A stretch of DNA of 61,789 nucleotides, counting the filler, from Hausera hauseri (lineage: Eukaryota): assembly GCA_046269625.1 (NCBI GenBank). It is 12 parts of 12 records of this genome, joined end to end, with 100 filler letters (N's around TTAATTAATTAA, not from the genome) between each part and the next. Parts side by side here need not be neighbours in the genome. Positions count along the whole stretch, not along the records: positions 33,896 to 37,968 come from JBJURY010779981.1; 11 more parts are not named here. One strand, 5' to 3'. A program made the translations under genes and the position numbers. A model generated the notes under the pieces. The model had not been told where the DNA came from. It did not search any database and saw only the letters and a program-made list of their open reading frames with translations. Shown here piece after piece: positions 1 through 61,789 of the stretch (the first letter of the stretch is position 1; each line of letters opens with the position of its first letter).

Positions 1-317
1 GAATGTGGCACTGTCTTAAAAGCAACCATTTTGAACAACTGTTTTGGACAACTGTTTTATCTAGTTAAAAGAAATATTTTGAACTCGTACTGTGCATAAT
101 CTTTTTCGTAATTCTGTTATTTCTTGTTTCTGATATACTGTTTTCGCATTTTTTATTCGGTTCAATGGCATAATGAATATACGAAACCAGGATCTTCTAT
201 AATTTTACTCTCCGAATCAAGATTTTCGACCGAACCACCGGGCTGTTGCTAAACCGAATATTGGAACATTAAAAGGCACTGTTTGACTTTCATTAGGTCA
301 AATTTATCATAGACTAC

Positions 318-481
318 TGTAGCTATATTATGGAACGATGAGATAAGAAACGATAAAAGAGTATCAAATCGTTGGCAATTACAAAGGCAAATAAAAACAA
401 AAAACAAAGAAAAACAGAACAATGCATTTAGAGGTCAATACAAATTTGGTCAAAAGAGCACGGTCCTTGTTAAGCACAACA
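318..481 (-). repeat. Putative 3' LTR of copy A
   Basis: Starts TG right after GGGGGTTGA, matching the TGTAGTGCC starts of copies E, G and J. The far end (TAGCTACA at 318-325) is tentative because no second LTR is available. Confidence 0.5.
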
Positions 482-3400
482 TCAACCCCCGTGGCAAAGC
501 AACGACTAGAGAGGTAAGAAAATATAAAATGTGTAGAAACGGTGTAGGCTGTCTAAGTGGTCTTTGTGTGAATAAGACGTTGTACCCCTGCATTGTTAAT
601 CTCCTTACTGTAGGTACTAAATGTGACTGATTCGCAATTTTTCGATGTATTTGAATCTGGTTGCAGATGTGATTGAGGTAAAACAATGTCGAATTTCGTC
701 GTTGAAGGTGTTGTGTCATTCAGAGACGAGAAAGGAGCTGGAGGAGGGGATGTAGGAGGAAAGAAAGGAAAGGTTGGAAGGTTAGTAGAAGGAGAGTTTG
801 GAGCAGGTTCTGGTAAAGGAGTACGTGTAGGGGTCGGAATAGAAAAAGGAAAAGGCGGAGGAGTCAGAAAGGGGATAAAAGATTCAATTTGGACGGTATC
901 ATCTACAAAAAAGGCAGGCTTTACGTTGTTGATATGCACCGCTAGTTTCTTACCGTCTTTAGAAATTATGGCATTGTGAGAGTGCAATGAACGAGTTTGT
1001 AGGGCCACACATACCGTGCTTGAAAACCGCACGGTGTCTGGTTTCTCAGCCAGACTAACTTTACCGAATATAAATCGTCGGGTATGTACGTTTTATTGTT
1101 ATGTATTATTCTGCAGAATGAATCTTTGCTGACTGAAACAAAATGATTCTGTGCCGTTCGGATAGCTTCGTCTGTAGGTGTATCTTCCAGGGTAGTTAAC
1201 TAAAATAATGAACGTACAGGTGCTCCCAAGAGGGCTTCCTAAGGTAAACAACCTGTAGAAGTAGGAGTGTTTCGCCAACCCAGTAGAACTAACGGAAGAA
1301 GAGCAGTCCAACTGCTATTGAATTAAGCGAGTATTCTCAGTGACGTTTTCAGCGTTCTGTGGAATCTCTCTAGAAGGCCATTCGATTGTAGGTGATACGG
1401 TGTTGTATGTATATGGTTAATTCCTAATCGGTTAACAAGTGGTTTAAACAAGTTAGACTCAATCTGCGTACCTTGGTCCGTAATAATGAACCTAGGCGAT
1501 CTAAACCCGCTGATCCAAGTGCGTATGAAAAACGTCGGCTATTGTGTCAGTGTTAGTGCTTTGTAGAGGGACAGCTTCTGGCCATCGTGAGGAACGATCC
1601 ATCATGGTTGTCAGGAGGAAGAGAGTCAATAAGATCTATATGTACGGACTCGAAACGCGATGTGCAAGGGAAATGATACAGAGGTGGCTTTAAATGCTTG
1701 ATAGTTTTAAATTTTTGGTAGGCCACACATTCTTTAACCCACGCTTGCACATCAGAACGCATAGACGGCCAGATAACCTGTCGGCGAAGCAAGTGAAATG
1801 TGGCCTTGGCACCAGGGTGGTGTAGTGAATGTACGCTGAAGAATGCCTGTTTTTGCAAGGCAGGAGACAAGACTATTTTAGACTGCGTGGTTTAGACGTG
1901 TCGAAAGCCACGCCGTCAATGATATTGTAGGATCTAAGAGATTTAAGCATGTCTGTAGGTGGTTGGTTTTCTTGCAGCTGATGTTGTGTGAAAATAGGCC
2001 TAAACTTAATTGAGCTAACGGATCTTAAAAGAAAGTCGGCGACTAAGTTATATACACCGTTAATGTGTTTGATCTCGAAATTAAACATCGACAGGTGTCA
2101 GATCTGTCGTTTCTGTCGAGATGATGGGTATTTTATTGTCATTATATTGATTAAAGGCTTGTGGTCGATCTGTATGGTAAAGTGACGAGCAGTAAGTAGA
2201 TGGGAGAAATGTTTCAATGCGAGAACTATGGCCAATAGCTCTCGGTCAAACGTTGAGTACCTAGTTTCAGGAGGTGTCAATTTGCGTGAGAAAAACTCCA
2301 AAGGCTGGTTCTGTCCTTTATGGATTTTATAAAGTACGCGGCTACAGCGGTGGTGGAGGCGTCTGTAGTGAGGATAAGCTGTGCATCATGTTTGGGGAAA
2401 GCTAATATTTCGACAGTTTTAAACCTTCTCTTAGTTTTTCAAATTTGTTAACTAGTTCAGGCGTCCATTGTATTGGCTCGTGGTTTTTTCACTATTGAGG
2501 TGAGCAAATGGTGCGGTAAGTTCGGAGCAGTACGTCACATACTTGTGAACGAAGTGCAAAGTGCCACAAAATCTCCGCATTTCTGTTGTTTTTCGAAGTA
2601 GCTGCACATTTTAGGGCTTCAACTCAATCGGTCTGAGGTGAGTGACCTTCGGAAAAAATAATATGACCAAGGAAATTTATAAGTTTCTGGAAAGTGTAAT
2701 GTGGCGAAATTTATCTGCAGGTTATGTTGGTGTAAACGTTGAAATATTGATCTGAGGTGTTTCTCGTGTTGTTGGGTCGAAGAGGAAACAATTAATATGT
2801 CATCGATATAGGGGTGAGTATATGGGAAATTAGAAAGTATAGCATCGATGTGGCGTTGAAAGGTCTGCACAGCATTCTGTAGGCCGAAAGGCATGTACAG
2901 ACATTCATAAAGGCCAAAAGGAGTAGTGATGGCTGTTTTTTCGATATCCTCAGGTGCCACAGGAATCTGGTAATAGGCTTTGGATAAATCAATGGTAGAA
3001 TAAATTGTACAGGAATTGAGACGGTGTAAGATATCTTTAATGAGTGGCAGCGGGTATGAATCCATTATAGTCAGTGTTCAACTGGCGATAATCACAACAT
3101 GGTCTAAAAGTTCCATTCTTCTTTTGCACGACATGCAATGGCGACGACCACGGGGATTTGGAGAAACGTACAATACCGGAGCGTTTGAGGTCTAGAAATT
3201 CGGCTTCAACGGCCTGTCTACGACGAGGAGACGCACTTTCTGGCGGATAGGTCTCTGATATTGTGTTATAATGTGGTGAAAGTGGTATTTGCTGGTGTAA
3301 AATACCTGTCTTTTTGAATAATTCTAGAACAAAATACATTGATGAATTGCTGCAGACTTGAAGGTAATTGTGAAAAGTTCCGTGGGAGTGAGGAGGTTTT

Positions 3401-4720
3401 ATCAGTAATTGTGGTTGTATCAGTAACAGTAGCAAATTGGGCGTTATTTGGTGATAGAAAATGAATTGGTATTCGATGCAGGATGGTAGTATTGAAGATG
3501 GTATTGCAAACGGTAGTGTTATTTAGTGATTTGGCAGTGTTAACGGAATCACGGTTATCGCCGTGCAATCCCCAATCGTCAGTAACATTGTTTTTCAATA
3601 ATTTATAAAACAAATCACCATGGGTGTAAAAGTGGTTTGTTCAACGGTTTTTAATATCGGTTTTCGACTTGCGTTCACCCGCACGACAGACGAAATGGTA
3701 TCGACGTAATCGAATCGCTCATTATTGCAACGTTGTTTGCAATCGACAAGGAGATTATAGTGCGAAAGAAAGTCGGATCCTAAAATGACTGTCTGGAGGT
3801 TTGCAACGGTAAACGTCCAGTCGAACGTTTGAGTAAATTTCGGAAGGGTAAAAGAAAGCCATCATGCACCGGAAACATGTAGCGGTTGTCCGGAATCTGT
3901 AAATAGAATTTTATTTTGGGATGAAGTGTATTGAGTTGGAAATGTAAGAGGCAGTAAAGAAATCTCTGTACCTGAATCGATAGGGTAGTCTATGTGGCGA
4001 GTTGTTGGTAACGTAGTTACTGCTGTTAATGTAAATATGGCGAAAGAAAGTTTTCGGCTGGTAAAAACTGGAGAATAACCTTCTCCAGGACTCGCCGTAA
4101 GATCTGGAGGCGGAACTATTTTTTTGGAAGTGGTGAATATGGACGGCTGTTAGAAAGTAAGAGAAAACGTCCGACGTTCGTATGTTGAGTGTTGCTTCTA
4201 AAGGTACAACCAGGGTTACACTTATGTGCATCATTCTTAAACTTTGCGTGGTAAATACAAATAAAGTTGTTAACTTGATACTTTTGCCTGTAAAAGCGGC
4301 ACTCGAGATGATATTTTGTGCTTTATGAGCAAAGCTATCGTGGTAAAAACAGGTCAGTGATCGCGCAGGGGAAGGTGAACGACCGCTGGGTACAGGGTGT
4401 GTGCGATTGGAGGCGGAACCCTTTCGTCGAATCAGAGATTTCATTTAACCTATCGTTGATATTGTTTATTGTACTATGTAGGGCTGCGTTTTCGGGTCTC
4501 AACTGTTGTATTTGACATTCTAATGTGTTGTCGTTTGCTGTAAGCTCTGCAGAAATGACAGGTTGTGTGTTTTGATGTAAAATCTGCAAGTTCGGCTAAC
4601 TTGTCTAATCCTGTCGATTCCTCGACGACGGTAAGCAGGGCCGTGATCTGAATCGGTAATGCGTTTAGAAAGTAACGTCGTAAGAGATCAGAATTATTTT
4701 GTTTTGTAACGCCGATTGAT
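318..4720 (-). mobile_element. Ty3/Gypsy LTR retrotransposon, CsRn1-like family 1, copy A (decayed, 5'-truncated by contig end)
   Basis: Minus-strand order: Gag end with CHCC knuckles (4200-4355), protease IDSGTEISLLP (~3960-3990), RT (YPLP, YIDD; 2619-3065), RNase H (FDRELLAI, DHKPL; 2098-2301), integrase (HSLHHPG; 553-1870), G-rich tract 482-490, then TGTTGTGC. Many stops and frameshifts. Confidence 0.93.
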
Positions 4721-4820
4721 NNNNNNNNNNNNNNNNNNNNNNNNNNNNNNNNNNNNNNNNNNNNTTAATTAATTAANNNNNNNNNNNNNNNNNNNNNNNN
4801 NNNNNNNNNNNNNNNNNNNN
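4721..4820. other. Artificial contig spacer (first of 11)
   Basis: N44-TTAATTAATTAA-N44 (stops in all frames). Same 100-nt spacer at 9405-9504, 16325-16424, 20511-20610, 27198-27297, 33796-33895, 37969-38068, 43404-43503, 47777-47876, 52110-52209, 57497-57596. Separate 10-N scaffold gaps at 20857-20866 and 48615-48624. Confidence 0.98.
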
Positions 4821-6248
4821 GGGCATGTCGGATCATGGAAGGGGCATGTCGGATCATTAAAGGGGCACATTTTCTGTTAAGGTTGGGTATCTTAAGGACA
4901 CTGGAGGTGGTTTAGGTCATCTTCTTCATATTTAGGGGCATGTTAGATCATGGAAGTGGGATGTCGGATCATTAAAGGGACACATTTTCTGTTAAGGTTA
5001 TGTATCTTAAGGACACTGGAGGTGCTTTAGCTCATCTTCTTCATGTAAAGGGGCATGTCGAATCATGGAAGGGGCATGTCGATCATTAAAGGGACACGTT
5101 TTCTGTTATGGTTTGGTATTTTAGGGACAGTGGAGGTAGTTTAGGCCATCTTCTTCATATTAAGGGGCATGTCGGATCATGGAAGGGGCATGTCGGATCA
5201 TTAAAGGGGTACAGTTTCTGATAAGGTTGGGTATCCTAAGGACACTGGAGGTGGTTTAGGTCATCCTCTTCATGTATATGGGAGCATGTTGGTCATGGAA
5301 GGGTCATATTTTCTGGTAAGCTTGGATGTATGTAGGGAGCTGGCGAGGGTTTAGGTTGTCTAACTCATGCTTGAGTATGTGTATGGGAACAACAAAGGTC
5401 ATGGAAGAGGCAAGTTTTCGGTTATAGTTCGGTTTCTTAAGGATGCTGGCGGTGATTAGATCGTTTCCTCATGCTTGGACATGTCTACGGAAGCAAGTTG
5501 GGTCATGGAAGGGACATGTTAGATATCGTAAGGGTGCTGGTGATGGTTTAGGTCGTCATCTTCATGTTTATGGGAGCAAGTCGGGTCATGGAAGGGACAT
5601 ATTTTCCGTAAAGGTTGGGTTTCTTGAAGGTACTGGAGGTGGTTTAGGTTTCGAATAAGTCTGGTCATGGAATTGACATATTTTCTGTTAAAGTTGTGTT
5701 TCTTAAGGCTGCTGGTGTTGCTTTAGGTCGCCTTCCTCATGCTTGAGCACGTTTATGGGAGCAAGTCGGGTCATAGAAAGGTCCTGGAAGTGGTTTAGAT
5801 CATCGTCTTCATGCGTATGGGACCAAGTCTGGTCATGGAAGTGATATATATTTTCTGGTAAGTTTGTGTTTCATAAGGGCATTGGAGGTGGTTTAGATCG
5901 TCTTCCTCATGATCGGGCATGGTCATGGGAGCAAGTCGGGTCATGGAAGGATGCTGTTGGTCATGGACATAGGAACAAGTTGGGTCATGGAAGGGTGCTG
6001 GAGGATTTTAGGTCGTCTTTTTCATGTATATGGGAGCAAGCCTGGTCATGAAAGGGACATATTTTCTGTTAAGGTTGCGTTTCTTAAGGGTGCTGGTAAT
6101 GGTTAGGTCCTCTTTCTCATGCTTGAGCATGTTCATGGGAGCAAGTCGGTTATGGAATGGTAATATTTTCGGTTAAGGTTGTGTTTCTTATGGGTGCTGG
6201 CAGTGCAGTAGGTCGTCTTCTTCATGTTTATGCATACTTTTGGGAGCA
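4821..6248 (+). repeat. Degenerate satellite array, ~60-115-bp units (left arm of inverted structure)
   Basis: Recurring modules GGGAGCAAGTCGGGTCATGGAA, ATTTTCTGTTAAGGTTG and GGAGGTGGTTTAGGTCGTCTTC. Confidence 0.92.
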
Positions 6249-6249
6249 C

Positions 6250-6830
6250 GTGTCAGCAGTTTTCAAACTTTGGTATGTTTGTAAGTTTTCATGTCGGCGA
6301 TGTTCCAAAACTCAGATTTTCATGTTAGAATTTTTTTCACACTGACAAGTTTTCATGTCGACAACTTTTGTGTCGTCAACTTTCATGACGACAACTTTCG
6401 TGTTGTCAACGTTTATGTCAGCGACTTTGGTATGTCAGTAAGTTTTCATGTCGGAGATGTTCCACGTCTCAAGTTTTCATGTCAGGATTTTTCACATCGA
6501 CAAGTTTGCAAGACGGCAATGTTTATGTCAACAACTGTTGTGTCGACAACTTTCGTGTCGACAACGTTCATGTCAGCGATTTTATGATACCGACGTCTTT
6601 TTATGTTGGCTATTTTCTTGTTGTGCGTTGTCATGTTGACAACTTTCGTGTCATCAACTTGCATGTTGATAATTTTCGTGTCGTCAACTTTCATGTTGGT
6701 GACTTTGTCATGTCAGCTACTTCTCATGTCGATAACTTCCATGTTGACAACTTTCATACATTCATGTTGTTGTCTTTGTAATGACGAACAGTTTTCACGT
6801 TGGCATTTCTTCATGCTCAACATTTCCACC
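6250..6830 (+). repeat. ~15-bp minisatellite (GTCGACAACTTTCAT/CGT)
   Basis: Many degenerate copies, which produce the VDNFH/VVNFR-repeat ORFs in the ORF track. Confidence 0.88.
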
Positions 6831-6884
6831 GTACTTTTAAGAAGTTCCTCTCGGACGAAAAGACATTTTTTGCACACGACACAC

Positions 6885-8280
6885 TGCTCCCATGGCCATA
6901 CCCAATCATGAGGAAGACGATCTAAACCACCTCCAGTGCCCCTATGAAACACAACCTTAACAGAAAATATGTCACTTCCATGACCCGACGTGGTCCCATA
7001 AGCATAAAGACGACGATCTAAACCACCTCCAGCACCCTTCTATGACCCGACTTGCTCCCATAAACATGCTCAGGCATGAGGAGGACGACCTAAAGCACCA
7101 CCAGCACCCTTAAGAAACACAATGTTAACAGAAATCTGTCAATTCCATGACTAGACTTATTCCCATAAGCATGAAGACGACGACCTAAACCACCTCCAGT
7201 ACCTTCAAGAAACCCAACCTTAACGGAAACGTATGTCCCTTCCATGACCAGACTTGCTCCCATAAATATGAAAAAGACGACCTAAACCACCTCCAGCACC
7301 CTTCCATGACCCGACTTGTTCCGACAAACATGAAGACGACGGCCTAAAACGTCTTCATTAATCTCTTGCATGTCCTAACTTGCTCCCAAAGACATGAAGA
7401 AGACGACCTAAACCATCTCCAGTCCCTTACGATACCCAACTTTAACAGAAAATATGACCCTCCAATGACCCGACTTGCTCCCATAAGCATGTTCAAGCAT
7501 GAGGAAGACGATCTAACCCACCGCCAGCCCCCTTAAAACACCCAACCTTAACAGAAAATATAACCCTTCCATGTCCCGACTTGCTCCCAAGGACATGCTC
7601 AAACATGACGAAGACGACATAAAAACCGCCAGTATCCCTAAGAAACACAATCTTAACAGAAAATATGCCACTTCCATGATCCGACTGGCTCTCATGAGCA
7701 TGCCCAATCATAAGGAAGACGACCTAAACACCACCAGTACCCCTAAGAAACCCAACCTTAACAGAAAAATGTTATATTTCCATGATCCGACATGCCTCTA
7801 AACATGAAGAAGATGACCTAAACCACCTAAGTACCCATAAGATGGCAACCTTAACAAAAAATATGACACTTCCATGTCCCAACATGCCCCTAAACATGAA
7901 GAAGATGACCTAAACCACCTCCATTACCCTTAAGATACCCAACCATAACAGAAATTATGGGCCTTCCATTCCCGGTCTTGCTTCCAAAGACATACTCAAG
8001 CATGCAGAAGACGACCTAAACCACCGCCAGCACCCTTAAGAAACGCAATCTTAACAGAAAATATGACCCTTCCATGACCAAACTTGTTCCCAAAGACATG
8101 TTCAAGCATAAAGAAGACGACCTAACCCAACGCCTGCACCCTTGAGTAACGCAACCTTAACAGAAAATATTATCCTTCCATGACCCAACTTGCTCCCAAA
8201 GAAGTAAACAAGCATAAGGAAGACGACCTAAACCACCACCAGCACCCTTACGAAACGCAACCTTAACAGAAAGGATGACA
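6885..8280 (-). repeat. Same satellite in reverse orientation (right arm)
   Basis: Modules TTCCATGACCCGACTTGCTCCC, CAACCTTAACAGAAAAT and GAAGACGACCTAAACCACC are reverse complements of the left-arm modules. Confidence 0.92.
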
Positions 8281-8703
8281 CCCCTAACAATACTACCCCT
8301 CAAACGACACGGTACATGATGATATCTAGACATAACATGCCACGAACCCTGACACATCACCTCTCCTCATGGGAAACACTATACATAGACATGGCGGTGC
8401 CAGAAGGTCTTGGTCGCCAATAACTCGGACAATGCTACCCCTTATACGACCTGGCACATGTAAAACATAGACATAACACGTCATAACCCCCGTCTCATCA
8501 CCTTTCCTCATGGGAATCAATAAACCAAAGCATGGAGGTGTCCGAAGCTCTTGGTCCCTAATAACGCTAACAGTGCTACCATTATACGACATGGCACATG
8601 ATAATATCTTGACCTAACACGTCATAACCCCGCCTCATCACTCCTCCTCATGGAAAACAATGCACGTAAGCATGGAGGTATTCGAAGGTCTTGGTCAGTA
8701 AAT
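8281..8703. repeat. Three tandem copies of a ~142-bp unit
   Basis: Anchor ACAaT(a/g)CTACC recurs at ~8287, ~8429 and ~8570, each unit containing CTCATGG and TCTTGGTC. Confidence 0.88.
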
Positions 8704-10572
8704 CCTACGAGAAACGCTTCGAGATTTCTCGATAATCAGATCATAGAGTATCTTATACACAACGAAGAACGTTCGTCTTCATAGTTAGAGGCCTCATCGT
8801 CAGTATCTGTATCAGTCGTGTGTAGTCGGAGAAGTTCAGTAATCTCACGGCAGTTGTCCGCCGCATTTGACATCAATGTTTACCGTCGCCGGTACAGAGA
8901 GGAGAGCGAATGGTGGTGAAACTGTAAAGGTTCAGTGAGTACTTTATGTACTGTAAACTGTGTGTAGTAAAGATAGGTCTAGACTACAAACGGTGATGAT
9001 GATCATGGCTGACTAAGACACTGGATGCATGTCTACTTAAATATCTGGTGATTAGCCGTACAGACATACTTGTAAGAAGGAGAATTAAAATATTAAGAAC
9101 AGTTTGGGTTGACATTTAAATATAAAAGAAGATTAACTTTAAAAGAAGAAAAGACTGAAATTTATGTCATTCAAAATAGCGAAGGTCAATGGACAATGGA
9201 AGTGACACTGGACTACCGGAAAGTAATGGTAGCCAGTAACAAGGGAGATTAGTTAATTAGTCTTTAATAAGTTAGAGACAGATTTAGTCTAGAAGATCGA
9301 GAATGTTGATGCATGAACATTTAAGTTAGAGTCACACAAGAAGTGACATTTAGTTTATTGAGATATTTGACATATTTATATGTGTCCATTGTATGTTGTA
9401 TGTTNNNNNNNNNNNNNNNNNNNNNNNNNNNNNNNNNNNNNNNNNNNNTTAATTAATTAANNNNNNNNNNNNNNNNNNNNNNNNNNNNNNNNNNNNNNNN
9501 NNNNGATCTCACAGGGTGAATATGAACTCCTGGGCAAAACTTTACGAGTGATGTAACGTATCTACAGAAGCAATAATTCCTCATAGAAAGTATGGTGGGG
9601 ACGCAAGAAGTGAGCCGTTATAGGAGCTAGAAGTTACTGTCACAGGTAAATTGGATTTGTTTAAAGTTTTTTTAGAGGGGGAAAACTGATTGCCTCATAT
9701 CTTGTATGATCTAAAAACAAAATGTATGCTATTTTATTTTTTAATGTTCTTCATACTGCAAGCATATTTGTTCCGTGTGAAAGGTATTTATGTTTTCCAT
9801 CACAGATCCTAATAAGCTTTGTGTAGATGATATGAATTTTTCCAGGGCAGCAGCCACTACACAGTGATGCTTTGTTTATTAGTATTATCTCTGGTGCTTT
9901 ATTAAAATGAATGCTTGTTGCTGTTTGTGCTTGCAGTATACAGAAATGTTTCTGTTGCTTTCTTAAATTTCTGCAACCACATACGCAGTGCATGCAAATG
10001 CATTCAAGGGTAGAGCAGTATTGATATGGGAATGCTTACTGACTGCTGGCAGGGTTAACCTAGCTGTCAGAAAGTTCATGCCCAGCAAGTCACCCATGTT
10101 CTGGATTGCAGGGGTTAATATATTGATAAGTTCACATCACCTGAATGTTAATTATTTAGGAAAACTGTAAATTTTCTTTCATTTCCATTTCTTTCTATAT
10201 TTATATCTTTTATAGATCATCTTCTAAGAAAAAGACAGTTCAAATAATTTGTTCATTTTCTTTTACGTGTAAGAAAATGAACTTACTATCTTCCAAAATG
10301 CCCTCTTGCATCTTTACATCTGAGATGCTGTCTGTGTTTTCACTCATGACCATATGCAGCAATGTGTAGGGTCTCTGCAGAGATAAAGTTTACTTTCTGC
10401 ATGAACTACCTGCACTCTCTCATCAGCTTCCTGGAATGCTTCATGCTTCTTTTTTTTAAATCATAAGCTGAAGCTAGTAGATGCGGGTTACAATGCATTT
10501 TGAGAAAATATTAAGCTGCTGCAAATCTGCTGGCTTTAAAAAACTGCTATGCTATTTTGAAGATTAGAACTA

Positions 10573-11062
10573 TTGACTTCAAAAATGAATCACCTCTGAA
10601 AATTTTTCACATTGTGCGTATTATTTTCCATAAGTTACTGAATTTATTGTTAAAAAACTGATGGGAGAAAAGAATTGTAAATGTTGACTTTGAAAATAAA
10701 TCACCTCCAAAGTTGAACATAGTTCATTGTGTAGCAATAAGAAAAGTGTGAGATGGAGGAAGAAAAGTGACACTTTCTCCACTTCCCTTCACTACAAATA
10801 ATTTTATTTATTTAGCACCTACAAAATAGTTGATTGTAATATTCTAAAGTTGCTGACCTTATTGCTGGATAATGGAACGATTTCACGAACCACTCTCACT
10901 TCAGGTTGACTCTAGAAGACCCCAAGATGTTGCTCAACAACTTTGACCAACATCTGATGTTGACTTTCAAAATAAATCACCTCCAAAGGTTGACTTTCAA
11001 AATAAATCACCTCCAAAGTTTGACATAGTTCATTGTAATATTCAACAGTTGCTGACCTTGTT
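10573..11062. repeat. Dispersed and tandem ~30-bp repeat GTTGACTTTCAAAATAAATCACCTCCAAAG with a duplicated flank
   Basis: Copies at ~10573, ~10683, ~10959 and ~10989; ATTGTAATATTC..AGTTGCTGACCTT at ~10833 and ~11033. Confidence 0.75.
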
Positions 11063-13183
11063 ACGTACTTGATTTTGACGTAATATAGAAGATGTTACAT
11101 GTTGATATTAATTCTTTATTATTGCTACTGTGAAATTGTATGAAATTTAAAATATTTACTTGTTAAAGTAAACAAAAAACCACTAGAATGAGAATAATTT
11201 ATACAAGAAATATAAAAATTTAGGTCCAGAGAGAGAAGAGGATCTCTCCATATTAATTATTCGAGACTAATTCAAGTCTGAATATTAATTGTTTATTACG
11301 ACGGGTTCTTTTCTTTTTGAGTTAATTAAATACCAGTGTGACCAAGATGAAATGATAGTGAAATGAGTATGACATGAGAACGTTTATTATATTTGACCCA
11401 TCAGAATGAATGGAGTCATTTATTTAACGAATCAGATTAACATCATAACATTTACACATTGATTGGCTGTGATTCATTTCTTACAATAATATATCACAAG
11501 GTTGACGTGGGTTTTAGGACAACAGAAAGTAGTCATTAGATCTTTAATTAACTAAATCTGAAGGCACATTTAAACTTAGTTTACTGGCAAGGAGAGGTTT
11601 TAAAGAAAGTTTAAAGGGAGAGATACTGAGTGTTAAACTAAGGAGGAAGAGAAAAGGAGAGGATGGGTTTTAAAGGTGTATTATCTTGAAAATATGTCAA
11701 CCATCATGGCACGCTTTCCAGGGATTTCAGCCAAGCGCCGGTCCGTTCGGCAAGAAACGTTTTCGACTTTTACCTGGTGAAGGTCGATCAAGAATGGACG
11801 GTTTCCTTGACGTCCGACTAAGGAATTAAAGTCCGTTTTCACCTTTCAGCGTCTCCGGTTCGCCCGCTTCTCATCGGACCGAAATAGCGTTCATTTCTGG
11901 TTGGATTTTTCAAAATAAAATTATTCCTCTTTAAGGAGTTTCATTAAAAATGCTTGGAGCGTTACGCTCGGGCGGAATTTCAACGGCGTGTTGAAAATCC
12001 AAACTGTGAACGAGGTCTTTAACTCATGACTCGTCGTTCCCAGCTTAGGAAGAGTTGATTTCTCTTCATCTTCCTCTCAGCAAGACTCTTCAAGACTTGA
12101 GAGTTTCTAAGAACTGCCGATAGACAGGAAGTTGGAAGCTTATGAAGAAAAGCTTGCCTACCGAGATTTGGACTCTCCGATTGGTTAGTCCAAGAAGGAG
12201 GTGGGAGTGGTTAGTGATGTCAAGAAGTAACTTTAGTTCAAGCAGATGTCGAAGAGTGAAGAAGTTGTTTACAGCGTGCGAGGAGAATTGTTTTAGGAAA
12301 GAGAGGAGACAGCCTCGCCAGTTATGTCTATAAACTGATTAACTTGTCTGTAATTCTTCTAAACAAATTCTACAACTCACAATAACATAACCTTGATGTT
12401 TCATACCAAGTCTGAACGTTCACTTCTTGCATTTCGACAGAATAGAGGAATGAAGTTACTTTCAGTAAAAACATTTAACTTGTATGGTGAGGTTAAAAAT
12501 CATTAATACTGTTTCACAGATTTAGATTTAAATGATTACTTCAACATTAAAAATGATATGAAATAAAACATCTTCAAAAAAGAAAAAGATACACAAATTA
12601 AATTGTTGTTTTCTTTTTTTCTTAATTAATCACAGTTGATTTAAAATGTCATCACAATGACTTTGATTAGAGTCTTTGATTATCAAAATATTAAAAATAG
12701 TAATGATAATACCAGAAAGAAGATTGTTCTTCTGATTATTTGACTTAGCACAAAATTAAAAAGTCTCTTGATGAGATAATTTGTGTGCTGGATTCAAATG
12801 ATCAGGATTATAAGTTCTGTCCTTAAAGAAGGTCTTCTGGGACAAGATTGATGGAGGAGGTATAGTTCACTACATTACAAAAGTCAACAAACATATCAAA
12901 ACTAATTTATTTTACCATGATATGAACAGATACATTTCTCCAAAAACTGATATCAGTTTTAAAGTACAGACAGTTATAGTCATTTTCTCTGGCTTGTTAC
13001 AGGACCTCTTCTCTGAAATCTGTCTCCATACAATTTACCAGAAAAATAGTCAGTGAAGGTGCATAAACAAATGTAATTACAATAAAAATAGAAATCTTTC
13101 TGGTGTTACTGTGATAAAAACAGTTACATTATTCAAGTAGAATGGTAGCAAGGCTCACAGCATTGGAGCACTGAACGTGGGTT

Positions 13184-13294
13184 TCAAGAACACAACAGAC
13201 AGTTCCAGTTGTTTCCTCTTGCTTGTTCCAGGACTTCTTCACTGAAGCCTAGGCACTGCTCGTGGAACCATATCTCACATGAGTCACACTGGAT
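13184..13294 (-). CDS. Terminal exon, C-terminal half of a PHD finger
   Basis: ctgcag acceptor, then IQCDSCEIWFHEQCLGFSEEVLEQARGNNWNCLLCS* (37 codons). Confidence 0.8.
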   Translation of the reverse strand: MQCDSCEIWFHEQCLGFSEEVLEQARGNNWNCLLCS

Positions 13295-13707
13295 CTGCAG
13301 AATTAGTTAGAAAACTCATTTATTAAAGTTAAAAAGAATGTGTGTCTATTCCCATTTTAACATTACATTATCTCATTATTTTATCAAGTAATTCATTATC
13401 TTTTAGAAAACCATATGAAACAAGTAATTGTCAGTAAATCTCTAACTTTTGAACTTTGGTGTGGAAGTAGTTGAGATTCATCTAAACACATACACTTGAA
13501 TTGGATTTTGTACCAGGGACCTTCAGTACAAACATTCGTTCCACCTCATGTACCACGTGATGCGATTGACAATAAAGATACTTGAACCGTAAAACCTTAT
13601 CCACAGCATGCTATCAGATCCACCAGAATCACATAATTTTTTTTTACATATGTTGTGATACTATAATAAAAAACATACATACAACATCACCAAACAAATG
13701 TACTCAC

Positions 13708-13772
13708 CCAGTTTGTCACTGGAGGCCGTGCACCACGTGGTTTTGCCAAAGAACTCATGGAGCAGTTGTTGC
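13708..13772 (-). CDS. Internal exon, N-terminal part of the PHD finger
   Basis: ttcag acceptor and gtgagt donor; 65 nt, phase 1 in and phase 0 out; (G)NNCSMSSLAKPRGARPPVTNW, with the second Cys apparently changed to Ser (AGT). Confidence 0.72.
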
Positions 13773-14179
13773 CTGAATCAAACACTGTAAATCCAGGAAA
13801 ACAAGTTACACCATAAAATAATAAGTTAACTATTTTTCTGAGGAGTAGAAGTAGACTGATTTGACTTTAGCTCCATCACAGAACTCTCATCTTGAGCAAG
13901 CATGAAGGAAATAGTAAATGGAGTGTACTTATATAGCACCTTTCTATCTTATCAAGATTCTCACTGACATGTTTCGGTGGAAAGAAAAACTCCCTCATGA
14001 CGAGGAAACCTTTACCTTACCATAACTGTTACCTTTACATTAAGAAATAAATTCTATCAAATAAAAACTAGTAACAAAACCAGAAACAATACTGTGTTCT
14101 TACCCGGGTTTTGATGAATTAAACAGTATTTATTGATTTAAAACCGATGATTGCCATCTAAGGAGGGCAAACAACTGAA

Positions 14180-14322
14180 AAATTCCTTCCTAAGATGCTC
14201 GGGTCCAAAAACTAAAACCTCAGTCTTGTCTGAGTTTAAAAGCAGAAAATTAAGGGTCATCCAGGTTTTTAATGTCTTTAAGACAAGCTTGTAGTCTAAG
14301 TAGTTGATTGGATTCATTGATG
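14180..14322 (-). mobile_element. L2-type LINE reverse transcriptase fragment (teleost-like)
   Basis: NESNQLLRLQACLKDIK / WMTLNFLLLNSDKTEVLVFGPEHLR with one frameshift. Confidence 0.85.
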
Positions 14323-16062
14323 AATAAATATGACAGATGAGAATTTTTAAGAATTGTTTTTATCTGCCTTTCACTTATGCAGTACCAATTGTACTTTTTT
14401 TTAGTCTTGGTTCATCTTTTATCCTATCTTTCTGATTGCTATAGTCTTCTGAGTAAACTATGTTTATGTTGTAGGGACACATCAAGGTTTTTCTACTATC
14501 AACTTTAATTCTTATGATACTTTGAAAGTAAGACTGACTCTCATTCCCAAAGTAGAACAGCAAGAAACCATGTCACAAAAAAAATTAATAACAAAATCTG
14601 TTATTGTAATTAATGGGACACCTGTTACTATGATCTTAGCAAAGCTGAAAGGCCTTTTTATGAGAACCTTTCCATTTGCTCTTCGAAGTATAACATCTGA
14701 ATGTTATGTGCATCTCTTCCTAAAAGGGAGGATTCGTCCTACTGTCTCAGAGTGTGAGAAAGAATCACCCTATTGTTCCTCAAGGCCTCTTTGGTAGTAG
14801 TGAATTTATGACACCACATTGCCCTCACACATTAGAATTTATATATTTTTGAACAATTTCATTTTCTGAGTTCTCCTGAACACAATTGAATGTTTTGCTA
14901 TAAAACTGCTATGAAATAACTTGTTTCCTTCTTTCTCAGCTCAGTACTCAGTTTAATGATGCAGTAGATGTGAAAAACTGATAATCAGAAGTTTCAACTG
15001 TTGTTTTTCACAAGTTCTAATGAAAATGTTCATGGATGAATCATTCTGTTTAGAAGTCTTAAATGTTCTGCTGTTATATTGAGTATTAACCAAAGCAGAG
15101 TAAATTAGCATTTATTCTTAATATTGTTGGTAAAATTAAAATGGTGCATTAACCTGAAACAAAGGTCCACCCTTTCTGTTTGATTGGATCAACCATCAAT
15201 ACTGTAACACCCCTCTAAGTCAGAGAAAATTATTCTGACATTTTTAGTTAGTCAGTCTTGGAAGAAGCTTTTGAAGAAGAAAGATCAAGCAATCTACAAT
15301 TATTCCAGAAGAGAGAGAAAACGCAGGCCTCCGGAAGCACCAACTGACCCATCAGGAGCCAGTTAACTATCGACTCCAGATTTCAGCTGATGTCCAGTGA
15401 CGAGGGCTATCCCACCTTCGACACTCAAATCATCTCAAGAGTCCTGCTGGTAACCCTCGGGCAGTTGAACTAGAACTTCAAATCTGTAGAAAAGCTGCTC
15501 ATTCTCTCTGCTGGTGTCTGGTGCTCAAGAGAAGAAACTGTCCAGTCTAAGTAAAATCCATCATTATTAATTAAAATTTTCCTAAATTGACAAGTCACAT
15601 CTAGCCAAACACTTCCTTTAGTTAACTTTATAGATGATAATTTACTCTGCTTTTGAACTTCATAATTCACCACATTAAAGTTAAGAAAATAATCCCATAA
15701 ACTCTTCTTGTGTTGTCAAGTTAAAGCCATTATTCATTCGTCAGCTGTACTCATCATTTCTGATCACTTATATTTACCAATATTGATAATAAACTTCACA
15801 AAATTGTACTTTGAATCCATGCGTTATTATATGACATTTTAATTTAATACAAAAAGAACTCACTAGAACAAGTAAACTTGAGACTGATTTTATATTTTTC
15901 TTGCTTAAGACGGGAAAGCAAGTGGTGCCCCCTTTCAGAATAAAATTACTAATCAAAATCCAACAATCTGAGGACCCCTTCCTCTACAATGTACAATCTT
16001 ATTTCCCAATTATGCATATTTTTATAATTAGTTACAAAATGAAAATATTTTGACGAACATAC

Positions 16063-16180
16063 CTGATGCAGTCAAAATTTGCTGAGCCATTTCTTTTCTT
16101 TCTTTGAACATTGCCGCTTTTGAAGTGTTAACACAGATGGGTGTAGTGTCAGGAAAAGCCTTCATCACTTCTCTGGACAT
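16063..16180 (-). CDS. Internal exon resembling the C-terminal end of a Ulp1/C48 peptidase domain (Ginger-like transposon accessory region)
   Basis: atcag acceptor and gtatgt donor; 118 nt; MSREVMKAFPDTTPICVNTSKAAMFKERKEMAQQILTAS(G); phase-compatible with exon 13708-13772. Ulp1 assignment is from recalled similarity; catalytic residues lie beyond the contig end. Confidence 0.6.
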
Positions 16181-16823
16181 CTGATATAAAAATATATATT
16201 TTATAGGGTTGTATGTTGCCTTCATGCCATATTAAGCTTTTAAAGGTTTTGAACTATCCCTTTAGGCCTTTATGATATAAACTTATGTGTGCTTAAATGT
16301 GTTTAGAAACAGGTTCCAGTGCATNNNNNNNNNNNNNNNNNNNNNNNNNNNNNNNNNNNNNNNNNNNNTTAATTAATTAANNNNNNNNNNNNNNNNNNNN
16401 NNNNNNNNNNNNNNNNNNNNNNNNTATTATGGTGATTTATTTACTTTTAACATAATTGTGGTTATTGAGTTTAGATACTCTAGGATTAAAATATTCGAAA
16501 TTCCTAAAATCATGGCAGTAAATATGTACGAATCAAGCTTAATAAATATTTCACTTTTCTATGGTATCTTCCTGACCTTAAACACCATGATGCCTCATTC
16601 GGCTTATTGTCAGAACTGAAGATATCTTTGAACAGTTCAGATGTCAAAGTATTAAGAAGTCTTGAATGTTCTATTTTACCAAAATTGTATGTGAATATGA
16701 GCCTCATTACAAAGCGCTGTTTGTCATCGGAGAGTTGACGCGATTTACTGCAAAAATAATCAATCCTAAAAGCGAGAAAGTCGGTTCTGGCACAGATGCG
16801 CACACGAAATGTTTATTGAATCA

Positions 16824-17047
16824 CATTCAATCGAAATTGCATCACTTCTGGTGTAAATTGCATCACTTTTCGTGTGAATGTCATAACTCATCCGTGACAG
16901 ATGAATGCGTTACACGTATTTCGTAACGCTGTTAAATGCTTCGATTTTTTTTTCGCCTGAGTGATTCAATTTTTCTAGATATAATGTGACGCAGTTTCAC
17001 CAGAAGTGATGTCATTTACACCGAAAATGACGCAATTTCGACAGAAT
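16824..17047. repeat. MITE-like imperfect inverted repeat (~55-bp arms with 20-bp subrepeats)
   Basis: CATTCAATCGAAATTGCATCACTTCTGGTGTAAAT versus reverse complement of the right end CATTCTGTCGAAATTGCGTCATTTTCGGTGTAAAT. Confidence 0.7.
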
Positions 17048-18586
17048 GCAACACAGGAAAAATATGAGGGTTAGTGTGTCAACGCCAGGACCGTTTTTAC
17101 CATACTAATCAGTGAAGTTAACATATGAAGAAATGTGACAAGTAATAACCAGGACCAATAAGAACTAAATGAATGTGATTTTACCCAAAAGGATTGGGGT
17201 TTTCATTTTAATGAACGAAAACAAAAAATATGAAATTAAAATAACACAAAATACTATTGCTTGAAATTTGCAGTCATATGCCAGTAACTGAATTGAAATA
17301 TTGAAATATTGAAATATTGAAACCGCGACGTTTGACTGACGGATTGTGGATTTTCTGTTGAAACACGTTTGGAAATAGAAAATTTCTCATTTATTCAAAT
17401 CGAGATTCAAATTTTCGCATGTTCGATTGAATCGAATCGTATCAAAGGATAATAACGAAATAAGAACATAAAGGGGTTGTACAGCTTTCAGCTTTCTTCG
17501 TGGTACGGCGGTTGTGGTTAACTGGCCAATCGTTTCAAATCGAAACCGAGAATGTTTAATGTGTTGTGGTAGACAGCACTTTTATATTCGCGATGTTCTG
17601 TTTGAATCATATATTTAAGTTATAATTCGAATTTATTTTTATAAACATTTGTACTTGTCAAATTGTGAATTCGTAGGTATGATTTTCTAGTAGACGTATT
17701 GCACAAACTTTAATTTTCAGTAATTTATCTCGATTAGTAAATTCTTGAAAACTTTGGAAACGTGTTCATTTGTCGATAAAATATTAAAGCTATTATATCT
17801 TTATTAACTCTTAAATTCAACAGGGATATTGAGAGTTTTCTCATTGTTATTCTTACTAACGTCCTTTGGGATTCCTCGTTGGTTAATATTTTGACAATTA
17901 AAACTAAACAAAATCTATGAAATTATAACTATTCTAATAACAGAAAACTTTATTTTCAGATGTCAACTTTGAGAAACCAAGCTCACAATTTTGTAATTGG
18001 AATTATTGAATTGAACGACAGAATTTCTAGATGTCCCAAAGAAGTTATTTTTTATTAAAAAATTAAATTCAGGTCTGTGCTTACAGGAGGAGTCTTTGTT
18101 GAAGATATTAAAACAGTCTTTGGGAACATTTGAAAAAAAATTAACTGGTTTAAGTCGTCTGTTAGCATTCTATAATGCTGTTGTGTTCTCTGAAGTTAGT
18201 TTGTTGCTCAAATATTGATTATCAAGTATTCTTTTTTAATTTTTTCGCATTATTTTTTGGACCAATATATCACAGCAATATCGAAACGGTTAACGAAATA
18301 TTTAATCCTTTCGATCATGTCTTTTTCTATGATGGAATTTTCATTTTTTTCATAATTTTCTAAATAAACGTATACTCACTAGGCATTTTTTCAAATATCG
18401 GAAAAAATATGACATCGTTTCAGAATTGTATAGTGATGAAAATCTGCATCATTGGGACTTAATGGTAACAAAATGATTACATCCATACATTAGTGAGGAA
18501 TATACAACACATAAAAATGTTGTTCAATGTAAGTCATGTTGAAAGTCGCAATCAGTAGACATTCAGAATAACTAACTTGTATGGCA

Positions 18587-19879
18587 CGTGATGCGTTAGA
18601 TAAGACCCTGGACTCGTGTATAAATAGAATGATGGTAATAATGATGTTGTTACTATAAATAGCGGTCACCCTAGTGGCTACAAATTTAGCGCCTGTCGTG
18701 TTTGTGCTGCTGCATTGGTGAGAGAGCAGGACAGTTTTGTCATTTTCATACAAGCGATATCGTCAAACGTGGAATATCGTAGCGTCATCAAAGTTCTTGT
18801 GCTGAAAGGCACTTAGAATAAAGAAATCATCCAACTACAGGAGGTCTACTAGAACCAGGGTTCATCACGTTCAAGGACTTACAACTGGATTGGGGAGTTT
18901 AAACGTGGTCGACAGTCAGTTTTAGACCAGGAAAGAGAGGGAAGATCGCCTGATATTTCCGATGAAAAACGAGAATTGTACCAGAAAATTGTCCTCTCTG
19001 AACGCAGAATTAGCATTCGTGAATTGGCGAAACGTCTCCATGTCAGTTCGTTCACTACTCAAGCAATCCTGAAGGATTTGGACGTCAGAAAACTTTCCTT
19101 GCGCTTCTTTCACAGATTCATCAGTGGAGAAATGGCCGCTCAACACCTGGCGTGTTGCAAAGCCAACCTGAAGCTCTACGACAAGTATGGCGATGCTTTT
19201 CTTCAAAACATTGTCACAGAAAACGAGACTCCAGTCAGCCTCTATGTCCTTGAGAGTAAGAGGGACTCTTGAGTGGTGAATATCATCTGAATCAGCTCCA
19301 CGCATTCTCCGCAGTGTGACATCTCACGGACGGGCTGCCATGCTTACTGCATTCTGGGATATTCGCGGCATTATTAAGATCGATTTCCTGGACCGAGAAG
19401 CCACGATGAACTCACATTACTACAGTGAGCTCATGCATGATGTGCGAAAACGTCGACGAAAGTCTCCAGGCATCCCTCTCTGGCTGTTGCATGACAATGC
19501 TCCAATTCATACTTCACAAATCTCCTCGGTCACAACAGAAGAGTGTGGCTTCCAGCTTGTGGCGCCTTCACTATACATCCCGAACCTGGCTCCCAGTGAT
19601 TTTGTGCTATTGCGCCACCTCAAGCGACATCTGAAAGGCCACCATTTTCAATCCGCAAGAGAACTGAAGGAGGAAGTGGAGCAAATCCTGAAAAATTGGC
19701 TCCAAATTTCATCAGAATGCCCTTATGAAGATCCTTCGACGCTGGAAGAAATGCGTAGAGGAAAAAGGTTCATACATTGAGAAATAAGTGTATGTTGGGT
19801 TATGTAAATGTCATTAAAATTTGAAAAGGTTTGGCCTCTTTTTTCTTGTCGAGTCCAGGAATTTATCTAACGCATTACG
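18587..19879 (+). mobile_element. Full-length mariner (DD34D) transposon with pseudogenised transposase (~18757-19787)
   Basis: ~30-bp TIRs CGT(G/A)ATGCGTTAGATAA..CCTGGACTCG; TA on the right and CA on the left; motifs FKRGR, IVTENET, FWD, LHDNAPIH, and 34 residues to APSDF; stops and frameshifts. Confidence 0.93.
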
Positions 19880-20279
19880 TATATTTACTATCTATGGTAT
19901 ATTTACTCTTCTTTCTTGAAAAGGTTTCTTTAGTCAAACATTACTGAACATATCAATTTCTGGCTGCGCCTTTCAAAACCTGTCTGCATCGTCTTTATTA
20001 TGTAACGAATTATTGACACAGTGAAAGTTATTGCGCAAAGTTAAAAACCTGTTTAGAGTAATTGTATCAGGTATTAATGGAGCATGACGTTTATTAATTC
20101 AGAAAAGACGCACATATGTGGAAGTTTTATTGCACACATCTCAATATGTATACCAATACGCCATTCATTTCTTTAACATCTATTCGTTACACTACTTTTT
20201 TTCAAGATTATAGATATCTTCTCATGCTTATGTCTTCAATTAATGAATCTTGAAGGAATTTAATAAAATACTATATATA

Positions 20280-20510
20280 CAGAGTGTTCGGATAGAAGTG
20301 TCGGTTCAAAAAACACTCATGAAATCCACAGTATTTGAAATTTATTAATAAAATTTTACATACGCGATCCTCAAACACTACTAATGAAAAAAATAGTTAG
20401 TTCAGTTCGAATCGTTCACCTTTTTCCTTAACAACTTTCTTCACTCTTTTAGGACACATTGTCACAACTGGTACGCGCAAGATCGTCAAGTTATTGGCCT
20501 GCCTCTTCGT
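20280..20510 (-). mobile_element. 3' end of a Tc1/mariner-superfamily element
   Basis: TA|CAGAGTGTTC terminus at 20280; minus strand ends KRVKKVVKEKGERFELN*, like an ITm transposase C-terminus. Confidence 0.55.
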
Positions 20511-22239
20511 NNNNNNNNNNNNNNNNNNNNNNNNNNNNNNNNNNNNNNNNNNNNTTAATTAATTAANNNNNNNNNNNNNNNNNNNNNNNNNNNNNNNNNN
20601 NNNNNNNNNNTATGGTTTGTGTGCTCCGAATATATTAAAAACGATTTAATTGTTGTTGTTGTTGTACAAAACAAAGGGAAATAAATGTTAGATTCAGACT
20701 TGACTTGAAAGCATACCTGATTGTTATAGCCAGGCAGGCGTGGTCCGACAAAATACTAAGTTACCGAAAAATCAAAATGATCCTTATAATAAGATAGGTG
20801 AGGAAATGTGGTTACCCGAAACTGGGTCAAAAAAAAACTTTCAAATGTTTGTTATANNNNNNNNNNGTCAGTCCCAAATTTTTTCCTACTCAACTGAATG
20901 CGGTGAGTCCGAATATGTAGGTAGCTGAAACTGGGCCATTAATAAAAATTAATAATAAAAAGAAAAATTAATAAAATATTAAAATTAATAATATAGTAAT
21001 ATAAAAAATTATTAAGAGAAAAAAAATAAACATTCACTGGGTGATCTATCTTCGGTTGTCGCACATTTTCGAAATGACGATAAACTGAGTGCTGTGGTAT
21101 TTTATATGTTAGTGTATGCAGTGGTCATAATTTAATTACACACATTGTGATTTTGAAAACAGTGCTTCCAAAAAACAACCCAGTCTCAATTTCAAATGTT
21201 CAGTACTTCGGGAATGAACTTTAGACTAAAGGGCGACCAAATCATGAGAAATAATATGATATTTTCATTAATGTGAGCTTCAGCATATCATTTCAATATC
21301 TCTCTTACACATTTGGTAGTATTCATTAGTTTGTAGGCAGACGGTCTCAGGTGTCACCATCACCACCACCATTGCACTTTTGATAACAATCATTCTCCTT
21401 GTGAGTAGTAGTAGTAGTACTTAATTATGAGCTCGTGGCAATTTGTGAGGTCGTAAATCGTTCGATTTTAAGTGTCGTCGTCGTACAAAATAAAATTAAC
21501 GATTTTTACAAAACGAACGCATTTACAACGATAATGACGATGATTATGATGATGATGATGATTTTCACTTTTAAAAATGCGTTTTTCGGTTACATTTTTC
21601 ACCCGGATCTGTTGGTCTGATCGTGAGACGGTTATAATATGAAATTTTCCCCAACTTACGGGCAATGTATGAGACCCATTTCCATTACCGGCAGACTTAA
21701 AAAGGGGGAAATTTTACCCAACGGAAATTTTCCTTATCGGTTTGTCCCATGTTCCCTTGGTCGGACGACGACGAAATTGTGTCCATGCGACTTGCCAACA
21801 TCAATTTTACTTCTGTACAAAATTTCGGTATACCAGCAACATGTGTTGCGTTGCCCGTTGCACAATGCCCGTTTTTCTTCTTCCACCTCCTGTGCCGCCG
21901 GGTTACATATTTCGACTTCGCGGCGCAGTTGACATTTGTTCGCCTTGTCCGGCTCGACCGATCGGTCTCGGTCGAAAGTCCATTGCCCGACCTTCTTCTA
22001 CTCCTGGGGGGTGGTCTTAATGACGCACCAAACAAATCTCCATCAGATACGCAACTGACAGATGAAAAATACCCAAAATACTATTTTCTTTGAAAGTGTC
22101 TTGTAGAGCTCCTTGCAAATAAATTACATTTGTAGAGAAATCCATGGTATATGATAACTGAATCTGAATCAGAAGTCTTACTTAGCAATTTATTGACCAC
22201 AAAACGTAAACAAACATTACCATATCTGTCTATACACAC

Positions 22240-25200
22240 GGTGGAGAAAATTTTCTTACTGATCCGTTAACTCCCCACTACGATCACCTATTCAGATGTG
22301 TGCCACAACAGGCATTAGACATTACAGGCACTACATCACCCCCCCCCCCCCGCGCGCATGACAAAATTAAGACCAGAAAGAAAAAATAAACGTAGAATAT
22401 CATAAAGAAAGGAAAAAATTGTACTATTGGGCTTTAGTATGTGTTAAACGCTGGATTCTATTTATGAATTTCTACCTACTGTAAGTACTAAATGTCACTT
22501 GGTGTGATCTACTGGAGGTTGCTGGTGTTTGCGGAGTTGTTTGAGAGAGAGATGTTGTAGATTTTATAGTATTTTGAGAGGATGTTTTGTGAAGAGGTGA
22601 AAGTGGAAAGGAAGCTGAAAAAGGAAGGGAATCAAACGAAGAAGGCGAGACTGGAGATGGAAGCGAATCGTGCGATGAAGGTGAAGTGAGTGGTGGATGT
22701 ACAGGCCATGACGGCGAAGTAGGTAATGAAGGAGCAGTAGACGATGGAGGAAATGAAAAGAATTGATTGTGACACATAGTGATTGCTGCGACTGAGCAAA
22801 ATCATCGAGGAAATTAGATGATGGCTTGATAGAAGAGAAAATAGAGTTAGGATTTGAACAGAATTGTTATCCTGGTTATCATCAACGAAGAATGCTGGCT
22901 TAAGATTGGAAATGTGTACATTTTGCGGTTTGTCCTTGCGTAAAATGGTAGCGATGTGTAAAGAAAGGTTGAGTAGTCTATAAGGGCCAACGTACTGAGG
23001 CCGAAAACCAGAAGGCGACTGATCCTTCAGCCATACAAACTTGGCTGAGTATAAGTCCTCCGGAATATACGATTTGTCTTTATTTATAAGGCGGCAAAAA
23101 GTGTTTGAGCTGATATTGACAAAGTATGGCTGTACCGCACGAATAACTTCATGTGACGGACTTTCGTCGAAATCAGAAAGCTCAAATAGTGCACAAATTG
23201 GTGTTCCAAGGAGAGCCTCGGCTGAAGCACAACATGTGGTGGCGGAAGGCGTGTTGCGCCAATCGAGTAAGACAAAAGGAAGAATTGAGGTCCAGTTGTG
23301 ATGATTGTTTGCCAAGATTTTTAAGGAAGTTTTCATGGTCCAGTGAAATCTTTCAAGAAGGCCATTTGGTTGGGTACGGTGTTGTGTGGAAATGGGCTAT
23401 CCCCAAGTGCTTTACCAGAGATTTAAAAATATCAGCTTCAAATTGCGGACCCTGGTCCTTTATAATGTGACGTGGTGAACCAAAACGGCTGATCCATATT
23501 TTAATAAAGACATCTGCTACTGAATCAGTATTGGTTGATCGAAGAGGAAAAGCTTCAGGCCAGCGAGAATGGCGTCAAAGCGAGATGTACAAGGGAAGTG
23601 GTAAAGTGGTGGTTTGAGGTGTTTTTGGACCTTATATTGCTGACATGCTACACATTCCTTAACCCAGACCTGTACATCTGTATGCCTAGTTGGCCACACA
23701 AAGTGGCGCTGCAGTAAGCGAAATGTGGCCTTCGAACCCGGATGATGAAGAGAGTGAAAGTGAATGAAGGTTGTCTTTTGTAACGATGGAGCAAGAATGA
23801 TTTTTGTATTATTCAAGTTGGATGTGTCGTGGGCGATTCCATCGATGATCTCAACAGATTGAAAAGCTTAGAGGATATTAGGTAATGGCTGGTTACTTTT
23901 CAGGATTTCAGAGGAGAAAATTGGCTGAATCGTAATTGAGCTGACCTACCGCGACAAAAAATCTGCTACCAAATTTTTGGTGCCTGAAATAAATTTCATA
24001 GAAAAACCAAATGTCGACAGATATCTGTCGTTCTTGCCTGGATGATTACTGTTTTAACGTCATGATATGCAGCAGAGGCTTATGGTCGGTTTGGATGACA
24101 AATTGTCTGGATAGAAGCAAATGCTTGAAATGCTTTACCGCCAGAACTGTGGCTAGTTTCTCACGGTCGAAAACTTTCTGGTTGTGTGAGTTTTCGGGAA
24201 TAGAATTTTAACGGCTCATAGACACGAGTGGCTGTGGTGGAGGCATTGGTGGTTAGTATGAGTTCCGCGTTGAGTTTTGGAAAAGCTAAGATTTCAACAG
24301 TCTTTAGACCTTCAGGAAGGCGATAAAATTGGTTTATTAGATCAGAAGTCCAATGGATTAGTTGTCTTTTCTTCCAAGATGATAGGTGTGCGAAAGGTGC
24401 CGTTAGTTTGGAACAGTGTGGCACGTATTTGTGTACGAAATGTAATGTCCATAGAAAACTCCTCATGTCGGTGGTAGTTGTTGGTAATGTGACATTTTTT
24501 AACTGTTGTAAATGATCAGGCTGGGGCGAATAACACTAGGGAATAATTATGTGGCTTAAGAAGTTGACGCGTTTCTGGAAGAAATTGCATTTGGAGAAAT
24601 TAATTTGCAGGTTGCTTTGATGCAATCTGTGGAAAGTAATTTGGAGGTACCCATGATGTTGTTTTATGGGGATGGAAGAGATTAGTATGTCGTCAATGTA
24701 TGGGTAAGCAAAATCAAGACCTGAGAGAACGTTGTCAATGATGCGTTGAAAGGTCTGAAATGCGCTACGTAAGCCGAAAGGCATGGAGATGTATTCATAA
24801 AGGCCAAATGGTGTGATGGCAGAAGTTTTTGGAATGTCATCAGGTGGGACAGGAATTTGATGATAGGCCTTATGCAGATCAATGGCAGAATATGTATTGG
24901 TGTTATTGAAGTTATGAAGGATATCCTTAATGATGGGTAGTGGATAAGCATCTATTACAGTCATGTTGTTTACTTGACAATAGTCGCCACATGGCCTATA
25001 GGTACAATCTTTCTTTGCTACTATATGAAGTGGTGAAACCCAAGGCGAACTTGATCTCCGAATGATACCAAATTTTTCAAGTTCATTAAATTCCTGTTCC
25101 ACAGCTTTACGTCTGCGTGGAGGCAAAGGTCTAACCTTTTGTTTGATAGGCCTCTGATGTTCTGTTACTATGTGATGATAAGTTGTGGATGGAGGCTTGA

Positions 25201-27197
25201 AGTTGATGTCCTTTTTAACTATGCGAAAGCAAGACGTTGAGATGTAGGATTTAAGATGGGAGTCTACAGATAAGAATGGTTGAGGCATATTATCGAAAGA
25301 AACTGTTGCAGTAATTGACGAAAAACAACTGGTATTGCCACAGTCAACATTCAGTTTTGATTTCTGTTTTAAATAGGTTTGTAATTGTTATTCATAACTG
25401 AAAAAATACTAACATTATTGAAAGTTTTGTCAATTGTTGAGGAGGTTTTCAATATATTTACAGATGAATGCAATGAATTGCTTGCTAGATTGCATATGAG
25501 TCATTTGATTGGATTTGCGATCTAATTTCTGTGCACTAGACAGTTGTATTTGCAATCAACTAACAGATCATGTGCAGCCGGGAAATCTGAGCCGATTATT
25601 GGTGACTTTATATTAGCTATGATGAACTTCCAAACAAACTTGTCTTGTAAGTTGTAGAAGGTAAAAGTTAGCTCTGTGGTGCCAACAATGCGCAAAGGCT
25701 GCCCACTGGCTGTGAGCAGTTGAGGCGAAGAAATTTGTTTGAAGTTGGTGCAAACGATAGCGGAAAAAACGAAAAGGCGGTTCCAGAGTCGATGAGAAAG
25801 TCTATATTTGATGAATCGTCATGGAAGATTTCAGCTTTCAACAGAAAGCCTGCAGAGGTGGTATTAAGACGGCCAGAAGAATGTAATGCATTGCCTATAC
25901 AAAAATGTTCCGTGGAATTTGGCGGCGTTATTAGTTTTTTGAAGGGTTTGGGAAAATGGGAAATGGAGAAGAAATGGAAGAGATTTATTTTTGTAATGTT
26001 TGCAACCAGGCACACATGATATGGCCTGTGACTGATACTTAGTATGGTAGATGCAAATGGAATTGTCCACAGCGTATCGTTCACTGTAGAACCGATAGCC
26101 CAAGAAATATTTCCTTGCATCCTTTCGAAACCGCGTATGATAGAATCAAGTCATACATCCACCAGGGCATGTGGATCGAGGAGGGTGTCTTGAAAGACTT
26201 CGCTTTATTGAAGGCCTAATTTCACTTCGTCAAGGCCCATTAAGATTGTTTAGTTGGGTGGTAATGGTCGAAATTGACTGCTGTAATATATCAGATTGTT
26301 GCTGCATCATTTGCAATTGTTTAGCGAAAGATGTGGTGTCTAAATTTGGCGTGTGTGGTTGCAGCCGAAATTGGAAGAAAATTATTTGTGTGGAGGATTT
26401 CAAAGGACTTATCAGCCATTATGACCATTTTTTCAATAGCCTTGGAGTCGTCTGCGACAGTAAGCATGGCTCTGATACAGATGGGCAAAGGCGACAAGAA
26501 ATAACGGCGAATTAAGTCCGCGTTATTTGTAGGCGTTACTCCAGAGGCACTAAGTTGAAATATGGCAGTTTGGAGAAAGTCGGATGGCTTTTTGCTTTCT
26601 ATTTCATGATCATTGAAGTATTTTTATATCATATTGCCTATCGATGGATTCGTGATATGGAGTACAGACTCAAGGAGTGTTTCGTAAGGTGTCAAAGATT
26701 GGAACAGTTCGAAGATGTTACTGATCTGCTGCTTGGTGTTAGCAGGCAAAAGAATTAAAAGACTGTTGGCTCGCACAAAAGTGTCAGTTATATTGTTGGA
26801 TTTTAGCCACTTGTTGGAATTGGAGTCATTTTCTACTGGAATTATTTTTATCAAGAAAAAAATCCACACAAGGTAGATTTGGTGAGGCTCTTGTTTCATG
26901 AGAGTTTGATAAACGATAGATAATAAATGTGTTTGTAGATTTATCATCTGAGAAAGATTGATTTGGGTCCGATACACCCCGAAGGTGAAAGTTGACAGTG
27001 AGATGGATGATCAAATGTTCATGACGTTTGAATAATGAGAGGGAGTCGTAAGAGTGCATAGTAAGACCTTGATATGTGAAGTAAAAGTCAGAAGTGTTGA
27101 ATAAGGAGGACACGGAGTTATATAAGGGCTGTGCTATTCTGTTGAGAGGAACTCTTATTGTTTTTTTATGCTGATTATTGCTGAAAACCAAAAAGGA
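22240..27197 (-). mobile_element. Gypsy family 1, copy E (near full length, decayed)
   Basis: Ubl-like N-terminus (26976-27197), Gag, two CHCC, AAAAAAC-TAA (25931-25940), protease LIDSGT, RT 24536-25288 (YIDD), RNase H, integrase with YVGPY, poly-G PPT 22336-22351, LTR start TGTAGTGCC at 22335. Confidence 0.94.
26976..27197 (-). pseudogene. Ubiquitin-like domain at the Gag N-terminus (copy E)
   Basis: SFLVFSNNQHKKTIRVPLNRIAQPLYNSVSSLFNTSDFYFTYQGLTMHSYDSLSLFKRHEHLIIHLTVNFHLRG; alignable to copy L 58014-58229 and in frame with the Gag start. Confidence 0.62.
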
Positions 27198-28486
27198 NNN
27201 NNNNNNNNNNNNNNNNNNNNNNNNNNNNNNNNNNNNNNNNNTTAATTAATTAANNNNNNNNNNNNNNNNNNNNNNNNNNNNNNNNNNNNNNNNNNNNTTA
27301 ACTAAAAGCAAAACCTTCTAGAAAAAACAAAAAAAAACAAAAGCGTAGAATCTTAAATCTGCATCCCCTTAAAAGCAGGAACAATCCCAGTTTATGTGAG
27401 GCACAAACTAAACTTCATTTAATCCTCACACAATATAAAGAGACGGGGTCATTTAGACCCCAAAAGTTTTTTACTCTGTGTGCAGTACAGGGGTCGTACT
27501 GACCCTGTGTGCACTTTTACAAGTTTTTTTGTGTGATTTTGAAAACTTATGGTCTGATGGAACATTGGTGTCCAACAAGTACTTTAATAACATATTTAAA
27601 TAATAATCAGAAACAATAGAAATATAAGAGTTATAGATGTTTGGCTCAGTGAAAACAGTCATTTTATTTAGGATCTTTTTGTTGTCTTTAACTTACAGCC
27701 ACCTCGCCGTCGCTGTCGGGTGTGTGCGACTTTGAGCAGAGCTTGTGCGGGTGGTCTGCAGACCCCCACTCAGGTGTGAGCTGGTCCCTGCCCACAGCCA
27801 GCAGTGGCTCAGCTGGACACGGCACACATGGGACCTGGCAGGACCTGTCGCTGGGATCAGACGGTAAGAACAGAGACACCTCTGAAGAATAGCAGCATGA
27901 GAAGCAAAGTACAGCACTGAGATGACACCAAAACGGGAATAATTTAGGGCAGGTTTAGATTCATGAAACTGACTTTTACTCATTTATCATTTAGAGCATC
28001 CCTGCTTTAGGCATGAGCTTTAAATGAAGCTTCTTTTTCATCACTGCTGCTTATGGCTTTGCATATCCAGAGCGCCAGGATTTATTTAAAAAAAAAAAAA
28101 AAAGAAAAAAAAGACATTTTAGTTACTATAAAAAATACAAATGGGTTACATGTCATAGGACGTCTCTTGTTGTCTTTGTAGCTGCCTTCAATTAGCTAAG
28201 TACAGCAGAATTTAATTAATGTCCCTTTAATAATTTTGGTGAAAGACCCAGACACCCTCAGAATAGAAGGGGGGAAAAATTAAAAAAAAAATAAATAAAT
28301 AAAGAAAAACAAAAAAACATAAGAGGTGAGAAAATGGAGTGCAAGGTGTCCGCGGCACTTCTATCTACGTGTCCTCTGTTGTGTCAATTAAAAACTATCG
28401 CTTTTAAAAAAGGCCGGTCTTAAACCAAGAAAAATAAAAATAATAACAATAACAAGAATGTGTGGTTTTAAATGCTCAAAAAGTGA

Positions 28487-31400
28487 TTATTCGTCATGTG
28501 ACGAGTCATTGTCCTGGGCGCTCACGTACGGAGTGTTGTTCTGGAATATATAACTGTTTTTTTCTATGTAAGCAACACAGTCAATGATCAATTGGCTGAG
28601 GTCCGGTCTTTTTAGAATGACTGAAGCCCACTGAGCATCTGTGACATTCTTCGATTTTTTAATATGGTATGTTGATGTTAAGGGGCACTTGACTATGTAG
28701 TGCACTGATGTTGAGAGTTCGCCACAGACGCAGAGTGGGGAGGAAGATTTATTTATTCTATATAGGTATGATTGGAAGGGGCCGTGATTTGTGAAAAAGA
28801 GGTAAAGATTCCGGTGTAAAAGGAGAAATTCAGTGTTGACTTTCGGAAAGAAATTAAATGTATAACGACCTTCCTTTGCTGTTGCCCATCTGTGTTGCCA
28901 GTCCCTCAGTATTGTTACTCTTTGTTGTCTTTTCAAATATGATGGTGGTGTTGGAAGAAAGTACTGTGGGGTGTCTTCTTTTATTGAATCTTTTGCTAAG
29001 GTGTCCGCTAATTCGTTACCGTAGTTTCCGACGTGAGCTCGGACCCAGGTAAAATATATTTCTTTCTTTGTGGAGTGAACCAGTGTTATGATGTCATTAA
29101 TCAGTGCGTTCTGTGATGCAAACGAAAGTATTGCTTGTAGACCAGAGAGGCTGTCTGAGAAAATTATTGCTGAATGAAATGAACAAATTCGGAGCCAGAT
29201 GAGTGCATTTTTTATCGCAAATAGCTCAGCCTGGAAGACCGAGTTGGACTCGTGAAGTTTACCTTTCCAAGTATGAACGATATTTCTACCTTGTAGTGCA
29301 CCAAAGGCTGCACCACAGCCATCGTCTGATTTGGAACCGTCCGTATATATCTGTATTTCTGTTGTTGGAGGATTTTCTGTTAATTTCAGTGTATTCGAGG
29401 CTGGATGGAACACATATTTTGAGGTTTTTGATTGGTAGTACAGGGGATTTTGGTTATTGACAGGGATACGATGACGAGTAACCGAGCCCAATGTGGCTTC
29501 CTGGCTGAGTTTTAGATCCAGCGGTAATAAACCCGTTAATGTTTGGAGTGCCACAGTTGAGGTTTGCCTATATGCACGCGTGATCGCCAAAAGTGCAGAA
29601 CGCTGAATGGAGGAAAGAAGTTTCTGACCGTGTACTTTTTGCATGTCAAAGTACCATGTCGAGCATGCATAAGCTACAGTTCTTTCTAGGATAGAAGAAT
29701 ACCAAACCTTTTGAATTATTTTTGAAACTCCCCCATGGATAGCCGCAAACTTGTAAAGATTTTGTACTTTGTCCTTCACTTGATCCCTTTTTTTCCTCAA
29801 ATGTGGCAACCAGGAAAAGGACCTATCCAAAGTTACCCCTAGATACTCCAGTTCATAAGTTTTTTCCAGTGTTTTACCCTGTAGGTGAAACAGTGGCCTT
29901 CGACGTAAGTGGTGGGGATTTCCAAATGTAAGGACTTTACATTTGCTTATTGAAATTTCTTGACCATGTTCCCATGCCCAGTTTTGGATTATATCTAAAG
30001 ATTTGTCCCCTTCAAACTCTAGCTTTTCCCTCGAGGAACCCGAAGCAATGAGTACTAAGTCGTCTGCATAGGCCACTAATTTAGAATTTTCTTGCTTGAA
30101 TGAAATTAGTAAGGAGTTTAATAGTACTTGCCAGAGCAGTGGACCTATGCAAGAGCCCTGAGGACAGCCCCTGTAAAGTCCGTGCTCCACCTCTGGGTGC
30201 ATCCAGTCAACGATGGCCCTACGTTCAGAAAGGAATGAGGTAACTATGTTAACCAAGTCCTCTGGTATCTCATGAGTCTTGAGATATTCTATCGTTTTGT
30301 GCCACGGAAGGCGATCAAAGGCATTTTTGAAGTCTATTGTTATGACTGATGTATAATTTCGGTTATCTTTACTCGATTTTATGTGGGAAATTACCTGATT
30401 GATTGCTGTTTCCGTGGACTTTAATTCAGAGTAACCATGTTGGTTTTTAGAGAGATTTGATGAACGTGAGAGATGATAATTTAAACGACCGATAATCATT
30501 TTTTCGAAAATTTTTCCAAAGATAGGCAAGAGTGTTATCGGTCTGTAGGAGGAGGCGTCCTGCTCATTCCTTCCTGGTTTAATGAAATATACTAGTTCGC
30601 CGACCTTCCAGGCCCGCGGAAAGTAGTTAAGTTTTAGGAGTGCGTTATATAATTTCAAGAGGAGATCGGATAGTTTTGAATATAACTTCCTGATAATATG
30701 GTGGTCTATTTCATCAGGACCAGGTGCCTTATTAGCATTGAAAGAAAATATTGCAGTGTAAAGCTCCGCTGGCGTGAAATGTGGTGAATAGTTCACCTGT
30801 GTTATATGCATTGGGGATGGAAAGGAAGATTGACCAAAAATCTGTTGTGTTAAGTTCTGTAAGACGGAAAGTCTTGTTGTCGGTTCATTTGCTGGTGTAG
30901 TCTGGTAAAGTTGGATGTTCGTTTGAATGAATTTATTGAAAGCCATTTTTTGGGCTTTGCCGTAAGGATTGTTTACAGAACTACAGAAGGAGATCCATGA
31001 CCTCTTTTTGGCTTCTTGAATGTTCCTTTTATAAAGAGCTCTTTCTTGTTTGTATTTGATTTTGATTTCTGTTGAAGCGTTTATTGCTTTTGAGCGCTTG
31101 TACATTGCTGATAATTTATTTCTTTGTATTTTTAAATCGTTATTCCACCAACAAATTTTTGGTTGTAGAAAGCTGTTACGTTTTTAAAGGAATTTCTCGC
31201 AATTTTTTTAGAATAATTTCCGTGAAGATATTGAGTTGAGAATCTAAGTTGGTTGTGGTTGAAATGTCGTCAAAGAGAGAGTGCCGAATAGAGATGTCAT
31301 GTCGAACTGAATTAGCAAATTTTGACATTGGAACATTTTTTGTTTTGAAGCGTCTTTTAGGTTTTTGCGGGATAGGAAGATCCAGTTTTATTTCGATTAG

Positions 31401-32009
31401 TCTGTGATCGCCAAAAAGGATGTCATGAACTCCCCAGTGAACTATATGTGGGAAGAGTTGAAAGGAAGAGAGTGTGACGTCAGGCCAACCATGTGCTTGT
31501 GGTACTTCGAATGTTGGTTGACTATTGGGATCGTTTACGACTATTAGTCGACATGAAGCGCAATGTGTGATTAAGTTTTTCCCCCTGGAATCTTCTGCAG
31601 GATAGCCCCAAAGAGGACTATGTGCATTTAGATCACCACTTAATAAGAGATAATTGCTTAGTCTATCCAATGAGGCCCAGCCTAACAGGTCTTCCTCCAT
31701 GTTTCCCGAGGGTGGAGAATATTGTGTGCCTATTGAGATTACTTTATCGTGTAGATTAGTGTTGATAAAGACTGTATTTTCTGTTTTTAGTGTAAGACAG
31801 TGTGTTAGGTTTTGATCTATAATAATAATTAAGCAATTTTTTGAGACTGAGGTGTAGAAGGGCAGTATAGAGGGAAGACCGAAAGGCCTATTATTATGCA
31901 GATAAACGTCCTGCAGGACAGCTAGGGAAAAATTATTTGTTATAAGATAGTTCAATGCTTCGGCAGTTGCAGACTTATTGTGTTGGAGGTTTATGTGTGC
32001 TATTTTCAT
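28487..32009 (-). pseudogene. LINE ORF2: AP endonuclease, RT, RNase H, CCHC; frame disruption near 31180-31210
   Basis: HINLQH, GDLNAH, GDH (APE); PGPD, GCPQGS, YADD (RT); YTDGS, ELFAI, SDS, AHVGNYGNELAD (RNase H); CVCG..H..C. Confidence 0.95.
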
Positions 32010-33181
32010 GTTTGAAGTGAATTTGATATTTTGTTGAGTCTTGTTCTCTCTTGTTTGAGGGCTACACGATAGAATTCGCAACTGCCGGAATAAGCCGTAT
32101 GTCTAGTGTTGTAGTTAGTGAGTTTAAATTTATTTGAGTTGATGCAATTTATACACCTATGGAACTTTGGGTCATTTTTGTGTGGGCAATAGTCTGAAAA
32201 GTGTTCTCCTGAACAATGGACACAGATCGAAGGACCCTGTGCTTTACATACCCTTGCATGATGCCCCAGTGCTTGACACTTGTAGCACCTTGTTATTGTT
32301 ATGTACTTCCGTATTGGGCAGCTACGAAATTTAAACAGGAGACGACCTACCTGTAGTAACTGCTGTGCTAAGTCTTCTTCTATGTCTAGTGATAGATGGT
32401 AAGTCCCGTGATTGGTATGCAAAGGTTTTCGAAAGTCCACTGTAATGTCTCTTTCTAAGTTGAGGGTGCATTGAATTTTTGTCTTGATTTGCTCGCTGGT
32501 TACGTGGTCCGGAATATTGAAGAGCATTATACGATGTTTTTTGGGTCCTTTCACTGTTATGTACAAGTTCTTTATTATTTCTTCTGCTGCATTGAGTTTT
32601 CCTGCAAGTTCTTCTGTATCTTTGTCTGTAGCACATTCTATTAAAATATTGCCTGCTTTCGTTGGGCGACATTCTGTTGGAGATGCGTTAATGTCATAGT
32701 CGTCGAGTTTATCTAACTTTTCTGTGATTTCTCCAGGCTTCATTGATGGTTTTTTAGGCCGTAAAATTATTGCTTTTTTCCGTGCTATTGATTTATTCAG
32801 GACATCTGAGTAAGATTGTAAATTTTCTGGCGTTTTCTAGTTGTTGTCCACTTTGTTATCCGATTGTGGTTGGTTCATTACTTCCGTTAGTTTGTTGATT
32901 TTATTGAGGACAGCCGACTCAGTATAATGCCATCGCTCTACTAAACTCCGGTGGTAGGCATTAAATTCTATCAGAGTTTCCTCTAGCTTGGTGATGGTCT
33001 TTGCTGCTTTGTTTGTGGTTTGCTCTCTTAATGATTGAATAAGTTCAGCTAGTATCTCTCCGTAATCCTTTTCTGTGATGGAGAATGGTGGAGGATCATT
33101 TTTTTCCGCTGCATCTGATGTTGCTGTCTCCTGTGCCTGGTCGGTGTCGTTGCAGTGCACTTTATCGTTGTTTCGTGCCAT
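32006..33181 (-). pseudogene. LINE ORF1 (gag-like nucleic-acid-binding protein), one internal TAG
   Basis: ORFs 32837-33181 and 32006-32743 share a frame, split by a single TAG at 32837-32839; knuckles CYKCQALGHHARVC, CVHCSGEHFSDYC and CINC...HTAYSGSC. Confidence 0.9.
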
Positions 33182-33895
33182 TATCAGAGCTTTGCTGTAG
33201 TAACACTAATGTTATAATGATAGTGAAGACACTTAATAAAAGAAGATAAAAACTGATTCATGCAAGTGCCACGGGCTTGTGGGCCTTCCACCTGACAAAT
33301 TCACACACACACACACACACAAAAAAAAAAAAAATCTCACAGTTTGGCCAGGTGTTGACCAGCTAGAACAGCCAGTCTAGCACGATGCACAAAAGAAGGT
33401 CTCAATCACATACAGGAATGCCTCCATGGGTCATTGTTATTTATTGATGACATCTGTTCCAGCTTAAATGGCCACAGAAGGTACGAGTACATATGGAAGT
33501 CTCTTTTCACAGGAGAGGGGCTTTAGCTTCCATAGCGGATGTATGAAGAGAGTTTGCCCTTTTCCCTCATACCTGCTGCTGACTCCGGCTGGAAAGTGAC
33601 AACTATCCTACATCTATCAATGCAAGATTTATGTTTTTAGCAGCTTTCTCTTTGGTAGCTGTGCCCCACTACCGGCAATGTTTTCCCTCCACATTCTTAT
33701 TAGTTTAGTTTATTGCAGCAGCACGTCTGGTGAGGTCATTTATGGCCAACCAAGGTGGTATGACAAACTCATTTATAACTAGCAGACTGGAGTGCNNNNN
33801 NNNNNNNNNNNNNNNNNNNNNNNNNNNNNNNNNNNNNNNTTAATTAATTAANNNNNNNNNNNNNNNNNNNNNNNNNNNNNNNNNNNNNNNNNNNN

Positions 33896-36800
33896 TATAG
33901 CGAGCGATACGCTATGAACAACCCTATTTGCATATACCACAACAAATATCAGTCACAGGCCAGGTCATGTGTACTTGATTGTAAATACTACAAAAATAAA
34001 TCTCGCCTTTTTTCTTCCCCTTCTTCCTTTTCCTCCAAATCCTTTAAAAAAACCAATAACGCCGCCAGATTTTACGTCACATTCTGGCGCAGGCAATATC
34101 GCTCAATCTTCTGGCCGTTTCAACACCGTCTCGGCAGTCTTTCTGTTGAAAGCTGCATTGTAATGCAGAGACACTTCGCATTTCGACTTCCTTATAGATT
34201 CAGAAGCTGCCTTTTCGTTCCTTCCCTTTTCCTTCACTCCTACATCCACTATAATTTCCTGTCCACCGATTTTCACTGCCATTGGTCAACAGTTGCACGT
34301 TGCAGGAACCATGGAACTGACTTTCACATACGCCAACTTGCCAGATAAGTTTGTCTGGAAGTTCCACGTGGCCGATATTAAATCTCCCATAATAGGCTCA
34401 GATTTTCTTGCCTCACATTATCTGTTGGTCGATTGCAAATACGGCTGTCTTCTGGGCAGGAACTCAATTGCAATTTCAAACGTATGTTTCGCAGACAATC
34501 TAGCAAACGCCTCAAAGCACTCTTCTGTAAATATACTGAATACCGCGTCAAATGCTAAAAAGTATAACAATCACAAATCAATTTTAAAACAAAAATCCAA
34601 ACTGAATATTGACAGTCGCAATGCCGGTTGTTCTTCGTCAATTACTGCAACTGTCTCATCCGGTGATATGCCTCATTCACTCTTATCTCTAGACTCCAGT
34701 CTTAAATCTACATCACAACGTCGTGTTTTTGCATAGTCAAAAGGGACGTCAACTTTAAGCTGCCATCCACAACTTATTACCATATAGTATCGAAGAATCA
34801 GAGGCCTATCAAACAAAATGTTAGACCTTTGTCGCCACGCAGACGTAAAGCTGTGGAACAAGAATTTAATGAACTGGAAAGGTATGACATAATTCGGAGA
34901 TCGAATTCACCGTGGGCTTCTCCTCTTTATGTAGTGGTAAAGAAAGATGGTACCTATAGGCCACGTGGCGACTATCGACAATTAAACAACCTAACTATTA
35001 CAGATGCCTATCCACTACCACTCATTAAGGATATTCTTCATAGCCTCAATAACACCAATACTTATTCTACCATTGATCTGCACAAGGCCTACCATCACAT
35101 TCCTGTTGCACCTGATGACATTCCAAAAAGTGCTGTCATTACACCATTTCGCCTTTACGAATACATATTTATGCCTTTCGGCCTACGTCGTGTATTTCAG
35201 AACTTTCAGCGCCACATTGACACCGTTCTTTCTGGTCTTGATTTGCTCACTCATACATAGATGACATATTAGTCGCTTCCAGCTCCATCAAACAACATCA
35301 TGAACACCTTAGAATTATTTTCCACAGATTGCATCAAATCAACCTGAAAATTAATTTCGCCAAATGCAACTTCTTGCAGAAACGCGTCAACTTCCTACGC
35401 TACATAATTACTCCCGAAGGTCATTCGCCTCAGCCTGATCGCTTACAACAATTCAAAAATGTCACAATACCAATTACCACTACCAATATGAGGAATTTTT
35501 AGGGACACTGCACTTAGTACACAAATGCGTTCCCCACTGCTCCGAACTAACGGCACCTTTCGCACACATCTCATCCGAGAAGAAAAGACAATTAATCCAT
35601 TGGACTCCCGAGGTAGTTAATCAATTTTATCGCCTTCGTGATGGTCTGAAGTCCGTTGAAATCCTGGCTTTTCCAAAACCGAACGCGGAACTAATATTAA
35701 CTACCGATGCCTCAACCACATCCACTGGTGCGATATTACACCAAATACACAATGGTGTGGATGAGCCGTTAGAATCTATTCCCGAAAGCTTACGCAACCA
35801 AAAAGCCAATACACAACATTCGATCGTGAACTCCTGGCTATAGTTCTAGCGGTAAAGCATTTTAAGCATTTGCCTTATCACGCCAATTTTTCATCCAAAC
35901 CGACCATAAACCTCTACTTCATATCATGACGTTAAAACAGCCATCACCCAGACATCGACGTCAGATATCATATCTTTCGACATTTTGCCTTTCCATGAAA
36001 TATATTTCTGGCACCGAAAACTTAGTAACAGATTTTCTGTCGCGGTCGGTAAACTCAATTACAGATCAGCCAACTTTCTCCTCTGAAGTCCTGAGAAGTA
36101 ATCAGCCATCATCTGATATTCTCCAAGCCTTTCAATCGGTTGAGATCATTGATGGCATCGTCTACGACACATCAAACTCGACTAATAAGAAAATCATTCT
36201 TGCTCCATCGCTAAAAAACACAGCTTTCATTCATTTTTACTCTCTTCATCATCCGGGTTCCAAAGCCACATTTCGTCTACTGCAACGCCGCGTTGTATAG
36301 CCAACTATGCGTACCGATGTACAGATATAGGTCAAGGAATGTGTAACATGTCAACAATATAAGGTTCATAAACACCTCAAACCACCACTTTACCACTTTC
36401 CTTGCACTTCTCGTTTTGAAACCGTGCATTTGGATCTTGTGGATCCTCTACATTCCGACAACGGTTATCAATATATCTTATCCATGATGGATCGTGCTTC
36501 CGCTGGCCTGAAGCCGTTCCGCTTTGATCAACCTGCACTGACTCAGTAGCAAATGCATTTATGAAGATATTGGTCAGCCGGTTTGGCTCACCATGTCACA
36601 TCATAACGGACCAGGGTCCGCAATTTCAAGCTGATTTTTTCAAATCTCTTGTAAAGCACTTGGGGATAGCCAATTTCCATACGACGCCGTACTATTCCCA
36701 AGCAAATGATCTTCTTGAGAAATTTCATCGCACCATGAAGATTTCCTTAAAAGTCCTGGCAAACAACAATCATAATTAGACCTTGATTCTTCCTTTTGTC

Positions 36801-37792
36801 CTACTCGGTTGGCGCAACACGCCATCCACTACCGCAGGTTGTGCTCCGGCTAAAGCTCTCTTTGGGACACCAATTCTTGCGCTGTTTGAGCTCTCCCACT
36901 TCGATGATAGTCCATCAGATGAAGTTATTCGTGCGGCACAGTCCCATTTTGTAGATGTAAACTCAGACGCCTTTTGCCGTCTCATAAATAAAGACAAATC
37001 TTATATTCCAGAATACTTATACTCAGCCAAGTTTGTATGGCTGAAGGACCCTTCACCGTCTTGTTTTCGGCATCAATACGTTGGCCCTTACAAACTAATC
37101 AACCTTCCTTAACACATCGTTACTATTTTACGTAAGGACAGACCTCAAAATGTACATATTACTAACCTTTAAGCCAGCATTCTTTGTTTACAATGACCAG
37201 GATAACAGCACTGTTTCAAATCCTATTTCTAACTTCTTTTCCTTCGGGTCATCATCCAATTTCCTCGATGACTTTGATCTGTCGCAGCAATCACTATCTA
37301 ATCACAATCAAATCTCTTCACCTACATCATCGTCCACTGCTCCTTCGCCACCTATTTTGCCGTCATCGCCTGCACACCCACCACTCATTTCACTTTCATC
37401 GCACGTTTCGCTTCCATCTCCAGCCTCGCCTTATTCGTTTGATCCACTCCACTCTTCAGCTTCTTCTCAATTTTCACCTCTTCATGAAGCATCTTCCCAA
37501 AACACCACAAAATCCACAGAATCTCTCCCTTAAACAACTCCACAAGCACCAGTAACATCTAACAGGTCACGCAAAGTGACATTTAGTACTTACAGCAGGG
37601 AGAAGTTCATAGATGGAATCCAAGGTCTGACATGTACCAAAACCGAATAGGTACAATTTCTTCTTTTGCCTACTATAATCTCCGTTAATTTTTTCTCTTT
37701 GTAGTCTTCATCTTGCCATGAGGGGTGATGTAGTGCCTAAAGTGTGGTCGCACTGGAGGGGTTAGCGGATCGGTGAGCGCATTTTCCCCACA
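33896..37792 (+). mobile_element. Gypsy family 1, copy G (5'-truncated, decayed)
   Basis: CIYHNKYQSQARSCVLDC, protease, RT (34829-35260), RNase H, integrase (TDQGPQF, YVGPY), tail RKVTFSTYSRE (stop 37650), PPT ~37720-37728, LTR start TGTAGTGCC at 37729. Confidence 0.94.
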
Positions 37793-38382
37793 ATCTAAAT
37801 ATCAAGTTTAATTTCAGAATATCAAGTGCAGCGTTGTTAGATGGAAATGAGATAAAATATCAACATTGTATTGAAATCAGTTTGCTGTTAAATGAAGTAC
37901 CGTTGGTGGAGTAAATATCCATGAATGGATGAATATAGTAATCACGCATTATCTTAGCGATCACCTTTNNNNNNNNNNNNNNNNNNNNNNNNNNNNNNNN
38001 NNNNNNNNNNNNTTAATTAATTAANNNNNNNNNNNNNNNNNNNNNNNNNNNNNNNNNNNNNNNNNNNNAAAACCGTTTTTTCTTTGAATATTAAAAAAGA
38101 AGGGTTTTTCAAAAAATCTTAGTTTTGTCATCGACAATTTGCAATTCCGTATCAGTTCGATCCCTGTGAATTTTCAAATTTTGCATTTGATCAACTTTAC
38201 CAGGTATTCAGACTCAGCCAAACTCTTACATTGTTCCTACAACCTTATCCGATTCTCAATATGGCGTTTCAGAATTTCCAGAATTTTCAGACGTTTTGTT
38301 ACAGAATTTATTTGAGCTTGAAAGTGCTATTTTACAATTATTGCATGCAATCCAATTTTGATTAAATTTTCCAAACATTTTG

Positions 38383-38805
38383 CTAATTTTCGGATTTGAA
38401 TATCTTCGAGGCGTTGTCGTACATTCCATCCACAAGTTTTCTGCACAGATCTTTGATAGAGGCATCATGATTCCAAACGTCTATGGTGTCAGCGATCAGT
38501 TGTTGCTTATAGGAGGGTTTCATTTGAGCAACTTTGCTTTTCAACACGGCCCGTACATTTTCGATCGGGTTCATATCGGGTGATGAACTGGGCCATTTCA
38601 TAACATTGATACCCAAATCCCGAAACAACTTCATGAAACCCTTTGATACATGACATGGTGCGCCATCTTGTTGCAGATACCATGGACTACAATTAGCAAA
38701 CCAATCTTCAGCTTGCGGAACTATTCTCTCCCTAATAACGTTGCAATAAACTTCCGAATTCATGGACCTTTTACACACATAAAGTCGTTTCGAGTCCTGC
38801 CACAA
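38383..38805 (-). pseudogene. Tc1 (DD34E) transposase C-terminal fragment
   Basis: QQDGAPCH...WPSSSPDMNPIE with 34 residues between D and E. Confidence 0.9.
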
Positions 38806-39357
38806 AATACACGTCCTGAATTTTTACAGAATTATTGCTAACATGTAACAGTTATATTGGATCATGCTCATCAACCGCTGCAACAAATACTCATGCAAGT
38901 CACAACAGTTCCTTTCTTTGTTTTTGTTTAAAATAACAAGCCATTAGTTGGAATGACCTTCTGATTCAATTTTATATTTATAACATTTGTAATTGAGTCA
39001 TTTTTATTTCATTTACAGGCTTATGAAAAATTTATAATTTCGCACGAAAATTATATTTTCACTATAGTTTCATTCTAACATTATCAGATATGTACTAACT
39101 CGTAAAAATGGTAGGAAGGAAATAGTGCAATTAATGCAGTCTTGAAAACAATTAATTCTACAGTTAAAATTACATTTACATAAATCCCAATATACACTCT
39201 TAAAACTCCAGCAGAGTCTACATACAAATTATTTCGAGTTTAAAGGAAATTCTAATCGTTGTCAAATAATTGGGCAAAGAACTTTGTAATTATTTCTATT
39301 GGATATATGATCTATTAATATTACTGTGATTCATTACGGATTCTAAATTGAAGTATC

Positions 39358-40179
39358 ATGGCAACACTTGACAGAAGAGTTGTCGTACCTTGGTTGATTA
39401 TAAGTTATTCCACAACAATAATTGGTGGTTTCGGTAATTTATGGTTTCTTTATGTTGTGAAAAAATACATGTGGGATAAACCGAACTACAGGATTTTATT
39501 TGGCATAATGATTTTCAACATTTTATGTGATTTTATATTCATCCCAGTTAAAATTGTTCAAACCCACTTGTATTTCCAGGAAAATATTTTGTTTGGTAAT
39601 AATTTGTTCTGCCAGATTTTATCGTTACCATTTAACATTTGCCTATTCTGTTCAATGAGTGGCCAATTTTTGGCGGCCGTTTTTCGAGGCTGGGCTGTGT
39701 TCTTTCCAATTTCATTTAGACGATTCGCAACGATTCGGTTCATTACGATAACGTTTGTTATTGTTGCTGTTGTCATTCCAGGTGTATACCATTTTGCTAC
39801 GTTCCCGTGGGCCATCAATTACGTTTATGACATGACGTATGGAGACTGTGAAACAAGGTACGGCACAAAGAATTCCAATATGATTCGATCGATTATATTT
39901 ACGTACACGCCTTTAGCAACGAGTTTTCTCATTTATATTGGGATATTTTGTAAAATTTTAACGTTGAAATCCACTGAAAGAGCCCAAATGATAAAACTCA
40001 CTCGTGGCAGTGCAGCCATGTTCTTTTGCCTTGTCGCATATGCTGGTTTAGTTATGCCTCTTTGGATCAATTACAGCATTGGTAATCAGTATTCGGCAAT
40101 AAACTATGGGATATGGACGAAATGGGCGTACAGATTTAGTTATTGCGTTGATCCGGTTAGAATTTTAAAAATATGTTAA
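39358..40179 (+). CDS. Divergent class A (rhodopsin-like) GPCR; 3' end possibly spliced at CCG|GT (40156)
   Basis: Seven hydrophobic segments; TM1 GN, TM2 ILCD, TM3 Cys, R-x-x-AVFFP after TM3, ECL2 Cys, TM6 Pro, TM7 VDP. Intact 273-aa ORF. Confidence 0.85.
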   Translation: MATLDRRVVVPWLIISYSTTIIGGFGNLWFLYVVKKYMWDKPNYRILFGIMIFNILCDFIFIPVKIVQTHLYFQENILFGNNLFCQILSLPFNICLFCSMSGQFLAAVFRGWAVFFPISFRRFATIRFITITFVIVAVVIPGVYHFATFPWAINYVYDMTYGDCETRYGTKNSNMIRSIIFTYTPLATSFLIYIGIFCKILTLKSTERAQMIKLTRGSAAMFFCLVAYAGLVMPLWINYSIGNQYSAINYGIWTKWAYRFSYCVDPVRILKIC

Positions 40180-40959
40180 CAATTTTAAATACCATGTTTC
40201 AGAAAAAATATTTTAACGTTGCTCTAGAGAATCATTCCAGTCTAGACAATTGTGTCAAACGTTATTTTATGAATTTAACAAACTCACTTCTACAATTTCT
40301 GCAGTTTAGCTCTGATAATTTATTTTTGTTTATATGCACTGGTATATACAAATACAGAAGATTTCATAAATATATGGGTTGAGATCGGTGTGCTCGGAAA
40401 AATCGGCGAATCGAAATCCGAAATATCACCTAACGTCTTACCGCTCATTTTGGCAAAAGTTCAAGTTAAAGTCATAAATATAATTTATTAATTAAAATAT
40501 TGCAACAAATTTTCTTTTATGAAAAATAAACAATAATTTTAATTATTATTTATTTTTGAACCATCACTATATGTTAGCATGACTTTAAGAAAAATTAAAC
40601 TTTGTAAATTCGTTGCAGTCTTACAAACAAAGCTAAGATTATGCAATATGGGCTTCAAAATGTGAAGTCATTTGGCACTTCTTCAATATTCCCCATAACA
40701 TGTCATCATTCATGTGTAAAGTTAATATTTATATAGAAGGAAGAAATATTAGTGATGTAACTGATAATTAGACAAATGCATTGTACTTTGACATAACGTG
40801 AATGTTACGGAGGGGATTGAAGAAGTGCAAAATGACCTAACATTTAGGAGGCCATATTGCATGAACTTACTTTTCATATATTGTTAATAATCGTAAATTT
40901 TGTACTTGTAGAACATGTGAAACTAATTAGAAACAAGGTGCTGTTCCTTTCTAAATGTC

Positions 40960-41445
40960 CATTGTATGAGAATAAATCGAACTATTGTCTAACTTTGAAT
41001 ATTTTTCATTATAAGGACAATATGTCGAGACGTCAAAGTCATCTGTATGGTGCTTGGTCGGCAGGAAGGCGACAAAAATGCCGTGCTTCTTGCGCGAGTC
41101 GGACAGCAGGAGCAGAAATCAACAGTAGGTGAATAAAAATTGGCTACCTCAAGTTTAATTGACCCATCTCTAGTCATACTTGCACAAATTCACATGAAAT
41201 TGGATCTGTTTAAGCAGTTTGTTAAGGCAAAGGTGATTGACAAAAAGGGTGATTGATTCGAATACATTCGCAACAAATATCCATCAGTAAGCTATGAAAA
41301 AGTTTAAGGAGTATTTGTTAGCCCGCAAATTCGAAAGCTACTATTCGATGATGTTTGAAAGAACAATGAAGTCCGCTGAGCCCAAAGCTTGATGCGCTAC
41401 GATGCAACATTTCCTCCATTCTCACTTAGATTTTTCCCCGAGTTT
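40960..41445 (+). pseudogene. Chapaev3-like (CMC) transposase remnant, C-terminal half
   Basis: KMPCFLRESDSRSRNQQ*VNKNW; LIDPSLVILAQIHMKLDLFKQFVKA; GVFVSPQIRKLL; HFLHSHLDFFPE. Confidence 0.75.
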
Positions 41446-43503
41446 GCTTCTAGAGCAACAGATTTGATGGAAATTTTGCATGCTTACGTTATTTGTTACA
41501 CTGATTTGAAATATATAGATCATTTTTGCTCTTACCCAGAATTGTCGCAGCTATTGACTTGTGTTAGCAAAGTAGTCATCGAATGTAACAACAGTTTACA
41601 GATGCAGCGCATATTGCAGCACTTTTCTATGACCTCTAATTCAATACGCCGTATCGCTGATTTCGTGTGCTTTGTATAAATCTGAGCCATTGAAAAATTC
41701 ACGTGTAATCCCATTGACCAGCAGCACAAATTACCCCATAAAAAGCGCAACTCAACAAAAAAACATTTATTCTCCTTTCGGTTGCTTACTGCCTTCCATC
41801 TTTGTTAATGTCTGCGAACTGCGCATCAGCTAATTGGAAAAACCTTGATATTTTGGTATTCAAATAACTTTTGATTCATTCGGGTTGTGTCCATAATATT
41901 CATAGTTTGTTTGGTGATGAATAAATCTGACTTTGCGTCACATAAAATGATACTCTCCGCCTCCTCATGAACAAGTTTTTGGAACTATCCGATGCAATCC
42001 CGTTTAGAAATCAATTCAATCCTTGAATATTTATATATTTTACGGACATACACAAGAAACTAAGCAACGAAACGATGACAATCAAGAAAATTGGTTTGAC
42101 AGTTCTTGTCGGAAAATTACAGTTTATGATGCCATAGTTAGCCAAGAGTCCGTTAAATCCCCTATTTAATTTTATACAAAAAAATAAGCGGGTGCCTCAG
42201 GAAAATAATTCCCATACTACCTGAAAATTCCACGCATTTACCCCCCCCTCCATCACCACCATCACCACCAGCTGTGTCTTATTCAATAAATGCCGAAACA
42301 TTTTACCCTCAAGAGTACGAGATAACTGGCCTTCAACGAAAGCCCCAGAAATAGACCGTTTGGTCGTTTTCTCATCGTCCATTTTATCCTTCAATGCCTG
42401 AAGACAATCGAGACATTGGAAAATCGTATAGAGATTAGCCCTGACAATCGATATCGGCTCTTTCATCTTCTCACTAGCCATGTTATCCCTGAACGCGTCC
42501 AATGTCTTCACGAGGTCATCAAAGCTACAAAATGAAATACATATGCAATCCAACAGAACCGGATTACTTTGTAGAATAATGATGCTTTAACAAATACAAA
42601 ACCGGATCGAAATCGGTTTCTGTCAGTGCAGTGGAGCCCCGTCCTGGTACAGGAATTGTTACGTATTCGTTGCTTGTAAATACCCGTACCGTTGTACAAC
42701 TTTACGAGCTCCTCATCGGACAAAGGGAAACTCAGACCGACACTCTGGTGGCCCAACATAACGTCTTGAATGTTCTCCATCATTTCCGATTGCATGTGTT
42801 TCGGTTGGGTGCGTTTCAATGAGTCCATGGACATTTTGTGTTTGACATCTTCATTCGGTGGCCAGTAAGACACTTCTTCTTGTAGTCCTGCATGAATTGT
42901 TAGTAAAATGTTAAATGGGTTTTGTAAAATTCGCGATAGGGTCAGCCATGATAATGATTGAATTCAACATCCTTCAAACATTGGCAATTGATGGAAATTC
43001 GTGCTTATCAAATAAGACAAGTGCACTATTACCCTTTAATTAATTTGCTACCTTCAAAATTACAAATGCCGCATCAAAATTCTAACTAATCAATAACGAA
43101 ATATTCTAAACAAATTCAGACAAAAATTTAAAAAATTCCTGAATTGGCCAATTTACCCCAGTAATACCAACTGAATTTCATAAAAAACACCTCTAATTAG
43201 TAAAAAAATCTATAATGTTCATTATTTAACAAGATAATCAAAAATAAACACAAACCGACACTCAACGAAACCGATTGATGGTAATCAACATCGCATGTCC
43301 CTTTGCCTCCACTTGTCGTCACAACAATAATTTTCATATCTCCCTGACCCAATGGTGTGATAATATTCAATCGTTTGGACGAATACCACTGGACTGAACA
43401 TCCNNNNNNNNNNNNNNNNNNNNNNNNNNNNNNNNNNNNNNNNNNNNTTAATTAATTAANNNNNNNNNNNNNNNNNNNNNNNNNNNNNNNNNNNNNNNNN
43501 NNN

Positions 43504-43733
43504 TTAGCACTTCGTGGACATCGATTTAAGTCAATAGAAGCCATCCACGAGAATTCGCTGGCTGCTTTGCAGACTACCGGAAGCTGCGTATAATAACTGT
43601 TTCAAAGACTGAGAAAAAGTTGGAACAAGTGTATTCAAGTTGGAGAAGAATACTTTGAAGGAGACAATAAATTTGGATGAATAAAATAGTCTGTGTTTTA
43701 TTTAATCAGTCTCCATACTTTTGTCCACAGTAG
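43504..43733 (+). mobile_element. 3' end of a second mariner element
   Basis: LRGHRFKSIEAI...WNKCIQVGEEYFEGD, then TIR-like CAGTCTCCATACTTTTGTCCACAGTAG|TA. Confidence 0.82.
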
Positions 43734-44703
43734 TATACACAATGAGAGCCAGAAGTTACAGCTACTATAATTAAAATAATGGTCTCATAATTGGTTTTGT
43801 ATGTAAGTTTAAATCAGTGTTACTTCTATACACCTGATGTCACAACATTCATAATTTCAAATTAAACAGTCCTTATTTTACAGCACAATAATCAGCAGAA
43901 CATTTATTCAAGGCCTTCTTATTATCACCACAATAAATTGTGACAGGACTTTTGGTATGACCTGATTATATTAAGGATTTCATCCCATACACGCCACAGA
44001 GTTTATTTGAAACACCCACTTTAGTACATCGTTCATTCGAGAGAGGAGCTTATTTTGAAACGTTAACTTTTAATTCACATATTTGTTTTTTACTTAAAAA
44101 AGAATAACAATTTTACTTAACAAAATAAGCTCCTCCGTCCGGCACGGCATTTTGTCAAAAAATCGCGTTTACAACAGAAAGTGCCGTTCCGTTTCCTCTT
44201 ACAGTGTATAGAAAATAATATCGTAAATAAAAATAGTATTACAAAAGTTACTAAACCTAAGTGCTTAACAAAAATAACTCTTGAACCATATATTAATTTT
44301 GAAATCATTGAGTTAAACAGGATACCGTTTATAAAAGATTCTACAAAACATTGATTAAATATAAAATCAAAATACCTCATGTAACAAATCAAACACTTGG
44401 AAAATCATTAAGAAAATAATAAAACAAGCAACAAATAATCAAGCACATAAGTATAATATTCGAATATTTCCAAATCATCAAAAAATATTTTTAAATCATA
44501 CACGTTACCCTATGAGTTCAACAGATATAATAAATTTCTAATGAGATAAAATATCAAAGATTTTACAAAGCGCAAAAACACGCAAAATGGAAGATATTAT
44601 ATTTGAAGTAAGTTTACATCCAATACTGGTTGATGGTTGACAAAAGATAACAACTTTGTAAACACAAATTGTGTCATAAGAATTAAAAACGGAGATTCAT
44701 TAT

Positions 44704-44890
44704 TGTGAGGATATAATCGAGAATGGAAATTCTAAATTTAAATTAGAAACATTTTTAAATTAAAAAAAATTTAATTTAAAAGTGTAATATTACAAGTATA
44801 ATTTAAATTTTAGAATTTGGGAAAATTTGTTTCCAAATAAGTATTTTGGATTTTAATAAAATTTTAAACAGCTGGTGTTACTTTTCAATG
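44704..44890 (+). repeat. LTR of Gypsy family 2 plus PBS-position sequence, truncated after the ATG
   Basis: TGTGAGGATATAATCGAGAA...AATAAAATTTTAAACA (44704-44870) then GCTGGTGTTACTTTTCAATGAG; matches 55322-55521. Confidence 0.88.
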
Positions 44891-45134
44891 AGCATAGGAT
44901 ATAGGACGTTTAATGACTCAGTTTATAGGATTCGCCAAAAGACAGAGTTTTGCAGAAGTTATTTTTCAGACATACTTATTTACAAACAGTAGTTACAATA
45001 AAACATGGAAATATTTCTGCGTGTTTACAATGTAATATGATTGTTTTAAATATAATCACCATTAAGGTCAATAATTTTACGCAAATATTTTAAATTTGTA
45101 TACAGTTTAAGTGATGGCTCACAAATAAATAATA

Positions 45135-45215
45135 CTCCCTCTGTCCGAAAATAAGAGTCCCATTTCACACAAGAATTTGTCCGAAAATGGGACTCTTATT
45201 TTCGGACAGAGGGAA
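45135..45215. mobile_element. 81-bp Stowaway-like MITE
   Basis: TA|CTCCCTCTGTCCGAAAATAAGAGTCCCATTT...AAATGGGACTCTTATTTTCGGACAGAGGGAA|TA; TIRs match at 30 of 31 nt; TA TSD. Confidence 0.9.
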
Positions 45216-45321
45216 TAATTAAAATCATTATTTACTTTTTATAAACGAAAATTTGTTTCAATATTTGTAATTAATTAATTATAGTTATAACTCTATCTTG
45301 AACTTTTGACGAAATGTGCGA

Positions 45322-45570
45322 CAAGATGATTCTTCAGGTGATATTTCGGATTTCGATCCACCCATTTTGCCGAGCAAACCGATCGTAACTGGCGAACAAG
45401 CCACGACAATGGACCTGCATCATGGTAATACCGGTCCTGCGGACTAAAACGAACATTTCCGTAAATAATATAATGCCTCACTTCGGCAATTTGATGGTTC
45501 ATCTACGGATGACGCAAAACGATGGCAGGAAGATATGATACGCGCTAACATTTTTTTGATGGTCATTTGT
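45322..45570 (+). pseudogene. Possible retrotransposon Gag N-terminal remnant
   Basis: LRQFDGSSTDDAKRWQEDM resembles the FDG...W motif of Gypsy Gag; two stops upstream. Confidence 0.4.
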
Positions 45571-46639
45571 AGGGCTGTGAATTCTTGTTAACGGAACAAG
45601 CTAGAATTCTGTGGACAGATTTTAAACAAAAAGAGTGTGGTGCTCACATTGGACAAGCTAAATAATTACATATTGTCGTTGTTTATGTAAATATTGAATA
45701 AACAATGGGCTTCTTCGAATTATGTTAAATTTTCAAAGTATGATTAATTAATTTTTAAACTTTCGTGCTTTGGTGGTATTTGTTCCGGACTGTTTTCTAA
45801 AGTGTACATTTATGTAAATGGAAAGATCTACGTATTCTTTTGTAAATGATAAAACTGTTTTGTCTAACAATCCAAAATCATATTCTGAAGTGAACCAAAG
45901 TACCTTTTCCAGCTTCCAACGTCCACGCAATATTCCAACGATTTTACTTGAGAAAAGCAGCCACGTAATGGTTCTAAATACGAATCTTGCTCCGAATAGT
46001 GACGCCTGTAAATTTGAAATTTAGAGTTTCTTGTCTAAAACAAATGTAAATTCTCCAAGCAACTATAGAGTTGCAAACATAAATAGTTCTGAACAATTTC
46101 TTCATGGAATGGTCGAAACTGGAATATGTTATAACGATTCTACCCCTATTACTCGTTTCAATTCTACTTCCATCATATCTCGAATGTCTGGAGACGATCA
46201 ATTTTCTGATAATTTTTGTAATATGAAAAACTTCTCTCAACATCCTTTTCCGTATGATTCTCACGCGTTTATGCCTAATAATTGCCCAATGCCAATATAT
46301 AATGTCTTATACTGATTTCAAAACAGACTTACCAATTCAGTACATTCTGCCATTGCTTACTATCCAAATCCTCTCACTGTGCCCTATTTTCACTATTCAT
46401 ATGTAATGTATAAAGAAAACATTTTACCATCAAAGGCAATCATTGTGGAACATATTCCGATGCATATGCAACATGCAATAAGCGATGAAGTCATTGTGAT
46501 GAGAAAGTCCGCACTAACTACGGCATCATCAGTTCGATATAATTGTCAGGTATCAGATTCACTGAATTCCCAAGACGGGGAAATAGCACAGAACGGTTTA
46601 ATTATAAGTAAACAGACATCACTAGCAGTCTCCTGATAG

Positions 46640-47574
46640 TTCGAAAAAGACACAAAGTCTATATTGATGGGCAAAAAAGCCAGAAAAAAGATGGTGACGC
46701 TTCTTTTTACCTGCAGTCTGAATCCTTTCATCCAACAAATTCCATTCCTTGCGCTTAAAAGTCGAAAGTTCGGAATTTGGCATGGTAAGACCACGATCTC
46801 TGCTCAAGTCGTTGAGGTCATTTTGGTTGGACTAGTATGGTTTTCTTTTCTCTTCTTCAACTATGAAATCTAGATCGGCTACGTCTTCTTCACTCGCCGA
46901 CTTGCTGTTATCGTGTTACAGTGGATCATTCGCTGAAACAGTGGGTATGGGGAATTCTGTGCTGTGTGACACTTGTGATATTGATGACGGGATGTCAGGA
47001 TAGGTAACAGAAGGCGCGTTCTTGCTAGTTCGGTGTTTGGACAGCGTTTCGACAGTACAGCAGTTGCTGGTATGTTGATTCCCTCCAAATTCTTGATATC
47101 ACAAACTTCATGGATCGCTTTTCTCCTCTGTACCAGCCTGCATAAGAACAAATATATTCATTACAAATAGTCGACAATCCTTTAATGCATAGCGTCCCAT
47201 TTATAGAACACTTGAAGTCGTCGTTATTTTAAAAAAGTCATTCGCTAATGGCTAATGGTTCATCTCTTACATCGATGTTTAGACTCATTAATAGAAGCAG
47301 ACCGATGATGACGGTTCAGTTATCTCATTCCTGTTGTAATAAAAAACCAATATAATTATCCATCATACCTTCCAGAGATTTTTGCAGTATTCACAGTGAA
47401 ATGATATTTTCAGTGCTTGTCTTGATCGCCGACCGCCATACCGAAATATGCTTTGTATGCCTCGCACATCCTGAAAGAGGTTACTACAAAGTATGTTTTT
47501 GTTCTAATTTTAGTAAATTGATCGCGGACATAACAAAATGTATCTGCTGGATTCTTCCAACACCTCGGTGCCAA
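46640..47574 (-). pseudogene. Chapaev3-like transposase N-terminal remnant with a 231-bp intron (47138-47368)
   Basis: NPADTFCYV...MCEAYKAYFGMAVGDQDK...LE(G|gtatga...tgcag|G)WYRGEKRSMKFVISRIWRES...YPDIPSSI...NDLNDLSRDRGLT...EWNLL. Confidence 0.85.
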
Positions 47575-47989
47575 TTTCTGCTGCTAAAAATGCTGATATC
47601 ACAAAAACTGAACAAGCTAGCTAAATATCGTATTTATATTACTGTTTTATGCGTTCAATATATTACTGGAACATTCAAGAAGTTCCTCTATGTTTACTCA
47701 AACCTAAACCTATTTAGAACGTTATAAATAGTTGCTGCTTATTGTGGTGCTCGCAGTGGCCGGCGCCCTTTGGCCCNNNNNNNNNNNNNNNNNNNNNNNN
47801 NNNNNNNNNNNNNNNNNNNNTTAATTAATTAANNNNNNNNNNNNNNNNNNNNNNNNNNNNNNNNNNNNNNNNNNNNTGAAGTGGTACTCCTTATTAGATC
47901 CATATAGTTTCATAAAAGAAATGTTAATTTAAGAACGAGAGAGAGCTGAACCTAATAGAGATCGAGTATCGAAAACAAGCTATAGTTTC

Positions 47990-48570
47990 CCTCATAAAGA
48001 TCAACACTACCTAATAAGCCAATTTAAATACGTACTAATTCCGAAGTCACCAAGATTGCTGGCACTGTGTTATAATATAGAAACTCGTTTTTAGAAAATC
48101 AATCGTTTTAGAAAATCGTTAAATAATCAATACGAGAGATACTAGTATTTCTCGAAAAAATTTGCGTAGAAATCATAAGTCGAACTTAAACAATGACTCA
48201 TTATTTTCTTATAATGAGAAATACATACCAGCGAAGGATTTCCCAAGCCGATTAGGTTATCAAAGATTTTTGAGTCAGAATAAACTCGGATCAGAGAAAT
48301 CTAATAGTGAAATAAATAAGATTTGGATGCAGGCTTTCACGAAAGCTGGACCATCCCGACCTCACACCTCAGACAGCAAGAATGGTTCCGATTTGGTTTT
48401 TTATGTTAGTTGTTAATACCAATAATAGTAACTCCAATATATACCATGATAAATCTCGTACAGTTCAATTAAATCATAGTAAAATGCCGGATACATCAAA
48501 TGAAAAATTTGTCTGGAAGATTATCAAACAAGAATAAATTATTTAAATCAGGAAGTCGATGTATATAATG
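47990..48570 (+). pseudogene. Highly degenerate Gypsy pol remnant (RNase H to integrase Zn region)
   Basis: PNKPI*IRTNS...IAGTVL; FSYNEKYIPAKDFPSRL; YHDK...EKFVWKIIKQE, in pol order. Confidence 0.45.
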
Positions 48571-49709
48571 TCTGAATAAACGCCTGTGAAGAAACAAGTA
48601 GCAAAAAGTAATTANNNNNNNNNNGTTTCCGTTAGTATTTAGTATTATTTTACGAATAATTTAAAATTGTAAGTAACAGAGGTTGATGTCAATTATTCAG
48701 TATCACCGAATCCGAATTATTTCAATAAATTTGTACATTCAAAAAAAGGAAATTTTCAAATTTAGAAAAGATCATATTCTCAAAATTCTTCAAAACGGCA
48801 TACCATATCTAAAATACTGGAGTCGAGGGGCTTAGTGAACTATAGCCTGTTTCACCCGACCTTTTTTATTTTTTGTTTTAATATTCAAAAAACTTGCTTT
48901 TTTTACTTGTATCAGTCCGACATTTTTTACGCTAATAAAATTTCCGTCATTCCTTAATTTTTGAATGTTTTATCTAAAAAGATCAACCTGTACATTTTAT
49001 TTTCACGAATACGGGAGTCTCGTAACTATTGTCGATGGTATGTTGGAGCTCCCAAACATTCCTGATAATAATTTACCATTGTTCAGAAGTAAAATTATTC
49101 CAGAACCATCGTTCCCGATTCAGCCTGGGTGGCGTTTTCCCTCCGATTGTGCCGTTGGTCAGGGCCGGTCGTCCTGCTTAGGGATATTTAGTTTGACTGT
49201 CGAAAAAGTCTTAAAATTATTAGACAAAAATATTGTAATGTCAGGTTTAACCTGCATTTTTTGGTGCATAAAAAATGACTTTACTATTTCCAGAGGCACC
49301 GTTTTTGTACTATAAGAATCGTGTAAAGAAACAGGTATATATTGCGTTGCAGAAGATGGGTTTAACTTCATTCTTCTCCTTTCTCGGACATCGTAGAAAC
49401 AAAATCAAATTCAATTGCAAAAAAATTTATATTTTTAATTTAAAAAAATTAACTTTTAACTTTTTTTGTTTCCGTGTATTTTAAACAACTTTATAAAATT
49501 TTTTGTTGTCACATATTCAAATAATTTCAAATCTACACACCATATTTGATAAAACTGTTAGCATAAATGAAAACCAAATTATCATTTTATAATACAGTCC
49601 TAGGTAGGGATAAAATAATTGATACAACAACAATAACAATAATTCATCCGTCATATTAAAGATCACATATATGACAATATATATATACATTATATACAAA
49701 ACTACAGAA

Positions 49710-52109
49710 TTTTGTGTCCGGATTCCGTTGATGGAAAACCCCGCAACCAACCCACGTCACTATTCACATGCGCTTATAAACAAAGTAAATTTTGCCGGAA
49801 CTTCCTAATGATAGGCACTACAATACCCCCAGTGGCTGAGTTGGGAAATTGGAAGATAAGATCGAAAGGAACTCTGAGAACAAACAAAAGTGCCTAAGAA
49901 GTTTTCGTGAGTATAAGTCGTTGTACTCATTCGCCGTTTAATTCTCTGCTATAGTTACTGAAAGTGACGGATTTAAAACGTACCTTCTTTGAAGAGTCTG
50001 GATGCTGGTGAGGTTTATCAGCAGAAAATAAGGTTGAATGTGGAGCAGAAATGTGAGTAGAAAGAGGGGTAGATGGCGAAATCGAGGTGGCAACGGGAAT
50101 GGAATTGGTACGAGACAATGTAAGTACAGGGGTGATAGCATTAGGTAAATGTGTGATGGACTGGGGAGTCTGGGTCAAGGTGGTGGTAGGTGTGGGAAAT
50201 GAGGTTGTTGTTTTCGTTATTGAGGTATCGTCGACATAAAAGGCAGGTTTCACATTCGTAATGTGTACTGCGACCTCTTCACCATCTTTAAGGATAATAG
50301 CGTTATGTGATTGTAACTTATTTAACTTATATGGCCCTAAATACTGTGGTTGGAAACAGCAAGGTGACTGGTTTTGTAGCCATACAAACTTTGCTGAGTA
50401 CAAATCATCAGGTATATAGGATTTATCGTTGTGTAAAAGTCTGCAAAACGAATCTTTGCTAATAGCAACAAAATGGTCCTGTGCTGCTCGTATCCTCTCA
50501 TCTGTGGGAGTTTCCTCTAAAGCAGTTAATTCGAACAAAGACCGTATAGGAGTACCGAATAATGCTTCTGTTAGTAAGCATCCTGTGGATGTGGACGGAG
50601 TATTCCGCCAGCCAAGCAGGACAAAAGGTAGAAGTGTGGTCCAATTGGTGTTTTACTGTGCAAGGATTCGCAGTGATGTTTTTAGAGTTCTATGAAAACG
50701 TTCAAGCAGACCATTTGACTGTGGATGATATGGTGTGGTATTAATATGACTTATACCTAATCGGTTTACTAAAGATTCAAACTGCGAACCTTGGTCTGAG
50801 ATGATATAGCGGGGAGATCCGAATCTACTAATCCGCGTGCGAATAAAAGTATCAGTTATAGTGTCAGTATTTGTGCTCCGTAGTGGAATGGCTTCTGACC
50901 ATCGTAAGGCGCGGTACATCATAGTCAGAATAAATTGGTGGCCGTTGTCTATTAGAAGAGGACCGACGATATCGATGTGTACTGTCTCAAAGCGTGATGT
51001 GCATGGAAAATGGTATAGTTGTGGCTTTAGGTGTTTGGTGATTTTATATTTCTGGCAAGCCACACATTCTTTGACCCATGCTTGCACATCTGAACGCATA
51101 GTAGGCCATATCACTTGTCGATTAAGTAGACGGAAGGTAGCCTTTGCGCCAGGGTGATGCAATGAGTGCACACTCTTAAATGCGAGTTTGTGTAAAGATG
51201 GTGCGAGAATGATTTTTGAATGTCCTGGTTTTGAAATATCCACAGCCACACCGTCAATTACCTGGTGGAATTTGAACAATTTAAGGATATCTTGCGATGG
51301 TTGATTATCATGGAGCTTTTCCTGAGAAAAAATTAATGAAAAGTTGATTGATCCGACTGATCTGGACAAGAAATCAACAACTAGATTGTCAACACCTTCT
51401 ATATATTTGATGTTAAAGTTAAAGGTGGACAAATAAGAAATTTGCCGTTCTTGTCGAGTTGAAGGGTGCTTCATTTCCATTATATGAATTAACGGCTTAT
51501 GATCAGTCTGTATAACAAAATGACGTGCTGTAAGTAAATGCGAAAAATGCCTTAATGCGAGAACTATGGCCAAAAGTTCCCGATCGAAAGTCGAATATCT
51601 AGTTTCTTGTGGTGTTAATTTTCGAGAAAAAAATTCTAGAGGTTGGTTTTCTCCTTTGTATAATTGGTGTAATACGGCTACTACTGCAGTATTTGACGCA
51701 TCTGTAGTTAAGATTAACTCAGAGTCAGATTTAGGAAATGCCAGTATTTCCACAGTTTTTAGTCCTTCACGTAACTTGTCGAAATATTTGACCAGTTGTG
51801 GCGTCCACATGATTTTCTGGTGTTTCTTTCCTCCACTTAAGTGATCGAAAGGTGCTGTAAGTTCCGAACAGTATGGGATATACTTGTGGAAGAAATGTAA
51901 GGTGCCAAGAAAACTGTGCATTTCTGTGGTTGTCTTCGGTAACTGGACATTTTTAAGAATCTCAACTCGATCAGGCTGAGGTGAATGGCCGTATGGTGTG
52001 ATAATATGTCCCAGGAAATTAACACGCTTTTGAAAAAATTGCATTTCGCAAAATTGATTTGTAGATTGTATTGGTTAAGACGTTTGAAGATGGATTGCAG
52101 ATGTTCCTC
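49710..52109 (-). mobile_element. Gypsy family 1, copy J (RT end, RNase H, integrase, 3' LTR start)
   Basis: 463-aa ORF with TTDAS, RELLAI, TDHKPL, HSLHHPG-CVAC, HIDIVGP, SDQGSQFE, GLLERFHRTLK; YLGPY; tail KKVRFKSVTF; GGGGG then TGTAGTGCC at 49822. Left boundary approximate. Confidence 0.94.
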
Positions 52110-52209
52110 NNNNNNNNNNNNNNNNNNNNNNNNNNNNNNNNNNNNNNNNNNNNTTAATTAATTAANNNNNNNNNNNNNNNNNNNNNNNNNNNNNNNNNNN
52201 NNNNNNNNN

Positions 52210-52398
52210 CTGATTTTAAATTTAAGCAAAACCGAGTTTCAAAATAAACCATTACCAAATAATTTTTGTATATTAATAATTGGTAGTTCAGGGTATGGTA
52301 AAAATGTGTTGTTAATGCAAATGTTAACACAACCAGATTTCTTAGATTATGATAGTTTACTCTTCTTCTCTACAACAATAAATCAACCGGAATTATAA
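52210..52398 (+). pseudogene. Polinton/Maverick-type packaging ATPase, N-terminal fragment
   Basis: PLPNNFCILIIGSSGYGKNVLLMQMLTQPDFLDYDSLLFFSTTINQPE: Walker A plus the LDY..L.......QPE segment typical of these ATPases. Not in the ORF track. Confidence 0.78.
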
Positions 52399-52402
52399 TC
52401 AG

Positions 52403-52700
52403 TCTGTCTGAGATTGATTCCCTTACATTTCATGATTGGTTTGCTTTGGGTTTTCAGTGCATAAGATTTTGGCCGTAGGAAAATCCACTCTTGATACTAA
52501 ACAGAGCCCTTACTCTCGTCCTTAAATTTCCCTATTACAGATGTGAAATGAGTTGAGTATAACGGATCACTTTTATCATAGTTCGAAGTGTTTAACAGTT
52601 CATTAGATATCATTGCGGGAAAGAGCTGTGATCGCAAATCAACATCGCGGCATTCGAGGAAAGCTCTCTGTGTTACCGGCAAAAATATTAAGTTCACAAC
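52403..52700 (-). pseudogene. Protein-primed DNA polymerase B C-terminal fragment (Polinton-type)
   Basis: AGNTES (decayed DTDS), LNTSNYDKSDPLYS...VIGKFKDE...EWIFLRPKSY...KCKGI; one frameshift and one stop. Confidence 0.82.
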
Positions 52701-52770
52701 AGTGACACAACAGTTGATTGAAACGGCAAAGGAAATTGGTAAGGAATTATTTAATTATAATATACAACTA

Positions 52771-54101
52771 ACGGGTGGTCACTAAAAATCTGGAGTAAAT
52801 TGTTACATGTTCTATTGTATCTGATACAGACAAATTTAGAAATTTGTTTATTTTGTTAAAAGTGGTTGTTAATATACTTAAGGAAAATTTAAATTGCTGC
52901 TTGATTCATAACGCCTATTCACAAATGCAACATTTAAATGAAAAACAACGCCGTGAACTTATCTTACATTAGAGAGAAAATCATGCAGAAGATAATAATT
53001 ATTTTATCATCAAGTACTTCAAAAAGCTAAAAATTCCTCAATATATATCATAGTCCATCCTGAGTCGCTATACAGAACGTGGTGAAGCTGTGAGAGCTGC
53101 TGGGTCTGGAAGACCTGCACATCTAATGTCCCTTAAACGGCGAGAATGCTTGGTGCAATATGCAGTAAATTTAAAGGGTGCCTCTTAACGATATCTAGCC
53201 TGTAAGTATGGAATATCGAAGAGCTACATTTTCCAAATTCTGTATTAGCAAAGCGTGCATTGCTTCAAGAAATCAAAATGCCCAAAAGTTACCAAAAATC
53301 AGAAGAAATCCCAACGTGTAACAATCGATCGTCTGTACTGTCTTCTGATTAGCGGAAATTTTGAATCGCCATAAATAGTGATGGATAATGAGTCGTGTTT
53401 TGAGTTAAATGGCGAACGCATGCCAGAAAACATCCAGTATTATTCTATCAATCTAGCGGCAACATCACATAGTCAGAAGTTTGTACCAAGGTAAAATTTT
53501 GACCAAAATTTCTTGTGTGGGCTGCCATCAGCAACATGGAAATTTCACACCTATACTTTGTTCCCTATGGTGGTGCATTCAATGCAGAGACGTATAGTCA
53601 CGAGTAAATTGTAAAGAGATTAAAGCCCTTTATAGATGCCTATCATAGTGAGAGCAATTACCTCTTTAGGCCTGATCTAGCTTCATGCCATTATGCGACA
53701 TTCTACAGTTACAGTTCTGGAAGATCTGAACATTCAATACGTCATGAAGAATATGAATCCCTTTAACTTTCCTCAGCTACGGCCTATCTAGGACTCGTGG
53801 GGGTGGCTGAAGCAGCTTTTCTATGAGAAGGGATGGACTGCAATTGGACTTGGTCAGCTCAAGAGGAGAATCAAATATTATATAAGGAAACTTGACATGG
53901 ATATTGTACGTGATATGATTTCAAAAGTGCAGTCAAACATTCGCAAAGCAGGGGCATAGAAAACTGGGTCACGATTGCATTAGTATAGTTGTCTTTGTTA
54001 ATAATAAAAGTACTATTCTGATTGCTGATTTCGAGTTCGAGCTTAATGCGCCCATGGGAGGGCACAAAATAGTTTACTCCAGATATTTTGTGACCATCTG
54101 T
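52771..54101 (+). mobile_element. Full-length DD37E (TRT/ITmD37E-type) Tc1/mariner transposon, pseudogenised
   Basis: TA|ACGGGTGGTCACTAAAAATCTGGAGTAAA and TTTACTCCAGATATTTTGTGACCATCTGT|TA; GSGRP, IVMDNES, FRPDLASCHYA, NP.NFPQLRPI(*=E); 37-residue spacing after correcting one frameshift. Confidence 0.88.
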
Positions 54102-54130
54102 TACATTTTAATATAGACAAAGCGGTAGAT

Positions 54131-54667
54131 TTGGAAAAATCTGCTTGCAGCACCATAACGAAAGTTCGGCGAGGTTTAGAAATGCGTCTGGATTCAGAGA
54201 ACGATTTCATATGCGAATCGGAGATGAAAAGAAAAATACCAAGTTGTCAAGCAATACTAACAAAAAGGCGAAAAGACATGCTGCAGAAGGCGAAGGATGC
54301 AGCTAACAATTCTCAACAGCGTATTGTTGTCATAGACAATTTGTATAAAAAATGAAATTCTGAATTCGAAAGAAGGAGGAAGAGAAAGATGAATATAAAA
54401 TTGAATGAACAAGTGCAGTTGGACAATATCAGTGATGCACGAAGGCATCGAAATTTAGAGAAACGCTTTGAAATCAAAGCGAAGGAGAAGAAGAATGTTG
54501 ATGAAGAAGAAAAGAATTCAATTAGAAGAGAAATTGAAAGATTAAAACAGCAAAATGACCATTTACAAAAGCACACGGAAGAACAGGAGAAAGTCATTTT
54601 TCTCTTGAGAAAGGGTAAAGTTTTAATAAATACGTGTACCCAAACGTTCCACGGCAAGTTGCCGTAA
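54131..54667 (+). pseudogene. Charged coiled-coil reading frame of unknown origin
   Basis: ORFs 54131-54355 and 54389-54667 share a frame, split by one TGA; K/E/R-rich. Confidence 0.35.
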
Positions 54668-54966
54668 CAAATTAATTTCTCACAGTTTCAGACGCATTGT
54701 AGAGGAGTTCAAACTGTTCAAGTGCAGGCTGATGAGAAAGAAGCTCACATTGAAGTTAGTTTCATGAAGGTAAAAGTGAATGATATGATTGATAAAGAAA
54801 TGCAGAATATGAAGGTCTATGATATGGTGGATTAAGAAATCCAGATTATGAAGGTGGAGAAAGAAATGCAGCCTTCTAGTGTATATGATGATTGCAAAAT
54901 AGTGTACCGAAAGGATTTAATTAAAGTTAAGTTTGTCCTTAAATGGATTCCTAAGTATATCGCTGT

Positions 54967-57496
54967 TGTGAGGATATAATCGAGAATTCAAATTCTAAAT
55001 TTGAATTAGAAGCATTTTTAAATTTTAAAAATTCGACCACGGATATAATTTTAAAATGTAATATTAAAAGTATAATTAAATTTTGGAATTTTTGGAAAAT
55101 TTGTTTCCAAATGAGTATTTTGAGGCAGGAAAAAGAACGTTTGAAGTAGGGGATCAAGTGCTTGTACGAAAGGAATTCGGAACAAAGGAGAAATACGAAT
55201 ACGAAGGCCCGTACACAATTATTGAGAAAGTGCACGACAGACGACACGTAATACGACATGAAGATAGCCAAACCTTGGAAGGAAACGTAGAGAAACTACG
55301 AAGATTCTTAAAAAAGGGGGATGTGAGGATATAATCGAGAACTGAAATTCTAAATTTAACTTAGAAGCATTTCTAAATGTTAAAAATTCGACCATGGATT
55401 TAATTTAAAAACATAATATCAAGAGTATAATTTACTTTTAGAATTTTCGGAAAATTTGTTTCCAAATCAGTATTTTGAGATAGAATAAAATTTTCAACAA
55501 CTGGTCTTACTTTGCCATGAGTAATTACAAACGATCAAATTCTGCTTTAGCGGACATACCAAGGTGCGGGGATTTCCCAACCCTACCTAAGCTGGAAGAC
55601 GAGGTGGACTACATGGACGTATCAGCGGCAAACATGGCGACTTACGACACAACGGACATTTTTATGAAGCAATTGTTGCCCAACAAATTTAGGAAATGCG
55701 ACGACGTGGAGAGGTTCATTAAAGGATGTGAAAAATTCCTTAAATATATGAACACCCCGGCAGCGAAGTGTGAAATCATTGTTGAATGCCTCTTGGAGGA
55801 AGAAGCACAAGAAAGATACGAGTCAATAGATGCAAAGATAACTGGATATCAAAACCGATTACCGAAGACTTTCGCCCAACCCTCAACGATGTGCAAAGAC
55901 CTGAAGGAAGCGCTCGAGTACAGAATGAATGGAGCAGAACCGGAGGCTTACTTCGTAGCAATGGAGAAACTGCTGGATAAAATCATGAAGCACAATCTTT
56001 CACGCGAGGCTATAAAAGAGGAATTATTGTTCCAATGTTGTTACAATAGAGAGATGGGAAGAGAAATATGCCTCAGTGACAAACAAGACGCGGAAACTGT
56101 AAATGAGAAAATATGGAAGATACATGAAGTAAAGATTAAGACAGAAGAAGTCAATACGGTCAAGGAGTATGCAGGGATCGGTAGAAGAAGCTACCAGGAA
56201 GTGGCAGCACAAAATATCGGGGAATCCGTTCCTAGAATTAACACGATCCTTAATAGGCTACCAAATAGTGGATTAAAGTTTTGGACATGCCAGAAGGAGA
56301 GGCATACGAGCAGAACTTGCACCACACTGAGACAGATTAAATGCTTTGGATACGGAAAAGAAGGAAGTATAAACAGGCAGTTTCCCGAAAGAAAACCAAT
56401 GAGATTCCAGGGATGTGGTCAGCAAGGCACATCAGACCAAACTGTACAAATCTTAGCTATGCAAGATGTCGCCATAGGGGACATACCAAAAGGAGTGCTA
56501 CACCAGGTTGGAGGGGAAAAAAGAACCATGATTGGATATATACGACGTCAAAAGAAAGTATGGGGATAATCTGAATAGAAAACGGGGGGAAGTCGCAATC
56601 GTAGAGGAAGGAGAAACAGAATCGGAACTGGAGTCAGTTGCCTCAAAAGGCAGAGCCTTGATAGAAGTGGAGCAAAATATCGTTATGTATAATAGTAGTA
56701 GTATATCAAACAGTATAGGCAAATCAAGAAGAAGGGGACACAGCGATATAGTGATGAATAGAAAGACACAGGAAAAAGTAAGGAAATTTATAAAAACGGA
56801 AAATTTCCAGGACGTATCCTTCAACAGAATGGAGGAAAGTGGGAACTATACGCAGATCTTCATGGTAGAGGAGTTGTACGTCGAACAGATATTATACAGG
56901 AAATTTAATTGACGACCAGGAATCAAATTAAAGATACAAGACAGATGGGAAGATTGCTTATTGGACACGGGGGCCAGAGTAAACGTCACAAGCAAAAAGA
57001 CCGTGGATAAATTTGCAAATACACACATAGAGAAATCAGATACCACACTACGATTCGCGAACAATAGCCCCTTATATTGCCTGGGTACATATACAACAGA
57101 CGTAGAAATTAAGGGTCTAAGGAGACGTGTGACATTTCTAGTAGTGTCGGAATTGCTCCCATAAATAATAGGTAGTGTTGACCTGCAAAAGGCATTTTGA
57201 ATAGAACTGGGATGGAAACGCATGGAAACGGAGATATTACGGCAAGATATATGCAACCTGGAAGCTACGTTCGGCCGTAAGGTTAGTAAGGAAGAACGGG
57301 TCAACAGGGTGAAGGAAGTTCTTTAGGTGAGTGACAACAAAGAGCTACTCATCATTATACAAAAATACCCAGAGGTATTTATGGCTGACAAGTGGAACAT
57401 AGGGTGCACATATCTCATCAAACACGGAATAGACACGACAGGAGCGCCGATCAATATCAAACCTCACACGCAACCAGTAAACCTAGAGAAAAAAAT
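54967..57496 (+). mobile_element. Gypsy family 2: partial LTR, IN tail, PPT, LTR, gag, protease, RT start
   Basis: Partial LTR 54967-55124; FEVGDQVLV..YEGPY (55125-55310); PPT AAAAAAGGGGGA; LTR 55322-55499 (TG..CA, 178 bp, AATAAA); LLDTGA at ~56958; RT start IGCT.LIKH.IDT. Confidence 0.9.
55517..56569 (+). pseudogene. Gag of Gypsy family 2 with up to four decayed CCHC knuckles
   Basis: KF..CDDVERFI capsid-like start; WTCQKERHTSRTC, CFGYGKEG, GCGQQG/HIRPNC, RCRHRGH (last two across a frameshift). Confidence 0.8.
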
Positions 57497-58013
57497 NNNN
57501 NNNNNNNNNNNNNNNNNNNNNNNNNNNNNNNNNNNNNNNNTTAATTAATTAANNNNNNNNNNNNNNNNNNNNNNNNNNNNNNNNNNNNNNNNNNNNGAGA
57601 GTCTTCTGCCGATTTTAAGCAACACTCCCACGTAGCGAGTAAAGACTGACCGAATCCTACGATCCCAATAGGTAATTATTAAACATTTAAAGAATCTGGA
57701 GACAATATTAACACTAGTGTCATACGTTAAAATGACTCACGACGTTACATATATCATAAAAATGCGAATATACTACATGACACAGAATAATTTCGAATAA
57801 TGTCGATAAAACCATCACAAAATACGTACGTATCAAAGACCTTAAACAGAAAACATGCAAATTCGACACTATAGCTACGATGGAACTCAAAAGGAGGGAC
57901 TCGACAACTTCAATGTTTCGGTTTCGACGTGGCGGCGCCGAATTCATGGCTACCCGCTCTGGGCCGTTGGGTCGGACAGTACCGTTCGCGGAGACCCCGC
58001 GACACGCCCCACA

Positions 58014-58229
58014 CTATTTTCCCTTTTCTTTTTTTTAAATAACAAACATATTTACACCATTAAAGCATCACACATAAACACTAAATATATTTACAACACC
58101 ATCTGCACTTTTACCTACTCACCTGATTTCTACATTACGTACTACGGCTCTAAAGTATCTATCTGTGGGATCCTAAATCTTTCTTCGCCTTATATCCACC
58201 GCCATATACACTTCCGCATCCGTGGGGGC
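58014..58229 (+). pseudogene. Ubiquitin-like domain ending FRIRGG, fused in frame to Gag (copy L)
   Basis: LFSLFFFLNNKHIYTIKASHINTKYIYNTICTFTYSPDFYITYYGSKVSICGILNLSSPYIHRHIHFRIRGG|MNSS; 72 codons, followed by ATG 58230 and Gag. Confidence 0.68.
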
Positions 58230-59301
58230 ATGAATTCATCGCCAACCATAGACAGCACTGATAAAACCACCACGAAACCATATCCCGTTATACTACTCCA
58301 AGAACCCACTATTACTTCTACTAATAACACTTCAACCCCTAATTCTTCTGCTCCTTTCCCCCACAGCATGGAATTCTTCGTTGACAATCAAGGTTCTAGC
58401 AAAACTTGGCTGCAATTTCACCAACTATGTTTACAAGCAAACAACGTTACCGATTAAATAATTAAAGCACACAACCTCCTCTTCTTACTCCCTAACAATA
58501 TAAAACACGAATTCATAACATCATCGAAATCTTCGAACTTCCTGATCCGTATTCACAACTCTTTAACACCGTTCTTAAGATAACAGAACTATCCATGGAC
58601 ACTATCATACAACGCTTCTTCCACAACAAAGCCATGGGTACACAACAACCATCAGACTTTTCACATACTTCTTCGGCACACCTCCAAATCCTAAACGTTA
58701 CAAAAGAACATAATCCAGAATTGCTTCGCCATTATTTCCTCAACGCCTTACCCATCCAAATTCTGACCTTACTTACCTTCGTGGAGGACTGCACGGCTCT
58801 TGAAAAATTGGCCGAATTAGCCGACAAGACACACGACGTTCTACACTTAAACTTTCCACCAGTCATTTCAGCCGCAGTAGCTGCAAACGGTATTCACAGC
58901 AACAATGCATCGATAGAACAACAGCTCAATCAACTACGTGGTGAAAATGCCGCATTGCACCCAACAATTAGCAATATTAATAACAAATTAAATGAACTTT
59001 CGCTGTCCCATCAAAGGGATTTTGTCGCTGATCGCGTCCATTCTGCATCTAGAAACCGGTCACCATCCCCTGTGCGGTCGTCTATCTGCTATTATCGCAG
59101 CAGATTCAATAAAAGTGCCAAAATGCTGCCTAGGGTGCAGATTTTATAATATAAGTTTTTTTTAGATACCGTTGTTTGCATTTACGACGCAAAGTTTAAA
59201 AACCAAGATCGTAAATGCAGTCCAGGCTGCACTTTCAAAACCGATACGAACGACGGACGTGATATCTTTCCTTCTAATAGTTGTCCTAATTCATCTTTTC
59301 A

Positions 59302-59373
59302 AAAAAACTAAATTTGCCGCCAGAAGTCACGGCAAACTCTGGCAAAGGAACTTCTTCACCTTCTGAATGCCAA
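59302..59373 (+). promoter_or_regulatory. Putative -1 ribosomal frameshift signal (gag/pol)
   Basis: A AAA AAC in the Gag frame followed by TAA; the -1 frame reads into the protease; downstream stem GCCAGA/TCTGGC. Confidence 0.8.
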
Positions 59374-61789
59374 CGCGCCTCTTTTTCTGTCTTTACTCTA
59401 AAGGCTGCAATCACCGCTCCTGCAACGCAATTCGTTGATTTCCTCATTGATACAGATGCTGCGATTTCTTTATTGCCACAAACTTTTCCTGTCCAAAATT
59501 CACCATTCAGAATCAAGTCTTTATACACCGCTTCAGGCCAACTGCTGCACATTTTCGGCATGGCTAAACTATCTTTTTCCTTACCAAAGTTTCATTCACC
59601 TTTCCACTGAAGGTTCACAGTTGCTAATGTCCAGACGGCAATTCTAGGTTCTGATTTTTTATCACATTCTAATTTATTGGTTGGCTGCAGTCAACGATGT
59701 CTTAGGAGAGGCATCACTGGGAACGTTACTTAGCATATAAATAGCATTTCGACTACCGCGCAGTCGATTGGATTGCGGCGATCAATTTTTAGGAAATCAC
59801 AAATTAATTCGAATTTCGGTAATAATTACATTTCATTCCGTAAATTTTTAAATCATAACATTCATATTCAGTCGAATTTCGATGTCGTCAGTTGTGGTAC
59901 TGTCACCGACGTTAATTCGCTCGACGAAATCACTTTGTCCAACACCATTTTCAATTCGACCGTTTTGCTCCAAATACCAATCGACTTTACATCATCAAGC
60001 AATTCACAAATTGCAGCTGTTTCCACTCAAGCTGTTTCACCATCATCACGGAATCTCTCACAATTGCCTACAATTTTGCAGCAATTCGTCAATACATCAT
60101 GTCCAAGTGTACTTAAAAGGATCGTACATTTACCCACGCAAACAGCACTTTACATCACATAATTACACAGTATCAACGACCAATACGCCAAAAGGTTCGA
60201 ACACTGTCACCTCGTCGTAAGCAGGCCGTAGGAGCCGAATTTCTTGAACTAGAACGCTCCGACAGTGTGCGCCGTCTCAAATATCCTTGGTTGTCACATT
60301 TACTTTTCGTACAAAAAAGAACGGAACTTTTGGACCATGTGGTGATTACCGACAGTTGAACAAATTGACCATTATGGATGCGTACCCCCTGCCACTAATC
60401 AAGGATATCTTGCATCGCCTTAATTCAACTGCCATTTATTTGACCATCGATTTGGCCAAAGCATATCGCCAAATACTGGTGGCACCCGAAAACATAGAAA
60501 AAACTGCTCTCACTACCCCTTTTGGTCTCTACGAATACCTGTTTATGCCATTTGCTTTGCGAAATGCTGCACAAATCTTTCAGCGACACATTGATTCAAT
60601 TGCCTCAGATTTATCGTTCGAGCACTCTTACATTGAAGATATTCTGATCATTTCGTCTTCAGTCAAACAAAATGAGGAACATCGCCGTGCAATATTTCAA
60701 CGCCTTAGTCACCATAATCTCCAAGTCAATTTCGACAAATGCCGTTTCTTCAAAAAGCGCCACGTTATTTCACCAGACGGCCATTCTCCTCAAGCAGACC
60801 GAGTTGAAGTACTTAAGAATATCCAGTTACCATGTACGACCACTGAAACACGCAGCTTGCTTGGTACACTACACTTTGTACATAAATATGTACCATATTG
60901 TTCTAAACTGACAGCACCATTTGCACACTTATGCGGCGGCCTAAAACATTAGCCAATTCAGTGGACACCTGAATTGGCTGAAAAATTTGATAAGCTGCGC
61001 GAAGGGATTAAGGCTGTCGACATTCTCGCTTTCCCCAAACCTGATGCGGAATTTATCCTTTCGACGGACGCTTCAACCACTGCGGTAGGTGCTGTACTGC
61101 ACCAGCTCCACAAAGGAGGAAACTAACCCCTAGAATTTTTCTTTCGTAAATTAACACCCCCTGAAACTAGAAACTCAACGTTCGATCGCGAATTATTGGC
61201 CATTGTTCTCGCTTTAAAGCATTTCTCCCACCTACTTGTCGTCCACCATTTTAAGTACAGACCGATCACAAGCCCTTAACTAACATCATGGCTATGAAAC
61301 ATCCTTCCACACGCCAAGAACGACGGATATCATATTTGTCGAGATTTAAATTCGCCATAAAACATATCAATGGGGTTAATAATGTAGTTGCCGATTTTTT
61401 ATCTAGGTCGGTTAGTTCGATTAATTTTTCACCAATTTTTACCCAAGCACAAGTTCAACAAAACTAGCCACCTCAGGATATGCTTAATTCTTCCAAGCCT
61501 TGCACAATCATTGACGGCGTAGCTTTAGACATTTCCAAACCAGGTCGTAACGTAATAATTCTTGCACCACCTTTGCAAAGGCAAGCATTTAATAATGTAC
61601 ATTCGCTACATTACCCTGGTGCTAAAGCCACTTTTCGTTTACTCCACGGTCAAGTAATTTGGCCCTCAATGCATTCCGATGTGCAGGCATGGGTTAAGGA
61701 GTGTGTGGCTTACAAAAATACAAAACAACTAAGCATTTAAAGCCACCACTGTTCCACTTTCCATGCACATCGCGTTTCGAATCCGTGCA

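Follow-up and report, generated by a model that had tools for sequence, protein, structure and literature searches.

At the end of Pol, in a family of animal retrotransposons without a chromodomain, does the integrase carry a short peptide that docks a host protein phosphatase? The window, by which we mean the whole 61,789-nucleotide stretch of Hausera hauseri DNA analysed here, contains a decayed Ty3/gypsy copy reaching the end of pol in four of its contigs, and the sequence-only reading had proposed that all four Pol proteins converge, behind an S/P/T-rich linker, on one terminal module that starts with an RVxF-like motif of the kind that binds protein phosphatase 1 (PP1). We consider it probable, at roughly 0.7, that this tail docks host PP1 through its RVxF motif, a prediction that draws on the tails of many relatives and on a structural model. 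The window (positions 1-61789) is an artificial string of contigs of 4-7 kb, in which there are 11 N-TTAATTAATTAA-N spacers as well as two gaps of 10 N, and neighbours across contigs are uninformative because short contigs have simply been joined.

A shared terminal module in four broken Pol genes

The four copies, A, E and J on the minus strand and G on the plus strand, are all broken, and they do share one terminal Pol module, found as peptides at the places and on the strands reported earlier. The family of copy G is abundant, with 8665 contigs of sequencing run X1 placed on G at a likeness of at least 80%. In G, the end of the integrase core, the GPY/F motif and the C-terminal domain (36501-37169, +) match the relative P0001 at 74% (P0001 residues 7-229), and are followed by an S/T/P-rich linker (37171-37563, +; 43% to P0001 residues 230-409), which is out of frame with the C-terminal domain and carries an in-frame stop. 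The terminal module of about 29 residues, stop codon included, then occupies 37564-37650 (+), with the RVxF-type core R-K-V-T-F at 37570-37584; the peptide originally quoted for G is present, and the start given for it, 37561, is one codon early and falls on an Asn.

The module of copy E lies at 22424-22510 (-), with the core H-Q-V-T-F at 22490-22504 and an in-frame stop at 22472-22474. The module of copy A, at 553-640 (-), shares an ORF (553-1092) with the end of the C-terminal domain and reads E-S-V-T-F at 619-633, without a basic residue. Copy J, at 49894-49989 (-), has both K-K-V-R-F (49975-49989) and K-S-V-T-F (49960-49974), as well as an in-frame stop at 49927-49929 that, like that of E, lies inside the module; its RNase H, integrase (H2C2, core and GPY/F) and linker at 49930-52074 (-) are in the same frame as the module, with one internal stop. 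In J and A the module thus continues the reading frame of the integrase C-terminal domain, and frameshifts lie in or just before the linker in G and E. From the Val of the motif to the stop all four copies span 25 codons without indels (G 37576-37650, E 22424-22498, A 553-627, J 49894-49968). These relationships show the module to be where Pol ends: it encodes the extreme C-terminus of a CsRn1-like Ty3/gypsy integrase.

Two descriptions of these copies need amendment. The linker had been called unalignable, which is accurate across the three lineages but not for G and E, which align at 79% over 365 nt. The motif had also been said to match strictly only in G and J; both do match, J twice, and A, with Glu at -2, fails every pattern, but the H-Q-V-T-F of E satisfies the stricter pattern once His is accepted in first position, as we take it to be. 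RVxF-like strings occur 22 times in the 123,574 codons of the six frames of the window; those at 41937-41959 and 38511 are off-frame chance matches, and one at 57123 lies within the protease region of a different gypsy fragment.

Behind the module stop, at a distance of 71-88 nt in all four copies, come a purine-rich tract and a 3' LTR-like start, TGT(A/T)GTG. In G the tract (37720-37728, +) lies directly 5' of the 3' LTR start (37729), and from this position is likely to be the polypurine tract. A second LTR copy or 5' LTR was not found in the four copies, whose contigs end before it.

A CsRn1-like family without a chromodomain

The order of Pol domains, reverse transcriptase, RNase H and integrase (H2C2 and core), is given by Pfam matches in the window ORFs and in the relative P0003, and by tblastn order in G. 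A CHCC Gag knuckle of the form C-x2-H-x9-C-x3-C is present in G (33929-33982, +), E (26002-26055, -) and A (4206-4259, -), the contig of J being without gag; the Gag pieces match no Pfam family at a useful E-value. A GPY motif is found in J and E, and the short distance from Pol stop to LTR leaves no env. The Pfam search of the window ORFs and of P0003, P0005 and P0009 gave no chromodomain, PF00385 appearing only in the distant match P0052, and a chromovirus assignment was rejected for want of a chromodomain behind the integrase. No match with two or fewer mismatches to a 13-nt tRNA-Trp primer binding motif was seen in the 5' region, to which no more than one or two of the decayed copies extend. 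The CHCC knuckle, a GPY/F motif and the lack of both chromodomain and env are given as marks of CsRn1-like elements in the available part of PMC2582038, and by these features we class the elements as CsRn1-like; the FastTree tree of 150 integrase domains, rooted at its midpoint, was made without named CsRn1, Kabuki or PwRn1 references. In this tree the window's family falls within a clade of 29 members (support 0.987).

The same CsRn1-like family has a fifth copy at 57597-61789 (+), with a 5' leader, gag, protease, reverse transcriptase and RNase H; it is cut off inside the integrase by the end of the window and shows no clear primer binding site. Other mobile sequences in the window include a fragment with Gag and protease from another gypsy-like lineage (55484-57496, +), with a 361-aa ORF containing degenerate zinc knuckles followed by an LLDTGA protease motif, which gave no Pfam match; a well-preserved LINE-type element (28487-33205, -) with an ORF1 zinc knuckle, endonuclease, reverse transcriptase and its own RNase H, its ORF2 lying in two frames split near 31180; and Tc1/mariner-type transposase fragments (HTH, Transposase_1 and DDE_3) at 18853-19780 (+) and 38383-38823 (-). 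The contig at 4821-9404 consists of tandem arrays with units of 115, 106 and 141 nt and a 15-nt array at 6351-6757, the 115- and 106-nt arrays being inverted repeats that face each other around a centre in a foldback-like arrangement. A seven-transmembrane receptor fragment lies at 39352-40179 (+), and among Atlas clusters it comes closest to serpentine chemoreceptors of nematodes (score 0.96); judged by this single gene, the host is probably an invertebrate and perhaps a nematode.

Constraint on the module acts on the protein

The module sits just 71-88 nt 5' of the LTR, and its conservation could in principle come from a cis element acting at the nucleotide level, close to both the polypurine tract and the 3' LTR. 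The pattern of substitution points elsewhere. Over all 24 module codons of the four copies, invariant bases number 12/24, 15/24 and 2/24 at codon positions 1, 2 and 3, and over the nine core codons 8/9, 7/9 and 1/9. Pairwise pN in the core is 0-0.09 against a pS of 0.2-1.5, with few sites in a core chosen for being conserved; over 24 codons pN and pS are 0.13-0.32 and 0.41-1.07, similar to the 0.11-0.25 and 0.40-0.85 of the integrase core, so that the pS of the module is near or above that of the core. In run X1, 433 contigs lie on 37525-37665 and give 12 variants at a frequency of at least 8%, five of them synonymous with codon classes read from the listed places, and both of the listed variants of at least 8% within V-T-F-S-T-Y-S-R-E of G are synonymous. 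Moreover, other lineages carry the motif at different distances from the end of Pol. A cis element as the source of conservation is rejected because third codon positions vary while first and second positions are held, and because the X1 core variants are synonymous; we regard it as extremely improbable. The comparison of synonymous and non-synonymous change shows instead that the terminal module is under protein-level constraint.

The same run gives a view of the residues in front of the Val. The Lys at -1 of G is a minority state, with 92% of X1 depth having another base at 37573, and the Arg codon at -2 has, among the variants listed, none of at least 8% in either of its first two bases.

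RVxF motifs are enriched in the integrase tails of relatives

Uninterrupted relatives were available in P0001, P0003 and P0004, which carry K-[S/T/I]-V-T-F 26 residues from the end and share the ending K-[S/T/I]-V-T-F-[S/T]-x-Y-S-R ... Q-R-L-V-H-T-K-T. A consensus without a basic residue before V-T-F had been named as grounds for abandoning the PP1 proposal; Lys is present in all three intact proteins, and the missing basic residue of A and the His of E are exceptions in a family whose intact members regularly carry one. The linkers of these three proteins are 51-55% S+T+P, a composition suggesting that the motif is exposed in a disordered region.

The integrase core and C-terminal domain were used to find relatives because circularity was to be avoided; a query including the J linker was also used, and the motif was present in one query only, which returned one protein. 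The first 200 proteins included 187 with a complete C-terminal domain. Tails shorter than 15 residues (18) or longer than 200 (15, fusions) were removed, together with a duplicate and the copy from the window, leaving 152 tails (set 1). A second set, fetched after the patterns had been fixed, brought 116 further proteins; the domain was complete in 65 of these, and 60 tails were left once five short ones were dropped. Among the named hosts are a mite, a spider, wasps, an ant and a mosquito. The strict pattern was [HKR][ACHKMNQRSTV]V[CHKNQRST][FW], which we take to be that of PP1 RVxF motifs, and the loose (Wakula) pattern was [RK]x0-1[VI]{P}[FW]. An extended pattern requires [KR][KR] in front of the same core (PMC4794898, in part).

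The strict motif is present in 57/152 tails of set 1, against 0.9 expected from shuffled tails (at most 5 in 1000 shuffles), and the loose pattern in 66/152 against 7.7. Control patterns gave one match each when reversed, with V and F swapped, respaced, or with Leu for Val, none with V and F adjacent, and two with an acidic flank. In set 2 the strict motif is found in 37/60 tails against 0.33, with controls at 0-1; this set is inflated by a single family with a dozen or so close members, and in both sets related proteins are counted more than once. The extended pattern matches 11/28 tails in the window's clade, 12/124 outside it and 12/60 in set 2, where 0.01-0.08 would be expected. G, J, P0001, P0003 and P0004 match the loose pattern, and P0001 and P0003 the extended one. 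Strict matches occur in 20/28 tails of the window's clade and 37/124 outside it, and persist when sequences are clustered (35/113 clusters at 60% identity, 19/47 at 50%); their density is 5.5 per 1000 residues in tails compared to 0.10 in the folded Pol body. The motif is therefore far commoner than the four window copies had indicated, and these predicted proteins show K/R-x-V-x-F to be strongly and specifically enriched in the tails across the clade.

The enrichment does not extend to every phosphatase motif. SILK-type motifs appear in 4/152 tails of set 1 against 0.49 (9/152 against 1.1 in a relaxed form, none reversed), an excess that was not replicated in set 2 (2/60 against 0.49; 44 of 500 shuffles). 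They are seen in the tails of P0020, P0081, P0168, P0200, P0208 and P0224, some of them 15-20 residues before an RVxF or degenerate RVxF. The MyPhoNE-like pattern is at chance or absent in the tails, the B56 motif LxxIxE is at chance in set 1 (10/152 against 11.8), and the viral contigs searched gave neither a P0001 relative nor a PP1 pattern match.

The tails are also rich in basic motifs, and the module might be a basic segment binding DNA, nucleosomes or importin, with V-x-F a by-product. A T-R-S-G-R-type motif is found in 67/152 tails against 4.3 in shuffled ones and an AT-hook-like RGRP in 10/152 against 0.4; the G-R motif presumably resembles nucleosome acidic-patch anchors, and in 15 tails the RVxF lies three or seven residues behind the T-R-S-G-R-type motif and could be part of it. 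This reading is improbable: none of the 29 proteins of its clade has the G-R motif and 21 have a strict RVxF, and binding to DNA or importin does not need V and F exactly two apart, a spacing whose permutations are all at chance. Relative to the T-R-S-G-R-type motif the RVxF of set 1 stands at +3 in 11 tails, +7 in four, at five other offsets, and alone in 37, varied placements as expected for a free linear motif, and its occurrence before, inside, after or without the basic motif suggests repeated gain. In P0024, P0044, P0110, P0187, P0193, P0198 and others the integrase ends in the AT-hook-like RGRP, mostly without an RVxF. As judged from these sequences, the CsRn1-like clade swaps among several tail modules.

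Members of the window's clade share a block behind the motif, [S/A/G/N/T]-x-[W/Y], often with R-x-x-R/H-T-K near the end. The strict motif is absent from 95/152 tails, from 8/28 in the window's clade including the nearest sisters P0005 and P0053, and from 10 of 13 clusters formed by single linkage at 45% identity, which leaves it in 3; some motif-less predicted proteins may be truncated or degenerate. Much of the clade can do without the RVxF motif.

Other uses of V-x-F deserve consideration: it could be a beta-strand that packs on the integrase itself, a dock for another host protein such as a MAPK docking groove, cyclin or PDZ domain, or a protease cleavage site. MAPK D-sites consist of basic residues and then two spaced hydrophobics, a pattern that the tail also fits; some lineages have V-x-I or V-x-L, and several elements end two or three residues past the Phe. 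Isoleucine for Phe is enriched in set 1 (6/152 against 1.2) and occurs in 0/60 tails of set 2. Cyclin RxL motifs and most D-sites prefer Leu, which replaces Val in only 1/152 and 1/60 tails and Phe in three and none. The motif occupies widely differing places in the tail, which speaks against packing at a fixed site within the molecule, cleavage so near the C-terminus would free only a few residues, and the chance-level LxxIxE count gives no help to a B56 dock. Taken together, we find these uses quite improbable.

A structural model of the tail on PP1

Docking to PP1 was modelled with residues 368-410 of P0001, rather than the tail of a window copy, and a stand-in PP1 from a metagenome contig (L004), whose best PDB matches are PP1alpha (E 1e-204). 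The pair scored 0.94 in three runs that share at least 84% of contacts, with a partner pLDDT of at least 72, and the best of three controls scored 0.02; the runs used no alignments, and the controls were unrelated proteins rather than RVxF decoys or V/F mutants. The score mark was reached by 51/78 solved and 2/108 mismatched microbial pairs, and by 39/65 solved eukaryotic pairs without a like complex (71/105 in all; 12/29 small interfaces) and 2/126 unrelated ones, a calibration on protein pairs, not on peptides or disordered chains.

In the model (PP1alpha numbering) V387 of P0001 contacts I169, D242, L243, L289 and C291, F389 contacts C291 and R261, and F257 is in the interface; the residues touched by V387 and F389 are those of the RVxF pocket as listed in the available text of PMC10731240. 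The structural check thus places V and F in the canonical pocket. The stretch Y392-T398 touches residues 292-300 of beta-14, and the interface includes Y78; this is the site where Phi-Phi motifs add a strand (PMC7599070, in part). Residues 405 and 407-410 also touch PP1, contacts that would fit a hairpin. R403 stands at F+14, the spacing of the Phactr1 Arg motif in the same partial source, and is absent from the listed contacts. The pass may come from likeness alone, because many RVxF-PP1 complexes have been solved, and we read it as likeness to PP1 partners and not as proof that the tail binds. A PDB sequence search with the G tail gave no matches at E<=10, and an Atlas search with the P0001 tail no usable match.

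What a docked PP1 might do

The earlier suggestion of a PP1-binding or other tethering peptide is supported in its PP1 part by the enrichment, the basic residue of the intact relatives, the protein-level conservation and the modelled fit to the RVxF pocket, binding itself being predicted. In the mechanism we propose, V and F would fill the RVxF pocket of PP1 and the next residues would extend beta-14 at the Phi-Phi site, so that the integrase acts as a PP1-targeting subunit carrying the phosphatase to the pre-integration complex. The bound PP1 could still be active and dephosphorylate substrates close by, whether integrase, Gag or the chromatin proteins where insertion takes place. The long linker is not an obvious substrate because its S/T-P-rich form is confined to the window's family (9-15 S/T-P sites in P0001, P0003 and P0004, 1-3 in P0009 and P0012) and is not general. 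Ser or Thr stands at the x position in 26/57 strict matches, and in several cellular RVxF motifs is an Aurora site (PMC6363451, in part); it might serve as an Aurora-kinase off-switch that favours mitotic exit or interphase. Given PP1 binding, this catalytic, cell-cycle role is the least certain step, and we put it a little short of even odds.

PP1 could alternatively be bound as a structural scaffold or chromatin tether, its phosphatase activity not being needed, a reading that shares the binding step with the one above. Deltaretroviral integrase recruits PP2A-B56 in such a structural or tethering role, and infection is not blocked by inhibitors (bioRxiv 10.64898/2026.05.01.722153, in part), and in Ty1 and Ty5 short C-terminal integrase peptides direct integration (PMC7459421, in part); purely structural recruitment has better precedent than a catalytic role. 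CsRn1-like elements have no chromodomain, and no result of this analysis supports the tail as a replacement for one or shows an insertion-site preference. Most PP1 partners, in the available part of PMC6363451, use the same RVxF pocket. The groove takes one partner, and PP1 on integrase would then be unable to bind RepoMan-, Ki-67- or PNUTS-type subunits through it, so a PP1-targeting role fits better than a tether through RVxF-type chromatin subunits. The modelled contacts are at the RVxF and beta-14 sites, and as we read the contact list the active site is left open. We judge the scaffold or tether unlikely.

In its widest form, the PP1-targeting proposal would hold that in CsRn1-like elements of many animals the integrase is a PP1-targeting subunit, its RVxF re-created at several tail positions, that times or licenses integration in the cell cycle, an env-less PP1 counterpart of the HTLV-1 integrase-PP2A system. 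This generalization is tentative and rather doubtful.

Comparison with known systems

A PP1-docking motif in 38-62% of the sampled tails of a widespread animal clade provides a specific candidate host partner, where the known host cofactors of LTR-retrotransposon integrases are few and mostly from yeast and plants. If the proposal is true, phosphatase recruitment by integrase arose independently of the deltaretroviruses with another phosphatase, the elements gain a handle on host phosphorylation control, and there is a second system for the question of enzyme versus scaffold in integration. Our literature search, which left most subscription papers and supplements outside its reach, turned up nothing that ties the integrase of an LTR retrotransposon to PP1 or an RVxF motif; nearest to it, an ELM scan of betaretroviral integrases lists unvalidated PP1 motifs (PMC8303831, in part), and hepatitis B virus polymerase co-precipitates PP1 with no link to capsid dephosphorylation in the available text (PMC10983652). 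A yeast gene entry, PMC3522557, proved unrelated to any integrase-PP1 link. Phosphatase recruitment by an integrase motif in deltaretroviruses and C-terminal host-binding peptides in Ty1 and Ty5 are already known; what is likely to be new is PP1 and RVxF in LTR-retrotransposon integrases.

The window's family resembles the CsRn1/PwRn1/AgCR clade in its CHCC knuckle, GPY/F, lack of chromodomain and env, and PR-RT-RH-IN order, and differs in having a tail module where the available part of PMC2582038 describes nothing behind GPY/F. It belongs to a distinct clade, without the T-R-S-G-R tail of most CsRn1-like relatives and with no tRNA-Trp primer binding site found. With the integrase peptides of Ty1 and Ty5, which bind AC40 and Sir4, it shares a short peptide in the C-terminal region predicted to bind a host protein, and the Ty5 targeting peptide is controlled by phosphorylation (PMC7459421, in part); those elements are copia-type with chromatin or transcription partners and proven targeting, whereas here the partner would be an enzyme docking groove, predicted from sequence and model. 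Like the cellular PP1 regulators Phactr1, PNUTS, spinophilin, RRP1B (whose motif is KVTF), RepoMan and Ki-67 (PMC7599070, PMC10731240, PMC9813921 and PMC6363451, each in part), the tail has basic-x-V-x-F in a low-complexity region, often with Ser or Thr at x, and in the model touches both the RVxF pocket and beta-14. Unlike them, it is encoded by a mobile element, has no sequence likeness to a PDB chain at E<=10, lacks the Arg-motif contact in the model, and carries an F-x-x-[W/Y]...R-x-x-x-T-K block particular to the window's clade.

The closest precedent is the deltaretroviral (HTLV-1/STLV-1) integrase with PP2A-B56 (PMC4705670 and PMC7542444, in part), where the role of the phosphatase is structural, not catalytic; HTLV-1 integrase binds PP2A-B56 and blocks its active site, and the activity is not needed (the bioRxiv preprint cited above, in part). 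In both cases a short linear motif that mimics host partners recruits, or here is predicted to recruit, a PPP-family Ser/Thr phosphatase. The deltaretroviral motif is LxxIxE and its target the B56 regulatory subunit, whereas the candidate motif described here is an RVxF directed at the PP1 catalytic subunit, set at the very end of a long linker in an env-less LTR retrotransposon.

Follow-up and report, generated by a model that had tools for sequence, protein, structure and literature searches.

In a clade of animal Gypsy LTR retrotransposons, ORF1 comprises a leader, a ubiquitin-like (Ubl) unit, Gly-Gly and Gag in one frame, and host deubiquitinases probably cut after the Gly-Gly, releasing Gag with a defined N-terminus. 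This reading draws on sequence comparison and on analogy with known ubiquitin fusions. If it is true, a retrotransposon clade would need a host deubiquitinase for the production of its capsid protein, a point of host control of which we found no description for LTR elements. The clade also offers at least 51 ubiquitin-derived units as a natural series, running from 75% identity to unrecognisable and all with the cleavage tail, in which the minimal needs of deubiquitinase recognition are testable, and the linker would explain how an element tolerates a 5′ leader that is translated, changes fast and absorbs host sequence.

Copies L and E in the window

The window, meaning the whole stretch of 61,789 nucleotides from Hausera hauseri that was analysed, consists of short scaffolds joined by N-linkers and comes from an AT-rich genome, most likely that of an animal, as its non-LTR element with RNase H and its mariner transposase indicate. 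It contains five copies of a single Gypsy group, all decayed; two of the five, here called L and E, retain the 5′ end of gag. Their features are given below, where labels of the P0152 type denote predicted relative proteins; labels of the L001 type, used later, denote contig loci.

57846..58013 (+): leader of copy L, 56 open codons in frame with the unit, ATG at 57855
57990..57998 (+): candidate decayed primer-binding site, GGAGACCCC, the sole GG.GACCCC match in the window
58014..58229 (+): ubiquitin-like unit of L, 72 aa, ending RIRGG (identity to P0152, 34-relative profile, model and fold search)
58224..58229 (+): Gly-Gly codons of L, predicted cleavage site (sequence; depth peak and silent-only common variant in run X1)
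58230..58454 (+): spacer at the N-terminus of Gag in L (Met 58230), then the capsid start (58374), closed by a premature stop
58496..59146 (+): remaining Gag of L past the frame break (42% identity to P0145, 40% to P0152)
59290..61789 (+): decayed pol of L, with protease, RT, RNase H and integrase start (Pfam RVT_1, RT tree)
26973..27197 (−): ubiquitin-like unit of E, cut by the scaffold end, ending LRG-V (profile 27.3 bits; 32% identity to P0152)
26324..26972 (−): decayed Gag of E (58-66% identity to P0152 and P0180 over 26324-26623)

Copy L has a single stop-free frame of 203 codons (57846-58454, +). Within it, the preliminary description had reported 72 open codons in frame with a Gypsy Gag and ending RIRGG, and these are present at 58014-58229, where the segment ends in IHRHIHFRIRGG (RIRGG) and is followed by Met at 58230; the capsid start motif (FFVD..SSKTW) lies at 58374 in the same frame as the unit. 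The stretch 57846-58229 was stop-free in 8 of 5000 shuffles. Its leader portion, 57846..58013, was stop-free in 522 of 5000, so the openness of that leader is not significant alone. The homology claimed for E is borne out by tblastn across the Ubl and capsid start (E = 4.5e-7); E (26829-27197, −) begins at its scaffold end, and its tail, LRG-V, carries Val at the place of the relatives' second Gly. Both copies are decayed, as also described before: the frame of L is closed by a stop at 58455 and broken near 58500, and E has a stop at 26826-26828 besides its frame breaks. L and E are dead members of the Ubl-Gag clade in which the unit is strongly diverged. The low-copy leader of L (57846..58013) is probably the sub-family's own LTR or leader, and GGAGACCCC at 57990..57998, which we take to resemble a tRNA-Trp primer-binding site, is possibly a decayed site of that kind read in frame.

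The L family was followed in X1, the sole DNA run listed as containing it and possibly the origin of the window itself (no RNA run was listed), where 351 contigs lie on 57990-58260. The Gly-Gly codons have the greatest summed depth (8989 at 58220-58229), every indel over the unit region stays below a 30% share, and the sole common difference within 58206-58260 is silent. Between L and the commoner X1 letters there are 26 changes, 7 silent and 19 replacement, as expected from neutral decay; these counts were rejected as a selection test, being uninformative on selection. Upstream of about 58010, cover falls to 2-5 contigs. The two start codons proposed for L, ATG 57855 in frame and ATG 57946 in another frame, exist as described, and neither is common to the X1 contigs covering them among the matches listed. 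Similarly, the stop at 57843-57845 that bounds the frame in L is absent from the four covering contigs among the matches listed, and the leader frame therefore seems longer in sister copies.

Past gag, the Ty3/Gypsy order of protease, RT, RNase H and integrase was found, with RT in L marked by a Pfam RVT_1 match (60248-60949, E = 1e-20) and intact relatives alike; a sister copy at 50656-52074 has RNase H followed by integrase. An A7C run stands at 59301-59308 (+) in the gag/pol overlap of L, and gag in L003-L022 ends with an A-run plus C at the stop, pol overlapping in another frame and Gag ending KN. This A-run plus C, in L and relatives, is likely a −1 frameshift site. A purine tract and a TG start mark the 3′ ends of four window copies, and the 5′ LTR of L had no match to any other LTR within the window. 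At the 3′ ends near 22340 (−), 37730 (+), 49820 (−) and 480 (−), three share only TGTAGTGCCT past the purine tract and the fourth has TGTTGTGCTT, with complete divergence beyond; on this comparison, conservation of the LTR body does not seem to extend from one family to another.

The ubiquitin-like unit in related elements

Relatives were gathered in two ways. The RT motif pattern of the clade, used alone, yielded 22 loci on 21 metagenome contigs, of which 13 contigs extend upstream past the start of Gag, 2 have their first residue at the capsid start or within it, and 6 are without a capsid start; Gly-Gly precedes the Gag start in all 13 of the first kind. A search of 1.84 billion representatives with a profile gave 150 rows among the matches listed, from which 48 extending into Gag (3 of them duplicate loci) were kept and 102 multi-repeat ubiquitin-like proteins were left out. 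Together with 12 metagenome loci (the near-duplicate L004 dropped) and 6 loci of G001, the profile relatives make up 63 proteins, 51 of which carry Gly-Gly 8-62 residues ahead of the capsid start. These are 51 of the 51 whose N-terminus reaches the site; 7 of the 63 are without a capsid start, and none has a long N-terminus without Gly-Gly. The remaining 5 have fewer than 60 upstream residues and no Gly-Gly; four clade proteins of this kind may reflect either truncated gene calls or a real loss of the unit. The wider set is not selection-free, because its profile included the unit, and the 13 RT-chosen contigs are. In downstream Gag, Gly-Gly occurs at 4 of 12,798 positions. The C-terminal Gly-Gly expected of a Ubl is thus found in L and 51 of 51 relatives, and not in decayed E.

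The neighbouring residues follow a ubiquitin-like pattern, with Leu, Ile, Val or Phe at P4 in 50 of 51 relatives and Arg or Lys at P5 in 43, and the kept tail is usually R-L/I-x-G-G. The residue after Gly-Gly is most often Ser (20), followed by Thr (8), Asn (6), Ala (6), Gly (4) and Met (3), and in no case among the 51 is it Pro. The unit body shows 9-30% identity between many pairs while the tail is kept. In 10 of 10 divergent pairs (the near-identical L003/L004 left out), pN of the unit is below pS (0.18-0.56 and 0.43-0.90, respectively), which is weak evidence because silent sites are near saturation.

The capsid start matches PF23055 in 21 of 33 scanned relatives at E ≤ 0.02, several over the cut-off. 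The Gag of L had no Pfam match, yet it is 40-42% identical to P0145 and P0152, an identity that places it as a DUF7041-type Gypsy Gag. The Ubl unit is absent from one generic DUF7041 protein, P0228.

Ubiquitin ancestry is clearest in the near-canonical units of L011, L012, L015, L022 and P0121, which exceed the Pfam cut-off. For the first four the ubiquitin match amounts to 68-86 bits (14-24 bits or none in the other RT-chosen loci), and the unit of L022 is identical to ubiquitin at 57 of 76 residues. Searches with L and E alone came back empty. In the family profile check proposed earlier, neither unit matched a Pfam ubiquitin family; the L unit had no match among PDB sequences or in the ESM Atlas, and E no ubiquitin family match there either. 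Word-based protein searches with the N-terminal frame and Gag of L showed no ubiquitin likeness, Pfam found nothing in 10 open frames (the L leader and 3′ LTR regions of two other copies), and viral contigs held no relatives, giving one weak unrelated match. A 10-relative profile scored L and E at only 7-8 bits, L mostly from its tail, and ranked neither first in the window; a wider profile was needed.

That profile was built from 34 diverged relatives without window rows (one row, P0161, was cut at the wrong Gly-Gly). It gave 20.3 bits for L and 27.3 for E, reached by 0 of 1000 full shuffles each and, with the tail kept, by 1 of 1000 for L and 0 of 1000 for E. Without the last 7 residues the scores were 16.4 and 24.3 bits (0 of 1000 shuffles), and near-canonical units scored 41-54 bits. 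With P0145 and P0152 removed from the profile, L fell to 12.8 bits, reached by 37 of 1000 tail-kept shuffles. P0152 is 32% identical to residues 2-72 of L and 32% to E. The earlier suggestion of ubiquitin-like identity is therefore upheld through intact relatives (the profile of 34; L022), and the alignments indicate that the unit is homologous to ubiquitin, shown through relatives only.

Two predictions bear on the proposed beta-grasp fold. Folded from its single sequence, L reached a pLDDT of 42 with no fold match. An alignment-based model has the order strand-strand-helix-strand-strand-strand (pLDDT 63.6), and Foldseek, with a best E of 1.5e-3 and no match at 0.001, returned only ubiquitin, SUMO and ISG15 among the matches listed (TM 0.65-0.79). 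Model and fold search are not independent evidence, because 3 of the 13 alignment rows are near-canonical. The unit appears, from the model, to have a beta-grasp fold.

Intact relatives show where the unit sits. Several of their contigs are circularly permuted forms of a unit of 4.9-5.5 kb, in which pol is followed by a purine tract with TGT, an AT-rich stretch, an open frame across TGGTGTCAGAAG and then the Ubl unit. On its sequence and place, the TGGTGTCAGAAG motif would be the primer-binding site, presumably of tRNA-Leu type. Upstream of the Ubl unit, all 7 of the 7 loci tested have 102-350 stop-free codons, a length that none of 2000 shuffles reached in any of them, and other frames of the same leaders contain 5-34 stops; in seven loci the motif lies inside the frame with an in-frame Met upstream of it. 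In an eighth locus, L011, the frame is broken past the motif, which makes the count 7 of 8. The leaders contain tandem repeats whose periods (36, 39, 48, 75, 78 and 105 nt) are all multiples of three, and the leaders are barely alignable among relatives. A common leader peptide, WCQK, was rejected as a protein motif, being primer-binding DNA read in frame. The open frame of ORF1 in relatives appears to begin within the LTR and to pass through the predicted primer-binding site before it reaches the unit. Since 102-350 open codons lie upstream, and since a Met between Gly-Gly and capsid is absent in 38 of 51 relatives (present in 13), these sequences indicate that the unit links two parts of ORF1 from within instead of forming its N-terminus.

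These results revise the preliminary description in two respects. Its Ubl does lie directly ahead of Gag in frame, and is not N-terminal in ORF1; its Met 58230 is not a typical Gag start, because Met directly follows Gly-Gly in only 3 of 51 relatives (P0143, P0144 and P0145) besides L. Its other expectations fared better: Gly-Gly is conserved (51 of 51 relatives reaching the site, 13 of 13 RT-chosen contigs), the frame is preserved across copies (no indel at 30% share in X1, leaders open in 7 of 8 loci), and none of the three outcomes it named as adverse, namely no fold, Gly-Gly not conserved and a neutral 5′ UTR, was seen.

In an RT tree of 41 rows, the window copies and P0037 form a 100/100 group nested in a 97/96 group of 28 rows that contains all Ubl-bearing loci. 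Among the tree rows, the survey of the trait covered the 28-row group as opposed to the 13 outgroup rows, so the clade boundary of the trait is provisional. Near-canonical units are nested among diverged ones. For instance, L011 and L019 are 89% identical in RT and 27% in the unit; the L011 unit shares 55-58% identity with the near-canonical group, and the spacer of L011 is 77-79% identical to those of L012/L015, a pattern that identifies the L011 unit as a module swap. Silent divergence between L015 and L022 is 0.43 for the unit, below the 0.75 found for Gag. From these small samples we infer at least one recapture of host ubiquitin.

Host-gene pieces lie upstream of the unit in some predicted relatives. 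A Pfam scan of 33 found them in four, H2A (P0139), 5′-nucleotidase (P0142), CNOT1 with Rrp44/Dis3 (P0152) and cohesin SA (P0129); Hsp90 (P0143) and Arp8 (P0144, E = 0.001) add to these, and P0158 has a piece that we take to resemble LRRC47. Such pieces may be spliced gene calls joining neighbouring host exons, and leaders known as DNA gave no such host-gene Pfam match.

G001 (L024-L038), filed as a bacterium, contains many Gypsy fragments and ubiquitin, as well as a piece that, by motif, we assume to be teneurin-like; it is apparently mis-binned animal DNA. Two of its loci, L031:3-1301 (+) and L037:2-715 (−), have ubiquitin ending Gly-Gly fused to a different coiled-coil protein (Pfam ubiquitin match of 66 bits in L031, E = 0.002 in L037). 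Their motifs resemble BEL/Pao Gag, and Pfam on the two loci did not confirm that identity. They are a possible second origin of the ubiquitin fusion.

Predicted processing and alternative readings

Under the reading we favour, translation would start at an AUG in the LTR and the ribosome would read through the leader, whose sequence would be free to drift, expand and take up host scraps if in frame. The unit would then fold and be cut after Gly-Gly by host enzymes, and the leader-Ubl piece would be discarded. The pattern of the tail and the missing Pro behind it fit such a cut, and a linker of this kind would not require conjugation to targets. With Met right after Gly-Gly in L and a Met ahead of the capsid motif in 13 of 51 relatives, some elements could start Gag without cleavage. 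We tentatively extend this to a possible cargo gate: any in-frame sequence in the LTR or leader, including the H2A, cohesin SA, CNOT1 and Rrp44 pieces, would be translated and released separately with Gag intact, the linker being refreshed from host ubiquitin, swapped between families and maybe having a second, separate origin in a BEL/Pao-like element from these hosts.

The released leader-Ubl piece could instead be a working product, either a decoy that sequesters the deubiquitinases or conjugation enzymes of the host, or a vehicle for host-gene fragments that interfere with silencing. Conjugation requires a free C-terminal Gly-Gly, which cleavage would leave on this piece; CNOT1, Rrp44/Dis3, H2A, cohesin SA, 5′-nucleotidase, Hsp90 and Arp8 pieces occur upstream in predicted relatives, and a diverged unit seems to have been replaced by fresh ubiquitin at least once. 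Against this stand leaders with no common protein motif (WCQK being primer-binding DNA), a poorly kept unit surface, and host pieces that vary by element and may be spliced gene calls, and we regard a working product as rather unlikely. It is distinctly unlikely that the unit stays on Gag uncut as a folding, trafficking or proteasome/ESCRT-docking domain. The fold does appear, in the model, to be kept well past sequence identity, and ubiquitin fused to retroviral Gag can affect budding. What is kept, however, is the cleavage tail and not a binding surface; the capsid would bear 100-350 variable, often hydrophobic residues in front; and near-canonical ubiquitin followed by a residue other than Pro is normally cut.

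A third reading concerns the L family only, in which the unit would be vestigial and Gag would start at Met 58230 while other branches still use cleavage. Met directly follows Gly-Gly in L as in P0143, P0144 and P0145, the L unit is among the most diverged, and ATG 57855 is not common to the four covering X1 contigs among the matches listed. We nevertheless consider this highly doubtful, since Gly-Gly and frame are kept across high-depth X1 copies, Gly-Gly is followed by Ser in P0152, a close and intact relative, and by no Met in E, and absence of the stop at 57843-57845 from those four listed contigs suggests a longer sister leader. That the segment is untranslated leader resembling ubiquitin by chance is extremely improbable: the missing direct database matches of L and E would fit it, but position, frame, length and tail agree with true ubiquitin in related elements, both copies beat all 1000 shuffles even without the last 7 residues, and the profile scores, together with Gly-Gly in 51 of 51 relatives and 13 of 13 RT-chosen contigs, refute it.

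Known systems and other features of the window

Cellular ubiquitin fusions parallel the predicted Ubl-Gag precursor. In ubiquitin-eL40 and ubiquitin-eS31 (PDB names), ubiquitin likewise stands in frame ahead of a released protein, and FUBI-eS30 and Sde2 are Ubl precursor fusions whose downstream protein is released by deubiquitinases. The unit is N-terminal in these cellular fusions, whereas in Ubl-Gag it is internal, behind a variable leader and in a mobile element. The preliminary description knew of no LTR retrotransposon with this architecture, and in the open full-text literature we likewise found none with ubiquitin ahead of Gag; annotations in Repbase or GyDB could already note the domain. 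Word look-up in the accessible text of PMC5408684 and PMC2774666 gave no mention of ubiquitin.

Pestivirus polyproteins with ubiquitin inserts (BVDV Osloss, CP1, CP Rit) are cut by cellular hydrolases to give the authentic NS3 N-terminus (PMC8310069). As is predicted here, captured ubiquitin lies inside a polyprotein, behind unrelated residues, and host hydrolases set the N-terminus of the next protein; the inserts are sporadic recombinants in single RNA-virus strains, near-identical to ubiquitin (PMC8310069), whereas the Ubl-Gag unit is a fixed clade trait that has drifted far with its tail kept, ahead of a capsid protein. The closest element found, Burro (GYPSM1) of planarians, is a giant Gypsy-like element with a ubiquitin-fold domain in a polyprotein of ~4,900 aa with a typical Gag N-terminus (PMC6431247). 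Its Ubi2/SUMO-like domain lies downstream of Gag, between MATH and BCL-2, and the part of that source consulted gives no Gly-Gly processing role (PMC6431247). The Burro layout, a giant Gag-first polyprotein with internal SUMO-like, MATH and BIR domains and Env, differs from that of our relatives, which are 4.9-5.5 kb with the Ubl ahead of Gag.

Other retroelements share single aspects. The 2A peptides of non-LTR retrotransposons are also a borrowed device that splits one retroelement frame into two products, but they act by ribosome skipping and not through a host protease (PMC3708506). Yeast Ty1, like the Ubl-Gag relatives, has its primer-binding site inside ORF1; unlike there, that stretch lies within Gag itself, and the accessible text describes no ubiquitin unit (PMC4974528). 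In animals, LTR-mediated retroposition by template switching puts pieces of host mRNA into LTR elements, often in frame, and so offers a ready route to capture ubiquitin and leader cargo; the resulting retrocopies are flanked by LTR pieces, whereas the Ubl unit is a functional module conserved in an autonomous element (PMC5131818).

Elsewhere in the window, a second, unrelated decayed LTR element (55484-57496, +) has a purine-rich gag with no Gly-Gly unit in view. An open frame of 275 hydrophobic codons at 39352-40179 (+) looks like a seven-helix receptor exon and had no Pfam match. A non-LTR element that is almost complete, encoding ORF1, endonuclease, RT and RNase H, occupies 28487-33205 (−), a broken mariner-type transposase lies at 18853-19780 (+), and complex satellite-like repeats in both orientations fill 4821-8500 around a short block of 30-nt-type repeats at ~6250-6830.
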